From NCBI RefSeq assembly GCF_036365525.1, contig NW_027140453.1, positions 248,001-312,000 of the forward strand: a stretch of DNA of 64,000 nucleotides. Reading direction: 5' to 3'. Under the pieces are notes generated by a model. That model searched no databases. It was given only the letters and a program-made list of their open reading frames with translations, and was not told the origin of the DNA. Positions within the stretch are counted from its first letter, which is position 1. Each line of letters begins with the position of its first letter. The DNA is from Heterodontus francisci (Eukaryota). Made by a program: the position numbers and the translations under genes. Below, piece after piece: positions 1-64,000 of this stretch.

Positions 1-87
1 CTGGTTAAAGCTCTTGTCTGAGAATTCCACGTGGCCTAAAGATTCTACCTTTGCATCATCACAGCTGCTGCTTCCGAAAAGATTCTC
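1..87 (-). CDS. Candidate coding exon of an unidentified minus-strand gene (runs off window)
   Basis: Minus-strand pyrimidine tract + AG (tttcttattcccaag) at 89-88, then an open frame ENLFGSSSCDDAKVESLGHVEFSDKSFNQ, phase-compatible with the 876-1008 exon. No homology recognised. Confidence 0.3.
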
Positions 88-529
88 CTTGGGAATAAGA
101 AATAAATTAGATTCAAATAAAGCAAAGCATTTTTGAACAGAAATAAAACACAGCGAGAGCCCAGGGCTCTTTCTCTCACTCACTGACAGAAAACAATCTC
201 CCAGTGACTCCCCATCTTACTAACACATCCCCGACACAGAGCCAGAGACTGGGAAGTGTGGATGTGTTTACCCTGTCATTTCCTGCTGTCTCTCCCTCCC
301 TCTCTCTCTCTCTCTCTCTCTCTATTTCTCTGTGTGTCTCTCTACATCTGTTTCTGCCTCATTGTAAAAACACACAAACACTGGTGACCCCCATCCTCTC
401 TCCCATAGAAGGATAGAGAGAGAAATCCACATTCCCATCCCTGAAACTCTGCCAGGTGATTCATTTCACTGTCAAATTCAGCCCACAGCCTAAGACACCA
501 GCATTATTCGGGAATGAGAACAAGCCTTT

Positions 530-720
530 CCAAACCTTCACATTTCAGCCATTTCATTGCTGATTCACAGAAGTATTTGACACTCAATGAATTAATTTTT
601 AAAGTGCTCGTCACTGTTGCAATGTTGGAAATGCTGCAGGCCATTGGTACACAGCAAGATCCCACAAGCAGCAGTGTGATAACAGCCGGCAAGCTGTGCA
701 CAGCAAGATCCCAGCAATGG
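530..720 (-). mobile_element. Deu-domain SINE fragment (similar pieces near 1970, 2225-2255, 2450-2490)
   Basis: Reverse complement contains ttatcacactgctgcttgtgggatcttgctgtg, matching the Deu core seen at 20880-20915. Confidence 0.6.
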
Positions 721-875
721 TGCCACTTCAACCAAGGTTTTGCACCAAGGCTGCTCCTTTAACCCCAGGCTTTCAACCTATTTAAAACAGCAGGGCCCCA
801 ATCCGACAGGAACTGGTTAGCCCAGGACCCCAGACATGAAATTAAACCACGGCCTAATAAACAGACACAACTCAC

Positions 876-1008
876 GTGGGCCCTTTGGGTGCAGCCTGTG
901 GACAAGGCCTCAGTCCGTCCCCTCAGGAGGAAGCTCCTGTCCAAGGATTCCTCGTCCCAAACTTTCCCTCTTTTCATCTTCACCATGCAGTTTTCAGAAT
1001 GAAAATTC
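876..1008 (-). CDS. Candidate exon of an unidentified minus-strand gene
   Basis: Acceptor tctccgtcttgccttAG at 1010-1009 and donor GTGAGT at 875. One open frame (NFHSENCMVKMKRGKVWDEESLDRSFLLRGRTEALSTGCTQRAH) ending in phase 0. Confidence 0.3.
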
Positions 1009-1175
1009 CTAAGGCAAGACGGAGAGAGAGAAAATTGATTAAAATACATTGTTAAACAAAATAGCACAGCAAGAGCCCAGGAATTGCCCTCGGTTACACA
1101 GACACTCTCTCAGCAACACCCAAATACAAACAAATCACAGTTAATAAACCAAAGGATAAAAGGATTGTGACAGCA

Positions 1176-1824
1176 ACTTCCCTACCACTGACGTCAGGCT
1201 CACCGGTCTATAATTACCTGGATTATCCCTGCTACCCTTCTTAAACAAGGGGACAACATTAGCAATTCTCCAGTCCTCCGGGACCTCACCCGTGTTTAAG
1301 GATGCTGCAAAGATATCTGTTAAGGCCCCAACTATTTCCTCTCTGGCTTCCCACAGTAACCTGGGATAGATCCCATCCGGACCTGGGGACTTGTCCACCT
1401 TAATGCCTTTCAGAATACCCAACACTTCCTACCTCCTTATGCCGACTTGACCTAGAGTAATCAAACATTTGTCCCTAACCTCAACATCCCTCATGTCCCT
1501 CTCCTCGGTGAATACCGATGCAAAGTACTCGTTTCGAATCTCACCCATTTTCTCTGAGTCCAAGCATAACTTTCCTCCTTTGTCCTTGAGTGGGCCAATC
1601 CTTTCTCTAGTTACCCTCTTGCTCCTTATATATGAATAAAAGGCTTTGGGATTTTCCTTAACCCTGTTTGCTAAAGCTATTTCATGACCCCTTTCAGCCC
1701 TCTTAATTCCTCGTTTCAGATTGCGCCTACAATCCCGATATTCTTTCAAAGCTTCGGCTTTCTTCAGCCGCCTAGACCTTATGTGTGCTTCCTTTTTCCT
1801 CTTAGCTAGTCTCACAATTTCACC
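1176..1824 (-). mobile_element. CR1 LINE ORF2 internal fragment, near-identical to 16789-17434
   Basis: KSPGPDGIYPR...NYRPVSLTSVVGK motifs; direct sequence match to the 16.5-20.5 kb element. Confidence 0.92.
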
Positions 1825-3264
1825 AAGATCCCACAATTTCATTTCACCCTCAAATTCAGGGCACTGCCCAAAACACCATCATTACTCCGGAATTGTACTG
1901 GCTTCAAGCTCAGGACTTTAATTCCAGGCCTTCAGATAATGCAAATATGCAGATAATCTGTTTTTAGTGCACAGCAAGATCCCAGCAATGTTGACACTTC
2001 AATATTCAGTGTACCAAGCTTTTGAGTGTGGATTTCTCTCTCTCTCGCCCTCTCTCTGTCTTTCTCCATCTTTCTCTGCCTTCCCTCCCTCACCCACACT
2101 CTGCCTGTCTCTCTCTCTCTCTCTGTTTAACCTGCCACCTCCAGCTGTTTCTCACTCTCTCTCTTTTTCTCTCCATCTGTTTCTGCCTCAGTGTTGGATG
2201 CAGGAATTGATTCAGGGAATGTATGCACAGCAGGATCCCACAATGTGATCATAGCCAAATATCCCATCACAGTCCTCAGAAAATGCTAAACTCCATCGTT
2301 AAACTAATGCCAAGTCTTTATACAGCTTCACGTTCAGCTCTTGCAATTATTGTAAAATTCTTCTAAAAACACAGATAAATCCACACTCAGACCCTCAGGA
2401 AGCTGAATTTGAAACTGTTGTCATGGAAGAAATGCTGCAGGCCACTAGATGCACAGCACGATCCCACAAGCAGCAATGTGATAATAGCCAGATTTCAGTC
2501 CCCAGAAAGAGCGAATCCCTCCTGAAACTGGGAACAAGCTGCTGATTCCGTCTCACTATTTCAAATCACGACAAATCGCATTGCTGTGTGTGGCATGTTT
2601 TTTTATTTGTTAAAGCTTTAAATGGAGAAGGCGAGTGTGAAACAGAGTCAGAGAAGAGAAAGCATGGCGGGAGATAGAGACACAGGGAAAGAATGTGGAG
2701 ACAGAGAGAAAGCTAACTTCAGAACTACAGTAAAATGAATTAAAATGGGCATCGTGCATCTTTTTTCTCTAAGTTCACGAAGCATTGCCCAAAACATCAG
2801 CAAACCTCACAGACAGGGCTGGATGGAACAAGTGCAAATGGGACCCTCAGGGTTTTTTTGTGTGCTGAAACCTTTTTCAGTGTCCAGTCCCTTCAACTTT
2901 TAATAAAATCTGTTGAACACAAATAAATGTAAGGTTTCTCCTACAAGCTGTTTTGTCCTCCTTCTTCCACTGTCACTTACCGTCACTCCCTATCTCTCTC
3001 TGTGTCTCTCACAGGACTGGGCAGACACAGGGGATTGTTACAGAGGTTCTGTTGGCCATTGTTAGTGTCATCAGTGTGGATTGTAAAATTTGTGTGTGTG
3101 TGTGTGTGTGTGTGTCTGTCAGTCTCTGTGTGTGTCTGTGTGTGTCTACATGTTTGTGTGTGTGAGAGAGAGAATCTCAGGGTCACCTCTCTGCATCTCT
3201 ATCTCTCCTTCTCTCTCCGTTTCTCCTTCTCTCTCGATCTCTCCCTCTCTCAGTCTGCCCTTCT

Positions 3265-3495
3265 CATAGAAACATAGAAAATAGGAGCAGGAGCAGGCCA
3301 TTCGGCCCCTCGGGTCTGCTCTGCCATTCAATAAAGATCATGACCAATGGGCTAATTCAGTACCCTGTTCCTACTTTCTCCCCATAGCCCTTGATCCCTT
3401 TGACACTAAGAAATATATCTCTTCCCTCCTTGAATATCTTTAATGACTTGGCCTCCACTGCCTTCTGCGGCAGAGAATTCCACAGGTTCACCACC
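3265..3495 (-). mobile_element. CR1-type LINE 3' end
   Basis: catagaaacatagaaa tail repeat followed by a typical CR1 3' UTR and ORF2 end (ggccattcggccc...agaattccacaggttcaccacc). Confidence 0.75.
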
Positions 3496-6400
3496 CCCTT
3501 CCCCATCTCTCTCTCCCCCTCTATCTCCCTCTCCCCCTCTATCTCCCTCGCCCCCCTCTATCGCCCTCTCCCCTCTATCTCCCTCTCCCTCTTGATCTCC
3601 CTCTCCCCCTTGATCTCCCTCTCTCCCCTCAATCTCCCTCTCCCCCCTCGATTTCCCTCTCCCCCCTCGATCTCCCTCTCCCCCCTCGATCTCCCTCGGC
3701 CCATCCATCTCACTCTCCCCCTCTATCTCCCTCTCCCGCTCTCTCTGCCTCTCCCCTCTATCTACCCCTCTATCTCCCTCTCCCCCTCTAANNNNNNNNN
3801 NNNNNNNNNNNNNNNNNNNNNNNNNNNNNNNNNNNNNNNNNNNNNNNNNNNNNNNNNNNNNNNNNNNNNNNNNNNNNNNNNNNNNNNNNNNNNNNNNNNN
3901 NNNNNNNNNNNNNNNNNNNNNNNNNNNNCTCCCCCCTCTATCTACCCCACTATCTCCCTCTCCCCCTCTAGCTCTTTCTCCCCACTCTCTCTCCCTCTCC
4001 CCTCTTTCTCCCTCCCCCTCTCTCCCTCCCCCTCTCTCTCCCACTCCCCCCTCTCTCTCCCCTTTCTCTCTCTCTCCCCCTTTCTCTCTCTCTCCCCTTT
4101 CTCTCCCTCGCCCCCTCTCCCGCCCTCTCCCCCTCTCTCGCCCTCTCCCCCTCTCTCGCCCTCTCCCCCTCTCACCCCTTCTCACCCCTCTCTCACCCCC
4201 TCTCACTCCCTCTCACCCCCTCTCTCTCCCTCTCCCCTCTCTTTCATCCCCTCCCCCTCTCTCTCTCCCCTCTCTCTCTCCCCCTCTCTCTCTCCCCCCT
4301 CTCTCTCTCCCCCATCACTCTCTTCCCCCTCTATCTCTCTCTGCCCCCTCTATATCTCTCTTCCCCCTCTATCTCTCTCTCTTCCCCTACAACTCTTTCT
4401 CCCCATCTCTCTCTGTCGTTGTCTTTCGCTATCACTGTCTCTGTCTCTCTCTCTCACTGACGCTCCCTTTCTCTCTGTTTCTTTCTGTGTCTCTATCTCT
4501 CTCTTTCTGTCTTTCTCTCTCTCTCTGACTCTCTCTCTCTCTCTCTCTTTCATTCTCTGTTACTCTTTCGCTCTTTGCTTCTGTCCATGACTCTATTTGT
4601 GTCTCTCTCGCACCATCTCTGCCATTCTCTCTCTGTATCTCTCTCTCTCACTGTCTCTGTATCTTCCTCTCAGTATCTCTGTCTCCCTCTCTATTTCTAC
4701 CGCTTCCTCTCAGTCTCTCTCTCTCTGTCCCTCCATCTGTCTTTCCCTCCCTGTCACTCCATCTCTCTCCTTCTCTCTCTGTCCCTCCATCTGTCTTTCC
4801 CTCCCTGTCACTCCCTTTCCTTCTGTTTCTGTCTCTCCCTCTCTCTCTGTCTCTCCCTCTCTCCCTCTCTTTCACTGCCTCTGTCCATAACTCTGTCTGT
4901 GTCTCTATGACACCATTTCTCCCTTTCTGTCCTTCCCTCCCTGTCACTCCGTCTCTCTCCTTCTATCTCTGTCCCTCCATCTGTCTTTCCCTCCCTGACA
5001 CTCCCTCTCTCTCTTTCTATCTCTGCCTCTCTCTGTCCCTCCATCTGTCTTTCACTCTCTGTCTCTCCCACTCTCTCCTTCTATCTATCGCTCTCTCTCT
5101 GTCCCTCCATCTGTCTTTCCCTCTCTGTCTCACCCCCTCTCTCCTTCTATCTCTCCCTCTCTCTCTGTCCCGCCATCTGTCCTTCCCTCCCTGACACTCC
5201 ATTTCTCTCCTTCTATCTCTGTCTCTCACTCTATCCCTCCATCTGCCTTTCCCTCCCTGTCACTCCATCTCTCTCCTTGTCTCTCTATCTCGCACTCTAT
5301 CCCTCCATCTGTCCTTCTCTCCCTGTCACTCCATCTCTCTCCTTCTATCTCTGTGTCTCTCTCTCTCTGTCCCTCCATCTATCTTTCCCTCTCCATCTCT
5401 CCCTCTCTCTCCTTCTCTCTCTGTCTCTCTCTCTGTCTCACCATCTGTCTTCCCATCCCCGTCACTCACTCTCTCTCCTATCTATATCTCTGTCTCTCTC
5501 TCTTTCCCTCCATCTGTCTTTCTCTCCCTGATACTCCCTCTCTCTCCTTCCCTCTCTGTCTTTCTTTATGTCGCTCCATTTGTCTTTCCCTGCCAGTCAC
5601 TCCCTCTCTCTCATTCTATCTCATCTCTCTCACTGACGCTCCCTTTCTGTCTGTTTCTTTCTGTGTCTCTATCTCTCTCTTTCTGTCTGTCTCTCTCTCT
5701 CTCTGACTCTCTCTCTCTCTCTCTGTTACTCTCTCTCTCTCTGTGCTTCTGTCCATGACTCTATTTGTGTCTCTCTCACACCATCTCTGCCTTTCTCTCT
5801 CTCTATCTCACTCTCTCACTGTCTCTTTATCTTCCTCTCCATATCTCTGTCTCCCTTTCTATTTCTACCTCTTCCTCTCTGTTTCTCTCTGTCCCTCCAT
5901 CTGTCTTTCGCTCCCTGTCACTCCATCTCTCTCCTTCTCTCTCTGCCCCTCCATCTGTCTTTCCCTCCCCGTCACTCCCTCTCTCTCCTTCTATCTCTGT
6001 CTCTCCCTCTTTCTCTCTCTCTGTCTCTCCCTCTCTCCCTCTCTTTCACTGCCTCTGTCCATAACTCTGTCTGTGTCTCTATGACACCATTTCTCCCTTT
6101 CTGTTTCCCCGTCTCTCTTTCTTTTCATCTCTCCCTTCCTCCCTCGCTCCCAATACAGCAATGGTTTCAACCATATTTCCTTCTTTCTTGATCCCTCCCT
6201 CTATGTCCCTCTCTCTCCTTCTATCTCTGTCTCTTCCTCTCTCTCTGTATCCCTCAGTCCCTCCATCTATCTTTACCTCTCTGTCACTCCCTCTCTCTCC
6301 TTCTATCTCTGCCTCTCTCTCTTTCTATCCCTCCATCTGCCCTTCCATTCCTGTCAATCTCCCTCACTCCTTCTCTCTCTGTCTCTCTCTCTCTGTCCCT

Positions 6401-9400
6401 CCATCTGTCCTTCCCTCCCTGTCACTCCGTCTCTCTCCTTCTATCTCTGTCTCTCTCTGTCCCTCCATCTGTCTTTCCCTCTCTGTCTCTCCCACTCTCT
6501 CCTTCTATCTATCGCTCTCTCTCTGTCCCTCCATCTGTATTTCCCTCTCTGTCTCACCCCCTCTCTCCTTCTATCTATCGCTCTCTCTCTGTCCCTCCAT
6601 CTGTATTTCCCTCTCTGTCTCACCCCCTCTCTCATTCCATCTCTGCCTCTCACTCTCGGTCTCTCCATCTGTCTTTCCATCTCTGTCTCTCCATCTCTCT
6701 CCTTCTCTCTCTCTCTGTCTCTTCATCTGTCTCCCCCCCCCCCCCACATCGTCACTCCCTCTTTCTCCTTCTAACTCTGTCTCTGCCTCGCTCTCTGTCT
6801 CTCTCTCTATCCCTCCATCTGTCCTTCCCTCCCTGTCACTCCATCTCTCTCCTTCTCTCTCTGTCTCTCTCTCTGTCCCTCCATCTGTCTTTCCCTCCCT
6901 GACACTCCCTCTCTCTCTCCTTCTATCTCTGTCTCTCTCTATCCCTCCATCTGTCTTTCCCTCTCTGTCTCTCCCTCTCTCTCCTTCTATCTCTCCCTCT
7001 CTCTCTGTCCCGCCATCTGTCTTTCCCTCCCTGACACTCCCTCTCTCTCCCTTTTTTCTCTGTCTCTCTCTCTCTGTCCCTGCATCTGTCTTTCCCTCCC
7101 TGACACTCCCTCTCTCTTCTTCTCTCTCTGTCTCTCTCTCTGTCCCTCCATCTGTCTTTCCCTCCCTGACACTCCCTCTCTCTCCTTCTATCTCTGTCTC
7201 TCTCTATCCCTCCATCTGTCTTTCCCTCTCTGTCTCTCCCTCTCTCTCCTTCTATCTCTCCCTCTCTCTCTGTCCCGCCATCTGTCTTTCCCTCCCTGAC
7301 ACTCCCTCTCTCTCCCTTTTTTCTCTGTCTCTCTCTCTGTCTGTCCATCTGTCTTTCCCTACCTGTGACTCCCTCACTGCTTGCATCTCTGCCTCTCTCT
7401 CTCTTTCTCTCCATCTGTCTTTCACTCTGTCTCTCCCACTCTCTCCTTCTCTCTCTGTCACTCCATCAGTCTCGCCGCTCCCGCCCCCACCATCACTCGA
7501 TCTCTCTCCTTCTCTCTCTGCCTCTCTCTCTGTCCCTCCATCTGTCCTTCCCTCCCTGTCACTCCATCTCTCTCCTTCTCTCTCTGCCTCTCTCTCTGTC
7601 CCTCCATCTGTCTTTCCCTCCCTGACACTCCCTCTCTCTCCTTCTATCTCTGTCTCTCTCTATCCCTCCAACAGTCTTCCCCTCTCTGTGACTCCCTCTC
7701 TCTCCTTCCATGTGTCTTTCTCTCTCTCTGTCTCTCCACCTGCCTTTCCCTCCCTGACACTACCTCTCTCTCCTTCTATCTCTCTCTCTCTCTCTCTATC
7801 CCTCCATCAGTCCTTCCCTCCCTGTCACTCCATCTCTCTCCTTCTCGCTCTGTCTCCCACTCTGTCGCTCCATCTGCCTTTCCCTTCCTGACACACCACC
7901 TCTCTCCTTCTCTCTCTGTCTCTCACTCTGTCCCTCCATCTGTCTTTCCCACCCAGACACACCCTCTCTCTCATCTATCTCTGTCTCTCACTCCATCCCT
8001 CCATCTGTCCTTCCCTCCCTGTTACTCCATCTCTCTCCTTCTATCGCTGTCTCTCTCTCTCTCTGTCCCTCCATCTGTCCTTCCCTCCCTGTCACTCCAT
8101 CTCTCTCCTTCTATCTATCTCTCTCTCTCTCTCTGTCCCTCCATCTGTCTTTCCCTTTCAGTCCCTCCCTCTCTCTCCTTCTATCTCTGTATCTCTCTCT
8201 CTCTGCCCCTCCATCTGTCCTTCCCTCCCTGTCACTCCATCTCTCTCCTTCTCTCCGTCTCTCTCACTCTGTCCCTACATCTGTCTTTCTCTCCCTGACA
8301 CTCCCTCTCTCTCCTTCCATCTCTGCCTCTCACTCTCTGTCCCTCCAACAGTCTTTCCCTCTCTGTGACTCCCTCTCTCTCCTTCTCTCTCTGTCTTTCT
8401 ATCTGTCGCTCCATCTATCTTTCCCTGCCTGTCACTCCCTCTCTCTCATTTCATCTCTGCCTCTCACTCTCTGTCCCTCCATCTGTCCTTCCCTCCCAGT
8501 CACTCCATCTCTCTCCTTCTCTCTCTGTCTCTCACTCTGTCCCTCCATCTGTCCTTTCCTTCCTGGCAATCCCTCTCTTTCCTTCTATCTCTGTCTCTGC
8601 CACTCTCTCTGTCTCTCTCTCTCTGTCCCTCCATCTGTCTTTCCCTCTCTGTCTCTCCGTCTCTCTATCCCACCATCTGTCCTTCCCTCCCTGTCACTCC
8701 CCCTCTCTCCTTCTCTCTCTGTCTCTCTCTCTCTGTCTCTCCATCTGTCTTCCCCTCCCCGTCACACCCTCTCTCTCCTTCTATCTCTATCTCTGTCTCT
8801 CTCTCTGTCCCTCCACTTCTCTTTCCCGCCCTGTCACTCCCACTGTCTGCTTCTATCTCTGTCTCTCTCTCTCAATCCCTCCATCTGCCCTTCCCTCCCT
8901 GTCACACCCTCTCTGTCCTTCTCTCTCTGTCTTTCTCTCTGTCTCTCCATCTGTCTTTCCCTGCCTGTAACTCCATCTCTCACCTTCCATCACTGCCTCT
9001 CACTCTCTGTCTCTCCATATCTCTCCTTCTATCTCTGTCTCTCTCTCTCTGTCCCTCCATCTGTCTTCTCCCCCCCTCCGTCACGCCATCTCTCTGCTTC
9101 TATCTCTGTCTCTCTCCCTCTGTCCCTCCATCTGTCCTTCCCTCATTGTCACTACATCTCTCTCCTTCTATCTCTCTCACTCCCTCTCTTACCCTCCATC
9201 TGTCTTTCCCTCTCTGTCCCTCCCTCTCTCTCCTTCTATCACTGTCTCTATCTCTCTGTCTCTCCATCTGCCCTTCCCTCTTTGACACTCCCTCTCTCTC
9301 CTTCTCTCTCTGTCTTTCTATCTGTCGCTCCATCTGTCCTTCCCTCCCAGTCACTCCATCTCTCTCCTTCTCTCCGTCTCTCTCTCTCTGTCTCTCCATC

Positions 9401-12400
9401 TGTCTTCCCCACCCCCTGTCACTCACTCTCACTCCTTTTATCTCTATCTCTGTCTCTCTCTCTGTCCCTCCATCTATATTACCCTCTCTGTCACTCCCAC
9501 CCTCTCCTTCTATCTCTCTCCCTCACACTCTGTCCCTCCATCTGTCTTTCTCTCCCTGACACTCCCTCTCTCTCCTTCCATCTCTGCCTCTCACTCTCTG
9601 TCTCTCCATCTGTCTTTCCCTCTCTGTCTCTCCATCTCTCTCCTTCTCTCTCTCTCTGTCTCTTCATCTGTCTCCCCCCCCACCCCGTCACTCCCTCTTT
9701 CTCTTTCTAACTCTGTCTCTGCCTCGCTCTCTGTCTCTCTCTCTATCCCTCCATCTGTCCTTCCCTCCCTGTCACTCCATCTCTCTCCTTCTCTCTCTGC
9801 CTCTCACTCTATCCCTCCATCTGTCTTCCCCTCCGCGTCACACCCTCTCTCTCCTTCTATCTCTATCCCTGTCTATCTCTCTGTCCCTCCACTTCTCTTT
9901 CCCTCCCTGTCACACCCACTCTCTGCTTCTATCTCTGTCTCTCTCTCTCAATCCCTCCATCTATCCTTCCCTCCCTGTCACACCCTCTCACTCCTTCTCG
10001 CTCTGTCTCTCTCTCTGGCTCTCCATCTGTCTTTCCCTGCCTGTCACTCCCTCTCTCACCTTCCATCACGGCCTCTCACTCTCTGTCTCTCCAACTCTCT
10101 TTCCCTCTCTATCTCTGCATATCTTTCCTTCTATCTCTGTCTCTCTCCCTCTGTCCCTCCATCTGTCCTTCCCTCATTGTCACTCCATCTCTCTCCTTCT
10201 ATCTCTCTCTCTTTCCCTCCATCTGTCTTTCCCTCTCTGTCCCTCCCTCTCTCTCCTTCTATCTCTGTCTCTCTCTCTATCCCTCCATCTGCCATTCCCT
10301 CCCTGAAACTCCCTCTCTTTCCTTGCCTCTCTGTCTCTCACTCTATCCCTCCATCGTCCTTCCCACACTGTCACTCCATCTCTCTCCTTCTATCGCTGTC
10401 TCTCTCTCTCTCTCTCTGTCCCTCCATCTGTCCTTCCTTCCCTGTCACTCCATCTCTCTCCTTCTATCTATCTATCTCTCTCTCTCTCTGTCCCTCCATC
10501 TGTCTTCCCTCTCAGTCCCACCCTCTCTCTCCTTCTATCTCTGTATCTCTCTCTCTGCCCCTCCATCTGTCCTTCCCTCCCTCTCACTCCATCTCTCTCC
10601 TTCTCTCCGTCTCTCTCACTCTGTCCCTACATCTGTCTTTCCCTCCCTGACACTCCCTCTCTCTCCTTCCATCTCTGCCTCTCACTCTCTGTCCCTCCAT
10701 CTGTCCTTCCCTCCCCCTCACTCCATCTCTCTCCTTCTCTCCGTCTCTCTCTCTCTGTCTCTCCATCTGTCTTCCCCACCCCCTGTCACTCACTCTCACT
10801 CCTTTTATCTCTATCTCTGTCTCTCTCTCTGTCCCTCCATCTATATTACCCTCTCTGTCACTCCCACCCTCTTCTTCTATCTCTCTCCCTCACACTCTGT
10901 CCCTCCATCTGTCTTTCTCTCCCTGACACTCCCTCTCTCTCCTTCCATCTCTGCCTCTCACTCTCTGTCTCTCCATCTGTCTTTCCCTCTCTGTCTCTCC
11001 ATCTCTCTCCTTCTCTCTCTCTCTGTCTCTTCATCTGTCTCCCCCCCACCCCGTCACCCCCTCTTTCTCTTTCTAACTCTGTCTCTGCCTCGCTCTCTGT
11101 CTCTCTCTCTATCCCTCCATCTGTCCTTCCCTCCCTGTCACATCATCTCTCTCCTTCTCTCTCTGCCTCTCACTCTATCCCTCCATCTGTCTTCCCCTCC
11201 GCGTCACACCCTCTCTCTCCTTCTATCTCTATCCCTGTCTATCTCTCTGTCCCTCCACTTCTCTTTCCCTCCCTGTCACACCCACTCTCTGCTTCTATCT
11301 CTGTCTCTCTCTCTCAATCCCTCCATCTATCCTTCCCTCCCTGTCACACCCTCTCTCTCCTTCTCGCTCTGTCTCTCTCTCTGGCTCTCCATCTGTCTTT
11401 CCCTGCCTGTCACTCCCTCTCTCACCTTCCATCACGGCCTCTCACTCTCTGTCTCTCCAACTCTCTTTCCCTCTCTATCTCTGCATATCTTTCCTTCTAT
11501 CTCTGTCTCTCTCCCTCTGTCCCTCCATCTGTCCTTCCCTCATTGTCACTCCATCTCTCTCCTTCTATCTCTCTCTCTTTCCCTCCATCTGTCTTTCCCT
11601 CTCTGTCCCTCCCTCTCTCTCCTTCTATCTCTGTCTCTCTCTCTATCCCTCCATCTGCCATTCCCTCCCTGAAACTCCCTCTCTTTCCTTGCCTCTCTGT
11701 CTCTCACTCTATCCTTCCATCGTCCTTCCCACACTGTCACTCCATCTCTCTCCTTCTATCGCTGTCTCTCTCTCTCTCTCTCTGTCCCTCCATCTGTCCT
11801 TCCTTCCCTGTCACTCCATCTCTCTCCTTCTATCTATCTATCTCTCTCTCTCTCTGTCCCTCCATCTGTCTTCCCTCTCAGTCCCACCCTCTCTCTCCTT
11901 CTATCTCTGTATCTCTCTCTCTGCCCCTCCATCTGTCCTTCCCTCCCTCTCACTCCATCTCTCTCCTTCTCTCCGTCTCTCTCACTCTGTCCCTACATCT
12001 GTCTTTCTCTCCCTGACACTCCCTCTCTCTCCTTCCATCTCTGCCTCTCACTCTCTGTCCCTCCATCTGTCCTTCCCTCCCCCTCACTCCATCTCTCTCC
12101 TTCTCTCCGTCTCTCTCTCTCTGTCTCTCCATCTGTCTTTCCCACCCCCTGTCACTCACTCTCTCTCCTTTTATCTCTATCTCTGTCTCTCTCTCTGTCC
12201 CTCCATCTGTATTACCCTCTCTGTCACTCCCACCCTCTCCTTCTATCTCTCTCCCTCACACACTGGCCCTCCATCTGTCTTTCTCTCCCTGACACTCCCT
12301 CTCTGTACTTCTCTCTCTGTCTTTCTCTCTGTCTCTCCATCTGTATTTCCCTCTCTGTCTCTCCATCTCTCTCCTTCTCTCTCTCTCACTGTCTCACCAT

Positions 12401-14120
12401 CTGTCTCCCCCCCCACCTCGTCACTCCCTCTTTCTCCTTCTAACTCTGTCTCTGTCTCTCTCTCTCTATCCCTCCATCTGTCCTTCCCTCCCTGTCACAC
12501 CCTCTCTGTCCTTCTCTCTCTGTCTTTCTCTCTGTCTCTCCATCTGTCTTTCCCTGCCTGTCACTGCATCTCTCACCTTCCATCACGGCCTCTCACTCTC
12601 TGTCTCTCCATCTCTCTTTCCCTCTCTGTCTCTCCATATCTCTCCTTCTGTCTCTGTCTCTCTCTCTCTCTGTCCCTCCATCTGTCTTCTCCCCCCCCCC
12701 CTCCGTCACTCCATCTCTCTCCTTCTATCTCTGTCTCTCTCCCTCTGTCCCTCCATCTGTCCTTCCCTCATTGTCACTCCATCTCTCTCCTTCTATTTCT
12801 CTCACTCTCTCTCTTACCCTCCATCTGTCTTTCCCTCTCTGTCCCTCCCTCTCTCTCCTTCCATCACTGTCTCTATCTCTCTGTCTCTCCATCTGCCCTT
12901 CCCTCTTTGACACTCCCTCTCTCTCCTTGTCTCTCTGTCTCTCACTCTATCCCTCCATATGTCCTTCCCTCCCTGACACTCCCTCTCTCTCCTTCTCTCT
13001 CTGTCTTTCTATCTGTCGCTCCATCTATCTTTCCCTGCCAGTCACTCCATCTCTCTCCATCTCTCCGTCTCTCTCTCTCTGTCTCTCCATCTGTCTTTCC
13101 CACCCCCTGTCACTCACTCTCACTCCTTTTATCTCTATATCTGTCTCTCTCTCTGTCCCTCCATCTGTATTACCCTCTGTGTCACTCCCACCCTCTCCTT
13201 CTATCTCTCTCCCTCACATTCTGTCCCTCCATCTGTCTTTCTCTCCCTGACACTCCCTCTCTCTCCTTCTCTCTCTGTCTTCCTCTCTGTCTCTCCATCT
13301 GTCTTTCCCTGCCTGTCACGCCATCTCTCTCCTTCCATCTCTGCCTCTCATTCTCTGTCTCTCCATCTGTCTTTGCCTCCCTGTCTCTCCATCTCTCTCC
13401 TTCTCTCTCTCTCTGTCTCTTCATCTGTCTCCCTCCACCACCCCGTCACTCCCTCTGTCTCCTTCTAACTCTGTCTCTGTCTCGCTCTCTGTCTCTCTCT
13501 CTATCCCTCCATCTGTCCTTCCCTCCCTGTCACTCCATCTCTCTCCTTCTCTCTCTGTCTCTCACTCTGTCTCTCCATCTGTCCTTTCCTTCCTGGCAAT
13601 CCCTCTCTTTCCTTCTATTTCTGTCTCTGCCACTCTCTCTGTCTCTCTCTCTGTCCCTCCATCTGTCTTTCCCTCTCTGTCTCTCCGTCTCTCTATCCCT
13701 CCATCTATCCTTCCCTCCCTGTCACTCCATCTCTCTCCTTCTCTCTCTGTCTCTCTCTCTGTCCCTCAATTTGTCTTTCCCTTCCTGATACTCGCTCGCT
13801 CTCCTTCTATCTTTGTCTCTGCCACTCTCTCTGTCTCTCTGTATGGCCCTCCATCTGTCATTCCCTTTCTGTCTTTCCGTCTCTCTCCTGCTATCTCTGT
13901 CTCTGCCTCTCTCTCTGTGTCTCTCTCTGTCCCTCCAGCTATCATTCCCTCTCTGTCACTCCCTCTCTCCTTCTCTTTGTCTGTCCCTCTCTCTCCTTCT
14001 CTCTCTCCTTCTCTCTCTCTCTTTACCCCCCTATCACTCCTTGCCCTATCTCTCTGTCGCTGAGACTCTCTATATCTCTCCCCCTCTATCTCTCTCTGTC
14101 CCTCGTTCTCTCTGTCTTTA
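3496..14120 (+). repeat. About 10.6 kb polypyrimidine (CT-rich) degenerate minisatellite with higher-order duplications
   Basis: Recurrent unit such as ctctgtccctccatctgtctttccctccctgtcactccatctctctccttctat. Near-identical blocks are offset by 1366 bp (10177 vs 11543) and about 1168 bp (4575 vs 5743). Gap at 3792-3928. Confidence 0.95.
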
Positions 14121-14224
14121 TTTCAGTTCCTTCAGGTATATGGATGTATTGGAGAGCTTGGGTTATTCTCCATCGGTCCTTCCGATCCACTCAATCTGGG
14201 CCCATCATCATTTTACACACCTCC

Positions 14225-14480
14225 ATTAAATCTCCCCTCAGCCTCCTCTGTTTCAAAGAAAACAACACCAGCCTGTCCAATCTTTCCTCATAGCTAAAAT
14301 TCTCCATTCCTGACAACATCCCTTGTAAATCTACTCTGTACCCTCGCTAGTGTGATCACATCCTTCCTGTAATGTGCTGACCCGAACTGTACACAGTTCT
14401 CTAGCTGTGGTCTAACTAGTGTTTTATGCAGTTCCAGCATAACCTCCCTGCCCTTATATTCTATACATCAGCCAAAATAA
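14225..14480 (-). mobile_element. CR1 LINE ORF2 C-terminal fragment
   Basis: Degenerate LVRPQLE-CVQF and LFSL-RRLRGDL motifs on the minus strand. Confidence 0.7.
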
Positions 14481-14542
14481 AGGAAATTACAATCGAAAAT
14501 CCTGTGAGAAAAACAATCCATATCATTAAAAAATATATATCA

Positions 14543-15480
14543 GCAATTGCGGACGACACAAAGGTTGGTGGAGTTGCGGATAATAATGAGGATTGTCAAA
14601 GGATACAGCAGGACATAGATCGGTTGCAGACATGGGTGGAGAAATAGCAGATGGAGTTTAATCCGGACAAATGTGAGGTAATGTATTTTGGAAGGTCTAA
14701 TGCAGGTGGGAGGTATACAGTAAATGGCAGAACCCTTTGGAGTATTGACAGGCAGAGAGATCTGGGCGTACAGGTCCACAGGTCACTGAAAGTGGCAACG
14801 CCGGTGGATAAGGTAGTCAAGAAGGCAGACGGCATGCTTGCCTTCATCAGTCAGGGCATAGAGTATAAAAATTGGCAAGTCATGTTGCAGCTGTATAGAA
14901 CCTTAGTTAGGCCACACTGAGAATACTAAATGAAATTCTGGTCGCCACACTACCAGAAGGACTTGGAGGCTTTGGAGAAGGTACAGAGAAGGTTTACCAG
15001 GATGTTGCCTGGTCTGGAGGGCATTAGCTAGAGGACAGGTTGGAAAAACTCGGATTATTTTCACTGGAACGATGGAGGTGGAGGGGCGACATGATAGAGG
15101 TTTACAAAGTTATGAGCGGCATGGACAGAGTGGATAGTCAGAAGCTTTTTCCCAGGGTGGAAGAGTCAGTTACTAGGGGACATAGGTTTAAGGTGCGAGG
15201 GGCAAAGTTTAGAGGGGATGTGCGAGGCAAATTTTTTGCAGAGGGTGGTGAGTGCCTGGAACTTGCTGCCAGGGGAGGTGGTGGAAGCAGATACGATAGT
15301 GACATTTAAGAGAAATCTTGACAAATATATGAATAGGAAGGGAATAGAGGGATATGGGCCCCGGAAGTGCAGAAGATGTTAGTTTCGGCAGGCATCTAGT
15401 TCGGCGCAGGCTTGGAGGGCCGAATGGCCTGTTCCTGTGCTGTACTGTTCTTTGTTCTTTGTTCTTTATTTGTTCTTTGC
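14543..15480 (+). mobile_element. 5'-truncated CR1 LINE 3' end with (TGTTCTT)n tail
   Basis: ADDTKVGG, MEFNPDKCEV, LYRTLVRPH and LFSLE motifs; 3' UTR ending tgtactgttctttgttctttgttcttt. Confidence 0.92.
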
Positions 15481-16493
15481 AACACAAGTGTGATTTATTA
15501 AACTTTAACACAACAATGTTTGTTACTCAGTCGTGTAAAGTGCATTGCACTGTTACTGACCTTTACTCCAATCCCTCAATCCCACTTCATCTCGGGGAGA
15601 TTGTTATAAGATTCACCCCATCCTTACAAACATAAATATTACCCACATCAAACCAGTGCAATTAGAAATTGTACACAGCTGCTGATAGGTAGTAACAAGA
15701 CCGAAGGGAATGTTCAGTCTTCCATCTCTAACCCAGGCAAATATATGTCTTCATTTATACTGATATCTGTCTGTCTGTCTGAATGGAATCAGATAGAGGC
15801 CAGACCTCTCCAATAACAACATTGTTTGACCATTTCACTTTTTATGGCAGACAGAAAGTTTTCATCTACCTTGTCTCTATTATTCTGCAGTGATGTCCTG
15901 GAACTGAGATGATTGACCTCCAACAACCACAACCATCTTCCTTTGTGCTCAGTATAATTCCAACCAGCAGATTCCCACTGACTTCAGTTTTACTCGGTCT
16001 CCTCGCTGTCACACTCGGTCAAACGCGGCATTGATGTTAAGGTCAGTCTCTCTTTCCCGTAGCAGACAGGAGTGAATCGTTCCCTTTGACCCGTTGAGTC
16101 CTGAACATGCTCTGCTTCTTCACAGCCAGATAAAGGACTGTACACGGCCGATTAATGTAGCCCCTCAAACACTCCGAGTGCAGGTTCAGCTTAGGAACAG
16201 AGTACAGTTCCTTCTAAATTCTCTCTCTGTCTTCCTCTCTCCGTCTCTTCCTCCTGCTCTCTCTGACACTAGGAGTGAGACAGAGGGAGAGAGGGTTAGA
16301 TATGCAGACAGAGAGCGGGCAGTAGAGAGGGACAGGGTTGGAGAGAGAGAGAGAGATTGTTGGGGTGGATTGAAAGGGAGAATGTAAGATATATGAATTT
16401 GATGTAATCCTTCACTGCTGTGTGCACAAACATATAGGAGATAGGTATGGAGATGGAAACATCAGGAGAGATCCAGAGGCAATAGCCTCTATT

Positions 16494-18464
16494 TTAAACA
16501 TCCATCAAGCTATTCCTTTCTCTTTCACTTTCTCCATCACTTTCTCCATCAGCTATCACTTTCTCCATCAGCCTGCCATGGGGAACCTTATCAAACGCCT
16601 TACTGAAGTCCATGTATATGTCATCGACAGCCCTTCCCTCATCAATCAACTTTGTCACTTCCTCAAAGAATTCTATTAAGTTGGTAAGACATGACCTTCC
16701 CTGCACAAAACCATGTTGCCTATCACTGATGAGCCCATTTTCTTCCAAATGGGAATAGATCCTATCCCTCAGTATCTTCTCCAGCATCTTCCCTACCACT
16801 GACGTCAGGCTCACCGGTCTATAATTACCTGGATTATCCCTGCTACCCTTCTTAAACAAGGGGACAATATTAACAATTCTCCAGTCCTCCGGGACCTCAC
16901 CCGTGTTTAAGGATGCTGCAAAGATATCTGTTAAGGCCCCAGCTATTTCCTCTCTCGCTTCCCTCAGTAACCTGGGATAGATCCCATCCGGACCTGGGGA
17001 CTTGTCCACCTTAATGCCCTTTAGAATACCCAACACTTCCTCCCTCCTTATGCCGACTTGACCTAGAGTAATCAAACATCTGTTCCTAACCTCAACATCC
17101 GTCATGTCCCTCTCCTCGGTGAATACCGATGCAAAGTACTCGTTTAGAATCTCACCCATTTTCTCTGAGTCCAAGCATAACATTCCTCCTTTGTCCTTTA
17201 GTGGGCCAATCCTTTCTCTAGTTACCCTCTTTCTCCTTATATATGAATAAAAGGCTTTGGGATTTTCCTTAACCCTGTTTGCTAAAGATATTTCATGACC
17301 CCTTTTAGCCCTCTTAATTCCTCGTTTCAGATTGGTCCTACATTCCCGATATTCTTTCAAAGCTTCGTCTTTCATCAGCCGCCGAGACCTTATGTATGCT
17401 TCCTTTTTCCTCTTAGCTAGTCTCACAATTTCACCTGTCATCCATGGTTCCCTAATCTTGCCATTTCTGTCCCTCATTTTCACAGGAACATGTCTCTCCT
17501 GCACGCTAATCAACCTCTCTTTAAAAGCCTCCCACATATCACATGTGGATTTACCTTCAAACAGCTGCTCCCAATCTACATTTCCCAGCTCCTGCCGAAT
17601 TTTGGTATAGTTGGCCTTCCCCCAATTTAGCACTCTTCCTTTAGGACCATTCTCGTCTTTGTCCATGAGTATTTTAAAGCTTACGGAATTGTGATCACTA
17701 TTCCCAAAGTAGTCCCCTACTGAAACTTCAACAACCTGGCCGGGCTCATTCCCCAACACCAGGTCCAGTATGGCCCCTTCCCGAGTTGGACTATTTACAT
17801 ACTGCTCTAGAAAACCCTCCTGGATGCTCCTTACAAATTCTGCTCCATCTGGACCTCTAACACTAAGTGAATCCCAGTCAATGTTGGGAAAATTAAAATC
17901 TCCTATCACCACCACCCTGTTGCTCCTACATCTTTCCATAATCTGTTTACATATTTGTACCTCTATCTCACGCTCGCTGTTGGGAGGCCTGTAGTACAGC
18001 CCCAACATTGTTACCGCACCCTTCCTATTTCTGAGTTCTGTCCATATTGCCTCACTGCTCGAGTCCTCCATAGTGCCCTCCTTCAGCACAGCTGTGATAT
18101 CCTCTTTGACCAGTAATGCAACTCCTCCACCCCTTTTACCTCCCTCTCTATCCCGCCTGAAGCATCGATATCCTGGGATATTTAGTTGCCAATCATGCCC
18201 TTCCCTCAACCAAGTCTCAGTAATAGCAATAACTTCATACTCCCAGGTACTAATCCAAGCCCTAAGTTCATCTGCCTTACCTACTACACTTCTTGCATTA
18301 AAACAAATGCACCTCAGACCACCAGTCCCTTTATATTCATCATCTGCTCCCTGCCTGCTCTTCCCCTTAGTCACACTGACTTCATTATCTAGTTCCTTAC
18401 AGGCTTTTGTTACTACCTCCTTACTGTCAACTGACCTCAATTGGTTCCCATCCCCCTGCCACAT
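16494..18464 (-). CDS. CR1 ORF2 (APE endonuclease + N-terminal RT), 3'-truncated
   Basis: CFNARS, IAITETWL, YRPP, GDFN, LDLVL, SDHN (APE); NYRPVSLTS, QHGF, DFSKAFD (RT). Last ~20 codons are not LINE-derived. Confidence 0.92.
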   Translation of the reverse strand: MWQGDGNQLRSVDSKEVVTKACKELDNEVSVTKGKSRQGADDEYKGTGGLRCICFNARSVVGKADELRAWISTWEYEVIAITETWLREGHDWQLNIPGYRCFRRDREGGKRGGGVALLVKEDITAVLKEGTMEDSSSEAIWTELRNRKGAVTMLGLYYRPPNSEREIEVQICKQIMERCRSNRVVVIGDFNFPNIDWDSLSVRGPDGAEFVRSIQEGFLEQYVNSPTREGAILDLVLGNEPGQVVEVSVGDYFGNSDHNSVSFKILMDKDENGPKGRVLNWGKANYTKIRQELGNVDWEQLFEGKSTCDMWEAFKERLISVQERHVPVKMRDRNGKIREPWMTGEIVRLAKRKKEAYIRSRRLMKDEALKEYRECRTNLKRGIKRAKRGHEISLANRVKENPKAFYSYIRRKRVTRERIGPLKDKGGMLCLDSEKMGEILNEYFASVFTEERDMTDVEVRNRCLITLGQVGIRREEVLGILKGIKVDKSPGPDGIYPRLLREAREEIAGALTDIFAASLNTGEVPEDWRIVNIVPLFKKGSRDNPGNYRPVSLTSVVGKMLEKILRDRIYSHLEENGLISDRQHGFVQGRSCLTNLIEFFEEVTKLIDEGRAVDDIYMDFSKAFDKVPHGRLMEKVIADGESDGESERERNSLMDV

Positions 18465-19411
18465 TAGTTTAAACCCTCCCCAACAGCGTTAGCAAAAGCA
18501 CCTCCAAGGACATTGGTTCCAGTCCGGCCCAGGTGTAGACCGTCCAATTTGTAATAGTCCCACCTCCCCCAGAACTGGTCCCAATGTCCCAAAAATCTGA
18601 ACCCCTCCTTCCTGCACCATCTCTCAAGCCATGCATTCATCCTGACTATTCTTTCATTTTTACTCTGACGATCACGTGGCACTGGTAGTAATCCTGAGAT
18701 TACTACCTCTGAGGTCCTACTTTTTAACTTGGCTCCTAACTCCCTAAACTCTGCTTGTAGGACCTCATCCCGTTTTTTACCTATATCATTAGTGCCTATG
18801 TGCACAATGACAACTGGCTGTTCACCCTCCCCCTTTAGAATGTTCTGCAGCCGATCTGAGACGTCCCTGACCCGTGCACCTGGGAGGCAACATACCATTC
18901 GGGAGCCTCGTTTTCGACCACAGAACCGCCTATCTACTCCCCTTACAATCGAATCCCCTACGACTATAGCCCTTCCACTCTTTTTCCCGCCCTTCTGAAC
19001 AGCAGAGCCAGCCACGGTGCCATGGACCTGGCTACTGCTGCCTTCCCCTGGTGAGCCATCTCCCTCAACAGTATCCAAAACGGTATACTTGTTTTGGAGG
19101 GAGATGACCGCAGGGGACTCCTGAGCTGCCTTCCTGCTCTTTCTCTGCCTTTTGGTCACCCATTCCCTTTCTCCCTCAGCAATCCTAATCTGCGGTGTGA
19201 CCAATTCACTAAACGTGCTATCCACGACCTCCTCAGCATCGCGCATGCTCCAAAGTGAGTCCATCCGCAGCTCGAGAGCCGTCATGCGGTCTAACAAGAG
19301 CTGCAGCTGGACACACTTCCTGCACGTGAAGGAGTCAGGGTCATCAGCCATGTCCCTGAGCTCCCACATTGAGCAAGAGGAGCATGATACGGGTCTGAGA
19401 TCTCCTGCCAT
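18464..19411 (-). CDS. CR1 ORF1 (zinc finger/leucine zipper + SGNH esterase)
   Basis: CSSC...CRKC zinc finger; VVGDS, PGA, HIGTND and DGLH SGNH blocks. Confidence 0.92.
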   Translation of the reverse strand: MAGDLRPVSCSSCSMWELRDMADDPDSFTCRKCVQLQLLLDRMTALELRMDSLWSMRDAEEVVDSTFSELVTPQIRIAEGEREWVTKRQRKSRKAAQESPAVISLQNKYTVLDTVEGDGSPGEGSSSQVHGTVAGSAVQKGGKKSGRAIVVGDSIVRGVDRRFCGRKRGSRMVCCLPGARVRDVSDRLQNILKGEGEQPVVIVHIGTNDIGKKRDEVLQAEFRELGAKLKSRTSEVVISGLLPVPRDRQSKNERIVRMNAWLERWCRKEGFRFLGHWDQFWGRWDYYKLDGLHLGRTGTNVLGGAFANAVGEGLN

Positions 19412-19590
19412 TTTTAATCTTAAGTTTAAACTTAGTTAAATGAAAAAGGAACGAAAAGTTTTTACCAATCACAATAAAACCAGAGAAATCGAAAAAGCCT
19501 TACCTTATAAACACCCCACCGAGTCCTTTTTTTTTGGTTAGAGGAGGAGGGCGGGTGGGAGACACTACAAGTGTGGTATCTCGGGTTCAG

Positions 19591-20553
19591 AAACCGCCCA
19601 AATATATAGTGTTTTACTTACCCAGCAGCCCCCTGGCCTCCGCGGAAAAACAAAAGGAAATTAAATTTACTTTCAAACTGACTTTCCCAGCTGCTCACTC
19701 GCTCACACTCTGCTCCCGAAAAAGCTGCTGCACTGAAAGGAAAGTTATTTTAAACCGCCCAAATATATAGTGTTTTACTTACCCAGCAGCCCCCGGCCTC
19801 CGCCGAAAAACAAAAGGATTTTAAATTTACTTTCAAACTGACTTTCCCAGCTGCTCACTCGCTCACACTCTGCTCCCGAAAAAGCTGCTACACTGAAAGG
19901 AAAGTTATTTTAAACCGCCCAAATATATAGTGTTTTACTTACCCAGCAGCCCCCTGGCCTCCGCCGAAAAACAAAAGGATTTTAAATTTACTTTCAAACT
20001 GACTTTCCCAGCTGCTCACTCGCTCACACTCTGCTCCCGAAAAAGCTGCTGCACTGAAAGGAAAGTTATTTTAAACCGCCCAATTATATAGTGTTTTACT
20101 TACCCAGCAGCCCCCTGGCCTCCGCCGAAAAACAAAAGGAAATTAAATTTACTTTCAAACTGACTTTCCCAGCTGCTCACTCGCTCACACTCTGCTCCCG
20201 AAAAAGCTGCTGCACTGAAAGGAAAGTTATTTTAAACCGCCCAAATATATAGTGTTTTACTTACCCAGCAGCCCCTGGCCTCCGCCGAAAAACAAAAGGA
20301 TTTTAAATTTACTTTCAAACTGACTTTCCCAGCTGCTCACTCGCTCACACTCTGCTCCCGAAAAAGCTGCTGCACTGAAAGGAAAGTTATTTTAAACCGC
20401 CCAAATATATAGTGTTTTACTTACCCAGCAGCCCCCGGCCTCCGCCGAAAAACAAAAGGAAATTAAATTTACTTTCAAACTGACTTTCCCAGCTGCTCAC
20501 TCGCTCACACTCTGCTCCCGAAAAAGCTGCTGCACTGAAAGGAAAGTTATTTT
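19591..20553 (-). repeat. Six tandem ~161-bp monomers forming the CR1 5' UTR
   Basis: aaaccgccca unit starts at 19591, 19752, 19912, 20073, 20234 and 20394; copies are near-identical. Confidence 0.95.
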
Positions 20554-21030
20554 CAGTACTGAGGGAGTGCTGCACTGTTGGAAGGTCAGTACTGAGGGAA
20601 TGTTACATTGTCGGAGCGTCAGTACTGAGGGAGCGCTGCACTTTCAGAGGGGCAGTACTGAGGGAGTGCTGCACTGTCAGAGGGTCTGTACTGAGTGAGT
20701 GCTGCACTGTCAGGATGCCCTCTTTCAGATGTCACATTAAACAGAGACTCCATCCTCTTACTCCCGTGGATATAAACGATCCCATTGGACTATTTTGAAG
20801 AACAGCAGGGGAGTTCTCCTTGGTGTCCTGGCCAATAATTATCCCTCCATCAACGTCATTAAAATAGATTACCTGGTCATTCTCACATTGCTGTTTGTGG
20901 GAGCTTGCTGTGCACAAATCAGCTGCCATGATTCTTACATTACAACAGTGACTACACTGCAGCAAAACAAGCATTTCATTGGCTGTGACGCACTTTGGCA
21001 GGTGGTCGTGAGGGACGATATAAAATAGCC
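20554..21030 (+). mobile_element. Deu-domain SINE (SacSINE1-like) with internal cagtactgagggagtgctgcactg tandem repeat
   Basis: Deu core gatcccat...gcaggggagttctcc...cacattgctgtttgtgggagcttgctgtgc...ttacaacagtgactacac. About five ~34-bp units at 20554-20715. Confidence 0.8.
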
Positions 21031-21894
21031 TGTCAATAACTCCCTCTTTCTATTTGATATTGAAAGTCCAAGTGAATCGCTGTTTCACCTGGAAGGAGAG
21101 TTTGGGGTCCTGGACGGTTGCTGACATATTGAAGCACTTTATCGTGAGAATGATCTGTCTGGGACACTCAGTGTCCATTTATGTTCTAATATACACAGCC
21201 TATTGCTCAAAACTGACACATTACTGATATGGGAGGTATTTATCCTGTGAATATTTTCTGTCGGATACTCAGTGTCCATTAATCTGAGAGGATACAGAGC
21301 ACATTGCCACAATATGACCCAGTACTGATGTCGTGCCAGTCAGATGAGTCTCACAGACTGAGGACAATGGACTGTTTAGATCAGAGGCACAGATAGGATC
21401 TCCCGAAAAGGCACCGGTACATATTCAGGTACATAGGCAAACAAGAGTGAAGACAGCCAGAGAGGGAGAGAGAGAGAGAGGGAGAGAGCAGTGAGAGTCG
21501 CTGTGTAACCAGGAAATGTGACATTGTGAAGCCTCTGCCCAGCTATCAATGGACCAGAGACTGACTGCTGGTCACACCCTAACATTGGGACAATGATGGG
21601 ACTGCGATGGGCTCTGTATTTAAATTTCAAGTCAAACATTGCCAAGGGTGTATTTCTCGAAGCATTAATCTGTATATCTGAGGGAGTTATTGATAGGCTA
21701 TTGTCAAATACTGACCCATTACTGATATGGCTGGGATTAATATCAGAACCATAGCTAGGGGCTGATGGATTCAAACATGGAATTCTGGGAAAGCTGGGCA
21801 CAGCTTGTTCCAGGATTTCGGAGAGGAAAGGGAGGTTGGAGATGGGTCAGTATTTTGTAAGGACAGAGGAGTCAAGGGTTGCTTCTTTTGAAGG

Positions 21895-23450
21895 AGTCAT
21901 CGAGTCATTTACGGCACTGAAGAAGGCCATTCGGAACATCGGGTCCATGCTGGCTCTCCACGGTGCTGTGCAATCAGTGCACTCCCCTGGCTCGATCCCT
22001 GTAGCCCTGTAAGTCTATTTCTCTCAGGTGGCTATCCGACTATCTCTTGAAGTCATTGATCATCTTCGCTTCCACCATCCTGTGGGCAGTGAGTTCCAGG
22101 TCATTAACACCCTTAGTGCAAATAAAATTCTTCCTTATATTCCCTGCATCTCTAACCCAAACCTTCAACCTCCTTATTGTACCATTAGTTAATGGGAACC
22201 AGTTTTCCTTGTCTGAGTTATCTGTACCCAATGCCTTTATTTATGAAGCCCAAGATCCCACATGCTTTCCTAACCAAGCTCTCACTATGTCCTGCCATTT
22301 TCAAAGATGTGTGCACATACACCCCCAGGTCCCTCTGTCCCTGCACACTCTTTACAACTGTGCCATTAAGTATATATTGTCTCTCCCTATTCCTTCTGCT
22401 AAAATGCATCACCTCACACTTGTCAGAATGAAATTCCATTGGTCACCTTTCTGCCCATTCTGCTCGTCTATCTATGACCTGATCCAGGCAGTTCATATCA
22501 TCTTCACTGTTTGCTGCACCTCCAGGTTTGGTGTGGAGAGCAAATTTTGAGATTCTGCTCTGTATTTCAAGATCCAAGTCATTTATATGTTGCAGAAAAA
22601 GCAGTGGTCCCAGCACTGACCCATGGGGGAACACCAGTGACTACCATCCCTCAGTCAAAAAAGCAACCATTTACTACGATTCGCTGTTTCCTGTCCTGAC
22701 GGCACTTTTTCACCCAAATGAACACTGACCCTCTCATCCATGAGCCTCAGTTGTGTTAACCAGCATTTTATGGGGTACCTTGTCAAACGCTTTCTTAAAA
22801 TCCACATAAACAACATCCACCACATTCACTCCATCGACCTTCTCTGTTGCTTCATCAAAGAATTCAATTAGATTAGTCAATAATGTTCAGCCTTTTGAAA
22901 ATCCATGCTGGCTACCCTTAATTAAACTCGAACCTCTCCAACCGTCTATTGATTTTTCTCTGATTATTGTTTCTAGAACCAAACCCATCACTGATGTTAA
23001 ACTAAGTGGCCTGTAGTTGCTCGGACTGTCCTTACACCCTTTCTTCAATAAGGGTTTGCCACTCTGTCGTCTCTGGCACCTCCCCCATAACCAGGGAAGA
23101 TTTGAAGATGACGGCAAGCCCTTCTTCTATCTCTACCCTCCACTTCCTTTCACAACCTGTGATGCAAGTTATCTGAACCAGGTGACTTATCCACCCAAAG
23201 CATAGCCAGCCCTTTTAGTACCAGCTCTCAATTGTTATCCTATCCATTGCCTCTACTCTCTCTGCTTCTATAGATAATTTTCAGCCTCCAGTTCCTTCGG
23301 GAACACTGATACAAAGTTCTCATTAAGTATATTAGCTTTGCCCTGTGCCTCAAAGCACATATTACTCTCTCCGTCCTTACTTGACCCCTCTTTACCTCTT
23401 ACTACTCACTTACTATTTACGTGCTGGTAGAAGATCTTTGAGCCCCTTTT
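21895..23450 (-). mobile_element. Decayed CR1 LINE (RT region to 3' end)
   Basis: NYRPLSLTS, QHGF, GSVLGPLLF and MEFHSDKCEVMHF motifs. Confidence 0.85.
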
Positions 23451-23599
23451 ATGAATCTCCCTCTCCCCTTTCCACATTGAGGCTGAAATGGGCTTTGTTT
23501 GCAACAATTACATCATCCAGGTCTGATCAGATACTCGGAGCTTTTGTGAACGAATTCCCATCAACCTCAACAAGTTGTGCAATTTCCCCATTTGTCAGT

Positions 23600-24045
23600 G
23601 TTTTACCCCCTTCTGATGTTGTTCAATTTGTTAGTGTTTTTCCCCTGCTGAAGTTGTTGCTGTATTTGTTGTTTTTTTCACTGAAGTTGTTGTTGAACCT
23701 GTTGGTGTCTTTGCCCAGCTGAAGTTGCTGCTGCATTGCTTGATGTACTTCCCTAAAGTTGTTGGTGAAGTTGTAGGTGTTTCCCCTGCTGACGTTGTGA
23801 GAATAGTAGTTGTTTTTTTCCTCCCCGCTTCCCCTAATGTTGCTGGATTTGTTGGTGATTGCTTCCTGAAGTTGTTGTTGGATTTGTTGGTGTAATCTTC
23901 CTGTTGAAGTTGTTGTGATGTTTGTTTTTAATTCTCCTGAAGAAGTTGTTGAATTTGTTGGTGTCGTTCTGCTCCTGACGTTGTTGTATTTGTTGTTCTT
24001 TTCCCCCATCCTGAAGTAGTTGTTGAATTCCCCTGTTCCTCCTGA
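23600..24045 (-). repeat. CAA-rich minisatellite (minus orientation)
   Basis: gaagttgttgttgaatttgttggtg units. Confidence 0.85.
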
Positions 24046-24249
24046 ACATGTTACACTCACCACCCCTCATGACTCAGCTTACACTGTAACTGTATCCCTG
24101 AGTGAAATCTCTCTAATGTGCAGGTAATATCTGCTTCCAGCGTCTCCCTGGGACCCTGTTCCACAGAGCGACCTCCTGCTCATTGAAATAACCTTTCTGC
24201 AGGTTCGTTTCCAGGTCAAATAATTAAAACATTAAGTAACTATTACAAC

Positions 24250-24860
24250 AAAGAGTATTGTCCCTTTTCCCTCAAGGGGGCTGGAATAGAAAGCGCTGGA
24301 TGTTGTGTTACTGTTGTATGCAGCTCGGATTAGACCCCTTCTGGAGAAACCATGTTCAGTTCTGTGCATCAAAACTCAGGAAGGATGTCTCAGCCTTGGA
24401 GGTAATGACACCAGGTCTAAAAGGGTTAAATTAGCTTCACAGTTTGCATGGCCTAATGTTATATTCTCTTAAGTGTAGGAGATTAAAGGGTGATCTCATT
24501 GAAATATTTAGGATGATTAAAGGATTCGATGGTGTTAATGGACAGAAACAATTTCCTCTGCTGGGGGAGTCCAGGGCAAGGTGGGGTGGGGCTGTTCAGG
24601 AGTGATGTCAGGAAACGCTGGTTCACACAGCTGGTAGTGGAAATCTGGAATTTTCTCCCTCAAAAGCTCGACAGATGGGGGTGTGAGGGGGGTTAATCAG
24701 ACATTACAAAGCAGAGCTTGCTAGATTGATGTTAGGTGAGGGTATTAAATGATATGGAACCCAGATGGGCAAATGGAAATAAGTTGTAGATGATCCATGA
24801 TCTCCCTGAATGGCGGAACAAGCTTGAATGGGCCGAATGGCCCATTCCTGCTGCCAGGAT
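24250..24860 (+). mobile_element. Decayed CR1 LINE 3' end
   Basis: Degenerate RP-LE and GDLIE motifs; 3' UTR gggccgaatggccc. Confidence 0.7.
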
Positions 24861-25239
24861 TTCTCATTTTCCTCTGTCAGGATTTGAGTGAGCTGGATTA
24901 TCCAGGGTGGAAGCACTGACCAGAAAAGAATGGAGCAGCACGAGGTTTGGGGAATGCTGGGCAGACCCACCATGCACAGTCACATCCCTTCTGATACCAT
25001 CCCTCAGCAATCATTTAAGAGTGAGTGTTCCCTCCCAGAACAAAAACACTGGATTTCCATGATCAGATGGGAAAGTCATTCCAGCAAAATCAAAACCTTC
25101 TTGAGACGGTCATACTCAGCGTTCATAGATGTGTTGAGCAGACAGAGACTGCAATAAAACTTTAAAGACACAGTTTACAATCAGATTTACAATCACACCG
25201 GGTGGTCAGGGAGTCAAACACGTTAAAAACACGTTAAAC

Positions 25240-25922
25240 ACGGAAAAACACCAAAACATTCAGCAACAACCTCAACAGGAAAAACACCAACAAATTCAAC
25301 AATAACTTCAGGAGAAAAACAACAACATCGAGAAAAAACACCAATAGATTCAACATCAAATTTAGCAGGAGACAAACAGGAAAAAATACAAAAACAACTG
25401 CACCAGAAAAATAACCCACGAACAAGCTCAGCAATAACTTTAACAGGAGAAAAATAAAGTACGAATAAAATCAACAACAACTTCAACAGGAGAAAAACAC
25501 CAACAAAGTCAACAACAACTTTAGCAGGAGAAAAACACCAACAAATTCAACAACAACCTCAAGAGGAAAAGCACCAACAAATTCAACAACAAGAAAAACA
25601 CCAACAAATTCAACAATAACTTCAGCAGGAGAAAACAACAACAAATTCAAAACAACAACCTCAACAGGGAAAACACCATCAAATTCAACAACAACTTCAA
25701 CAGGAAAAACATCAACAAATTCAACAACAACTTCAGCAGGAGAAAAACACCAACAATTTCAATAACAACCTCAACAGGAAAAACACCAAAAAATTCAACA
25801 ACAACCTCAACAGGAAAAAAAGCAACAAATGCAACAACAACTTCAACAGGAAAAACACCAACAAAGTCAACAACAACTTCAGCTGGAGAAAAAAACAACA
25901 AATTCAACAACAACCTCAGCAG
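25240..25922 (+). repeat. CAA-rich minisatellite (plus orientation)
   Basis: cagcaggagaaaaacaccaacaaattcaacaacaac units. Confidence 0.9.
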
Positions 25923-26059
25923 GCTCTGCACGTTGTCTGTTCGTGGGATCTTGCCTTGTAGAAACTGGCTGCCACACTTCCTGCATTACAGCAGTGGCTG
26001 TACTTCGAAACAGTCGCAAAGAATATGGGAATAGCAAAACATATGAGATTAGCAAAACT

Positions 26060-26940
26060 GTGAGATCTTGGGCTTCATAAATAGCGGCAGAGCCTACAAA
26101 ATATGGGAAGTTATGCTGAATCTTTATAAAGCTCTAGTTAGGCCACAACTGGACAATTGCATCCAGTTCTGGTCACCACACTTTAGGAAGGAGGTGAGTT
26201 TCCTTGAGAGGGTGCAGAGGAGATTTACCAGAATGGTTCCAGGGATGGGGGATTTTAGTTACAAGGTTAGGTTGGAAAACCTGGAGAAAATGAGATTGAG
26301 TGGAGACCTGATAGAGGTGTGCAAGATTGTGACAGGTTTAGATGAGGATCACAAAGAAAAGCTGCTCCTCACCCAGGAGTCAGTTCCCCAGCTCCACTGA
26401 CTAGTCCCACAGTGTTGGTGTTCCTGCTCCTCGCTCCAGCTGCAGGGAATTTACAGCACAGAAACAGACCATTCGGCCAGACACGTCCATGTAGGCCTTT
26501 TTGGTCCACACGAACATCGTTCCACGCCCTCTTCATCTCGCCCCCAGCCGCATCTCCTTCTGTTCCTCTCTCCCTCATGTCCGATGCAGCTTCCCCATCC
26601 CCCCAAGCTTAAATACATCTTGCCTATTCCTCTCAGCCTGTGGTAATGAGTTCCACATTCTCCCCACTCTCTGGGTGAAGATGTTTCTCCCGAATTCCAA
26701 ATTGGATTTATTGGTGACTGTCTTATATTGATGACCCCTCCCCCTTTTTCTGGTCTCACCTGCAAATGGAAAAAATCTTCTCCACAATAATGTGATCAAA
26801 ACCCGTTTCATAATCTTAAAGAGCTCTATCAGGTCACTCCTCAGCCTTCTCTTTTCTGGAGAAAAGAGCCCCAGTCTATTCAGTCTTTTCCTGATCATTA
26901 TAACCTCTCAGTTCTGATATCATCCTTGAACATCTTTCTG
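26060..26940. mobile_element. Two CR1 fragments (26060-26370 plus; 26450-26940 minus)
   Basis: LYKALVRPQL...QFWSP on plus; LFSPEKRRLRSDLIE...FTQRV on minus. Confidence 0.8.
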
Positions 26941-27037
26941 TGTCTTCTTCATGTCGAAGACATGTTCACACTGCAGTAGATAAACCCAACAGGATACAGA
27001 GCTGCAGGCTTTTATCTGAAACAGGTGTTTCTGTTGG

Positions 27038-27076
27038 TGTTTTTGTTGAACTGCTCCATCTCTCTGAGTCACTGTG
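27038..27076 (-). other. 23-RSS of V1
   Basis: CACAGTG (27076-27070), 23-nt spacer, ACAAAAACA (27046-27038). Confidence 0.95.
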
Positions 27077-27569
27077 CAGACTCCAGGCACAGAAATACAG
27101 CGCCGAGCGATTCTCCTGCAGGCTGGAGGACTCCAGGTTGAACTGGGAACCAGTCGGTCGTTTGGCAGTGAAACCCTCCACCGTCCCTTCTGAGTTCACA
27201 CTTGGTGTAACTGCGGAGTAAAACATCAGCCGCAGCTCCTTCCCCAGGTCCTGTCTGTACCAGAACATGTAACCGCTACTCTGGCCCTCCACACGGCACT
27301 CCAGTCCCACTCCCTCCCCAGGAAATCTGGAGACGGCGGTGGGAGTCTGGCGGACCCTCGCTGAGATCGCGCCTGAAGGAAGAGACCGGGAGAGAAGAAG
27401 GTCAGTGAACAGGGACAATCTGGGATGTGAAGAATGAAGGAAGGAGAGAAAGATAGAGAGAAAGAAAATAAGAAAGAGAGCTGTTAACACAAACAATGGG
27501 GGTGTGGGGTGGAGGTGAGAAAGATCCCTTACTTTGAAATAAGACCATGAGACTCAGTAACAGATACAT
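27077..27569 (-). CDS. TRBV: V1: TCR beta V segment, TRBV30-like (CAWS), inverted; leader 27569-27533, V exon 27372-27077
   Basis: MYLLLSLMVLFQ/SAISARVRQTP...LECRVEG...WYRQ...LMFYS...YFCAWSL; GT-AG phase-1 intron; intact RSS. Confidence 0.9.
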
Positions 27570-27719
27570 CTTCCACTGGAAGCTTATCCTGCAATTGGGA
27601 AATCAGTGGAAAGAAGAGAGTTGAGTCTTGTGAGAAGCCACATGAAGACTCAAGCAAGTGATTCAGGTTTGTCCAACACCTTCCTACCTTCCTACCACGC
27701 CCCGCTCTCTACCATTGGC

Positions 27720-28060
27720 TGCCAGTAGTTGCTGTTGCATTTGTTGGTATAGATCTGCTGCTGAAGTTGTTGTTGTATTTGTTGTTGTATTTGCTGGTGC
27801 TTTTCTCCGACTGAGGTTGTTGAATTTGTTAGTGCTTGAATCTTCTGCTGATCTGTTGTTGAATTTGTTGGTGTTTGAATCTCCTGCTGATATGTTGTTG
27901 AATTTGTTGGCGTTGTTTTCCTTTTGAGGTCGTTGTTGTGTTTGTTGGTGTTTTCCCTGCTGAGGTTTTTGTTGTACTTGTTTCCTTCCCTGCTTCAGTT
28001 GTTGTTCAATTTGGTTTTTCATGTTGTTGTATTTTTTGGAGTTTTTTCCCCCCTGCTGAG
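27720..28060 (-). repeat. CAA-rich minisatellite upstream of V1
   Basis: Same family as 25240-25922 but in the opposite orientation. Confidence 0.85.
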
Positions 28061-29417
28061 GTTATTTTCTCTTTTTTAATTCATTCATGAGATTTTGGTT
28101 GTGGTCAGCATTTATTGTCCATCCCTAATCGTCTAATTGAGAAGGTGGTGCTGAGCTGCCTTCTTGAACCACTGCAGTCATGTAGGGTCGGTAAACCCAC
28201 AGTGCTGTTAGGAAGGGAGTTTCAGGATTTTGACCCAGTGACAGTGAAGAATTTTCACAATGACTGGAGTTCAGTGCGGTGAAGAACTTAACCCTATAAC
28301 TCCCGTTTAGCAGAAGGGGGTGAAATAAAACTGTCTTGGCCCCGAAACAAGGCAGCAGGCTGACGGGTCTTATTGGGTCATCGTATCATGCAGGTCAAAT
28401 CCAGGCCATTCAGCCCATCGATCCTGGCCTGGCAGCTCGAAAGAGCGACTTCCTCCCATCTTTCTTCATCTTACCCTATCAACAGATTCTTCTATTCCTT
28501 TCTCACTCATGTATTTATTCAGCTCCCCTTTAACTGCATCGTCTCTATTCGACCTCAACCCATTCCATTTGGTCTGTAATTCCACATTCTCTCCGCTCCC
28601 TGGGTTAAAGAACCTCCTCCTGAATTCCCAATTGGATTTATTAAGGACTACCTTACATTTATGATCCCTTATTTTCATCTTCCCTGTCCAATTGCTCCCA
28701 CTCCCTGTTCTTTCTGAATAACCCTGCACTTGATCTTGCAGCTTGTCTGCCTCCTTCCTACCATTACAACAGTGACTGCACGTCAAAATGTATTTGACTG
28801 GTTGAGGCTTGAGTGAAGCAGAGAACTGTCGGGCCGAATGGCGCGGATCTTTGCATTAACTTCCATCTAGTTCTGTGCCACAAGCGCCAACACGAGTCGA
28901 GTAGGAGAATATAACTAATGACTGAAACAGGTTCAGTATCTGACAATGAAACGCCTGCAGAATCAGTGCTTGCAGTTGCACCTGGAGCCACTAGGTGCCA
29001 GTGTTACTCCACTGTAGCCGCTGCCCAGAACATGCTCAGACAGAGTGAGCTTTACCCACAGCAGCTCCACAGGTCAACTTGGCTGCTTCTGAAATGTTTC
29101 ACTTCTCAACTATTTCACAGACACACAAAAAAAAAAACGCAGTTGGACTTCATCATGTTTGGTCTTTAATAGTGACCAGAGCACCCCGGATTCGCCTGAG
29201 GCCTCCTTAGCTCAGCCCATGAAATGACCTGTCAACATGTCAACATGTGGGAGCCAATGAACCATCAGGAATTTGCACCCCCTCCCTCCCCCCAATGGGA
29301 ACATGAAACAGTGGGGAGGAGGAGACAGTAAATGTCACTCAGAACATTGAGATTTTCTGCAATAAACCAGCTCAGTGATTTCACACAATGAACACATGGA
29401 TCTGTCTCCCTCCAGAG

Positions 29418-30311
29418 ATGACTGTGTCTCACCTCTGCGTTGTGTTGCTGGTGTTAAGGGGTAAGGTGGACCTCGACTGGGAGATGTCAGTCATCTTCAC
29501 TGCTCTTTCCCTGTGTGACCCCATTGGGAGTTTACCCCCTTACAAGGCACCGTCACTGTGATTATTAATTTAGCTGCTCTCTTTCTCTTTTTGTATCCCT
29601 TTCTCTATCTCTCTTTCTCTCTGTCTAACAATAAATGTTCCTCTATGTCTGTCCCTCCCAGTCTCCCTGTCTCTCTGTCTCTCTTACTCTCTCTCCCTGT
29701 CCTCTTAGCTCCTTCATGTCTGTTGCCGATGTCTAGAATGTTGCTGTTTTTCTCTCTCTGTCTGTGCTTCCCTCTCTCTCTCTCTCTCTGTCTCTGCTTC
29801 TCTCCTTTTCTCTCACTCTTTTTCACTCTATGTCTCTCTCTCTCTTTGCAGCTCCCCGTCTCCCACCTCTCCCTTCTTACGAAGAAACACGGGACATTTA
29901 GGGCACACAGCAGGTCATTCAGCCCATCGTGCCTCTCCCCTCTTCGTGGCCGATGTCAATTTAAACATTGTCCCTGGGTTTATCTCTCTCTCTCTCTCTC
30001 TCTGTTTTACAGATGTGGGGGCCGTGTTGATGCAACAGATTCCCGCTTCCATATCCTATTCCCCAGGCTCTCCAGTCAGTATCCAGTGTATTTACACAAA
30101 GGCAGATGCTGGCTCCGATATCCACTGGTACCCGTGGCATCCGGACCGTGAGCCCGAGAACCTTTTCTATTCCACCTCTGCCGGAACAGTCATTCCCTCC
30201 AGAGAGGTTGGCGGTTTCACCGCCAGGAGACCCAGCAACACCCATTTTTCCCTGGAGTCCACCAGCCTGTGGGTGAATCAATCAGCCGTGTATTACTGTG
30301 CCTGGAGTCTG
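29418..30311 (+). CDS. TRBV: V2: TCR beta V segment, divergent CAWS type; leader 29418-29460, V exon 30013-30311
   Basis: MTVSHLCVVLLVLR/DVGAVLMQQIP...IQCIY...HWYPW...LFYS...YYCAWSL; GTAAGG donor and tttacAG acceptor. An in-frame upstream ATG exists at 29388. Confidence 0.85.
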
Positions 30312-30350
30312 CACAGTGACTCAGAAAGGTGCCAGATTTCAGCAAAAACT
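30312..30350 (+). other. 23-RSS of V2
   Basis: CACAGTG, 23-nt spacer, GCAAAAACT. Confidence 0.9.
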
Positions 30351-31493
30351 CTAAAGGGGGAGGAAAGCACTTGTGGGAGATGAACCCGTCTGTCTATCTC
30401 AGTGTCTTTCTGTCTCTCTGACTATCTGCAGGTTTCTGTGTCNNNNNNNNNNNNNNNNNNNNNNNNNNNNNNNNNNNNNNNNNNNNNNNNNNNNNNNNNN
30501 NNNNNNNNNNNNNNNNNNNNNNNNNNNNNNNNNNNNNNNNNNNNNNNNNNNNNNNNNNNNNNNNNNNNNNNNNNNNNNNNNNNNNNNNNNNNNNNNNNNN
30601 NNNNNNNNNNNNNNNNNNNNNNNNNNNNNNNNNNNNNNNNNNNNNNNNNNNNNNNNNNNNNGGTTATTTGCACTATTTATCTATCTATTTACCTTGATTA
30701 TATATATATTTGTCATCGATTTATCTCTCCGTCTCTCACCTCTCTAAATATGCATCCACCATACATCTGACGTTTATCATCTATCTAACACCATTATTTA
30801 CACCATACCAGTTTAATTATTGATGCATCATGATTTGTATTTTACTGATAGTTTCACCTTCTTGCTCTCCTTCGACTCAGAGTACATCAATACATTATGA
30901 ATTATTAAAAATGCTGCAGCAATGTGCTCAGATCCTTCTCGTTCAGGCAGCCTCTACCTGTAAAGAACAGATTCCGAGGTGGGGTAAATGGGTTTATGGT
31001 CCTGTTGAATGAGCTGTCGGTGGTATGTGACAAGAGTTACACATAGCTCCCTATTGTACATGTCCACGATGATTCATACAATGCAAAAGTGAGACACCTC
31101 CCCAGAGAGGTCTCTCACTGGAAGACCTGCCTCCTGACGGCGGTTTGAGCATCTGTTCAAAACAGTTAACCCACTTCTTCATGACACTGTCGCTTTTCAA
31201 AGTATCTAAGATTTCACCCCAATGTAAAACATAACCCTTGAATTGTCGTTTAGCACAGGGAAAAGAGCTACCCAATGCAACACCAATCAGACACAAGCAA
31301 CGAGAGCCAGATACAGACGGGAAGCATTTCCTTATTCAAGCTCCTTCCGACCAGTGGGTGTTATTATTCTGTCATACCCAGAAGTGAGGGGTCAGAAGGA
31401 AACCCTGCTTCCAGTGCTGTCATTTCCACTCTCTGCTTTATCTTCAGCCGCCTGATATTGGTTCATGAACAGATTCAGCCCTCAGTCTGCAGG

Positions 31494-32309
31494 ATGCAGT
31501 TAGTCAAACTCTTCCTAATCGTCTGTTCTCTTCTTCCATGTAGGTATTCATCGTTCATAAAGATACCTGTGCTAAAATACATGCTGTGTTTTCATTCACT
31601 ACTAACTTCTATCAAACTAGATTGATAAAACATCATTGCAGTCGATTTTCTGTCATTTCTTAAACTACTTACTTTACTTTCACTGTCAATAATATTTACT
31701 TAATGAAATTTATGACTGAATAAAAATTACTTATATATTCGTGACGCTACTATACCTATCTTTAACCGATAAGTTTTCCCTAATTCTGGATTAATTTGTC
31801 TGTCTCATATCACTTGCTACATTATTTTACAATCTCTATATCTATCTGTGTATTATCTATATATCTACAAATATATCATTTAACGATATATTGTCTGCCT
31901 ATATAGTTATCTAGTATTATCTACTTATCTATTTGGATAGTTATAGTTGGTTATCATATGTCACAATATGTTCTAAACTTTTTAAACTATTCTCCTTATT
32001 TCTCAAGGCAAAACTCTAGCAGAGGTGATACACCAGTGGCCAACTCTGGTGGTGGGGAAGAGAGGTGAACCAGCAGAATTAAACTGTTACCAGAATGACA
32101 GTAGTAAGAGCGTTATGCTGTGGTATCGGCAGTATGCCGGGCAGGGGCTCACCCTAATGGGTCATTTTATTAATGGAATCCCAGTCACATACGAAGGAAA
32201 ATTTGAGGAGGAGGTGAAGATTTTAAGGCCCAAGGAGAGACGATGCAGCCTGAGGGTCCTCAAGGTTAAGGCTGCGGATGCGGCAGTGTATTACTGTGCA
32301 GCCAGTGAG
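31494..32309 (+). CDS. TRBV: V3: TCR beta V segment; leader 31494-31539, V exon 32008-32309
   Basis: MQLVKLFLIVCSLLP/CKTLAEVIHQWP...LNCYQ...WYRQ...YEGKF...DAAVYYCAASE. Confidence 0.9.
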
Positions 32310-32348
32310 CACAGCGCTGCAGACTGCCTTAGTGCCAGTGCAAAAACC
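32310..32348 (+). other. 23-RSS of V3
   Basis: CACAGCG, 23-nt spacer, GCAAAAACC. Confidence 0.92.
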
Positions 32349-32697
32349 AACAGGGTGAACAACACAACTGACTGACAGACAGGAGCAGTGACAATGGTTC
32401 CCTGCCACACCAGCCATTTTCCAAGCTGGTGATTCCCGGATTCCTGAACCTTCATCAAGGGCTGAATGACAGGGAATAGCAGAAGGTACGAGGAAGAGAG
32501 AGAAGGAAAGAAAGAGATGTGCCTCAGATCCCCTGCAAAATTTCAAAGTCCTCGTCTACACTGTTTAATTTCTGGCACTGTGTATGTTAAAACTAAATCA
32601 CTGTCGCTGTCTCAGACTTGATTAAATAATAGGTTAATTAATGATCTAAATAAGACAGAAAGTTAACATCACCATTGTGAAGTGATCGATAGAGTAT

Positions 32698-33225
32698 CAA
32701 TCATCTACAAGGTACAAGTCAGGAGTGTGATGGAATACTCTCCACTTGCCTGGATGGGTGCAGCTCCAACTGCACTCAGGAAGCTCAACACCATCCAGGA
32801 AAAAGCAGCCCTCTTGATCAGCAACCCATCTACTACCTTCAACACTCACTCCCTTTATCACATGGCAGAAGTGTGTACCATCGACAAGATGCACTGCAGC
32901 AAAGCATCGAGTGTCCTTAGACAGCACCTTCCAAACCAACCAACTGTACCAACTAGAAGGACAAGGGCAGCAAATACATGGGGGCACCACCACCTGCAAG
33001 TTCCCCTCCAAGTCACACACCATCCTGACTTGGAACTATATCACCGTTTCTTCACTGACACTGGGTCAAAATCCGGGAACTCCCTTCCCAACAGCACTGT
33101 GGGTGTACCTACCCCCCATGGCTCAAGAAGGCAGCTCACCACCACCTTCTCAAGGGTAATCAGTGTTGTGAAATAATTGCTGGCCTTGTGAAAGAAACTC
33201 ACGTCCCATGAAGGAATAAGAAAAA
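32698..33225 (+). mobile_element. LINE 3' end of a second family (related tails at 28070-28250 minus and 33335-33420 minus)
   Basis: IYKVQVRSVMEYSPLAW ORF2 C-terminal motif and an A-rich tail. Confidence 0.75.
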
Positions 33226-33524
33226 AAGTTATATCAGGTCTTTCACGACTTCAAGACGCCCCAAGACAGTTAACAGCCAATTAAGAACTGGAAAATGATA
33301 GTCAGATCCTCTGCTACTTCTTCTCTTGCTTTGATTTTTTTTTATTCATTCTGGGGACCTGGGTCCCTCTGAGAAGGCCAGTAGTTATTCAACATCGCTA
33401 ATTGCCCTGGAGAAGGTGTGTGCTGCCTTGTAGATAACTGAAGAGTTTGCTAGGTCATTTCAGAGAGCAGTGTACTTAAAACACGGAAGCCAATTGGTGT
33501 ACAGCACCATGCAATAGGCAGCAG

Positions 33525-33564
33525 AGACAGGCAGATAGATAGCTAGGAAGGCAGACAGGCAGAC

Positions 33565-33614
<50 letters not shown>

Positions 33615-33922
33615 CAGACAGATAGATAGACAGACAGACAGTCAGACAGATAGATAGAAAGACAGATGGGTAGACAGATTGATAGATAGACAGACAGATA
33701 GGCAGACAGATAGATAGACAAATAGTCAAATAGATTGTTAGATAGACAGACAGATATGCAGATAGGTAGATATGAAGACAGACAGACGGATTCATACAGA
33801 TAGAGAGACAAATTGACACAGATAGACAGACAGACACACAGCCATGCAGATATATAGATAGAGAGAAAGATAGACAGATAGCTACAGAGATAGATAGATA
33901 GCTGTATAGATAAATAGACAGA
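33525..33922 (+). repeat. (GATA/GACA)n microsatellite
   Basis: Directly visible. Confidence 0.95.
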
Positions 33923-34067
33923 GATCTTTTTCTCCCTTTCTCCATCTATCTCTATCACTGCCTCTCTTTTACTCTAACTGTTTTTCACCATATCATCCTC
34001 TCTGACTCTGTCTCGCACTATGTCTCTCTCTCATTCCTTGGCACTTTCACATACACTCTATCACTCC

Positions 34068-35670
34068 AATAGAATCGTAGAAAGTTTAAGGCACAGCAAG
34101 AGGCCAATTGGCCCATCGTGTCTGTGGCGGCTGAAAAACAATCCACCTATTCAAATCACACCTTCCAGCATTTGGTCCATAGCCCTGCAGATTACGGCAC
34201 TTGAGGTGCATATCCAGACTCCTTTGAATGAGTTGAGAGTGTCTGCCTCAACTACCCTTTCAGGCAGCGAGTACCTGACCCCCACCACTTCTAAGGTTTT
34301 CCTTTTCTCCCCTCCAATTCTTCTAACAATCACATAAAATCTCTTCCCCCTCGTCACTGATCTCTCTGCCAAGATGAATAGACCTTTCACCTCCACTCTA
34401 TCCAGGCCCCTTCAATATTTTTTACATTTCTAACAGACCTCCCCTCAGCTTTCTCTGTTCCAAGGAGAACAACCCCAGCCTATCCAATCTTTCCGCACAG
34501 CTGCATTTTCCAGTTCTGGCAACATCCTCGTAAATCCCCTCTGTACCCTCTCCAGTGCAATTACATTCTTTCTGCATTGAGGTGACCAGTACTGCACACA
34601 GTACTCAAGTTGTGGCCTAACCAATGATGTATACAGTTCCAGCATAACCTCCCTGTTCGTGTATTCCATACCTCAGCTAATAAAGGAACGGATTCCATAT
34701 GCCTTCTTAACCAACTTATCGACCTGTCCTGCTACCTTCAGTAATCTGGAGACATTCACTCCAAGTTCCCTCACTTCCTCTACACTTCTCAGTATTTTCC
34801 CATTAATCGTATGTTCCTTTGCCTTGTTTGACCTCCCCAAATGCATCACCTCACACCTCTCCAAGTTGGATTCCATTTGCCACTCTTCTGCCCATCTGAC
34901 AAGACCATCAATATCTTCCTGCAGCCTACAGCTATCCACCTCGCGATCTACCACACGGCTAATCCTTGTGTTGTCTGCATACATCTTGAAAATGCCCCCC
35001 TACATTTACATCCAAATCGTTAATACATACCACAAAAAGCAGGGAATCCAGTGCTGAGCCCTGTGGAACGCCACTGGGAACAGCCCTCCAGTCGCTAAAA
35101 CACCCATCAACAATTACCCTTTGTTTCCTGCCACTAAGCCAATTTTGTATCCACCTTGCTGCATTTCCCTTGATCCCATGGGATTTTGTTTTTTTTGAAC
35201 CAGTCTGCCATGTGCAGCCTTTTCAAAAGCCTTGCTAAAATCCATGTAGACCACGTCAACTGCACTACCCTCATCTATCTTCCTTGTTACTTCTTCAAAA
35301 AATTAGATCAAGTTGATAAAACAAGATCGTCCCTTAACAAATCTATGCTGTCTATCCTTGATTAACCCATGCCTTTCTAAGTGACAGTTTTTCCTGTCTC
35401 CCAGAATAGATTGCAATAATTTTCTCACTACTGAGGTCAGACTGACTGGCCTGTAATTAGTCAGTCTATCCTTCTCTCCCTTTTTAAACGGAGGCACAAC
35501 ATTAACAATTCTCCAATCCTCCGGCACCACACCTGTGAGGACTGCAAAAAGATGGTCAGACCCTCTGCTATTTCTTCTCTTGCTTCTTTTTGCAGCTTCG
35601 GATTCATTTCATCCGGCCCTGGTGATTTATCAACTTTCAAGGATGCTAATCCAAATAATGTTTCCTCCCT
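34068..35670 (-). mobile_element. Decayed CR1 LINE (RT to 3' end)
   Basis: PEDWRIVNV, NYRPVSLTS, YADNT and LVRPQLEYCVQ motifs. Confidence 0.88.
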
Positions 35671-35730
35671 CAGCTTCGCTCCCTTAAACCCAGAGCAACC
35701 AGCAGAAAGTGTCTTAATTCCGCCGCAAAC

Positions 35731-35777
35731 ATGCCATTCAATTTCATCGACGTTTGCTATTTTCCTTCTGTCGCTGA
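35731..35777 (+). pseudogene. Orphan, frameshifted duplicate of the V4 leader exon
   Basis: 35680-36065 is paralogous to 36770-37170. The leader has a 1-nt insertion (47 nt vs 46 nt) and no V exon follows. Confidence 0.75.
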
Positions 35778-36821
35778 GTATGTTTAAATTCTGTCACAAT
35801 CACTGTTCTACATTTGATCAACTGATTAATGATCTCAACAAGACTGTGCGGCGGTGACTTGTGAAATCAGCAATCAATTATTGAATATAAGACAGTGAAC
35901 TCATTAATCTGTTCCCCCTTTTTTGGCAACAAAAGTGTGAAGAATATACTGTTAACCATATAACATCTACACCCACTTTTGCTCATGTAGATTTCACTCT
36001 TCTGCTTTACATCTGTACAGATACTGGCAGGAAATTAGGACAAAGACTGAATTTGTATCGTTAATTCTGCGGGTAATAATCCTCTGCAGGAGAGGATGAA
36101 ACACTGAGAAGGAGGATGAATTTCGGGAATTGACTTGAAGAAGCCCACAGCATGGGTTTCACTGGGAAAGTAACAAACACAGCTTGTTGCAGTTGCACCA
36201 TGCTGCCACTGGTCGGCGCAGTGGCTCCACTATATTTCGCGCCACCACAGGCTTTGGCGCCGCTGATCAATGAGTCAATTCCTCTGCTTCCGCAATCTTT
36301 TCACTTTAAAGGCTAAATGCAGTTAGATTTCCACTTTACAGTGATGTTATATGAGCCGCCGCCACTGCCATCGAACTATCCACCTTCTCTTCCTCCACTA
36401 CTGATTTTAATTTGCAAAAGGATGTTAATAATCCCCTGTTGTGCGCCATAAGCTCTGGAGTCACCCAAAGCAGCTATTGTTGCACCGCTCCTTGCTTTTT
36501 TCACCTACCCTCTCCAACACCTCGCTACCTTCAAAATTTCCCTCGATTCAGCATGAAAGCAAGCTCACAAAGGGAAGAGAGTGAAGATATTGGCAGCAGA
36601 GTAGAAAGTGGGGAGGAAGGAGGGAAATGGAGAGAAGAAACAAGTGGAAAGGGGCGGAAGGAAGCAAACAAAAGAATGGGGGACAACTTAAAGGTAGGGG
36701 CGGGGATCATTGCCTTGAGATAACTTCCTCTGATGACGATCCGCTCTGCCTACACCTCATCTCTCTCCCTCCCTTAAAACCCAGAGTAACCAGCAGAAAG
36801 TCTCTCAGATCCACAGCAAAC

Positions 36822-37556
36822 ATGTCTTTCAGTTTCATCGTCTTTGCTATTTCCCTTCTGGCGCTGAGTAGGTTAAAATTCTGTCCCAATCAATCTTCTA
36901 CATTTGTTTAACTGAAAGGGATGATTAATAATCTCTACAAAAACTGAGCGGCGGTGACTTGTGAAATCAGTAATCGATTATTTCATATCAGACAGTGAAC
37001 TCATTCATCTGTCCCCTAGTTCGGGAAGACAAGTGTTATTAATATGATGTTAACTCTTTAATGTTTGCACCCACTTGCAAACTTGTGGATTCCACGATTC
37101 TATTTTACAGTTGTAAAGATCCAGGTGCTTGCAGGAAATTAGGACACAGACCGAATTTCCGTCGTTAATTTGGTGCAACACCGACGTCCATCGTCTCAAT
37201 TGTAACTCCATCGATACTAGTTCATTCACTCTAATTTCTCTTTCTAGGTGTTTGCCGGGGTGATGTGATACATCAATGGCCTCAGTCACTGGCTGTTAAA
37301 CAACCAGGACCCGTGGAAATTAACTGTCTGCAGAAAGGAACAGTTCGCAACTACATGTACTGGTATCGTCAGTCCCCCGGCGGAGGATTCCTGTTAATCG
37401 GGTTTACCTATACAGCAGGTGAACCTCAGTATGAAGATGGATTTAAGAGCGGGTTTGTTATTACCAGGACTCTGAACAATAAGAAATCCACTCTGACGAT
37501 CGAGAGTGTGAACGCCACGGACGAGGCGGTGTATTTCTGTGCAGCTGGTGATGGGA
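36822..37556 (+). CDS. TRBV: V4: TCR beta V segment; leader 36822-36867, V exon 37248-37556
   Basis: MSFSFIVFAISLLAL/SVCRGDVIHQWP...INCLQ...MYWYRQ...YEDGFKSGF...DEAVYFCAAGDG. Confidence 0.9.
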
Positions 37557-37595
37557 CACAGCGGTTCAGAGTCATTGGCCGCCTTGACAAAAACC
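37557..37595 (+). other. 23-RSS of V4
   Basis: CACAGCG, 23-nt spacer, ACAAAAACC. Confidence 0.95.
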
Positions 37596-37789
37596 CTCAC
37601 ACGTCTCCCTTCAAACGGGTGCATTTAACCCAGCATTCCGTGAAGAGCAGCCCTGGCTGATCGGATGCGGATCTGCATCTGTTCAGTGCCCGTTCGAGTG
37701 GCAGAACGCCCATGTTCTAACTCCCCACAACCTCCAGACAGGCAACACACACTGTCTGTGCCCACACCTGAATAATGGTTCATAGAACG

Positions 37790-40700
37790 GCTCTTCAACA
37801 CGTACCTCTGTCAGACCACACCTGGAGCACTGTGCACAATTCTCAGTTCTATATGCCTGTGTAGACGACATCTGAAGTGCTGGGGACAGTTCTTACATCC
37901 AAATACCTTACCTAGTGCGCATTTGGAGCCCTGTGTACAGTTCTGGTTTCCATCGACCTTGATTGGACCAAATCTGCAGTGCTGTGCAGAGTGCTGGTCT
38001 CCATATTACACAGAGAGATACGAGCAGAAGTACACAAACGATTTACAAGAATGATACCGGAGCACAAAAGGTTATAACTATGAGGAAAGATTGAAAAGTC
38101 TGGGATTCTTTTCCCCAGTCAAGAGAAGGCTGAGGGGTGACCTGATAGAGGTGCTCAAGATTATGAAAGAATATGACAGGGCAGAGAAGATGTCTGTATT
38201 TGTGAGGAAGGTAATGAATACATCATACTCACTAATAACTCCAAGAAATGAATTTACACAGAGTGGTAAGAATGTGGAATTCGCTAGCACACAGAAAAAT
38301 GATGTGTATAACCAGATATATATAAATGGATGCTGGATAAAAACATTAGGGAGCAGGAAATAGCACGTCATACTGATAGGGCTGGTTGAAGACATTGTTC
38401 ATGTTCTTTCATCGGATGTGGGAATAAAATGTGAGAATAAGCTAACCAGCAATATAAAAACAGATGGTCGGAGCTTTTACATAAAAAGCAAGAGAGTAGC
38501 TGAAGCTGACGTTGGTTCCTTCGAGGTAAAGGCAGGTGAAATCATCATGAGGAATGGGGAAATAGCAGGGGAATTGAACTAATATTTTGTGCTTGTCTTC
38601 ACAGTTGAAGACACAAGTTCCATCCCAGAAATAGGCAGTTATCTGGGGCTTAAAAAGAGTGAGGAAATTAAGGATATTCATATCAATTGAGAAAAACTTT
38701 TGGAGAAACCTGAGGGATTAAAATCTGACAAGTCCCCTGGAACAGATGGATTATATACCAGAGTTCTAAAAGAGATAGCTGCAGAGAGAGTGTGGGCGCT
38801 GGTTATGATTTGCCAGAATTCCTTAGATTCAGGAATGGTCCCATCGGAATGAAAGTTAACAAATGTTCCACGGCTTTTCAAGAAAAGAGGCAGTGAGAAA
38901 TCTCAGGATAAGGGATCAGTCATTCCGGACTGAGATGAGGAGAAATGACTTCACTCAAAGGTTTGTGAAACTTTGGATTTCTCTACCCCAGAGTGTTGTG
39001 GATGCTCCTTCACTGAATACATTTAAGGCTGGAATTTTTGATCCCTCAGGAAATGAAGGGATATGGGGAGCAGGCAGGAAAGTGGAATTGAAGCCCAAGA
39101 TCAGCCATGATTGTATTGAATGACGGAGCAGGCTCGATGGGATATATTGTCTTCACCCGCTCCAATTTCTTGTGTTCTGTGGGTCTCAAGTCACATGTAG
39201 GCCAGACCAGGTAAGGACGGTGGATTTCCTTCCCTAAAAGAAATGAGTGAGCCAGCTGGGTGTCAGGGCCCCTTAACAGAGACAAGCTTTCAATTGCAGA
39301 TTTTCTGATGAAATGATTGTATTTATTCATTAATTGAATTTAAATTCCACCATCTGACCTGGTAAGATTCTAACGCATGTCCCGTAGAGATTCACCCCGG
39401 CCTAATTCGATGTCACCAGCGTCAGCAGCCGAAGCAATGGATAAAAAATGGGAAGACGGAGCAATTACAAAGCATGTCTTCATAATGCCTATTTTATCAA
39501 TTGCACTGTGCAAATCTCAGGTGCCTGTAGTTACACATTACAGCCACGAGATGGGGATGGAGCTCCACCGCAGTCTGAGTCCCACTTGCTTCTGAAAAGA
39601 CTGAGCGAGCAAAGCAGCAGTGACTTGACCAATCTACCAAATAGTCAATTCCACTAACTCTGAAACAGATTAAAATCATAACCATTCCACCCAAAATAGA
39701 CAACTGGATTTCCCCAAGTCTGCTCGTTCATAGTGACTGGTTTGAGCAAACACTTGTGATATACTAAAACAAATGATCTGAAGGAAGTAAAGAGGGGAAG
39801 CAAAGTTAGAAAACAGTGAAAGAAAAATGGAGAAGGAGGAATTTCATATAAAGAAACACATTCAGGGATGTGCACATCACTGACAATGTCAGTATTCATT
39901 ATCTATGCCGAATTGCCCTTAACTGAATGACTTGCTCGCCCATTTCAGAGGCAGTTAACAGTGAACTACATTGCTATCAGGTGATGCATTTTGGCAGCAG
40001 GGAGACAGAGAGGAAATACAGACTTAATGACACAGGCCTGAAGAGTGTTCAAGGGCAGAGGGACCTGGGGGTTAATGTGCATAGATCTTTGAAGGTGGCA
40101 GGACATATTGAGAGAGAGGTTCACGAAGCTTATGGGATCTTGGGATTCATGAACAGAGGTATAAAGTACAAAAGCAGGGTGGTTATGCTCAACATATATG
40201 AGGTTCTGGTTAGGCCCCAACTTGAGTACTGAGCCCGGTTCTGGTCACCACACTTTCGGAAGGATGTAGGGTCCTTGAGAGGGTGCAGAGGAGATTTACC
40301 GGGATGGTTCCAGGGATGAGAGATTTTAGCTACATGGTTAGTTTGGTGAAGCTGGGGTTGTTCTCCTTGGAGCAAAGGAAATTGAGGGGAGATTTCACAG
40401 AAGTGTACAAAATGAAGAGAGGTTTAGATAAAGTAGACAAAGAAAAACTGTTCCCATTAGCTGATTGTACAAAGACTAGGGGACGAAGAGGATAGGAACA
40501 AAACAGAGAATAAAAGCTGAGAAAAACTGAAATCCGATAGGGAGTTGAGGAGAATTCTTTACCCAAAATACAGAATTCAATGCCAGCAGAAACTGCTAAG
40601 ACAAAGGCAGGAACAGGAAGGGGCCATTCAGGCCCTCAATTCTGTACCACCATTCAATGAGACCATGGCTGATCTGTGATCTAACTCCATGTTCCCACCT

Positions 40701-40940
40701 TTGCCCCATATCCCTTAATATTTATTTTGGATCACAAAAACCTATCCATCTCCGATTTCAAATTAACAATTGATTCAGCATCAATTTCCGTGAGCAGAAG
40801 AGAGTTCAAACCTCTCCACCCATTGTGTGTAAAAGTGTTTCCTAATTTCACTCCTGAAAAGTCTGGCTCTAATTTTTAGTCTTGGCCTCTTAGTCCTAGA
40901 TTCCCAAACCAGCGGTAATAGTTTCTCTCTATCTACTCCC
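37790..40940. mobile_element. Cluster of decayed CR1/SINE fragments (37790-39180 plus, 39180-39380 minus, 39978-40490 plus, 40610-40940 minus)
   Basis: RRLRGDLIE, KSPGTDG, FTQRFV and VMHFG...LVRPQLEY motifs. Confidence 0.75.
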
Positions 40941-41065
40941 AAAGACTAAATAAATACGACTTCAAACTGGAGACCTCCAGCCTGCGGGAGAATCACTCGG
41001 CCGTGTATTTCTGTGCCTGGAGTCTTCACAGTGATTCAGAGAGATGGAGCAGTTCAACAAAAACA
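40941..41065 (+). pseudogene. V5: 5'-truncated CAWS-type V relic with intact 23-RSS (41027-41065)
   Basis: LNKYDFKLETSSLRENHSAVYFCAWSL, then CACAGTG-23-ACAAAAACA. The 5' part is replaced by LINE sequence. Confidence 0.9.
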
Positions 41066-41934
41066 CCAAAGGCAGCAGGAAACATCTGTTTCAGAGAAAA
41101 TTGCTCGGTACCTCGACCTACTGTTCCCTTATGCAGAGTGACAGTGTTTATTACAATAAAAAGAGTTGTGTTATGATTGTAGTGACACACTAGATTTACA
41201 GGTACTGCCGAGGGTGCAATGAAGGATTAATAAGGATGTCACGAGATTTCAGAATGAAATTATCAGGAATCAATGACAATAATCTGGGTATTGAAACATT
41301 AACACTGTGTTTACCTTCTCCACAGGCACAGCAGAGGGGGATCCAGGACCATGGACCGGACAATGGCTTTCAGAACGATTTAGTGAGAAAACTAAGAGAG
41401 CAGGAGATCATGTAGATCCAGCTTGATATACATCAACAGGACAAGGAAACCCACTACTTTAGAGAGAGAAAGAGTGTGTATGTGTGTGAAAGAGAGAGCG
41501 AGATCTAGTGAGAGAGAGGAAAAACGACAGGCAGAGTTAAAGAGACTGAGACAGAGAGAGATACAGCGATCGAGGCAAAGACAGTGAGACAGCAAGAGAC
41601 ACATAATGAGGGAGAGAGAGAGACACTGAGATAAAGAGCTTGTGACAGATAGGGAGATAGATCTAGAGAGAGACAGAGACAGGGAAATAACTGAAGAGAT
41701 AACAAGATTAAGAGAGAGGGAGAGTCAGAGAGAAGGAGAGAATGGGAGACATAACCTTAGATACATGAGGAGAGAGAGAGTCAGAGAGAGAAAGTGAGCC
41801 AAGATAGACTGAGATAGAGAGGGAGAGAGAGTCTGAGAAAGGAAGAGAGTGGGAGACATAAACCTAGACACATGAGGAGAGAGAGAGAGAGAGACAGAGA
41901 GAGAGTGCAAGAGAGCGGAAGGTAAACTGAGATA

Positions 41935-41984
<50 letters not shown>

Positions 41985-42005
41985 CAAATTGGCAGCCAAT
42001 TCAAT

Positions 42006-42094
42006 TCTGATTTGTTGAACTGGGTGAATGGGCGTCTCCAACATTGTATCACTTCCTAATGCTCTTCATGTTCCTCCCAATGATTTGTAAAGAG
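42006..42094 (+). promoter_or_regulatory. Conserved CAWS-family V promoter block (also 50141-50229, 59856-59944, 61761-61837, partial 52570-52595)
   Basis: ctgattgg (inverted CCAAT; ctgatttg in this copy), GC-box-like gggcgt, acttcct (ETS-like) and caatgatttgtaaag, ending about 75-80 bp before the ATG in V6, V8 and V10. Confidence 0.65.
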
Positions 42095-42171
42095 TGGATT
42101 TGGACCCTCACAAGAGTCTAAGCTCCTGATCTCACTCCTGTGTCTATTAAGAGAACAAGTTGAAGTGAAAG

Positions 42172-42627
42172 ATGTATCTGTTACTGTGTCTGATAATCTT
42201 GTTTCATTGTAAGTGAATGTGAAATGCAAAAACTATCGGTAATAACTGTCCCCTCTTCTCCCTGTCTCCCTTTCATTCCCAGAAGTTCCCTGTTTACTGA
42301 TCTCCTCCTCTCTCCATCTCTCTCCCAGATGTGAACTCACAGACTATCCTCCAGACTCCCGCTGCTGTCTCCAGATTTCCCGGGAAAGGAGTGGAACTGA
42401 GGTGCACAGTGGAGGGGAGCAGCAGTAACATCTACATGTACTGGTACAGACAAGAGCCAGGGAAGGAGCCGCTGTTGATGTTTTACTCCAATACTGCTAA
42501 CTATGTGGATCCAGAGGGGACGGTGGACGGTTTTACCGCCAAGAAACTGAATAAGTACGAGTTCAAACTGGAGTCCTCCAACCTGCGGGAGAATCACTCA
42601 GCCATGTATTTCTGTGCCTGGAGTCTT
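42172..42627 (+). CDS. TRBV: V6: TCR beta V segment, TRBV30-like; leader 42172-42208, V exon 42329-42627
   Basis: MYLLLCLIILFH/YVNSQTILQTP...LRCTVEG...MYWYRQ...MFYS...YFCAWSL. Confidence 0.92.
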
Positions 42628-42666
42628 CACAGTGACTCAGAGAGATGGAGAAGTTCAACAAAAACC
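42628..42666 (+). other. 23-RSS of V6
   Basis: CACAGTG, 23-nt spacer, ACAAAAACC. Confidence 0.95.
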
Positions 42667-43007
42667 CCAAAGGCAGCAGGAAACACCTGTGTCAGATAAA
42701 ACCAGTCGGTGCTGCTTCCTGTTGGTTTTTTTTTTATCATTGGGAACATGTTTCTCACAAGAAGACAGTGCGGATTTAAATAGAAAGTGACAGGTTAGAT
42801 ATAGAAGCACAGGGGAATTGTGGAATAGACTTTGCAGAAATGATATCAGAACACAGAGGTTAAAGTTATCAAGATAGTTTGAACATCGGGGGATCTTTGC
42901 TCCAGAAAGGAGAAACTGAAGGGTAAGCATTCAACGGTCTTAGAGAGATTATTACAGATTTTAATATGTGAAATGAAGATCAGATAAACACAGATAGATA
43001 GATAGAG

Positions 43008-43038
<31 letters not shown>

Positions 43039-43631
43039 TACATCCGTTGTCGTTGGATGTCACGGTGTTTTCTTTCTCCAAAGGGACAGCAGAGTGCGCT
43101 GCAGGACCATGATAAACATCAGAGTCTGGAACACACTTTAACAGCGACCTGGGAACACAAGGAGTTCATTCATCACCTCGAAAACACTCCGCCCTTCAAT
43201 GAGATCATGACTGATCAGTAACGTCCTGTCGCTCCCTCTCTCCATCCCTCTCTCTCCCTCTCTCCATCCCTCTCTCTCCATCCCTCTCTCTTCCTCTCTC
43301 TCCCTCTCTCCATCCCTCTCCCTCCAAACCTCTCCCTCTCTCTAGCCCTCACTACACGTAGGCAAACAACCCCACAATGTATAGGAACTAACTCAGCTCG
43401 GAACTCTTAACCATCTGAGCGCTGTTTCACACTGTTCAAAAGTGAGACCCCTCTCCAGATACCTTCATCTCCGGGACTGGGACATCTGCCTCCTGACGGC
43501 GAGATCAGAAGCTGCTGAAACCTGTTTACCAACTTTCATCTCAGACTCGAGTCGCATTTGATGTGTTCTTCAAAGAAACCAGCAGTTCAGACCAGTGAAC
43601 AATTTAACCCTTTAACTCCCATTCAGCAAAG

Positions 43632-43995
43632 AGGTACGGTAGCAGAGTGGTTATTTTACTGGACTAGTAATCCAGAGGCCTGTACTAATGATCCCCGGAC
43701 ATGAGTTCAATTTTCACCAGGGGCAGAAATGGAATTTAAATTCAATTAAATAAATAAATAGAAATCTGTCATGGAAAGTATGAGTAATCCTGTACATGGA
43801 GTGTCGTAAAAACCCAACGGATTCATTGATGTCCTTCAAGGAAGGAAATCTGCCGTTCTAACCCGGTCTGGCCTATAAGTGACTGCAGACCCACAGCAAT
43901 GAGGTTGACTATTAACTGCCCTCTGATATGGCCCAGCAGGTACTCCCAAAGATGGTTCACCATCACCTTCTCAGGGTCAATAAGGGATGGGCACA
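43632..43995 (+). mobile_element. tRNA-derived SINE (related copy about 49540-49900 minus)
   Basis: A-box-like ggtagcagagtgg and B-box-like gagttcaatt; tail resembles the 32698-33225 LINE 3' end. Confidence 0.65.
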
Positions 43996-44281
43996 CTCTC
44001 TGGGTATAGAGGCTTGTTTCCCTGAATTCTACTCTATCAAAGCCCTTTCTGAAATGTGAACACCTCTATTCAATCTCCCCCTATCCTCCTGTGTTGTATC
44101 ATTCCACAACATTGTTATGCAAAGTAATGGGGTGGAGCAGAGTGTCGCAGTAAGTGACTGCCAATAACAATGACAACTGGATGCTGGGTATTTAATTGGA
44201 TACGATATAGAAAACGCCTGCAAGTGTGTTGTTGAAAACTCCACACGTTCACACATCGAGTTAGTATCGAATGAAGAAATC

Positions 44282-45114
44282 ATGTTGCATGAAGTTCTCT
44301 GTTTAATCTTGATGGCTGCATTCTTTCCACGTAAGTGAAAGTCAGAAACTGTGTAGAATAATGTATTGTAATGTCAGCGGTGATTCTGTCTGGAACACTC
44401 CTGTGTCTGAGTCTCACTCCACAACACTTGAGCTCAAAGTCAAAAGTAACACCCCAGGTGTCAGGGCTGAGGGAGTGCTGCACTGTCGCAGAGGCAGGAC
44501 TGAGGGAGTGCTGCACTATCGCAGAGGCAGTACTGAGGGAGTGCTGCACTATCGCAGAGGCAGTATTGAGGGAGTGCTGCACTGTCGCAGAGGCAGTACT
44601 GAGGGAGTGCTGCACTATCGCAGAGGCAGTACTGAGGGAGTGCTGCACTGTCGCAGAGGCAGTACTGAGGGAGTAACTACATTGGTTGCAAAGCCTTTCT
44701 GATGTCTTGAGGTCCTGAACGGCGCTATATTAATGTCAGCCCTTTCTTTCTTGCAATGCAGCTCCTGCTCCAATCCATTATTGACTGAAATAATAATTTA
44801 ATCGATGTTCCATCCCACAGGAATACTCGCCTCCTATGTGGAACAGTCGCCCTCTATCCTATCGATTGCAGCAGGAGATTCAACAACACTCAGATGCACG
44901 CTGACCAATACTGGCTGTACATTAATGTACTGGTACAGACAACAACCAGACAGGGCACTGGAATCTCTGTTCTATTCTGCGACAGAAGGGTCTGTTACAA
45001 ATTACACGTCTGAGTCATTTAATGCAGTCAGATCCAGCAATGCACTGTTTACTTTGGCACTGAGAAACGCTGCTCCATCTCACACCGCTGTCTATTTCTG
45101 TGCTTGCAGTATCG
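44282..45114 (+). CDS. TRBV: V7: TCR beta V segment with extra cysteines; leader 44282-44330, V exon 44821-45114
   Basis: MLHEVLCLILMAAFFP/RILASYVEQSP...LRCTLTNTGCTLMYWYRQ...LFYS...YFCACSI; GTAAGT donor and cccacAG acceptor. Confidence 0.88.
44400..44750 (+). mobile_element. Internally deleted Deu-type SINE with about six 34-bp tandem units, in the V7 intron
   Basis: ctgagggagtgctgcactgtcgcagaggcagta units at 44468-44672; tail cattggttgcaaagc...ggcgctatat. Confidence 0.75.
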
Positions 45115-45153
45115 CACAGTGTTTGAGAAAGCGGATTCGCAGCTGCAAGAACC
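45115..45153 (+). other. 23-RSS of V7
   Basis: CACAGTG, 23-nt spacer, GCAAGAACC. Confidence 0.88.
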
Positions 45154-45172
45154 TGCAGCGGATGAACGGGAG

Positions 45173-45390
45173 TTCAGTGCTCATCATCCACCGGCAGGGG
45201 GCAGCAGTAGATTGAATGTCAGTGTTCATCTTCCACCAGCAGGGGCAGCAGTAGATTGAATGTCTGTCCTCATTTTCCCCCGACAGGGGGCAACAGTAGA
45301 TTGAATCGCTGTGCTCATCTTCCACCGGCAGGGGGCAGCAGTAGATTGAATCTCAGTGCTCATTTTCCACCAGCAGTTGGCAGCAGTGGA
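45173..45390 (+). promoter_or_regulatory. Five 45-bp tandem units, each carrying a CTCF-like core motif
   Basis: CCGGCAGGGGGCAGCA at 45191 and 45325; variants at 45236, 45280 and 45370. Confidence 0.6.
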
Positions 45391-45425
45391 TTTGAGCCTC
45401 CCTGATGGTTATGGACCCAGTAATA

Positions 45426-48400
45426 GAACACAGACCTTAGAACATTACAGCGCAGTCCAGGCGCTTCGGCCCTCGATGTTGCGGCGACCTGTGAAACCAT
45501 CTGACCTAAACTATACCATTTTCATCCATATGTCTATCCAATGACCACTTAAATGCCCTTAAAGTTGGCGAGTCTACTACTGTTGCAGGCAGGGCGTTCC
45601 ACGCCCCTACTACTCTCTGAGTAAAGAAACTACCTCTGACATCTGTCCTATATCTATCACCCCTCAACTTAAAGCTATGTTCCCTCGTGTTTGCCATCAC
45701 CATCTGAGGAAAAAGACTCTCACTATCCAACCTATCTAATCCTCTGATTATCTTATATGTCTCTATTAAGTCACCTTTCCTCCTCCTTCTCTCCAACGAA
45801 AACAACCTCAAGTCCCTCAGCCTTTCCTCATAAGACCTTCCCTCCACACCAGGCAACAACCTAGTAAATCTCCTCTGTACCCTTTCCAAAGCTTCCACAT
45901 CCTTCCTATAATACGGTGACCAGAACTGCACGCAATACTCCAGGTGCGGCCGCACCAGAGTTTTGTACAGCTGCAGCATGACCTCGTGGCTCCGAAACTC
46001 GATCCCCCTACTAATAAAAACTAACACACCGTATGCCTTCTTAACAGCCCTATTAACCTGGGTGGCAACTTTCAGGGATTTATGTACCTGGACACCAAGA
46101 TCTCTCTGCTCATCGACACTACCAAGAATCTTCCCATTAGCCCAGTACTCTGCATTCCTGTTACTCCTTCCAAAGTGAATCACCTCACACTTTTCCGCAT
46201 TTAACTCCATTTTCCATCTCTCAGCCCAGCTCTGCAGCCTATCTATGTCCATCTGTAACCAACAACATCCTTCGGCAATATCCACAACTCCACCGACATT
46301 TGTGTCATCCACAAATTTACTAACCCACCCTTCTACACCCTCATCCAGGTCATTTATAAAAATGACAAACAGCAGTGGCCCCCAAACAGATCCTTGCGGT
46401 ACACCACTAGTAACTAAACTCCAGGATGAACATTTACCATCAACCACCACCCTCTGTCTTCTTTCAGCGAGCCAATTTCTGATCCAAATCACTAAATCAC
46501 CTTCAATCCCATACTTCCGTATTTTCTGCAATAGCCTACCGTGGGGAACCTTACCAAACGCCTTACTGAAATCCATATACACCACATCCACGGCTTTACC
46601 CTCATCCACCTGTTTGGTCACCATCTCAAAAAACTCAATAAGGTTTGTGAGGCACGACCTACCCTTCACAAAACCGTGCTGACTATCGCTGATGAACTTA
46701 TTCTTTTCAAGATGATTATAAATCCTATCTCTTATAACCTTTTCCAACATTTTACCCACAACCGAAGTAAGGCTCACAGGTCTATAATTACCAGGGCTGT
46801 CTCTACTCCCCTTCCTGAACAAGGGGACAACATTTGCTATCCTCCAGTCTTCCGGCACTTTTCCTGTCAACAATGACGACATAAAGATCAAGGACAAAGG
46901 CTCTGCAATCTCCTCCCTGGCTTCCCAGAGAATTCTAGGATAAATCTCATCTGGCCCAGGGGACTTATCTATTTTCACACTTTCCAAAATTGCTAACACC
47001 TCCTCCTTGTGAACCTCAATCCCATCTAGCCTAGTAGTCTGTATCTCAGTATTCTCCTCGACAACATTTTCTTTCTCTACTGTAAATACTGATGCTAAAT
47101 ATTCATTTAACGCAACCCCTATCTCCTCTGATTCCACACACAACTTCCCACTACTATTCTTGATTGGCCCTAATCTAACTCTAGTCATTCTTTTATTCCT
47201 GATATACCTATAGAAAGCCTTAGGGTTTTCCTTGATCCTATCCACCAATGACTTCTCGTGTCCTCTCCTCGCTCTTCCAAGCTCTCCCTTTCGATCCTTC
47301 CTGGCTAGCTTGTAACTCTCAAGCGCCCAAACTGAGCCTTCACGTCTCATCCTAACATAAGCCTTCTTCTTCCTCTTGACAAGCGCTTCAACTTCTTTAG
47401 TAAACCACGGCTCCCTCGCTCGACAACTTCCTCCCTGCCTGACAGGTACATACTTATCAAGGACACGCAGTAGCTGCTCCTTGAATAAGCTCCACATTTC
47501 GATTGTGCCCATCCCCTGCAGTTTCCTTCCCCATCCTACGCATCCTAAATCTTGCCTAATCGCATCATAATTTCCTTTCCCCCAGCTATAATTCTTGCCC
47601 TGCTGTATATGCCTGTCCCTGCCCATTGCTAAGGTAAACCTAACCGAATTGTGATCACTATCACCAAAGTGCTCACCTACATCTAAATCTAACACCTGGC
47701 CGGGTTCATTACCCAGTACCAAATCCAATGTGGCATCGCCCCTGGTTGGCCTGTCTACATACTGTGTCAGAAAACCCTCCTGCACACACTGGACAAAAAC
47801 TGACCCATCTAAAGTACTCAAACTATGGTATTTCCAGTCAATATTTGGAAAGTTTAAGTCCCCCATAACAACTATCCTGTTACTCTCGCTGCTGTCGAGA
47901 ATCATCTTTGCTATCCTCTCCTCTACATCTCTGGAACTATTCGGAGGTCTAGATTAGATTAGATTAGACATACAGCACTGAAACAGGCCCTTCGGCCCAC
48001 CTAATCTGTGCCGACCATCAACCACCCATTTATACCAATCCTACACTAATCCCATATTCCTACCAAACATCCCCACCTGTCCCTATATTTCCCTACCACC
48101 TACCTATACTAGTGACAATTTATAATGGCCAATTTACCTACCAACCTGCAAGTCTTTTGGCTTGTGGGAGGAAACCGCAGCACCCGGAGAAAACCCACGC
48201 AGACACAGGGAGAACTTGCAAACTGCACATCGGCAGTACCCAGAATCAAACCCGGGTCCCTGGAGCTGTGAGGCTGCAGTGCTAACCACTGTGCCACTGT
48301 GGCGCCCCACAGGTCCATAGAAAACTCCCAACACGGTGACCTCTCCTCTCCTGTTTCTAACCTCGGCCCATACTACCTCAGTGGACGAGTCCTCAAACGT

Positions 48401-49390
48401 CCTTTCTGCCGCCGTAATACTCTCCTTGATTAACAATGCCACACCCCACCCCCACCCCCCTCTTTTACCATCTTCTCTGTTCTTACTGAAAGATCTAAAT
48501 CCCGGAACCTGCAGCATCCATTCCTGTCCCTGCTCTACCCATGTCTCCGAAATGGCCACAACATCGAGATCCCAGGTACCAACCCATGCTGCAAGCTCAC
48601 CCACCTTATTCCGGATGCTGCTGGCGTTGAAGTAGACACACTTTAAACCAAGTTCTTGCTTGCCAGTGCCCTCTTGCGTCCCTGTAACCTTATCCCCTAC
48701 CTCACTACTTTCAACAGCCTGTACACTGGAACTACAATTTAGGTTCCCATCCCCCTGCTGAATAAGTTTAAACCCCCCCGAAGATCACTAGCAAATCTCC
48801 CCCCCCAGGATATTGGTACCCCTCTGGTTCAGGTGAAGACCATCCTGTTTGTAGAGGTCCCACCTACCCCAGAAAGAGCCCCAATTATCCAGGAAACCAA
48901 AACCCTCCCTCCTACACCATCCCTGCAGCCACGTGTTCAACTCCTCTCTCTCCCTATTCCTCGCTTCGCTAGCACGTGGCACGGGCAAGAACCCAGAGAT
49001 AACAACTCTGTTTGTTCTCGCTCTAAGCTTCCACCCTAGCTCCCTGAATTTCTGCCTTAAATCCACATCTCTCTTCCTACCTATGTCGTTGGTGCCTATG
49101 TGGACCACGACTTGGGGCTGCTCCCCCTACCCCTTAAGGATCCCAAAAACACTATCCGAGACATCACAAACCCTGGCACCTGGGAGGCAACACATCAACC
49201 GTGAGTCTCTCTCGTTCCCACAGAACCTCCTCTCTGTTCCCCTAACTATGGAGTCCCTAATGTCTAATGCTCTGCTCCTCTTCCCCCTTCCCTTCTGAGC
49301 AACAGGGACAGACTCTGCACCAGAGACCTGTACCCCATTGCTTACCCCTGGTAAGTCGTCCCCCCCCCAACAGTATCCAAAACGGTATAT
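45426..49390 (-). mobile_element. Near full-length CR1 LINE (second subfamily), 5'-truncated within ORF1, EN domain interrupted by a SINE
   Basis: ORF1 esterase remnants (HIGTND, DGLH) at 48773-49390. ORF2 frame from 48766 to about 48311, resuming at about 47950 and running to 45506 with a complete RT. 3' UTR present. Confidence 0.95.
47951..48310 (-). mobile_element. tRNA-derived V-SINE (HE1-like) with (TCTAA)n tail, inserted in CR1 ORF2
   Basis: tRNA-like head ggcacagtggttagcactg; V-domain ctgcgtgggttttctccgggtgctgcggtttcctcccaca; imperfect TSD aggtcta/aggtcca (47945-47951, 48311-48317). Confidence 0.88.
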
Positions 49391-50305
49391 CCAAAATGAG
49401 CACAGACCAAGCTGTAGAATAGATCAGCAGCCCAGTATGACCCAAATATTGTTCCACCTACATCCCTCGGGCCAGTGTTGCAGAAAACGTTTGCCAGGAG
49501 TCCCACCTGACTATTTGAGAATCAACATCTAGCTGTTGTTTTCTTAATTCGTTCATGTGATGTGGGCCTCGCTGGTTAGGCCAGCATTTATTGCCCATCT
49601 CTAATTGCCCTTGAACTGAGAGGCTTGCTGGGCCATTGCAGAGGGCATTTAATAGTCAAACACATTGTGTGGATCTGGAGTCACATGTAGGCCAGACCAG
49701 GTGAAGGCGGCAGATTTCCTTCCCTCATAGTCGTCAGAGAACTGGATGGATTTTTGAAACAATGGACACGATTAGACGAGCTTTCTTTCCAAAAAAAAAT
49801 CCAGATTTATTAATGGCATTGAAATTTCATGATCTGTATTGGTGGGATTCACCCCACATCGCTAAAACACTAGCAGAGACTGTGGATTAGGAGTCTCGTT
49901 AAATTACCAACACACTAATACATCCCCGACAGGAGCAGATCATTTGGAATCCAGATGTCTGTAATTGGAAATCTACATGTGGCTAATTTGGGAATGCCGG
50001 TGAGGTTCATTTGGAAATCTGGATATGAACAACTGGAGAGTTCTAATCAGTAAATTAGAAACTGAACAACAGACACCCTTGTTGGGGATATTAACAACAC
50101 TTAATCCAGTCACTCAACCATCAAAAGCAACCACGTCCATTCTGATTGGTTGGGTGGTGGAAAGGGGCGTGTCCAACACTGCATCACTTCCTCATGCCCT
50201 TCATGTTTTCCTCAATGATTTGTAAAGAGCGGATTGGTTAGTCACAGAACTGATCCCCTCTGTTCCACTGCCTTTGCTGTTTGAGAGGGCAGTGTCAAGT
50301 GGGCG

Positions 50306-50796
50306 ATGTATCTGTTCCTGGCTCTGATAATCCTGGTTCAACGTGAGTGCCAAATACAAGGATTATCCTTCAGAACCTTTCTCTCCTCTCCCTGTTTTTC
50401 TTTCATTCCCAGAAGTTCCCTGTTTACTGATCTCCTCCTCTCTCCATCTCTCTCCCAGATGTGAACTCAAAGAATATCCACCAGACTCCCGCCGCTGTCT
50501 CCAGATTTCCCGGGAAAGGAATGGAACTGAGGTGCACTGTGGAGGGGAGCAGCAGTACCCTCTACATGTACTGGTACAGACAAGAGCCGGGGAAGGAGCC
50601 GCTGCTGATGTTTTACTCCAATACTGCTAACTATGTGGATCCAGAGGGGACGGTGGACGGTTTTACTGCCGAGAGACCGACTGACTCCCAGTTCAACCTG
50701 GAGTCCTCCAGCCTGTAGGAAAATCACTCGGCCGTGTATTTCTGTGCCTGGAGTCTTCACAGTGACTCAGAGAGATGGAGCAGTTCAACAAAAACC
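50306..50796 (+). pseudogene. V8: TRBV30-like pseudogene; leader 50306-50342, V exon 50459-50757, nonsense codon at 50716-50718, intact RSS 50758-50796
   Basis: In-frame TAG in FR3 where paralogs have CGG/CAG; CACAGTG-23-ACAAAAACC. Confidence 0.9.
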
Positions 50797-52789
50797 CCAA
50801 AGGCAGCAGGAAACACCTGTTTCAGATAAAACCAGGTGGTGCTGCGTCTTGTTGGGTGTTGTTTTTTTTATTATTGGGAACATGTTTTTCACAAGAAGAC
50901 AGGGCGAAATTTAATAGAAAGTCACTCTAGAATTTGCCTTTATAGCCACTCCAGGCGCTGCTCCACACACCACTGACCACCTCCAGGCGCTTACTCATTG
51001 TCTCTCGAGATAAGGAGGCCAAAGAAGACGAAGATATAGAAACACAGGGGAATTGTGAAATAGACTTTACAGGAATGATATCAAAACACAGAGGTTAAAG
51101 TTATCAAGATAATTTGAGCATCGGGGGATCTTTGCTCCACAAAGGTGAAGACTGAAGGGTCAACGTTCAGCGGTCTTTGAGAGGTTAATAAATATTTTAA
51201 TATGTGAAATGAAGATCAGATAAAGNNNNNNNNNNNNNNNNNNNNNNNNNNNNNNNNNNNNNNNNNNNNNNNNNNNNNNNNNNNNNNNNNNNNNNNNNNN
51301 NNNNNNNNNNNNNNNNNNNNNNNNNNNNNNNNNNNNNNNNNNNNNNNNNNNNNNNNNNNNNNNNNNNNNNNNNNNNNNNNNNNGTGTTATGTCACTGTGT
51401 TTTCTTTCTCCAAAGGGACAGCAGAGTGCGCTGTAGGACCATGATAAATATCAGAGTCTGGAACACACTTTGACAGTGACCTGGGAACACAACGAGAACA
51501 TTCATCACCTCGGAAACACTCCGCCCTTCAATGAGATCACGACTGATCAATACATTCCCATCGCTCCCTCTCTGCATTCCACTCTCTCCCTCTCCATCCC
51601 TCTCTCCATCCCTCTCTCTCCCTTTATTTCCATCCCTCTCTCTCACTCTATCTACCAAGCTGGTGTAAAATGAGAGAATGCCGTTATACATTCCTGTCTT
51701 TTACAGGGGCAGTGACTGTCTCTCTATCTATCTCTCGATTTCTCTCCCTCTCTCTATATCTATCTGTCTACCTGACTGTCTCTCTATCTAGCTCGATATT
51801 TCTCTACCTATCTGACTTTCCCTCCATCTCTCTATTTCTCTACCTCTCTCTATATCAATCTGTCGACCTGACTGTCTCTCTCTCTATCTATCTCTCTACC
51901 TGGTTGTCGATCTCTTTGTCTCTCTATCTATCTATCTCTCTACCTGTTTAAATATCTCTCTGTCTCTGTATCCATCTAACTCTATCTTTAGGCGATTACA
52001 GTTCGTGTGAACTAATTAAATATACTGCAGTAATGTAACAAATGACTGTCTTTTCATAGATTTTCTATATATTAACCAGTAGAAGATGTCGTTCATCATC
52101 AATTATCTATCAAAATCCTCTATGATCTTCAATATCTGGATCACATCTACCATTAACCTTCTCTGCTCTAAGGAGAGAAACCCCCAGCTTCTCCAGTCTC
52201 TCCACAGTAACTGAAGTCCCTCATCCCTGGCACCAGTCTGGTTAACCTCCCTCTAACCTTCACTGCAAAGAGGCGAACAACTCCCAAATGTACAGGAACT
52301 CAATACATCTGGCGATTAAACATCGAGACAGAGAGGGTGAATCAGGGAGACATAGAGAGGAAACACTCAGCATAAATGAAGGGGTCAGAGGGAGACAGAG
52401 AGAGGAAGATGCACACACACGCGTGCGCACACACAGATACAGAGAGAAAAAGAGAGAGAAAGAATGGGAGACAAAGCTCGATACATGCAGAGAGAGAGTG
52501 AGCAACAAATAGTAAGAAAGAGAGAGGAAGATGCACACACGCGCATACACACACACAGATACAGATCCTGTTCCTCCCAATGATTTGTAAAGAGTGGGTT
52601 GGTTATTGACAGCACTCATCATTCCTGCTCTCTCCCCTTTGCTGATTCATTGAGATTTCATTGAAACAATATTTCTACTTCACATTTCTTTTGGTTATGT
52701 TTTTATTTATTTATCTATTTCTTTCTCTCTCCCCACTGGACTGAAGTTCCCTGTTTATTGATCTCGTCCTCTCCCTGTCTCTTTCCCAG

Positions 52790-53113
52790 ATGTGAACTCA
52801 CAGACTACCCGCCGCTGTCTCCAAATTTCCTGGTGAGCAGGTGAAGCTGAAATGCACCGTGGACGGTAGCAGTGACCCTTACATATACTGGTACAGACAA
52901 TACCCGGGGAAGGAGCTGCAGCTGATGTTTTACTCCCTAACTGCACAAGGGGTGAACTCAAAGGGGACGGTGGAGGCTTTCACCACCGAAAGACCGACTG
53001 ACTCCACGTTCGACCTGGAGTCCTCCAGCCGACGGGAGAATCATTCGGCCGTATATTCCTGTGCCTGGAGTAATCACAGTGACTCAGAGAGATGGAGCAA
53101 TTCAACAAAAACC
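52790..53113 (+). pseudogene. V9: TRBV30-like pseudogene; 11-nt FR1 deletion, no clear leader, intact RSS 53075-53113
   Basis: tcctccagact is missing relative to V6, giving TGA at 52834-52836; YSCAWSN; CACAGTG-23-ACAAAAACC. Confidence 0.88.
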
Positions 53114-53629
53114 CGAAAGGCAGCAGGAAACACCTGTGGAGGGTAAAACCGTTCGGTGCCTCGACCTGCTGTTCCCTTTTGCAGAGTGAAAGTGTTTATT
53201 ACAATAAAAAGAGCTGAGTTAATATTGTAGTGAGATTTTAGATTTACAGGTACTGGCGAGGGTGCAATGAACGATGAATAAGGATGTCACGAGATCTCAG
53301 AATGTAACTATCTGGAATCAATGACAATAATCTGGATTTTTTATGCACTGACCCTGTGTTTACCTTCTGCACAGGGACAGCAGAGGGGGTTCCAGGACCA
53401 TGGAATGGACAATGGCTTTGAAAAGGATTTAGTGAGAAAACGGAAAGAGCGGGAGGTCTGCAGATCCAGCTTGATATACATGAACAGGACAAGGACACCC
53501 ACTTTGTTAGAGAAGGGAAGATAGTGTATGTGTGTGACAGAGAGAGATCTAGTGAGAGAAAGCAAAAACGACAGACAGAGTTAAAGAGACTGAGACAGAG
53601 AGGGAGACAGAGATAGAGACAATAAGGGG

Positions 53630-54035
53630 ATATTACAGGGATTGATCTGGAGAATGAAGGATTATTGTAGGGATTGATCTGGAGAATGAAGGATTATTAT
53701 AGGGATTGATCTGGAGAATGAGGGATTATTATAGGGATTGATCTGGAGAATGAAGGATTATTATAGGGATTGATCTGGAGAATGAGGGATTATTATTGGG
53801 ATTGATCTGGAGAATGAAGGATTATTATATGGATTGATCTGGAGAATGAGGGATTATTATTGGGATTGATCTGGAGAATTAAGGATTATTATAGGGATTG
53901 CTCTGGAGAATGAGGGATTATTATCGGGATTGATCTGGAGAATGAAGGATTATTATAGGGATTGATCTGGAGAATGAGGGATTATTATCGGGATTGATCT
54001 GGAGAATTAAGGATTATTATAGGGATTGATCTGGG
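53630..54035 (+). repeat. 32-bp tandem repeat, about 12-13 copies
   Basis: gggattgatctggagaatga(a/g)ggattattata. Confidence 0.95.
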
Positions 54036-54039
54036 AGAT

Positions 54040-55400
54040 TGAGTGGGGTCAGTGAGTGGAGTCAGTGAGTGGAATCTATGAGTGGGGTCAGTGAGTGGTG
54101 TCACTCAGTTGAGTCAGTGAGTGAGGTCAGTGAGTGGGGTCAGTGAGTGGGGTCAGTGAGTGCGGTCAGTGACCGGGGTCAGTGAGCGGAGGCAGTGAGT
54201 GGAGTCTGTGAGTGGAGTCAGTGAGTGGGGTTAGTGAGCGGGGTTAGTGAGCGGGGTTAGTGGGGAGTCAGTGAGTGGGATCAGTAAGTGGGGTCAGTGA
54301 GTGGGGTTAGTGAGCAGGGTCAGTGGGGAGTCAGTGAGTGGGATCAGTAAGTGGAGTCAGTGAGTGGAGTCACTGAGTTGTGTCACTCACTGAAGTCAGT
54401 GAGTGAGGTCAGTGAGTGGGGTTAATGAGCAGGGACAGTGAGTGGAGGATGTTAGTGGAGTCCGTGAGTGGAGTCAGTGAGCAGAGGCAGTGAGTGGAGT
54501 CTAAGAGTGGGGTCAGTGAGTGGGGTCAGTGAGCGGGGACAGTGAGCGGGGACAGTCAATGGAGTCAGTGAGCGGGGTTAGTGAGTGGGGTTAGTGAGCG
54601 GGGTCAATGGGGAGTCAGTGAGTGGGATCAGTAAGTGGGGTCAGTGAGCGGGGTTAGTGAGCGGGGTCAGTGCGTGGGGTCAGTGAGTGGAGTCAGTGAG
54701 TGGAGTCACTGAGTGGTGTCACTCAGTGGAGTCAGTGAGTGAGGTCAGTGAGTGGAGTCAGTGGGCGGGGACAGTGAGTGGAGTCAGTGAGCGGGGTTAG
54801 TGAGCGGGGTTAGTGAGCGTAGTCAGTGAGTGGGGTCAGTGACAGGGGTTAGTGAGTGGGGTCAGTGCGTGTGGTCAGTGACTGGAGTCAGTGAGTGGAG
54901 TCACTCAGTGGAGTCAGTGAGTGAGGTCAGTAAGTGGGGTCAGTGAGTGTGGACAGTGAGTGGACTCAGTGAGTGGGGTCAGTGAGAGGAGTCAGTGAGT
55001 GGTGTCGGTGAGTGGAGTCAGTGAGCGGGGTCAGTCAGTGGGGTCAGTGAGTGGGGACAGTGAGTGGAGACAGTGAGTGGGGTCAGTCAGTGGTGTCAGT
55101 GACTGGGGTCAAAGAGAGGAGTCAGTGAGTGGTGTCAGTGGGTGGGGTCAGTGAGATGAGTCAGTGAGTGGGGTCACTGAGTGGGGTCACTGAGTGGGGT
55201 CACTGAGTGGGGTCCGTGAGTGGGGACAGTAAGTGGAGTCAGTGAGAGAGGACAGTGAGTGGAGTCAGTGAGTGGTGTCAGTGAGTGGGGTCAGTGTGTG
55301 GGGTCACTGAGTGGGGTCAGTGAGTGGAGTCAGTAAGTGGTGTCAGTGAGTGGGGTCAGTGAGTGGGGTCAGTGAGTGGGGTCAGTGAGGTGGGTCAATG
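54040..55400 (+). repeat. 13-bp G-rich minisatellite, about 100 copies
   Basis: gtcagtgagtgg(g/a) units. Confidence 0.95.
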
Positions 55401-56490
55401 ATTGGGGTCTATATCGATCGATCTATCTATCTATCTATCTCTCAATCTATCTATCTCTCAATNNNNNNNNNNNNNNNNNNNNNNNNNNNNNNNNNNNNNN
55501 NNNNNNNNNNNNNNNNNNNNNNNNNNNNNNNNNNNNNNNNNNNNNNNNNNNNNNNNNNNNNNNNNNNNNNNNNNNNNNNNNNNNNNNNNNNNNNNNNNNN
55601 NNNNNNNNNNNNNNNNNNNNNNNNNNNNTTCTATTGTTCCATTTGTCTATCCATCCATTGCTCTATCGATCCCTCCAGCTATCGATACATATCTCTATTT
55701 ATCTCTATTTATCTATTTATCTATTTACTCTGTCATCTATATATATTTGTCATCGATCGATTTATCTGGCTCTTGTCTGTCTAAGTGTATATCCATCCCT
55801 CTGTTGTTTATCATATATCTAACGTCATTGTTTACATCTCGCAGTTCCATCAGTGATATATCATGGTTTGCTATTTTGTTGATATTGTTGTATCTTCTTG
55901 TTCTCCTTCGATTCAGATTATATCAATACAATATTAATGATTAAAATGCTCCATCCACGTGATAAGGCTCTTTTCGTGAGGTAGCCTCTACATTTTAAGA
56001 ACAGATTACAAGGCAGGGTAAATGGGTTCATGATACAGTTGAAAGAATGGACGGAGGATTCTGACAAGGAGTTGCACAGAGCTCCCTATTCTACATGCCC
56101 CTGATGATTCATACAATGCAAATACGAGACAACTCCCCAGATAGGTCTCTCACTGGAACAGATTCCTAATTTGGCGGTTTTGAGCAACTGTTGACAATTA
56201 TTAACCAACTTGTCTTTCAGACACTCGGTGTCTTTTGAAGAACTTTCAAAGCATCTGGGAGTTAGGCCCAGGCAAGAATTTAACCCTTCAATTCTCGTTT
56301 AGGAGACAGGGAAAATAAATCTTTCTCAGCCTAAAACAAATAAGCCCCTTGATGCATCTTAGATAGTTATAGAATCATACAGCACTGACCAAGGTCATTC
56401 GATCAATCGAGCCTGGTCTGGCTGTTCGAAACAGTTACCCAAAATAAACAACATCATCCCTTGGCCATGGGCTGCAAGAAGTACAGAATC

Positions 56491-57191
56491 TGTTACAAAC
56501 TGCTGGATAGCACATGAACTAAAGTAACCTGAGCTCAGACACTGGCCTGTGCTGGTAAAAACCAGTTTGAACTAATTAATTTATGTGACAGACAAGGGAG
56601 AAATCACAGGAATAGAGCCTTATTTGGAAACGGTGTGATACCGGGGTCTTTGGGCCTGGGCCAATAAGGAGAAGATACGAACGAGGTGAGCAGGCCTAAA
56701 CCAACAGGAAAGAGACAGCACAGTTTTGAAGAGATAAGAAAGAGAATAAGTATGGAGAATCTCAGGCATAGAACCAGCGAGAAACTCCAGAGACCAACCA
56801 TTGTGGAAGTGGAAGACCCTGCGTGAGCAACGCGGTGATGACGTAAAAGAGAGAGAGATCAGAACGTCTGGCCAGCATCAGCTCTTCCCTTTCCGGGAAT
56901 TATCGTTTGTTTTCTGTGACGAGGTCAGGGAAAGGTCAGAGGAACCTGGTGGGTGTGCTTATCAATTCTAGCTAGCTTTGTTATTAACTGTATAACCCAG
57001 TTGAGTTGCATGCTTTTGTCTAACCAAGTGTATAAGCCTTATTCTTCCATTGTACAACAACGTGAATAAAGTAACTTGATAGTTAAAGAAAGGACTGAGT
57101 TTCCTCCTCTTTGTACTAAGCCATTAACCGTAACTGGTGGATTAGGTGGAGGGTGGCTCTCCTGTAACCCCAATATCCCAAACACGTGACA
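56491..57191 (+). mobile_element. Possible solo LTR
   Basis: TGTTAC...GTGACA termini and AATAAA at 57065. No clean adjacent TSD. Confidence 0.35.
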
Positions 57192-57419
57192 GCCAGAATC
57201 AAGTGGGTGAAGGGAATAAAGGGGCCAAGGGGGAGTTGACTCCGCACCACGGTTTAAAATCCTGTTCCCATCTCTCTGCATCTCAGCCCATCAGCACCTC
57301 CTTCTATTCCTTACTCCCTCATGTCCTGATCTAATCTCCCCCTTAAATGCATCTCCACTATTGGCCTTAACTTACTCGCTGTGGTCGTGAAATTGAGCCC
57401 CCTGGTTCTAGACTTCTCA

Positions 57420-59170
57420 ACCACAGAATCACAGAATTGTTACAGTGCAGAAGGAGGTCATTCGGCCCATCGTGCCCGCACTGTCTCTCTGGAAGAGAAA
57501 TTCCCTCAGTCCCACTCCCCTGCCTTCTCCCCATAACCCTGCACATCCTTCCTTTCAATATAACTGTCTAATTCGCTCTTGAATGCTTCAATTGAACCTG
57601 CCTCCACCACGTTCTCAGGCAGTGCATTCTGGACCTTCACCACTCGCTGTGTGAAAAAGTTCTCCCTCATGTCACTTTTGCTTCCCTTACCAAATACTTT
57701 AAATCTGTGCCCTCTCGATCCTTTCACGAGTGGGAAAAGTTTCTCTCCATCTACTCTGTCCAGATCCCTCATGATTTTGAAAACCTCCATCAAATCACCT
57801 CTCAGCCTTCTCTTCTCCAAGTAAAACTGTCCCAACCCGTCCTTCCACTCTTAATGACTGAAACAAATATACACCTAGGCCCCTGTGCTCCTGCACCCCC
57901 TTTCGAGTTGTGCCCTTTATTCTCTATTGTTCATCCGACCAAAATGAATCACTTCACATTTCTCTGCATTGAACCTCATCTGCCACCTGTCTGCCCATTC
58001 CACCAACATGTCTATGTCCTTTTCAAATTCGACATTATCCTCCTCATCATTCACAATGCTTCCAAGTTTCGTATCATCGGCAAACTTTGAAATTGTGCCC
58101 TGTACACCGAGGTCTAGGTCATTAATATATATCAGGAAAAGCAAAGGTCCTAATACTGATCCCTGGGGAACTCCACTGCAAACCTTCCTCCAGCCCGAAA
58201 AACCATCCATTAACCATTGCTCTTTGTTTTCTGTCACTAAACCAATTTCGTCGCCATGTTGCTACCGTCCCTTTTATTCCACGAGTTACAAGTTTTCTCA
58301 CATGTTTGCTGTGTGGCATTGTATCAAACGCCTTTTGAAAGTCCATGTATACCACATCCACAGCATTGCCCTCATCAACCCTCTCTGTTGCCTTCTCAAA
58401 AAAATTCTAGCAGGTTAGTTAAACATGATTTTCCCTTATGGAATCCATGCTGTCTTTCATTAATTAACTCGTCCATGTGACTATTGATTTTGTCCCGAAT
58501 TATTTTTTATAGAAGTTTCCCCACCACCAAAGTTAAACTGACTGGCCTGTAGTTGCTGGGCTTATCTTTACCCCCTTTTTGAACAAGGGTGTAACGTTTG
58601 AAATTCTCCAGTTATCTGGCACCAGCCCTGAGTCTAAGGAAGACTGAAAAATTATGGCCAACGCGATTTCCACCCTCACTTCCCTCAGTATCCTTGAATA
58701 CATCTCATCTGGTGCTGGTGCTTTATCTACTTTATGTTCAGACAGCCGATCGAACACTTTCACTTTACCCATTTTACACACTCTAGTGTCTGACTTACCT
58801 TCTCTTTCAACCAGAGGAAACTTCTTGCCTGCATCTACCCTGTCTATCCCTTTAAGGACTTTGTAGGTTTCAATGAGATCACCTTTCATTCTTTGAAACT
58901 CCAGAGCATTCAGGCCCAGTTTCCCCAATCTCTCTTCATAGGACAGTCCCGCCATCCCTGGAACAAGTCGGGTGAAACTTCTTAGCACTCGTTCCATGGG
59001 AATAATATCCTTCCGAAGGTCAAGGGACTAAAACTGCACACAGTACTCGAGGTGTGGTCTAACCAAGGTTCTCCACGATTGAAGCAAGACTTCATTACTC
59101 CTGTACTCAAATCCCCTTGCGATAAAGGCTAACATAACATTAACTTTCCCAATTGCTTGCTGATGCTATA
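57420..59170 (-). mobile_element. Two or more decayed CR1 LINE segments
   Basis: GVPQGSVLGP, FADDTK, DFQKAFD and FTQRVV motifs. Confidence 0.88.
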
Positions 59171-60019
59171 TGTGAAGTCTCTACCTTCCGAAGCTCCTGC
59201 CAGGGGATATCATTTCTCCCTAACTGCTCTATCGAACGGCTGTACCTCCAGGGTTAAAACGTCCCATTAGCTTGCTCTGATCCAGGAAAACTGTCCCAGC
59301 TTCTCCAGTCTCTCCACATAACAACCGTCTCTCAACCATGGCACCATTCTGGTAAATGTCTCTTCAACCGCCCTGGTCTAAGGATAACGATGGCATAGTT
59401 GCAATGTCACTGCGCTAATAAGCCAGAGGCCTAGGCTGATGCCCAGGTTACATGGGTTCAGGCACAGGCACACCCAGTGCAATTTAAACTTGTCAAGGAC
59501 CCAGTAATGTGCATAGCCCTGCTGTAGAATAGGTAAGGAGCCCAGTGCCACACAGGTGGCATTGCACCTATTTGCCTCAGGCCACTGTTGCTTACAACGT
59601 TTGCCAGGAGACACACGGCATCGACATCTGGCTATTCGGAGATGAAGGTGTGGATAAACTGGAATCCAGATGTCTATAAATTGGAAATCTACACGTGGCT
59701 AATGTGGGAATGCCGATGAGGTTCGTTGGGGATCTGGATATGTACAATTGGAGATTTCTCATCAGTAAATTAGAAACTGAACAACATACATCCTTGTTGG
59801 GGATATTAACAACACTTAATCCAGTCACTCAACCATAACAAGGAACCACGTCCATTCTGATTGGTTGGGTGTTGGAAGGGGGCGTGTCCAACACTGCATC
59901 ACTTCCTCATGCTCTTCATATTTTCCTCAATGATTTGTAAAGAGCAGGTTTGGACCCTCACAAGGCTTACACTCCGGTTCTCGCTGCTTTGCTTATTTCT
60001 AAACAGCTTCAAGGGGAAG

Positions 60020-60473
60020 ATGTATCAGTCATTGGCTCTGATAATCCTTTTGCACTGTGAGTGAGTCTGAAATACCAACGTTTTCTCTAATAACCTTCCT
60101 ATACTCATTCCCTCTTCCTTTCATTTCCTAGAAATCCCCTGTTTACTGACCTCTTCCTCTTCCCCACTCTCTCCCAGGTGTGAACTCGCAGACTATCCTC
60201 CAGACTCCTGCCGCTGTCTCCAGAGTTGTGGGGGAGGAAGTGGAACTGAAGTGCACTTTGGAGGGGAGCAGTACCCTTAACATGTTCTGGTACAGACAAT
60301 ACCCGAGGAAGGAGCCTCAGGTTATGTTTTACTCCACGGGTACTAATCACAAAAATCCAGAGAAGGAGGTGGACGGTTTCACTGCCGAGAGACCAACTGG
60401 CACCCAGTTCAACCTGGAGTCCTCCAGCCTGCGGGAGAATCACTCGGCCGTGTATTTCTGTGCCTGGAGTCTT
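60020..60473 (+). CDS. TRBV: V10: TCR beta V segment, TRBV30-like; leader 60020-60056, V exon 60178-60473
   Basis: MYQSLALIILLH/CVNSQTILQTP...LKCTLEG...WYRQ...MFYS...YFCAWSL. Confidence 0.92.
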
Positions 60474-60512
60474 CACAGTGACTCAGAGAGATGGAGCAGT
60501 TCAACAAAAACC
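60474..60512 (+). other. 23-RSS of V10
   Basis: CACAGTG, 23-nt spacer, ACAAAAACC. Confidence 0.95.
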
Positions 60513-61870
60513 CCAAAGGCAGCAGGAAACACCTGTTGGACATACAATAGCGCGGTATTTCCACTTGAATTGATGCAGGGCTATCATATTTTTGACAATA
60601 AGAATAGACGGGTGAGAATAAAATTGAGAGCACAGGTGCAGAGGCGAAGAGACTGGCCTCTTTCTGTGCTGATAAGCTTTCTATCTTTCTATGAAAGATT
60701 AAGAAGGGTGGCACCACACTGAGAGGTTTTCACTATCAGGAGAGAATATCAGAAAAACGATTGGGGTTTTATCCACTAACACGGTGTCTTCTTTCACTCA
60801 GATGATCAAACACACAACTCTCTTTGTTAGGAACAAAGGAAGAGGAGTAGGCCATTCAGCCCCTTTGTCCCGTTACATAGAAACAGGAGGAGATCATTCT
60901 GCAAATCTCGTAAATATGCTCTGCACCCTAATAAGGAGCCTCACATTCTCCCTTAAGTGTGGTGGCCAGAACTGGACGCAATACTCCAGCTGGAGCCTAA
61001 CCTGAGCTTTATAAAGGTTCACTGCTTTTGTACTCAATACCTACATTTATGAAGATCAGGATCCCATCTGCTTTACTAACCACTCTCTCAACATGCCCTG
61101 CCACCTTCAAAGATCGATGCACATGCAGCCTCAGGTCCACTGTTCCTTGCAAACTCTTTCGAAATCTGCCTTTTAGTCTATATTGCCTTTGTCTATCCCT
61201 TCAGCCAAAATGCATCACAGCGAATTTCTCCAAGAAGAGGGCCCTATAGGACCAGTAACACACAACTGCCTGGAAAACTGTTTATGAAGAATTCAGGAGG
61301 AGGTCTCTCAGTCTTTTGGAGCCTCTTACAAAGGAACATGAGGAGGCCAATTACTCCCCTGCCTCATTGCGCACAAACAGGAGGAGGTTATTGATCAATG
61401 TAGAGCTTGTTAGTAGGAATTGGAGAAGGGTACTTAGTCCCCCTTGAGCCGATTAATATGAACAGGAGTAAGCCATTCAGCCCCATTGAGCCTGTTGCAC
61501 AGGAGCAAGAGGAGGCCGATTCAGTTCCCCCCCTCAGTCTGCACAGGTACAGGAGGAGGCCCATTCAGCACCTCGAATCTGTTAAATAGGAAATGGGTGA
61601 GGCCATTCAGCCCCATCGAGCCTGTTACATCTGAAGAGCCATCCACATGTGACAGTTTCGCTCAGGCTCTTGTATCCAATTGGGAAATTCAGATGTGGAG
61701 ATCCGCGTTTCTGATTGGCAAATACAAAAAGAGCAATTGCGAATTGACAACCATGCTAATTCCGATTGGTTGAATGAGAGAAGGGGGCGTGACCAAACGT
61801 CCCTTACTACCTTGCTTTCCTCAATGGTTTGTAAAGATGACTTGATGAATAGGGAAAGGTCCAGTTAAAG

Positions 61871-62096
61871 ATGTATCTGTTACTGGGTCTGATGACCATC
61901 TCCCACCATAAGGAACTTAATGAAAAATAATGCTGCTTAATAATTTTCTTTACTTTATAATTTCCTTCTCTCCTTGACGCTTTCATTCCTCCCTTCCATC
62001 CTTCTTCCTCGATAATCCAGAGTGTCCTGGCGTCATTTTCGACCCATCTCTTTCCTAGATGTGAACTCACAGACTGTCCTCCAGAGTCCCACCACT
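61871..62096 (+). pseudogene. V11: CAWS-type relic; leader 61871-61907 with dead donor (AT), V exon from 62059 deleted after about 11 codons
   Basis: MYLLLGLMTISH followed by ATAAG instead of GTAAG. VNSQTVLQSPTT is fused to acctgtgggagataaa, which is normally post-RSS sequence. Confidence 0.8.
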
Positions 62097-62459
62097 ACCT
62101 GTGGGAGATAAAGTTGCGCTGTACAGAGACTTGATTTTTGTGCAGGGCGATGGTGTTTGTGACAATAAGAAGGGACCCATGAGAATAAAAGTGAGAGAAT
62201 AAATATAGAGGCACTGTTAAAGATGTCACTAATAGCCTGCTTCTGTTCCCTAAAACCTTCTGTCTTTCTATGAATGACTAAAGGTGATGAACCCCAAATT
62301 GAGAAGATGTAAATATCAGGAAGGAATGATCACTAAAAGCATTTAGGTTTCATCTCCTGACACTATCTTCATTCTCCACAGGGACAGCAGAGAGCGCTCT
62401 AGGACCGTCAAACACACAACAGCCTGCTCCCTGCTTATTCAGGACACAACATGGGAACA

Positions 62460-63112
62460 TAGGGGATAGGAGAAGGAGTAGGCCATTTGGCTCATCGAAC
62501 CGACTCATGGCTGATCACCTACCTCTGAGTCATTTCCCCCCACTATCCCCATCTCCCTTGATGTCATTAGTATCTAGAAATCAATCGTTTTCTGTCTCGA
62601 ACATGCTCAATGTAGTCAGCTTCGAAAGCTCTCTTGGGTAGAGAATTCCAAAGATTCACAACTATCTCAGTTAAAGAAATTCCTCCTCATCTCAGTCTTC
62701 AATGGCCTGCACCTTATTCGGAGACAGTGTATCCTGATTCCAGACTGAATACGCTATCCACATCCGTCGTGTCACGTCTTGTCAGAATTTTGTAAGTTTC
62801 AATGCGATCACCTCTTATTCTTTGGAACTCCAGAGAATACAGACCCAGTTTCTGTAATCGCTCTTCGTAAAACAAATCCACCCTGCCAGGGATTATTTTG
62901 GTGAATCTCTGCTGCATTCTCTCTTTGGCAAGTATATCCTTCCTTCGATAAGGAGAGCAAAACTGTACACAATACGAGAGGTGCAGTCGCATCAAGGTTC
63001 TATACAATTGCAACAAGACATTTTTACACCTGTACTTAAATCCCATTACAATGAAGGCCAGCATACCATTCGCCTTCGGAATTGCTTGCTGCACCTGCAT
63101 ATTAGCTGTTAG
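62460..63112 (-). mobile_element. Decayed CR1 3' end (another fragment at 60830-61220 minus)
   Basis: ANGMLAFI...LYRTLMRLHL...LYSLEF motifs. Confidence 0.85.
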
Positions 63113-63345
63113 TGTTGTGAGTTCATAATGTTGTGTGTGATGCAACATAAATGAGAAGCGTGGAGTCCAGTTGGTTGAAGATCACAAACAAGTCTATTTA
63201 CAGCTGAACTATAATACACAGTGCTGAGCTAACTATTTACAGGACCTGCCTGTAGGTGTTCCAGTTACAGAGTGACACTGACTACGAGTCACGTGACTAC
63301 GTGCTGGAATTTATCTTATTAGCATCCTAAGATCTTAAAGGGACA
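63113..63345 (-). mobile_element. Probable Gypsy-type LTR remnant
   Basis: Minus strand tgtccctttaag...gtcacgtgac...cacaaca with TG/CA ends. Confidence 0.45.
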
Positions 63346-63399
63346 TGAGAGAGAGATGGAGAGACGGACAGAGCAAGACAGAGGGAGAGAGAAAGATTA

Positions 63400-63570
63400 A
63401 CACCAACGAATACAATAACAACTTCAGGAAAAAACACCAACAAATGCAGCAGCAACTTCAGCAGGCGACTAGCACCAAAAAATGCAACAACTTCAGCTGG
63501 AGACTACCAGCAACAAATGCAGCAACAACTTCAGCAGGAGACTAAGAGCAACAAACGCACCAACAACTTA
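63400..63570 (+). repeat. CAA-rich minisatellite upstream of the V12 leader
   Basis: Same family as the repeat upstream of V1. Confidence 0.8.
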
Positions 63571-63731
63571 TACTTGCAGCCAAACAGAGAGACAGGGACG
63601 TGGCTTCCAATCAGGGAGGAAGGAGTTGTGAAAACCAAATCACTTACTTCAGTCTTCATGTAGCTCCTCACAGGACTCAAAGCTCTTGTTTCCACTGCTT
63701 TACAGATTACAAACACAGCTTCCAGTAGAAG

Positions 63732-63768
63732 ATGTATCTGTTACTGAATCTGATAGTATTATTTCAAT
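63732..63768 (+). CDS. V12: leader exon paralogous to V1; V exon not in window
   Basis: MYLLLNLIVLFQ then GTAAGGGATCTTT. Flanks (cttccagt-gaagATG, gtaagggatcttt) match V1. Confidence 0.75.
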
Positions 63769-63824
63769 GTAAGGGATCTTTTTCCCACGTAACTTTTTGT
63801 GTTGACATTCAACATTTATCTTTT

Positions 63825-64000
63825 CGCAGTACCCGTTTCCCGCAATTAGGGGGAGCAGTTGCTGGAGGTGCAGCTCTCATTGCCAACCAACAGGGGGAAG
63901 CAGTAGATGGAGGTGCAGCTCTCATTGCCCACCAACAGGGGGCAGCAGTAGATGGAGGTTCAGCTCGCATTGCCCACCAAAAGGGGGTAGCAGTAGCTGG
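63825..64000 (+). promoter_or_regulatory. Second 45-bp tandem array of CTCF-like motifs with upstream (U) module
   Basis: TGCAG-13nt-CCAACAGGGGGCAGCA (core at 63932); variants at 63843, 63887 and 63977. Confidence 0.6.

What the first reader, a model, noticed from the sequence alone, without database searches (positions are those of the whole stretch)
18440..18480. In-phase U_UUA_AAC slippery site at the CR1 ORF1/ORF2 junction: candidate -1 ribosomal frameshift in a LINE
ORF1 ends GGT TTA AAC TAA. The heptamer TTTAAAC (18473-18467) is the canonical X_XXY_YYZ slip site used by coronaviruses, in the correct phase and directly before the stop. ORF2 is in the -1 frame, so a slip would make an ORF1-ORF2 (esterase-EN-RT) fusion analogous to gag-pol. 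A G-rich block GCAGGGGGATGGGAACC follows 7 nt later, where a stimulator is expected, and is conserved in the second CR1 subfamily. This copy also has an overlapping TAATG, so termination-reinitiation is the alternative. LINE ORF2 translation is usually explained by reinitiation, and I do not know whether frameshifting has been described for CR1.
Basis: partly seen in the sequence, partly recalled or inferred. Interest (0 to 1): 0.8.

Follow-up and report, generated by a model that had tools for sequence, protein, structure and literature searches.

The report
Slippery frameshift site in CR1 LINEs
An abundant vertebrate jumping gene (CR1 LINE) ends its first gene with the same seven-letter slippery sequence from sharks to birds, while its second gene lies one base back and often has no start codon, so the copying enzyme is likely made as a fusion protein when ribosomes slip back one base, as in retroviruses.

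Summary
Observation confirmed. ORF1 (SGNH esterase) of this CR1 LINE ends U_UUA_AAC-UAA in phase, and ORF2 (EN-RT) is in the -1 frame. The heptamer is kept at DNA level in all six well-sampled CR1 lineages of this genome and in bird-type CR1 loci, although fourfold sites between lineages are near saturation. Its first base is an invariant third codon position under five different amino acids. The AUG is not kept: lineages B, C, E and H have no in-frame AUG before the endonuclease. ORF1 proteins named from sharks, rays, a chimaera, a teleost, frogs, squamates, turtles and birds end x-L-N. No conserved hairpin or pseudoknot follows; instead a G-run motif sits 11 nt downstream. Best reading: programmed -1 frameshifting yielding an ORF1-ORF2 fusion (0.8), inferred from conservation and not shown by any translation data. 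AUG-independent reinitiation is the main rival. Nine literature searches found no CR1 frameshift paper, but the primary CR1 papers were not held. A review states a -1 frameshift for Dictyostelium TRE5-A/TRE3-A LINEs. This scan noted the same feature before in another genome (e1-8041403).

The parts
18464..19411 (-). CR1 ORF1, 315 aa, Cys-rich N-terminus plus SGNH esterase, ending G-L-N-stop
   Evidence: (PF13472, E 4e-14)
18467..18473 (-). Slippery heptamer U_UUA_AAC, in phase on the last two codons of ORF1
   Evidence: conservation
18464..18466 (-). ORF1 stop TAA directly after the heptamer (TAA or TAG in other lineages)
18462..18464 (-). ATG overlapping the stop (TAATG), in the ORF2 frame; found at this place only in this lineage
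18443..18459 (-). G-rich block; its core GGGGGATGGG (18456-18447) starts 11 nt after the heptamer and is conserved at DNA level; candidate stimulator, no conserved fold
16494..18488 (-). ORF2 frame (-1 to ORF1): about 56-codon linker, AP endonuclease from about 18302, start of RT; this copy is cut at 16556 inside RT
   Evidence: intact sister copy L170 has a 987-codon frame from the heptamer
19591..20553 (-). 5' array of six 160-bp monomers of the same element
48766..48772 (-). Same heptamer in a second CR1 lineage (B); no in-frame ATG before the endonuclease
48742..48758 (-). Same G-rich block in the second lineage

Best explanation
This is the ORF1/ORF2 junction of an esterase-type CR1 LINE, where a conserved in-phase U_UUA_AAC directly before the ORF1 stop likely makes a minority of ribosomes slip back one base, which would yield an esterase-linker-endonuclease-RT fusion of about 1,300 aa as the source of ORF2 activity. 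Shown: anatomy, -1 phase, DNA-level conservation of the heptamer, the stop and a G-run at +11, absence of a conserved AUG, an open linker frame from the heptamer to the endonuclease. Inferred: tandem slip of tRNA-Leu and tRNA-Asn from UUA AAC to UUU AAA, then decoding of CUA onward, so the junction would read G-L-N followed by L-M-W-Q-G-D-G-N; most ribosomes would stop and release ORF1p, fixing a high ORF1p:ORF2p ratio as in gag-pol. The stimulator is inferred to be the unstructured G-run motif acting through a bound protein, helped by the adjacent stop; this part is the weakest (about 0.35).
For: (1) 121 of 140 distinct ORF1-end contexts carry exact TTTAAAC. Sets chosen without reference to the junction agree: 27 of 30 Pfam-selected loci (2 not scored, 1 changed) and 12 of the 16 EN-pattern loci that have an ORF1 end (8 of 24 have none). 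(2) Across 7 shark lineages only 1 of 15 invariant six-codon residues uses a single codon, the TTA of the heptamer; across 11 shark and bird-type lineages the T before it is the only invariant third base among 34 columns with 3 or more amino acids, while fourfold-site identity between lineages is 0.09-0.59. (3) No in-frame AUG before the endonuclease in 15 of 16 scored B, 15 of 18 C, 3 of 3 H and 1 of 1 E contexts; elsewhere the first Met sits at differing places (index 3, 4, 9, 16, 22). (4) The -1 frame is closed 1-5 codons before the heptamer in 17 of 20 representatives and the 0 frame closes directly after it, so the frames overlap little more than the heptamer. (5) 104 of 200 homologous proteins that reach the domain end finish in L-N, 103 of them after a residue with an NNT codon; named sources span sharks to birds. 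(6) A distant group ends x-G-N with x always able to end in G, as G_GGA_AAC would need (11 of 11 non-redundant). (7) Contigs of four other organisms show no variant at 3% or more in 18465-18473, while the base that makes the AUG is changed in 95% and 77% of depth in two of them. (8) U_UUA_AAC, G_GGA_AAC and A_AAA_AAC are listed among the most shifty heptamers on mammalian ribosomes (PMC5009743, passages).
Against: No translation data: no fusion protein, ribosome profile or reporter was seen. The usual structured stimulator is missing: folding z-scores of the 80 nt downstream are -1.75 to +1.74 in 13 lineages, the alignment fold is empty, a three-tier quadruplex pattern occurs in 2 of 13, the window copy has z 0.17, no Rfam match. 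This lineage has a TAATG in 17 of 17 scored contexts, the motif used by SART1. Human L1 ORF2 is reported to start independently of its AUG (PMC5009743), so a missing AUG alone does not exclude reinitiation. 30 of 81 distant non-redundant ORF1 relatives have no slip-compatible tripeptide at the C-terminus. The G-N group has no DNA here and is probably one clade, so its p-value overstates the support.
Confidence: 0.8

Rival explanations
1. AUG-independent termination-reinitiation, as reported for human L1: ribosomes stop at the ORF1 stop and restart ORF2 at whatever codon lies nearby; the conserved island (heptamer, stop, G-run) would be a signal that holds post-termination ribosomes.
For: The stop is conserved directly after the heptamer; no structured frameshift stimulator; several lineages have a near-cognate codon at the place of the AUG (ATT in B, D, G; GTG in F); reinitiation is the reviewed model for L1 and SART1 (PMC2881922, passages).
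Against: It does not explain why the conserved letters are exactly a canonical X_XXY_YYZ in phase, why the first T is fixed under five amino acids, or why the phase is always -1. The codon after the stop is not near-cognate in C, E, H and the bird-type loci (GTC, GTT, AAT, GGT, GAC, GCT, GAT).
Confidence: 0.12
2. SART1-type translational coupling at the overlapping UAAUG is the route to ORF2 in this lineage, and the heptamer is an inherited relic or a protein constraint on the ORF1 C-terminus.
For: TAATG is present in 17 of 17 scored contexts of this lineage; L-N is invariant in the ORF1 alignment (rows chosen by me among L-N enders).
Against: The AUG is absent from sister lineages and changed in most contig depth of two other organisms. 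A protein constraint would allow CTN/TTG and AAT, which other invariant Leu and Asn columns use freely. It may coexist with frameshifting in this one lineage.
Confidence: 0.04
3. The island is a non-translational cis-element (internal TATA-like promoter, branch point/splice acceptor, or packaging site) that happens to look slippery.
For: The island of about 45 bp is far more widely shared than its flanks in contigs of other organisms; TTTAAA is TATA-like and an AG lies near the stop in all lineages seen.
Against: No joint was listed in the 96-bp stretch in 4 of 4 runs (contigs only, RNA status a guess). No polypyrimidine tract precedes the AG. A shorter ORF2 RNA would still lack an AUG in B, C, E, H and, by cis preference (recalled), would be copied without ORF1, whereas 16 of 24 EN-selected loci retain an ORF1 end. 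Codon phase would not matter.
Confidence: 0.04

Closest known systems
Canonical -1 programmed ribosomal frameshifting of retroviruses and coronaviruses (U_UUA_AAC)
   Same: Identical heptamer, correct phase, downstream enzyme ORF in the -1 frame; U_UUA_AAC named among the most shifty sites (PMC5009743, passages). A stop directly after the heptamer is recalled for some retroviral sites, not checked here.
   Different: No conserved pseudoknot or hairpin; the host element is a non-LTR retrotransposon with no protease domain found, so a fusion would likely stay whole.
Arterivirus nsp1beta/PCBP trans-activated frameshift
   Same: Stimulator is a short unstructured motif 11 nt after the shift site (CCCANCUCC; PMC5009743); the CR1 G-run motif also starts at +11 and has one free position.
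   Different: The CR1 motif is G-rich; no binding protein is known or tested; shift site differs. An analogy, not a test.
Dictyostelium TRE5-A and TRE3-A non-LTR retrotransposons
   Same: A review states that both require a -1 frameshift for ORF2 (PMC5911963, figure legend).
   Different: Different clade and ORF1; the cited sources are the 1992 and 1998 sequence descriptions, which I did not read (the 1992 paper is not held), so the experimental basis is unknown to me.
SART1 (UAAUG coupling) and human L1 (AUG-independent ORF2 initiation)
   Same: Bicistronic LINE RNA, ORF2 dependent on ORF1 translation (PMC2881922); this lineage has TAATG.
   Different: In CR1 the AUG is not conserved while a slip heptamer is.
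Esterase-ORF1 CR1 clade (canonical vertebrate CR1)
   Same: SGNH esterase ORF1, APE-RT ORF2, 5' subunit array (PMC13343379, passages; PMC3905857, passages).
   Different: Neither paper holds the word frameshift.

Membership tests
CR1 LINE (esterase ORF1 type) | ORF1 with SGNH esterase | tested here: met
   PF13472 E 4e-14
CR1 LINE (esterase ORF1 type) | ORF2 with AP endonuclease and RT | tested here: met
   PF03372, PF00078; intact sister L170 has a 987-codon frame
CR1 LINE (esterase ORF1 type) | RT phylogeny within canonical CR1 rather than L2 | not tested
   No RT tree against named CR1/L2 references; ORF1 relatives include named bird, turtle and lizard proteins, and a small EN tree joins shark and bird-type loci
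-1 programmed ribosomal frameshift signal | Canonical X_XXY_YYZ heptamer in the 0-frame phase | tested here: met
-1 programmed ribosomal frameshift signal | Long ORF in the -1 frame, open from the heptamer, lacking its own conserved start | tested here: met
-1 programmed ribosomal frameshift signal | Conservation at synonymous positions | tested here: met
-1 programmed ribosomal frameshift signal | Structured 3' stimulator (pseudoknot or stem-loop) 5-9 nt downstream | tested here: not met
   pseudoknots were not searched with a dedicated program, but no conserved complementary partner of the G block was found locally or at long range
-1 programmed ribosomal frameshift signal | Trans-frame fusion protein or measured shift efficiency | not testable with these tools
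   needs reporter, proteomics or ribosome profiling
Protein-transactivated frameshift (arterivirus type) | Conserved unstructured motif about 11 nt after the shift site | tested here: met
   G at +11 to +15 and +18, +19 in 13 of 13 lineages
Protein-transactivated frameshift (arterivirus type) | A protein that binds the motif and raises shifting | not testable with these tools
   no data
SART1-type UAAUG coupling | Conserved overlapping stop-start UAAUG | tested here: not met
   present in lineage A only

The most novel reading that the evidence does not exclude
Probability: 0.3. Interest if true: 0.85.

Novelty: new variant of a known kind. Interest (0 to 1): 0.7.

Why it matters
How LINEs make ORF2p is an open question, answered so far by reinitiation for L1 and SART1 (PMC2881922). 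A conserved -1 frameshift in CR1 would give a major vertebrate LINE clade the retroviral solution, change the annotated ORF2 protein (no true N-terminal Met; an esterase tethered to EN-RT), and tell people building CR1 retrotransposition assays that the junction must stay native. It is directly testable with a 60-nt reporter insert, and it offers a natural, long-conserved shift signal without an RNA fold.

Tried and rejected
Local stimulator fold: none conserved; Rfam gave two weak unrelated matches. G-quadruplex: high G4Hunter scores simply reflect the G-run; three-tier pattern in 2 of 13, two-tier pattern in 6 of 13 lineages, so not a general stimulator. Long-range pairing of the G block with a C-rich 5' UTR block: attractive in lineages A, B, E, F but the motif was not found upstream in lineages C, D or the bird-type loci; rejected as general. 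A second TTTAAAC in the 5' UTR (19430-19424) varies within lineage A, so it is not a shared element before both ORFs. DNA for the x-G-N, K-N and F-L/F-F enders: scans of viral and prokaryote-genome contigs found no relative, so that covariation rests on proteins only. Search for long fused ORF1-ORF2 proteins: 3 hits among 8000 scored candidates, all named as host gene models; weak either way. Sequencing runs: no RNA holder listed; contigs cannot show translation. Literature: searches listed no paper on CR1 frameshifting; word searches in PMC5009743 (first 300,000 of 449,034 characters; CR1 0 hits), PMC13343379, PMC2734521, PMC3905857, PMC3747384 found none. Not held, so not seen: Kojima 2005, Alisch 2006, Kajikawa 1997, Haas 1997, Kapitonov and Jurka 2003, Marschalek 1992. 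No supplements were read; Repbase/Dfam entries could not be seen and may note the overlap.

Full report
Setting. The window lies in a 6.0-Gb genome (G000:C407:248001-312000). The nearest named relatives of its ORF1 protein are from sharks and rays. The element at 16.5-20.5 kb on the - strand has a 315-aa ORF1 with an SGNH esterase and an ORF2 frame with AP endonuclease and the start of RT. It is 98.3% identical to a full-length sister copy, L170, up to position 16556, where this copy is cut inside RT. L170 has a 315-aa ORF1 and a 987-codon frame starting at the heptamer. The family is young: 1110 candidates, the 40 scored at 96-100% identity.

The observation. All coordinates hold: TTTAAAC at 18473-18467 on the last two codons of ORF1, TAA next, an overlapping ATG, the G-rich block 7 nt later, ORF2 at -1. 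Canonical in-phase heptamers occur at 9 of 6215 other codon positions in six representatives, so one at the very last position is unlikely by chance.

Conservation inside the genome. I collected loci by junction DNA, by the Pfam esterase family (with 20 more of its listed places), by a distant ORF1 protein and by a pattern for the start of the endonuclease. An ORF1 profile located 140 distinct ORF1 ends among all loci fetched; 121 carry exact TTTAAAC. Of the other 19, 6 are metagenome hits that do not look like CR1 junctions, and the rest are single decayed or indel-shifted copies. Six lineages have 6 or more contexts: F 30 of 31 exact, C 27 of 29, A 17 of 19, B 16 of 17, D 14 of 15, H 6 of 6. 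The first two collections favour a matching junction, so the unbiased sets matter: 27 of 30 Pfam-selected loci and 12 of 16 EN-selected loci with an ORF1 end (8 of 24 had no ORF1 end, 4 had one or two changes).

Conservation outside it. Of 45 metagenome loci, eight are CR1 junctions with TTTAAAC-TAG and, where the contig reaches that far, a G block at the same spacing (L091, L093, L094, L096, L097, L098, L101, L108), one (L092) is decayed, and most others end before the junction. L096 ORF1 is 68% identical to a named swallow protein, hence 'bird-type'. Among 262 homologous proteins 200 reach the end of the domain and 104 end in L-N. Named L-N enders come from sharks, rays, a chimaera, a mormyrid fish, frogs, a snake, lizards, turtles, a tortoise and two birds. 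Contigs from four other organisms show no variant at 3% or more across 18465-18473, while neighbours vary (contigs must be 80% alike to be laid).

DNA or protein constraint? Fourfold sites between lineages are near saturation (identity 0.09-0.59). In 7 shark lineages, 1 of 15 invariant Leu/Arg/Ser columns uses one codon: the TTA of the heptamer. With four bird-type loci added, TTA and AAC are the only single-codon columns of 7, and the T before them is the only fixed third base among 34 columns with three or more amino acids. In proteins, the residue before L-N can end in T in 103 of 104; among non-redundant tails, residues limited to NNY codons occur 17 times and residues limited to NNR codons never. 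A distant group ends x-G-N with x able to end in G in 11 of 11 (nine Q), as G_GGA_AAC would need; others carry K-N or F-L/F-F near the end (51 of 81 distant tails have a slip-compatible tripeptide against 185 of 1164 background windows; 30 have none). These tails are kin, so the p-values overstate, and I obtained no DNA for them.

The AUG. It stands at index 3 in A (17 of 17), 9 in D (10 of 13), 16 in F (18 of 23), 4 or 22 in bird-type loci, and is missing before the endonuclease in B (15 of 16), C (15 of 18), H (3 of 3) and E (1 of 1). In B, C and E the first Met falls at index 85, 80-133 and 67, past the first conserved motif of the endonuclease. Yet the 37-72-codon linker from heptamer to endonuclease stays open in most copies of A, B, C, D and F and in 3 of 6 of H. 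The -1 frame is closed 1-5 codons upstream of the heptamer in 17 of 20 representatives and holds no ATG there in any. In two other organisms 95% and 77% of contig depth read TAG, which removes the ATG.

The stimulator. No conserved fold follows the site. What is conserved is sequence: G at +11 to +15 and +18, +19 in 13 of 13 lineages. In the ORF2 frame the first Gly of the block is the only single-codon column outside the heptamer among 34, and the G before it is the only fixed third base among 141 variable columns. Quadruplex patterns and pairing with a 5' UTR block are not general. The offset equals that of the protein-bound CCCANCUCC motif of PRRSV (PMC5009743), which suggests a protein-bound stimulator; this is analogy only.

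Mechanism. Most likely (0.8): tandem -1 slip at U_UUA_AAC gives an esterase-linker-EN-RT fusion of about 1,300 aa in a minority of ribosomes, the rest releasing ORF1p at the stop. The anatomy and conservation are shown; the slip, the fusion and the stimulator are inferred. Rivals: AUG-independent reinitiation (0.12), UAAUG coupling (0.04; may coexist in lineage A), a non-translational element (0.04).

Known or new? The mechanism is known from viruses and LTR elements. For LINEs, reviews give reinitiation (PMC2881922, passages; PMC5009743, passages), and one review states a -1 frameshift for Dictyostelium TRE5-A/TRE3-A (PMC5911963, figure legend). Nine searches listed no paper on CR1 frameshifting, and a 2026 survey of vertebrate CR1-group elements does not hold the word (PMC13343379, word search). 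The original CR1 descriptions were not held, and may have proposed it. An earlier AI note of this scan reached the same reading in another genome; it is not independent evidence, and gave me the TRE5-A lead. Verdict: new variant of a known kind, interest 0.7.

Noticed in passing
window 19591-20553 (-): Six 160-bp tandem monomers at the 5' end of the CR1 copy, 97% alike, like promoter arrays of other LINEs.
   Followed up: partly
window 19559-19582 (-) and the C-rich block after it: A palindromic stretch followed by a C-rich block in the 5' UTR is shared by otherwise distant lineages A, B, E and F but was not found in C and D; function unknown.
   Followed up: partly
window about 19415-19506 (-): The 5' UTR just before the ORF1 ATG looks like a small intron (donor-like site near 19498-19506, U-rich tract, branch-like TTAACTAA also seen in C, E, F). 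None of 28 printed lineage-A rows lacks it.
   Followed up: partly
window 19424-19430 (-): A second TTTAAAC 12 nt before the ORF1 ATG; it varies among lineage-A copies, a handy negative control.
   Followed up: yes
window 26966-27553, 29709-30383, 31986-32375, 37235-37660, 42301-42699, 44802-45215, 52796-53146, 60150-60722: Frames that look like antigen-receptor V segments (WYRQ and YxCA motifs followed by recombination-signal-like sequence), so the window seems to be a T-cell receptor V cluster (label recalled, not searched). Near-identical copies of the region lie on other contigs.
   Followed up: no
L172:203, 1991, 3691: Three CR1 junctions of three different lineages within 3.5 kb, likely nested insertions.
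   Followed up: no
proteins P0131, P0135, P0150, P0162, P0165, P0146: Distant esterase ORF1 proteins of unnamed origin end in G-N, K-N or carry F-L/K-N near the end, compatible with other slippery heptamers; DNA not obtained.
   Followed up: partly

What the first reader, a model, noticed from the sequence alone, without database searches (positions are those of the whole stretch)
48604..48780. Second CR1 subfamily keeps the slippery heptamer but has no ORF2 start codon
This diverged element also ends ORF1 with GGT TTA AAC (TTTAAAC at 48772-48766), followed by GCAGGGGGATGGGAACC. Its -1 frame (LIQQGDGN...KCVYFNASSIRNK) is open into the endonuclease domain. It has ATT where the other copy has ATG, and no ATG, GTG or TTG until 48604, past the first EN motif. 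Keeping the heptamer but not the AUG independently favours frameshifting. Caveat: this copy is decayed (the ORF1 stop position reads TTA and an upstream G-run is frameshifted), so ATT could be a mutation.
Basis: partly seen in the sequence, partly recalled or inferred. Interest (0 to 1): 0.7.

Follow-up and report, generated by a model that had tools for sequence, protein, structure and literature searches.

The report
Frameshift signal in CR1 retrotransposons
CR1, a very common jumping-gene family of vertebrates, keeps a virus-style 'slippery' sequence at the end of its first gene but usually no start codon for its second, which suggests that its reverse transcriptase is made by ribosomal frameshifting; this is inferred from sequence and not yet tested.

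Summary
This decayed shark-type CR1 LINE has T TTA AAC at the end of ORF1, then a -1 frame that is open into the endonuclease, with ATT where the window's other CR1 has ATG. Contigs from four runs show the family has a TAA stop right after the heptamer (99% of depth). No ATG row is listed at that site, so ATT is very likely the majority; an ATG minority is not excluded. The signal reaches far beyond this copy. ORF1 proteins end Leu-Asn-stop in 70 of 74 members of the vertebrate clade, and the residue before avoids codons ending only in a purine (1 of 83), a DNA-level signature. A sister clade ends Gln-Gly-Asn or Ser-Lys-Asn, which fit the other classic slippery sites (protein evidence only). 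In 18 published consensus junctions, found by searching for the heptamer, from bony fish to crocodile, ATG follows in only 3. Best reading: ORF2 is made by -1 ribosomal frameshifting as an ORF1-ORF2 fusion (0.75). No stable 3' hairpin was found and nothing was tested at the bench. Nine literature searches found no report for CR1, but the early CR1 papers were not read.

The parts
48766..48772 (-). Slippery heptamer T TTA AAC, in ORF1 register (X XXY YYZ), last two ORF1 codons Leu-Asn
   Evidence: Leu-Asn invariant in 28 of 28 aligned ORF1 proteins
48763..48765 (-). ORF1 stop position; reads TTA in this copy, TAA in the family
   Evidence: 48764 differs in 98.9-99.8% of depth in 4 of 4 runs
48761..48763 (-). 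ATT, fourth codon of the -1 frame, where the other window copy has ATG
   Evidence: no difference row at 48761 among the 40 shown
48746..48755 (-). G-rich motif GGGGGATGGG, 10 nt 3' of the heptamer; candidate stimulator, or simply Gly-Asp-Gly codons
   Evidence: same 10-nt spacing in both window copies and in 6 of 18 published junctions, one reading GGGGGAGGGG
48641..48760 (-). Open, variable linker between the shift site and the endonuclease domain, without ATG
48773..49389 (-). 5'-truncated, decayed ORF1 (SGNH/GDSL esterase domain); stop near 49128, extra G in the run 48806-48799
   Evidence: Lipase_GDSL_2 E 2.4e-13
45506..48640 (-). ORF2: APE endonuclease and reverse transcriptase, interrupted by an insert
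   Evidence: Exo_endo_phos E 2.7e-08; RVT_1 E 1.1e-33
47951..48310 (-). 360-nt SINE-like insert with (AATCT)n tail, flanked by GGACCT/AGACCT
   Evidence: the SINE label is recalled, not from a library match
18462..18473 (-). Junction of the other CR1 copy: T TTA AAC TAA TG (heptamer plus overlapping stop-start)
18464..19411 (-). Intact 315-aa ORF1 of the other copy, used as query

Best explanation
CR1 LINEs of this kind make ORF2 by programmed -1 ribosomal frameshifting. Ribosomes translate ORF1 to U UUA AAC. Most stop at the next codon and release ORF1p ending Leu-Asn. A minority slip back one base and continue through an open, variable linker into the endonuclease and reverse transcriptase, giving an ORF1-ORF2 fusion. 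The AUG in some shark subfamilies is then a dispensable state of a variable codon (ATG, ATT, GTT, GTG, GTA, GGT and others). Shown: heptamer, frame, stop, absence of AUG, conservation. Inferred: the slip, the fusion protein, its rate and its stimulator. This particular copy is dead.
For: (1) Family letters: TAA stop at 98.9-99.8% of depth in 4 of 4 runs, no ATG row shown. (2) Leu-Asn are the invariant last residues in 28 of 28 ORF1 proteins at 46% mean column identity, in 83 of 130 distinct complete tails and in 70 of 74 leaves of the vertebrate clade (counted from the tree). (3) The residue before Leu-Asn varies (12 kinds, at least 29 changes on the tree) yet is E/Q/K/M/W in 1 of 83 and D/C/H/Y/N/F in 27; the five positions upstream give 96 against 32 (Fisher p 7e-13, relatedness not corrected). 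A fixed third-base T predicts this. (4) 8 of 8 tails ending Gly-Asn have Gln before, and 2 of 2 ending Lys-Asn have Ser, fitting G GGA AAC and A AAA AAC; PMC5009743 names these two with U UUA AAC among the shiftiest heptamers. (5) Four database proteins that run across the junction in the -1 frame read Phe-Lys-Leu with no Met next: stingray P0036, unnamed P0070, turtle P0123, stork P0250. They were found without the heptamer; T-TTA is expected in about 6% of cases from window codon usage. (6) 18 published junctions have the heptamer plus a stop (TAG 11, TAA 6, TGA 1) and ATG in 3. (7) Annotated ORF2 starts are scattered along the linker. (8) Control: 0 of 9 proteins of a separate, L2-like clade end LN, GN or KN.
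Against: No stable hairpin 3' of either heptamer: z -0.36 to +1.64 over 10 folds; pseudoknots were not tested, and this copy is decayed. No Rfam match at the junction. The 18 published junctions were found by searching for the heptamer, from only the first 400 nt of each consensus, and several rows are poor; the unbiased upstream search returned only 2 CR1 rows, both with it. 84 rows are hidden, including two A>C places in run X1, so an ATG minority is possible. At least three shark consensus rows, the other window copy and P0239 do have the overlapping ATG. Four duck and goose ORF2 entries start at a Met 16 residues before the EN motif. The Gly-Asn and Lys-Asn evidence is protein only, and 18 of 46 tails in that clade have none of the three dipeptides. 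No experiment.
Confidence: 0.75

Rival explanations
1. Termination-reinitiation. Ribosomes stop at the ORF1 stop and restart nearby: at the overlapping AUG where there is one (as in SART1), or at AUU, GUG or without an AUG (as proposed for mammalian L1). ORF2p is a separate protein, and the heptamer is a context element.
For: The other window copy, P0239 and 3 of 18 published rows have TAATG. Coupled reinitiation is the documented route in SART1 and is proposed for L1 (passages of PMC5972666, PMC2881922, PMC1965478). ATT, GTG and ACG are near-cognate starts (recalled).
Against: The codon at that site is GGT, AGC, GCT, GAT, GAA, AGT and others in most rows. Reinitiation does not explain the third-base bias one codon before Leu-Asn or the Gln-Gly-Asn and Ser-Lys-Asn ends. 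No downstream structure of the SART1 kind was found.
Confidence: 0.12
2. Mixed use. Frameshifting is ancestral, but subfamilies with TAATG, or birds with a linker Met, also or mainly start ORF2 afresh, so the ATT subfamily frameshifts while others need not.
For: ATG at the junction in several shark subfamilies; Met in the linker in duck, goose and ray proteins.
Against: Those subfamilies keep the exact heptamer and an open linker, which should decay if unused.
Confidence: 0.08
3. The conservation has nothing to do with translation of ORF2: Leu-Asn is a protein C-terminal signal, or TTTAAAC is a DNA or RNA binding site (it lies in the palindrome GTTTAAAC and also occurs in 5' UTRs).
For: TTTAAAC also occurs just upstream of ORF1 in the other copy and in two dogfish 5' UTRs. 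Leu-Asn caps the last helix.
Against: The related esterase clade, and the solved ORF1 esterase 4c1b, whose match ends before these positions, do without it. The palindrome is lost in GCTTTAAAC, ATTTAAAC and TTTTAAAC variants. This reading leaves ORF2 of AUG-less families without a start.
Confidence: 0.04
4. ATT is a private mutation of a decayed copy and the family has ATG.
For: The copy is decayed; one search hides 84 rows; none of the runs holds more than 54% of the stretch's words.
Against: The private change three bases away shows at about 99%, so a family ATG should have shown alike; ATT in a stingray and GTT in a sawfish consensus.
Confidence: 0.01

Closest known systems
CR1-clade LINEs with esterase ORF1 (PMC13343379, section 15 and supplement)
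   Same: SGNH esterase ORF1, APE-RT ORF2, repeat array in the 5' UTR; near-identical junctions in rows PriPec_CR1-7, HypSab_CR1-6b and ScyCan_CR1-1a.
   Different: That survey has no occurrence of 'frameshift', 'overlap', 'start codon' or 'translation' in its main text; ORF2 is treated as a separate ORF.
-1 programmed frameshifting of retroviruses, coronaviruses and LTR retrotransposons (PMC5009743, passages)
   Same: X XXY YYZ heptamer in the upstream frame, U UUA AAC; structural protein upstream, polymerase downstream in the -1 frame.
   Different: Host is a non-LTR element; no stable 3' hairpin found; a G-rich motif sits 10 nt downstream. The review's held text (300,000 of 449,034 characters) has 0 occurrences of CR1; its non-LTR case is a frameshift within HeT-A gag.
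SART1 UAAUG stop-start coupling (Kojima 2005; seen only as described in PMC5972666, PMC3708506, PMC3894237)
   Same: The other window copy has the same UAAUG overlap and the same frame relation.
   Different: The AUG is absent here and in 15 of 18 published junctions; no downstream structure found.
Mammalian L1 AUG-independent ORF2 translation (Alisch 2006; seen only as described in PMC1965478, PMC5972666, PMC5009743)
   Same: ORF2 can be made without an AUG.
   Different: L1 has a 63-nt spacer and separate proteins; here the frames overlap at a slippery site.

Membership tests
CR1 LINE with esterase ORF1 | SGNH/GDSL esterase ORF1 | tested here: met
   PDB 4c1b E 2e-38
CR1 LINE with esterase ORF1 | ORF2 with APE endonuclease and reverse transcriptase | tested here: met
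CR1 LINE with esterase ORF1 | Placement in the CR1 clade by an RT tree | not tested
   No RT tree was built; the label rests on domain order and on matching junctions of rows named CR1
Classical -1 programmed frameshift | X XXY YYZ heptamer in register with the upstream ORF | tested here: met
Classical -1 programmed frameshift | Downstream ORF in the -1 frame, open from the heptamer, no usable AUG | tested here: met
   the other copy is open but has an AUG
Classical -1 programmed frameshift | Heptamer conserved beyond what the protein needs | tested here: met
   DNA rows (selected by the heptamer)
Classical -1 programmed frameshift | Stable stem-loop 5-9 nt downstream | tested here: not met
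   z -0.36 to +1.64 in both copies; so not filed as a classical member
Classical -1 programmed frameshift | Pseudoknot or trans-acting stimulator | not tested
   No pseudoknot prediction run; only two junction sequences were held as DNA
Classical -1 programmed frameshift | Transframe product shown by reporter or mass spectrometry | not testable with these tools
   bench work
UAAUG stop-start coupling (SART1 type) | AUG overlapping the ORF1 stop | tested here: not met
   ATT in this copy, no ATG row; ATG in 3 of 18 published rows and in the other window copy
UAAUG stop-start coupling (SART1 type) | RNA structure downstream of the overlap | tested here: not met
L1-type reinitiation | Non-overlapping ORFs with a spacer | tested here: not met
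   the -1 frame is open across the ORF1 stop

The most novel reading that the evidence does not exclude
All esterase-bearing CR1 LINEs of jawed vertebrates, and a sister clade that switches among U UUA AAC, G GGA AAC and A AAA AAC, express reverse transcriptase as a Gag-Pol-like ORF1-ORF2 fusion by -1 frameshifting. The slip is stimulated not by a classical pseudoknot but by the G-rich motif about 10 nt downstream, through a G-quadruplex or a bound protein. Annotated CR1 ORF2 start codons would be largely wrong.
Probability: 0.3. Interest if true: 0.9.

Novelty: new variant of a known kind. Interest (0 to 1): 0.78.

Why it matters
How the second ORF of LINEs is translated is described as an open question in the reviews read (PMC3894237, PMC3708506). 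The documented routes are stop-start coupling, AUG-independent reinitiation and 2A peptides. A conserved -1 frameshift in CR1, the dominant retrotransposon group of most vertebrates by PMC13343379, would add a retrovirus-like route with a fused ORF1-ORF2 protein. It would set the ORF1p:ORF2p ratio, change where CR1 ORF2 is annotated to begin, and offer a natural shift site whose stimulator is not a simple hairpin. It can be tested with one short reporter insert.

Tried and rejected
No whole genome is held for the window, so no copy-by-copy count was possible. Scans for CR1 DNA in metagenome, genome and viral contigs and plasmids gave nothing usable (two weak bacterial or viral esterase loci were ignored). 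Folding found no stable 3' or 5' hairpin; a G-quadruplex appeared in one of two folds only. Rfam gave one chance-level match far from the junction. The supplement of PMC4316615 gave only 3'-end matches, and one of its files was not searched. Supplement searches for GGGAAAC or AAAAAAC followed by a stop found no junction. A search by the G-rich motif returned 3 CR1 rows, all already seen, and 2 L2 rows. The ATG at 48750 is in the ORF1 frame and opens only Met-Gly-Thr-stop, so it is rejected as an ORF2 start. A longer-protein search for a natural fusion returned only two ORF2 proteins starting in the linker. Phe-Leu and Phe-Phe near the ends of some sister-clade tails might mark U UUU UUA sites; noted, not counted. 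Earlier scan findings: none returned.

Full report
Observation. On the minus strand the copy reads GGT TTA AAC TTA TTC AGC AGG GGG ATG GGA ACC, with TTTAAAC at 48772-48766 and ATT at 48763-48761. The -1 frame is open from 48784 through the first endonuclease motifs. Its first GTG is 48604 and its first ATG 48517. The other CR1 in the window has T TTA AAC TAA TG at 18473-18462. The two are 69% alike in DNA over the ORF1 end and 59-60% in protein. Pfam gives a GDSL/SGNH esterase for ORF1 and endonuclease plus reverse transcriptase for ORF2. This copy is dead: 5'-truncated near 49389, a stop and an extra G in ORF1, and a 360-nt insert at 48310-47951. Named nearest relatives are from sharks and rays.

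Is ATT a private mutation? No genome is held, so I laid contigs of 4 of the 24 listed runs (four organisms, best word share 0.54) on 48500-49000 at 85% likeness. Position 48764 differs in 99.8, 98.9, 99.5 and 99.7% of depth, which turns TTA into the stop TAA. Positions 48760 and 48759 differ in 7-46%, which would fit ATT TGG CAG beside ATT CAG CAG if the two changes are linked. There is no row for 48761. The tool shows 40 rows and hides 84. The weakest shown row reaches 38% in its best run, and run X1 has two hidden A>C places of at least 5%. The ranking rule is not stated; my inference is that ATT is the majority and that an ATG minority of up to about a third is not excluded. None of the 40 shown rows falls in the heptamer.

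Protein signature. Two searches gave 228 ORF1 relatives (88; the best 150 of 8854). I dropped 80 without the DGxH-type motif and 10 whose tail was under 22 or over 40 residues, leaving 138, or 130 distinct tails: 83 end Leu-Asn, 8 Gly-Asn, 2 Lys-Asn, 37 otherwise. On a tree built without the tail (129 leaves), the clade that holds the named sharks, rays, chimaera, a bony fish, frogs, a turtle and a swallow ends Leu-Asn in 70 of 74. A clade I take to be L2-like (label recalled) has none of the three ends in 9 of 9. The residue before Leu-Asn takes 12 forms and changes at least 29 times, yet is one of E, Q, K, M, W once and one of D, C, H, Y, N, F 27 times; the five positions upstream give 96 and 32 (p 7e-13, not corrected for relatedness). 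That is what a fixed T at the third base would give. All 8 Gly-Asn ends follow Gln and both Lys-Asn ends follow Ser, which fits G GGA AAC and A AAA AAC. PMC5009743 lists these with U UUA AAC among the shiftiest sites for mammalian ribosomes. The hosts of that sister clade are unnamed and its DNA was not seen; 28 of its 46 tails carry one of the three dipeptides near the end, against a background of 0.8% per position. The profile used included the Leu-Asn columns, a small bias.

The -1 frame elsewhere. Four database proteins run across the junction in the -1 frame, and all read Phe-Lys-Leu with no Met after it: P0036 (stingray), P0070 (unnamed), P0123 (painted turtle), P0250 (wood stork). Window codon usage gives about 0.06 for T-TTA by chance. 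Of 63 ORF2 hits, one (P0239) starts at the junction Met; other starts are scattered through the linker or lie past the first motif, and four duck and goose entries share a Met 16 residues before it. These starts are annotations, not measurements.

DNA elsewhere. The supplement of PMC13343379 shows only the first 400 nt of each consensus. TTTAAACTA matched 23 rows: 17 at the ORF1 end (read by eye; one begins at the heptamer) and 6 elsewhere. TTTAAACTGA added a lizard row. The 18 span, by their row names, a teleost, bowfin, coelacanth, frog, alligator, crocodile, lizard, chimaera, rays and sharks. The stop is TAG in 11, TAA in 6, TGA in 1. The next -1 codon is ATG in 3, ATT in a stingray row, GTT in a sawfish row, and GTG, GTA, GGT, AGC, GCT, GAT, GAA, GGG, AGG or AGT in the rest. 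This set is selected by the heptamer and several rows have indels, so it shows that AUG is dispensable where the heptamer is present, not how often the heptamer is present. A search by upstream codons found 2 CR1 rows, both with it. Lack of AUG in all outgroup rows suggests ATG is the derived state; no tree was built for this.

Stimulator. Ten folds 3' of the two window heptamers gave z from -0.36 to +1.64, so no stable hairpin; Rfam has no match there. What is shared is GGGGGATGGG exactly 10 nt after the heptamer in both window copies and in 6 of the 18 rows (shark, sawfish, chimaera, alligator twice, and crocodile with G for T). It may be an RNA signal or just Gly-Asp-Gly. This is the weak point of the mechanism.

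Mechanism and rivals. Best: -1 frameshifting at U UUA AAC makes an ORF1-ORF2 fusion (0.75). Rivals: reinitiation at AUG or a near-cognate codon (0.12), mixed use (0.08), an unrelated constraint (0.04), private mutation (0.01). Because the hairpin test failed, I say it works like a classical -1 site and do not file it as one.

Literature. Nine searches listed no paper reporting a frameshift between CR1 ORF1 and ORF2; three were shown only in part (25 of 51, 25 of 92, 15 of 55) and one as 20 of 26. Seen: passages of PMC5009743 (first two thirds held; CR1 0 times), PMC2881922, PMC5972666, PMC3708506, PMC1965478, PMC2734521, PMC4255032, PMC11835228; part 1 of 3 and passages of PMC3894237; section 15, passages and supplement rows of PMC13343379; a supplement search of PMC4316615. 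Not held: Kojima 2005 and Kapitonov and Jurka 2003. The 1997 chicken CR1 paper was seen as a title only; the 1997 turtle paper is recalled and unseen. These, Repbase entries, cut supplement cells and closed bioRxiv supplements could hold an earlier suggestion.

Verdict. The evidence points to a frameshift signal kept across vertebrate CR1 elements, untested at the bench. New variant of a known kind; interest 0.78.

Noticed in passing
window 27076 (-), 41027, 42628, 50758, 53075, 60474 (+): Six V-set gene segments ending YFCAWS or YSCAWS, each followed by a recombination signal with a 23-nt spacer (Pfam V-set for the two tested). The window looks like an antigen-receptor V cluster, probably T-cell receptor beta (recalled); one segment is inverted and one has a stop.
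   Followed up: partly
window 19591-20553: Six 160-nt tandem copies, 97% alike, in the 5' UTR of the other CR1, which has an intact ORF1. PMC13343379 describes such arrays for elements lacking ORF1.
   Followed up: partly
window 16490-16572 and 1171-1824: The other CR1 copy is cut at its 3' end inside the reverse transcriptase with a short duplication; a 96%-identical fragment of the same subfamily lies at 1171-1824.
   Followed up: no
window 47951-48310: SINE-like insert with a tRNA-like head and (AATCT)n tail inside the CR1 endonuclease; ARAGORN finds no tRNA.
   Followed up: partly
proteins P0231 and P0008: CR1 proteins filed under bacterial names (Carnobacterium, 98% identical to the other copy's ORF2 region; Pseudomonas), most likely fish DNA contaminating bacterial assemblies.
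   Followed up: no
window 19424-19431: A second GTTTAAAC lies 13 nt before the ORF1 start of the other copy; two dogfish consensus 5' UTRs also carry it. Unexplained.
   Followed up: no
window 3953-14022, 23590-25923, 54040-55409: Long pyrimidine-rich 66-68-nt minisatellite, 36-nt AAC-rich repeats and a 13-nt satellite; they explain the long spurious ORFs in the first 14 kb.
   Followed up: no
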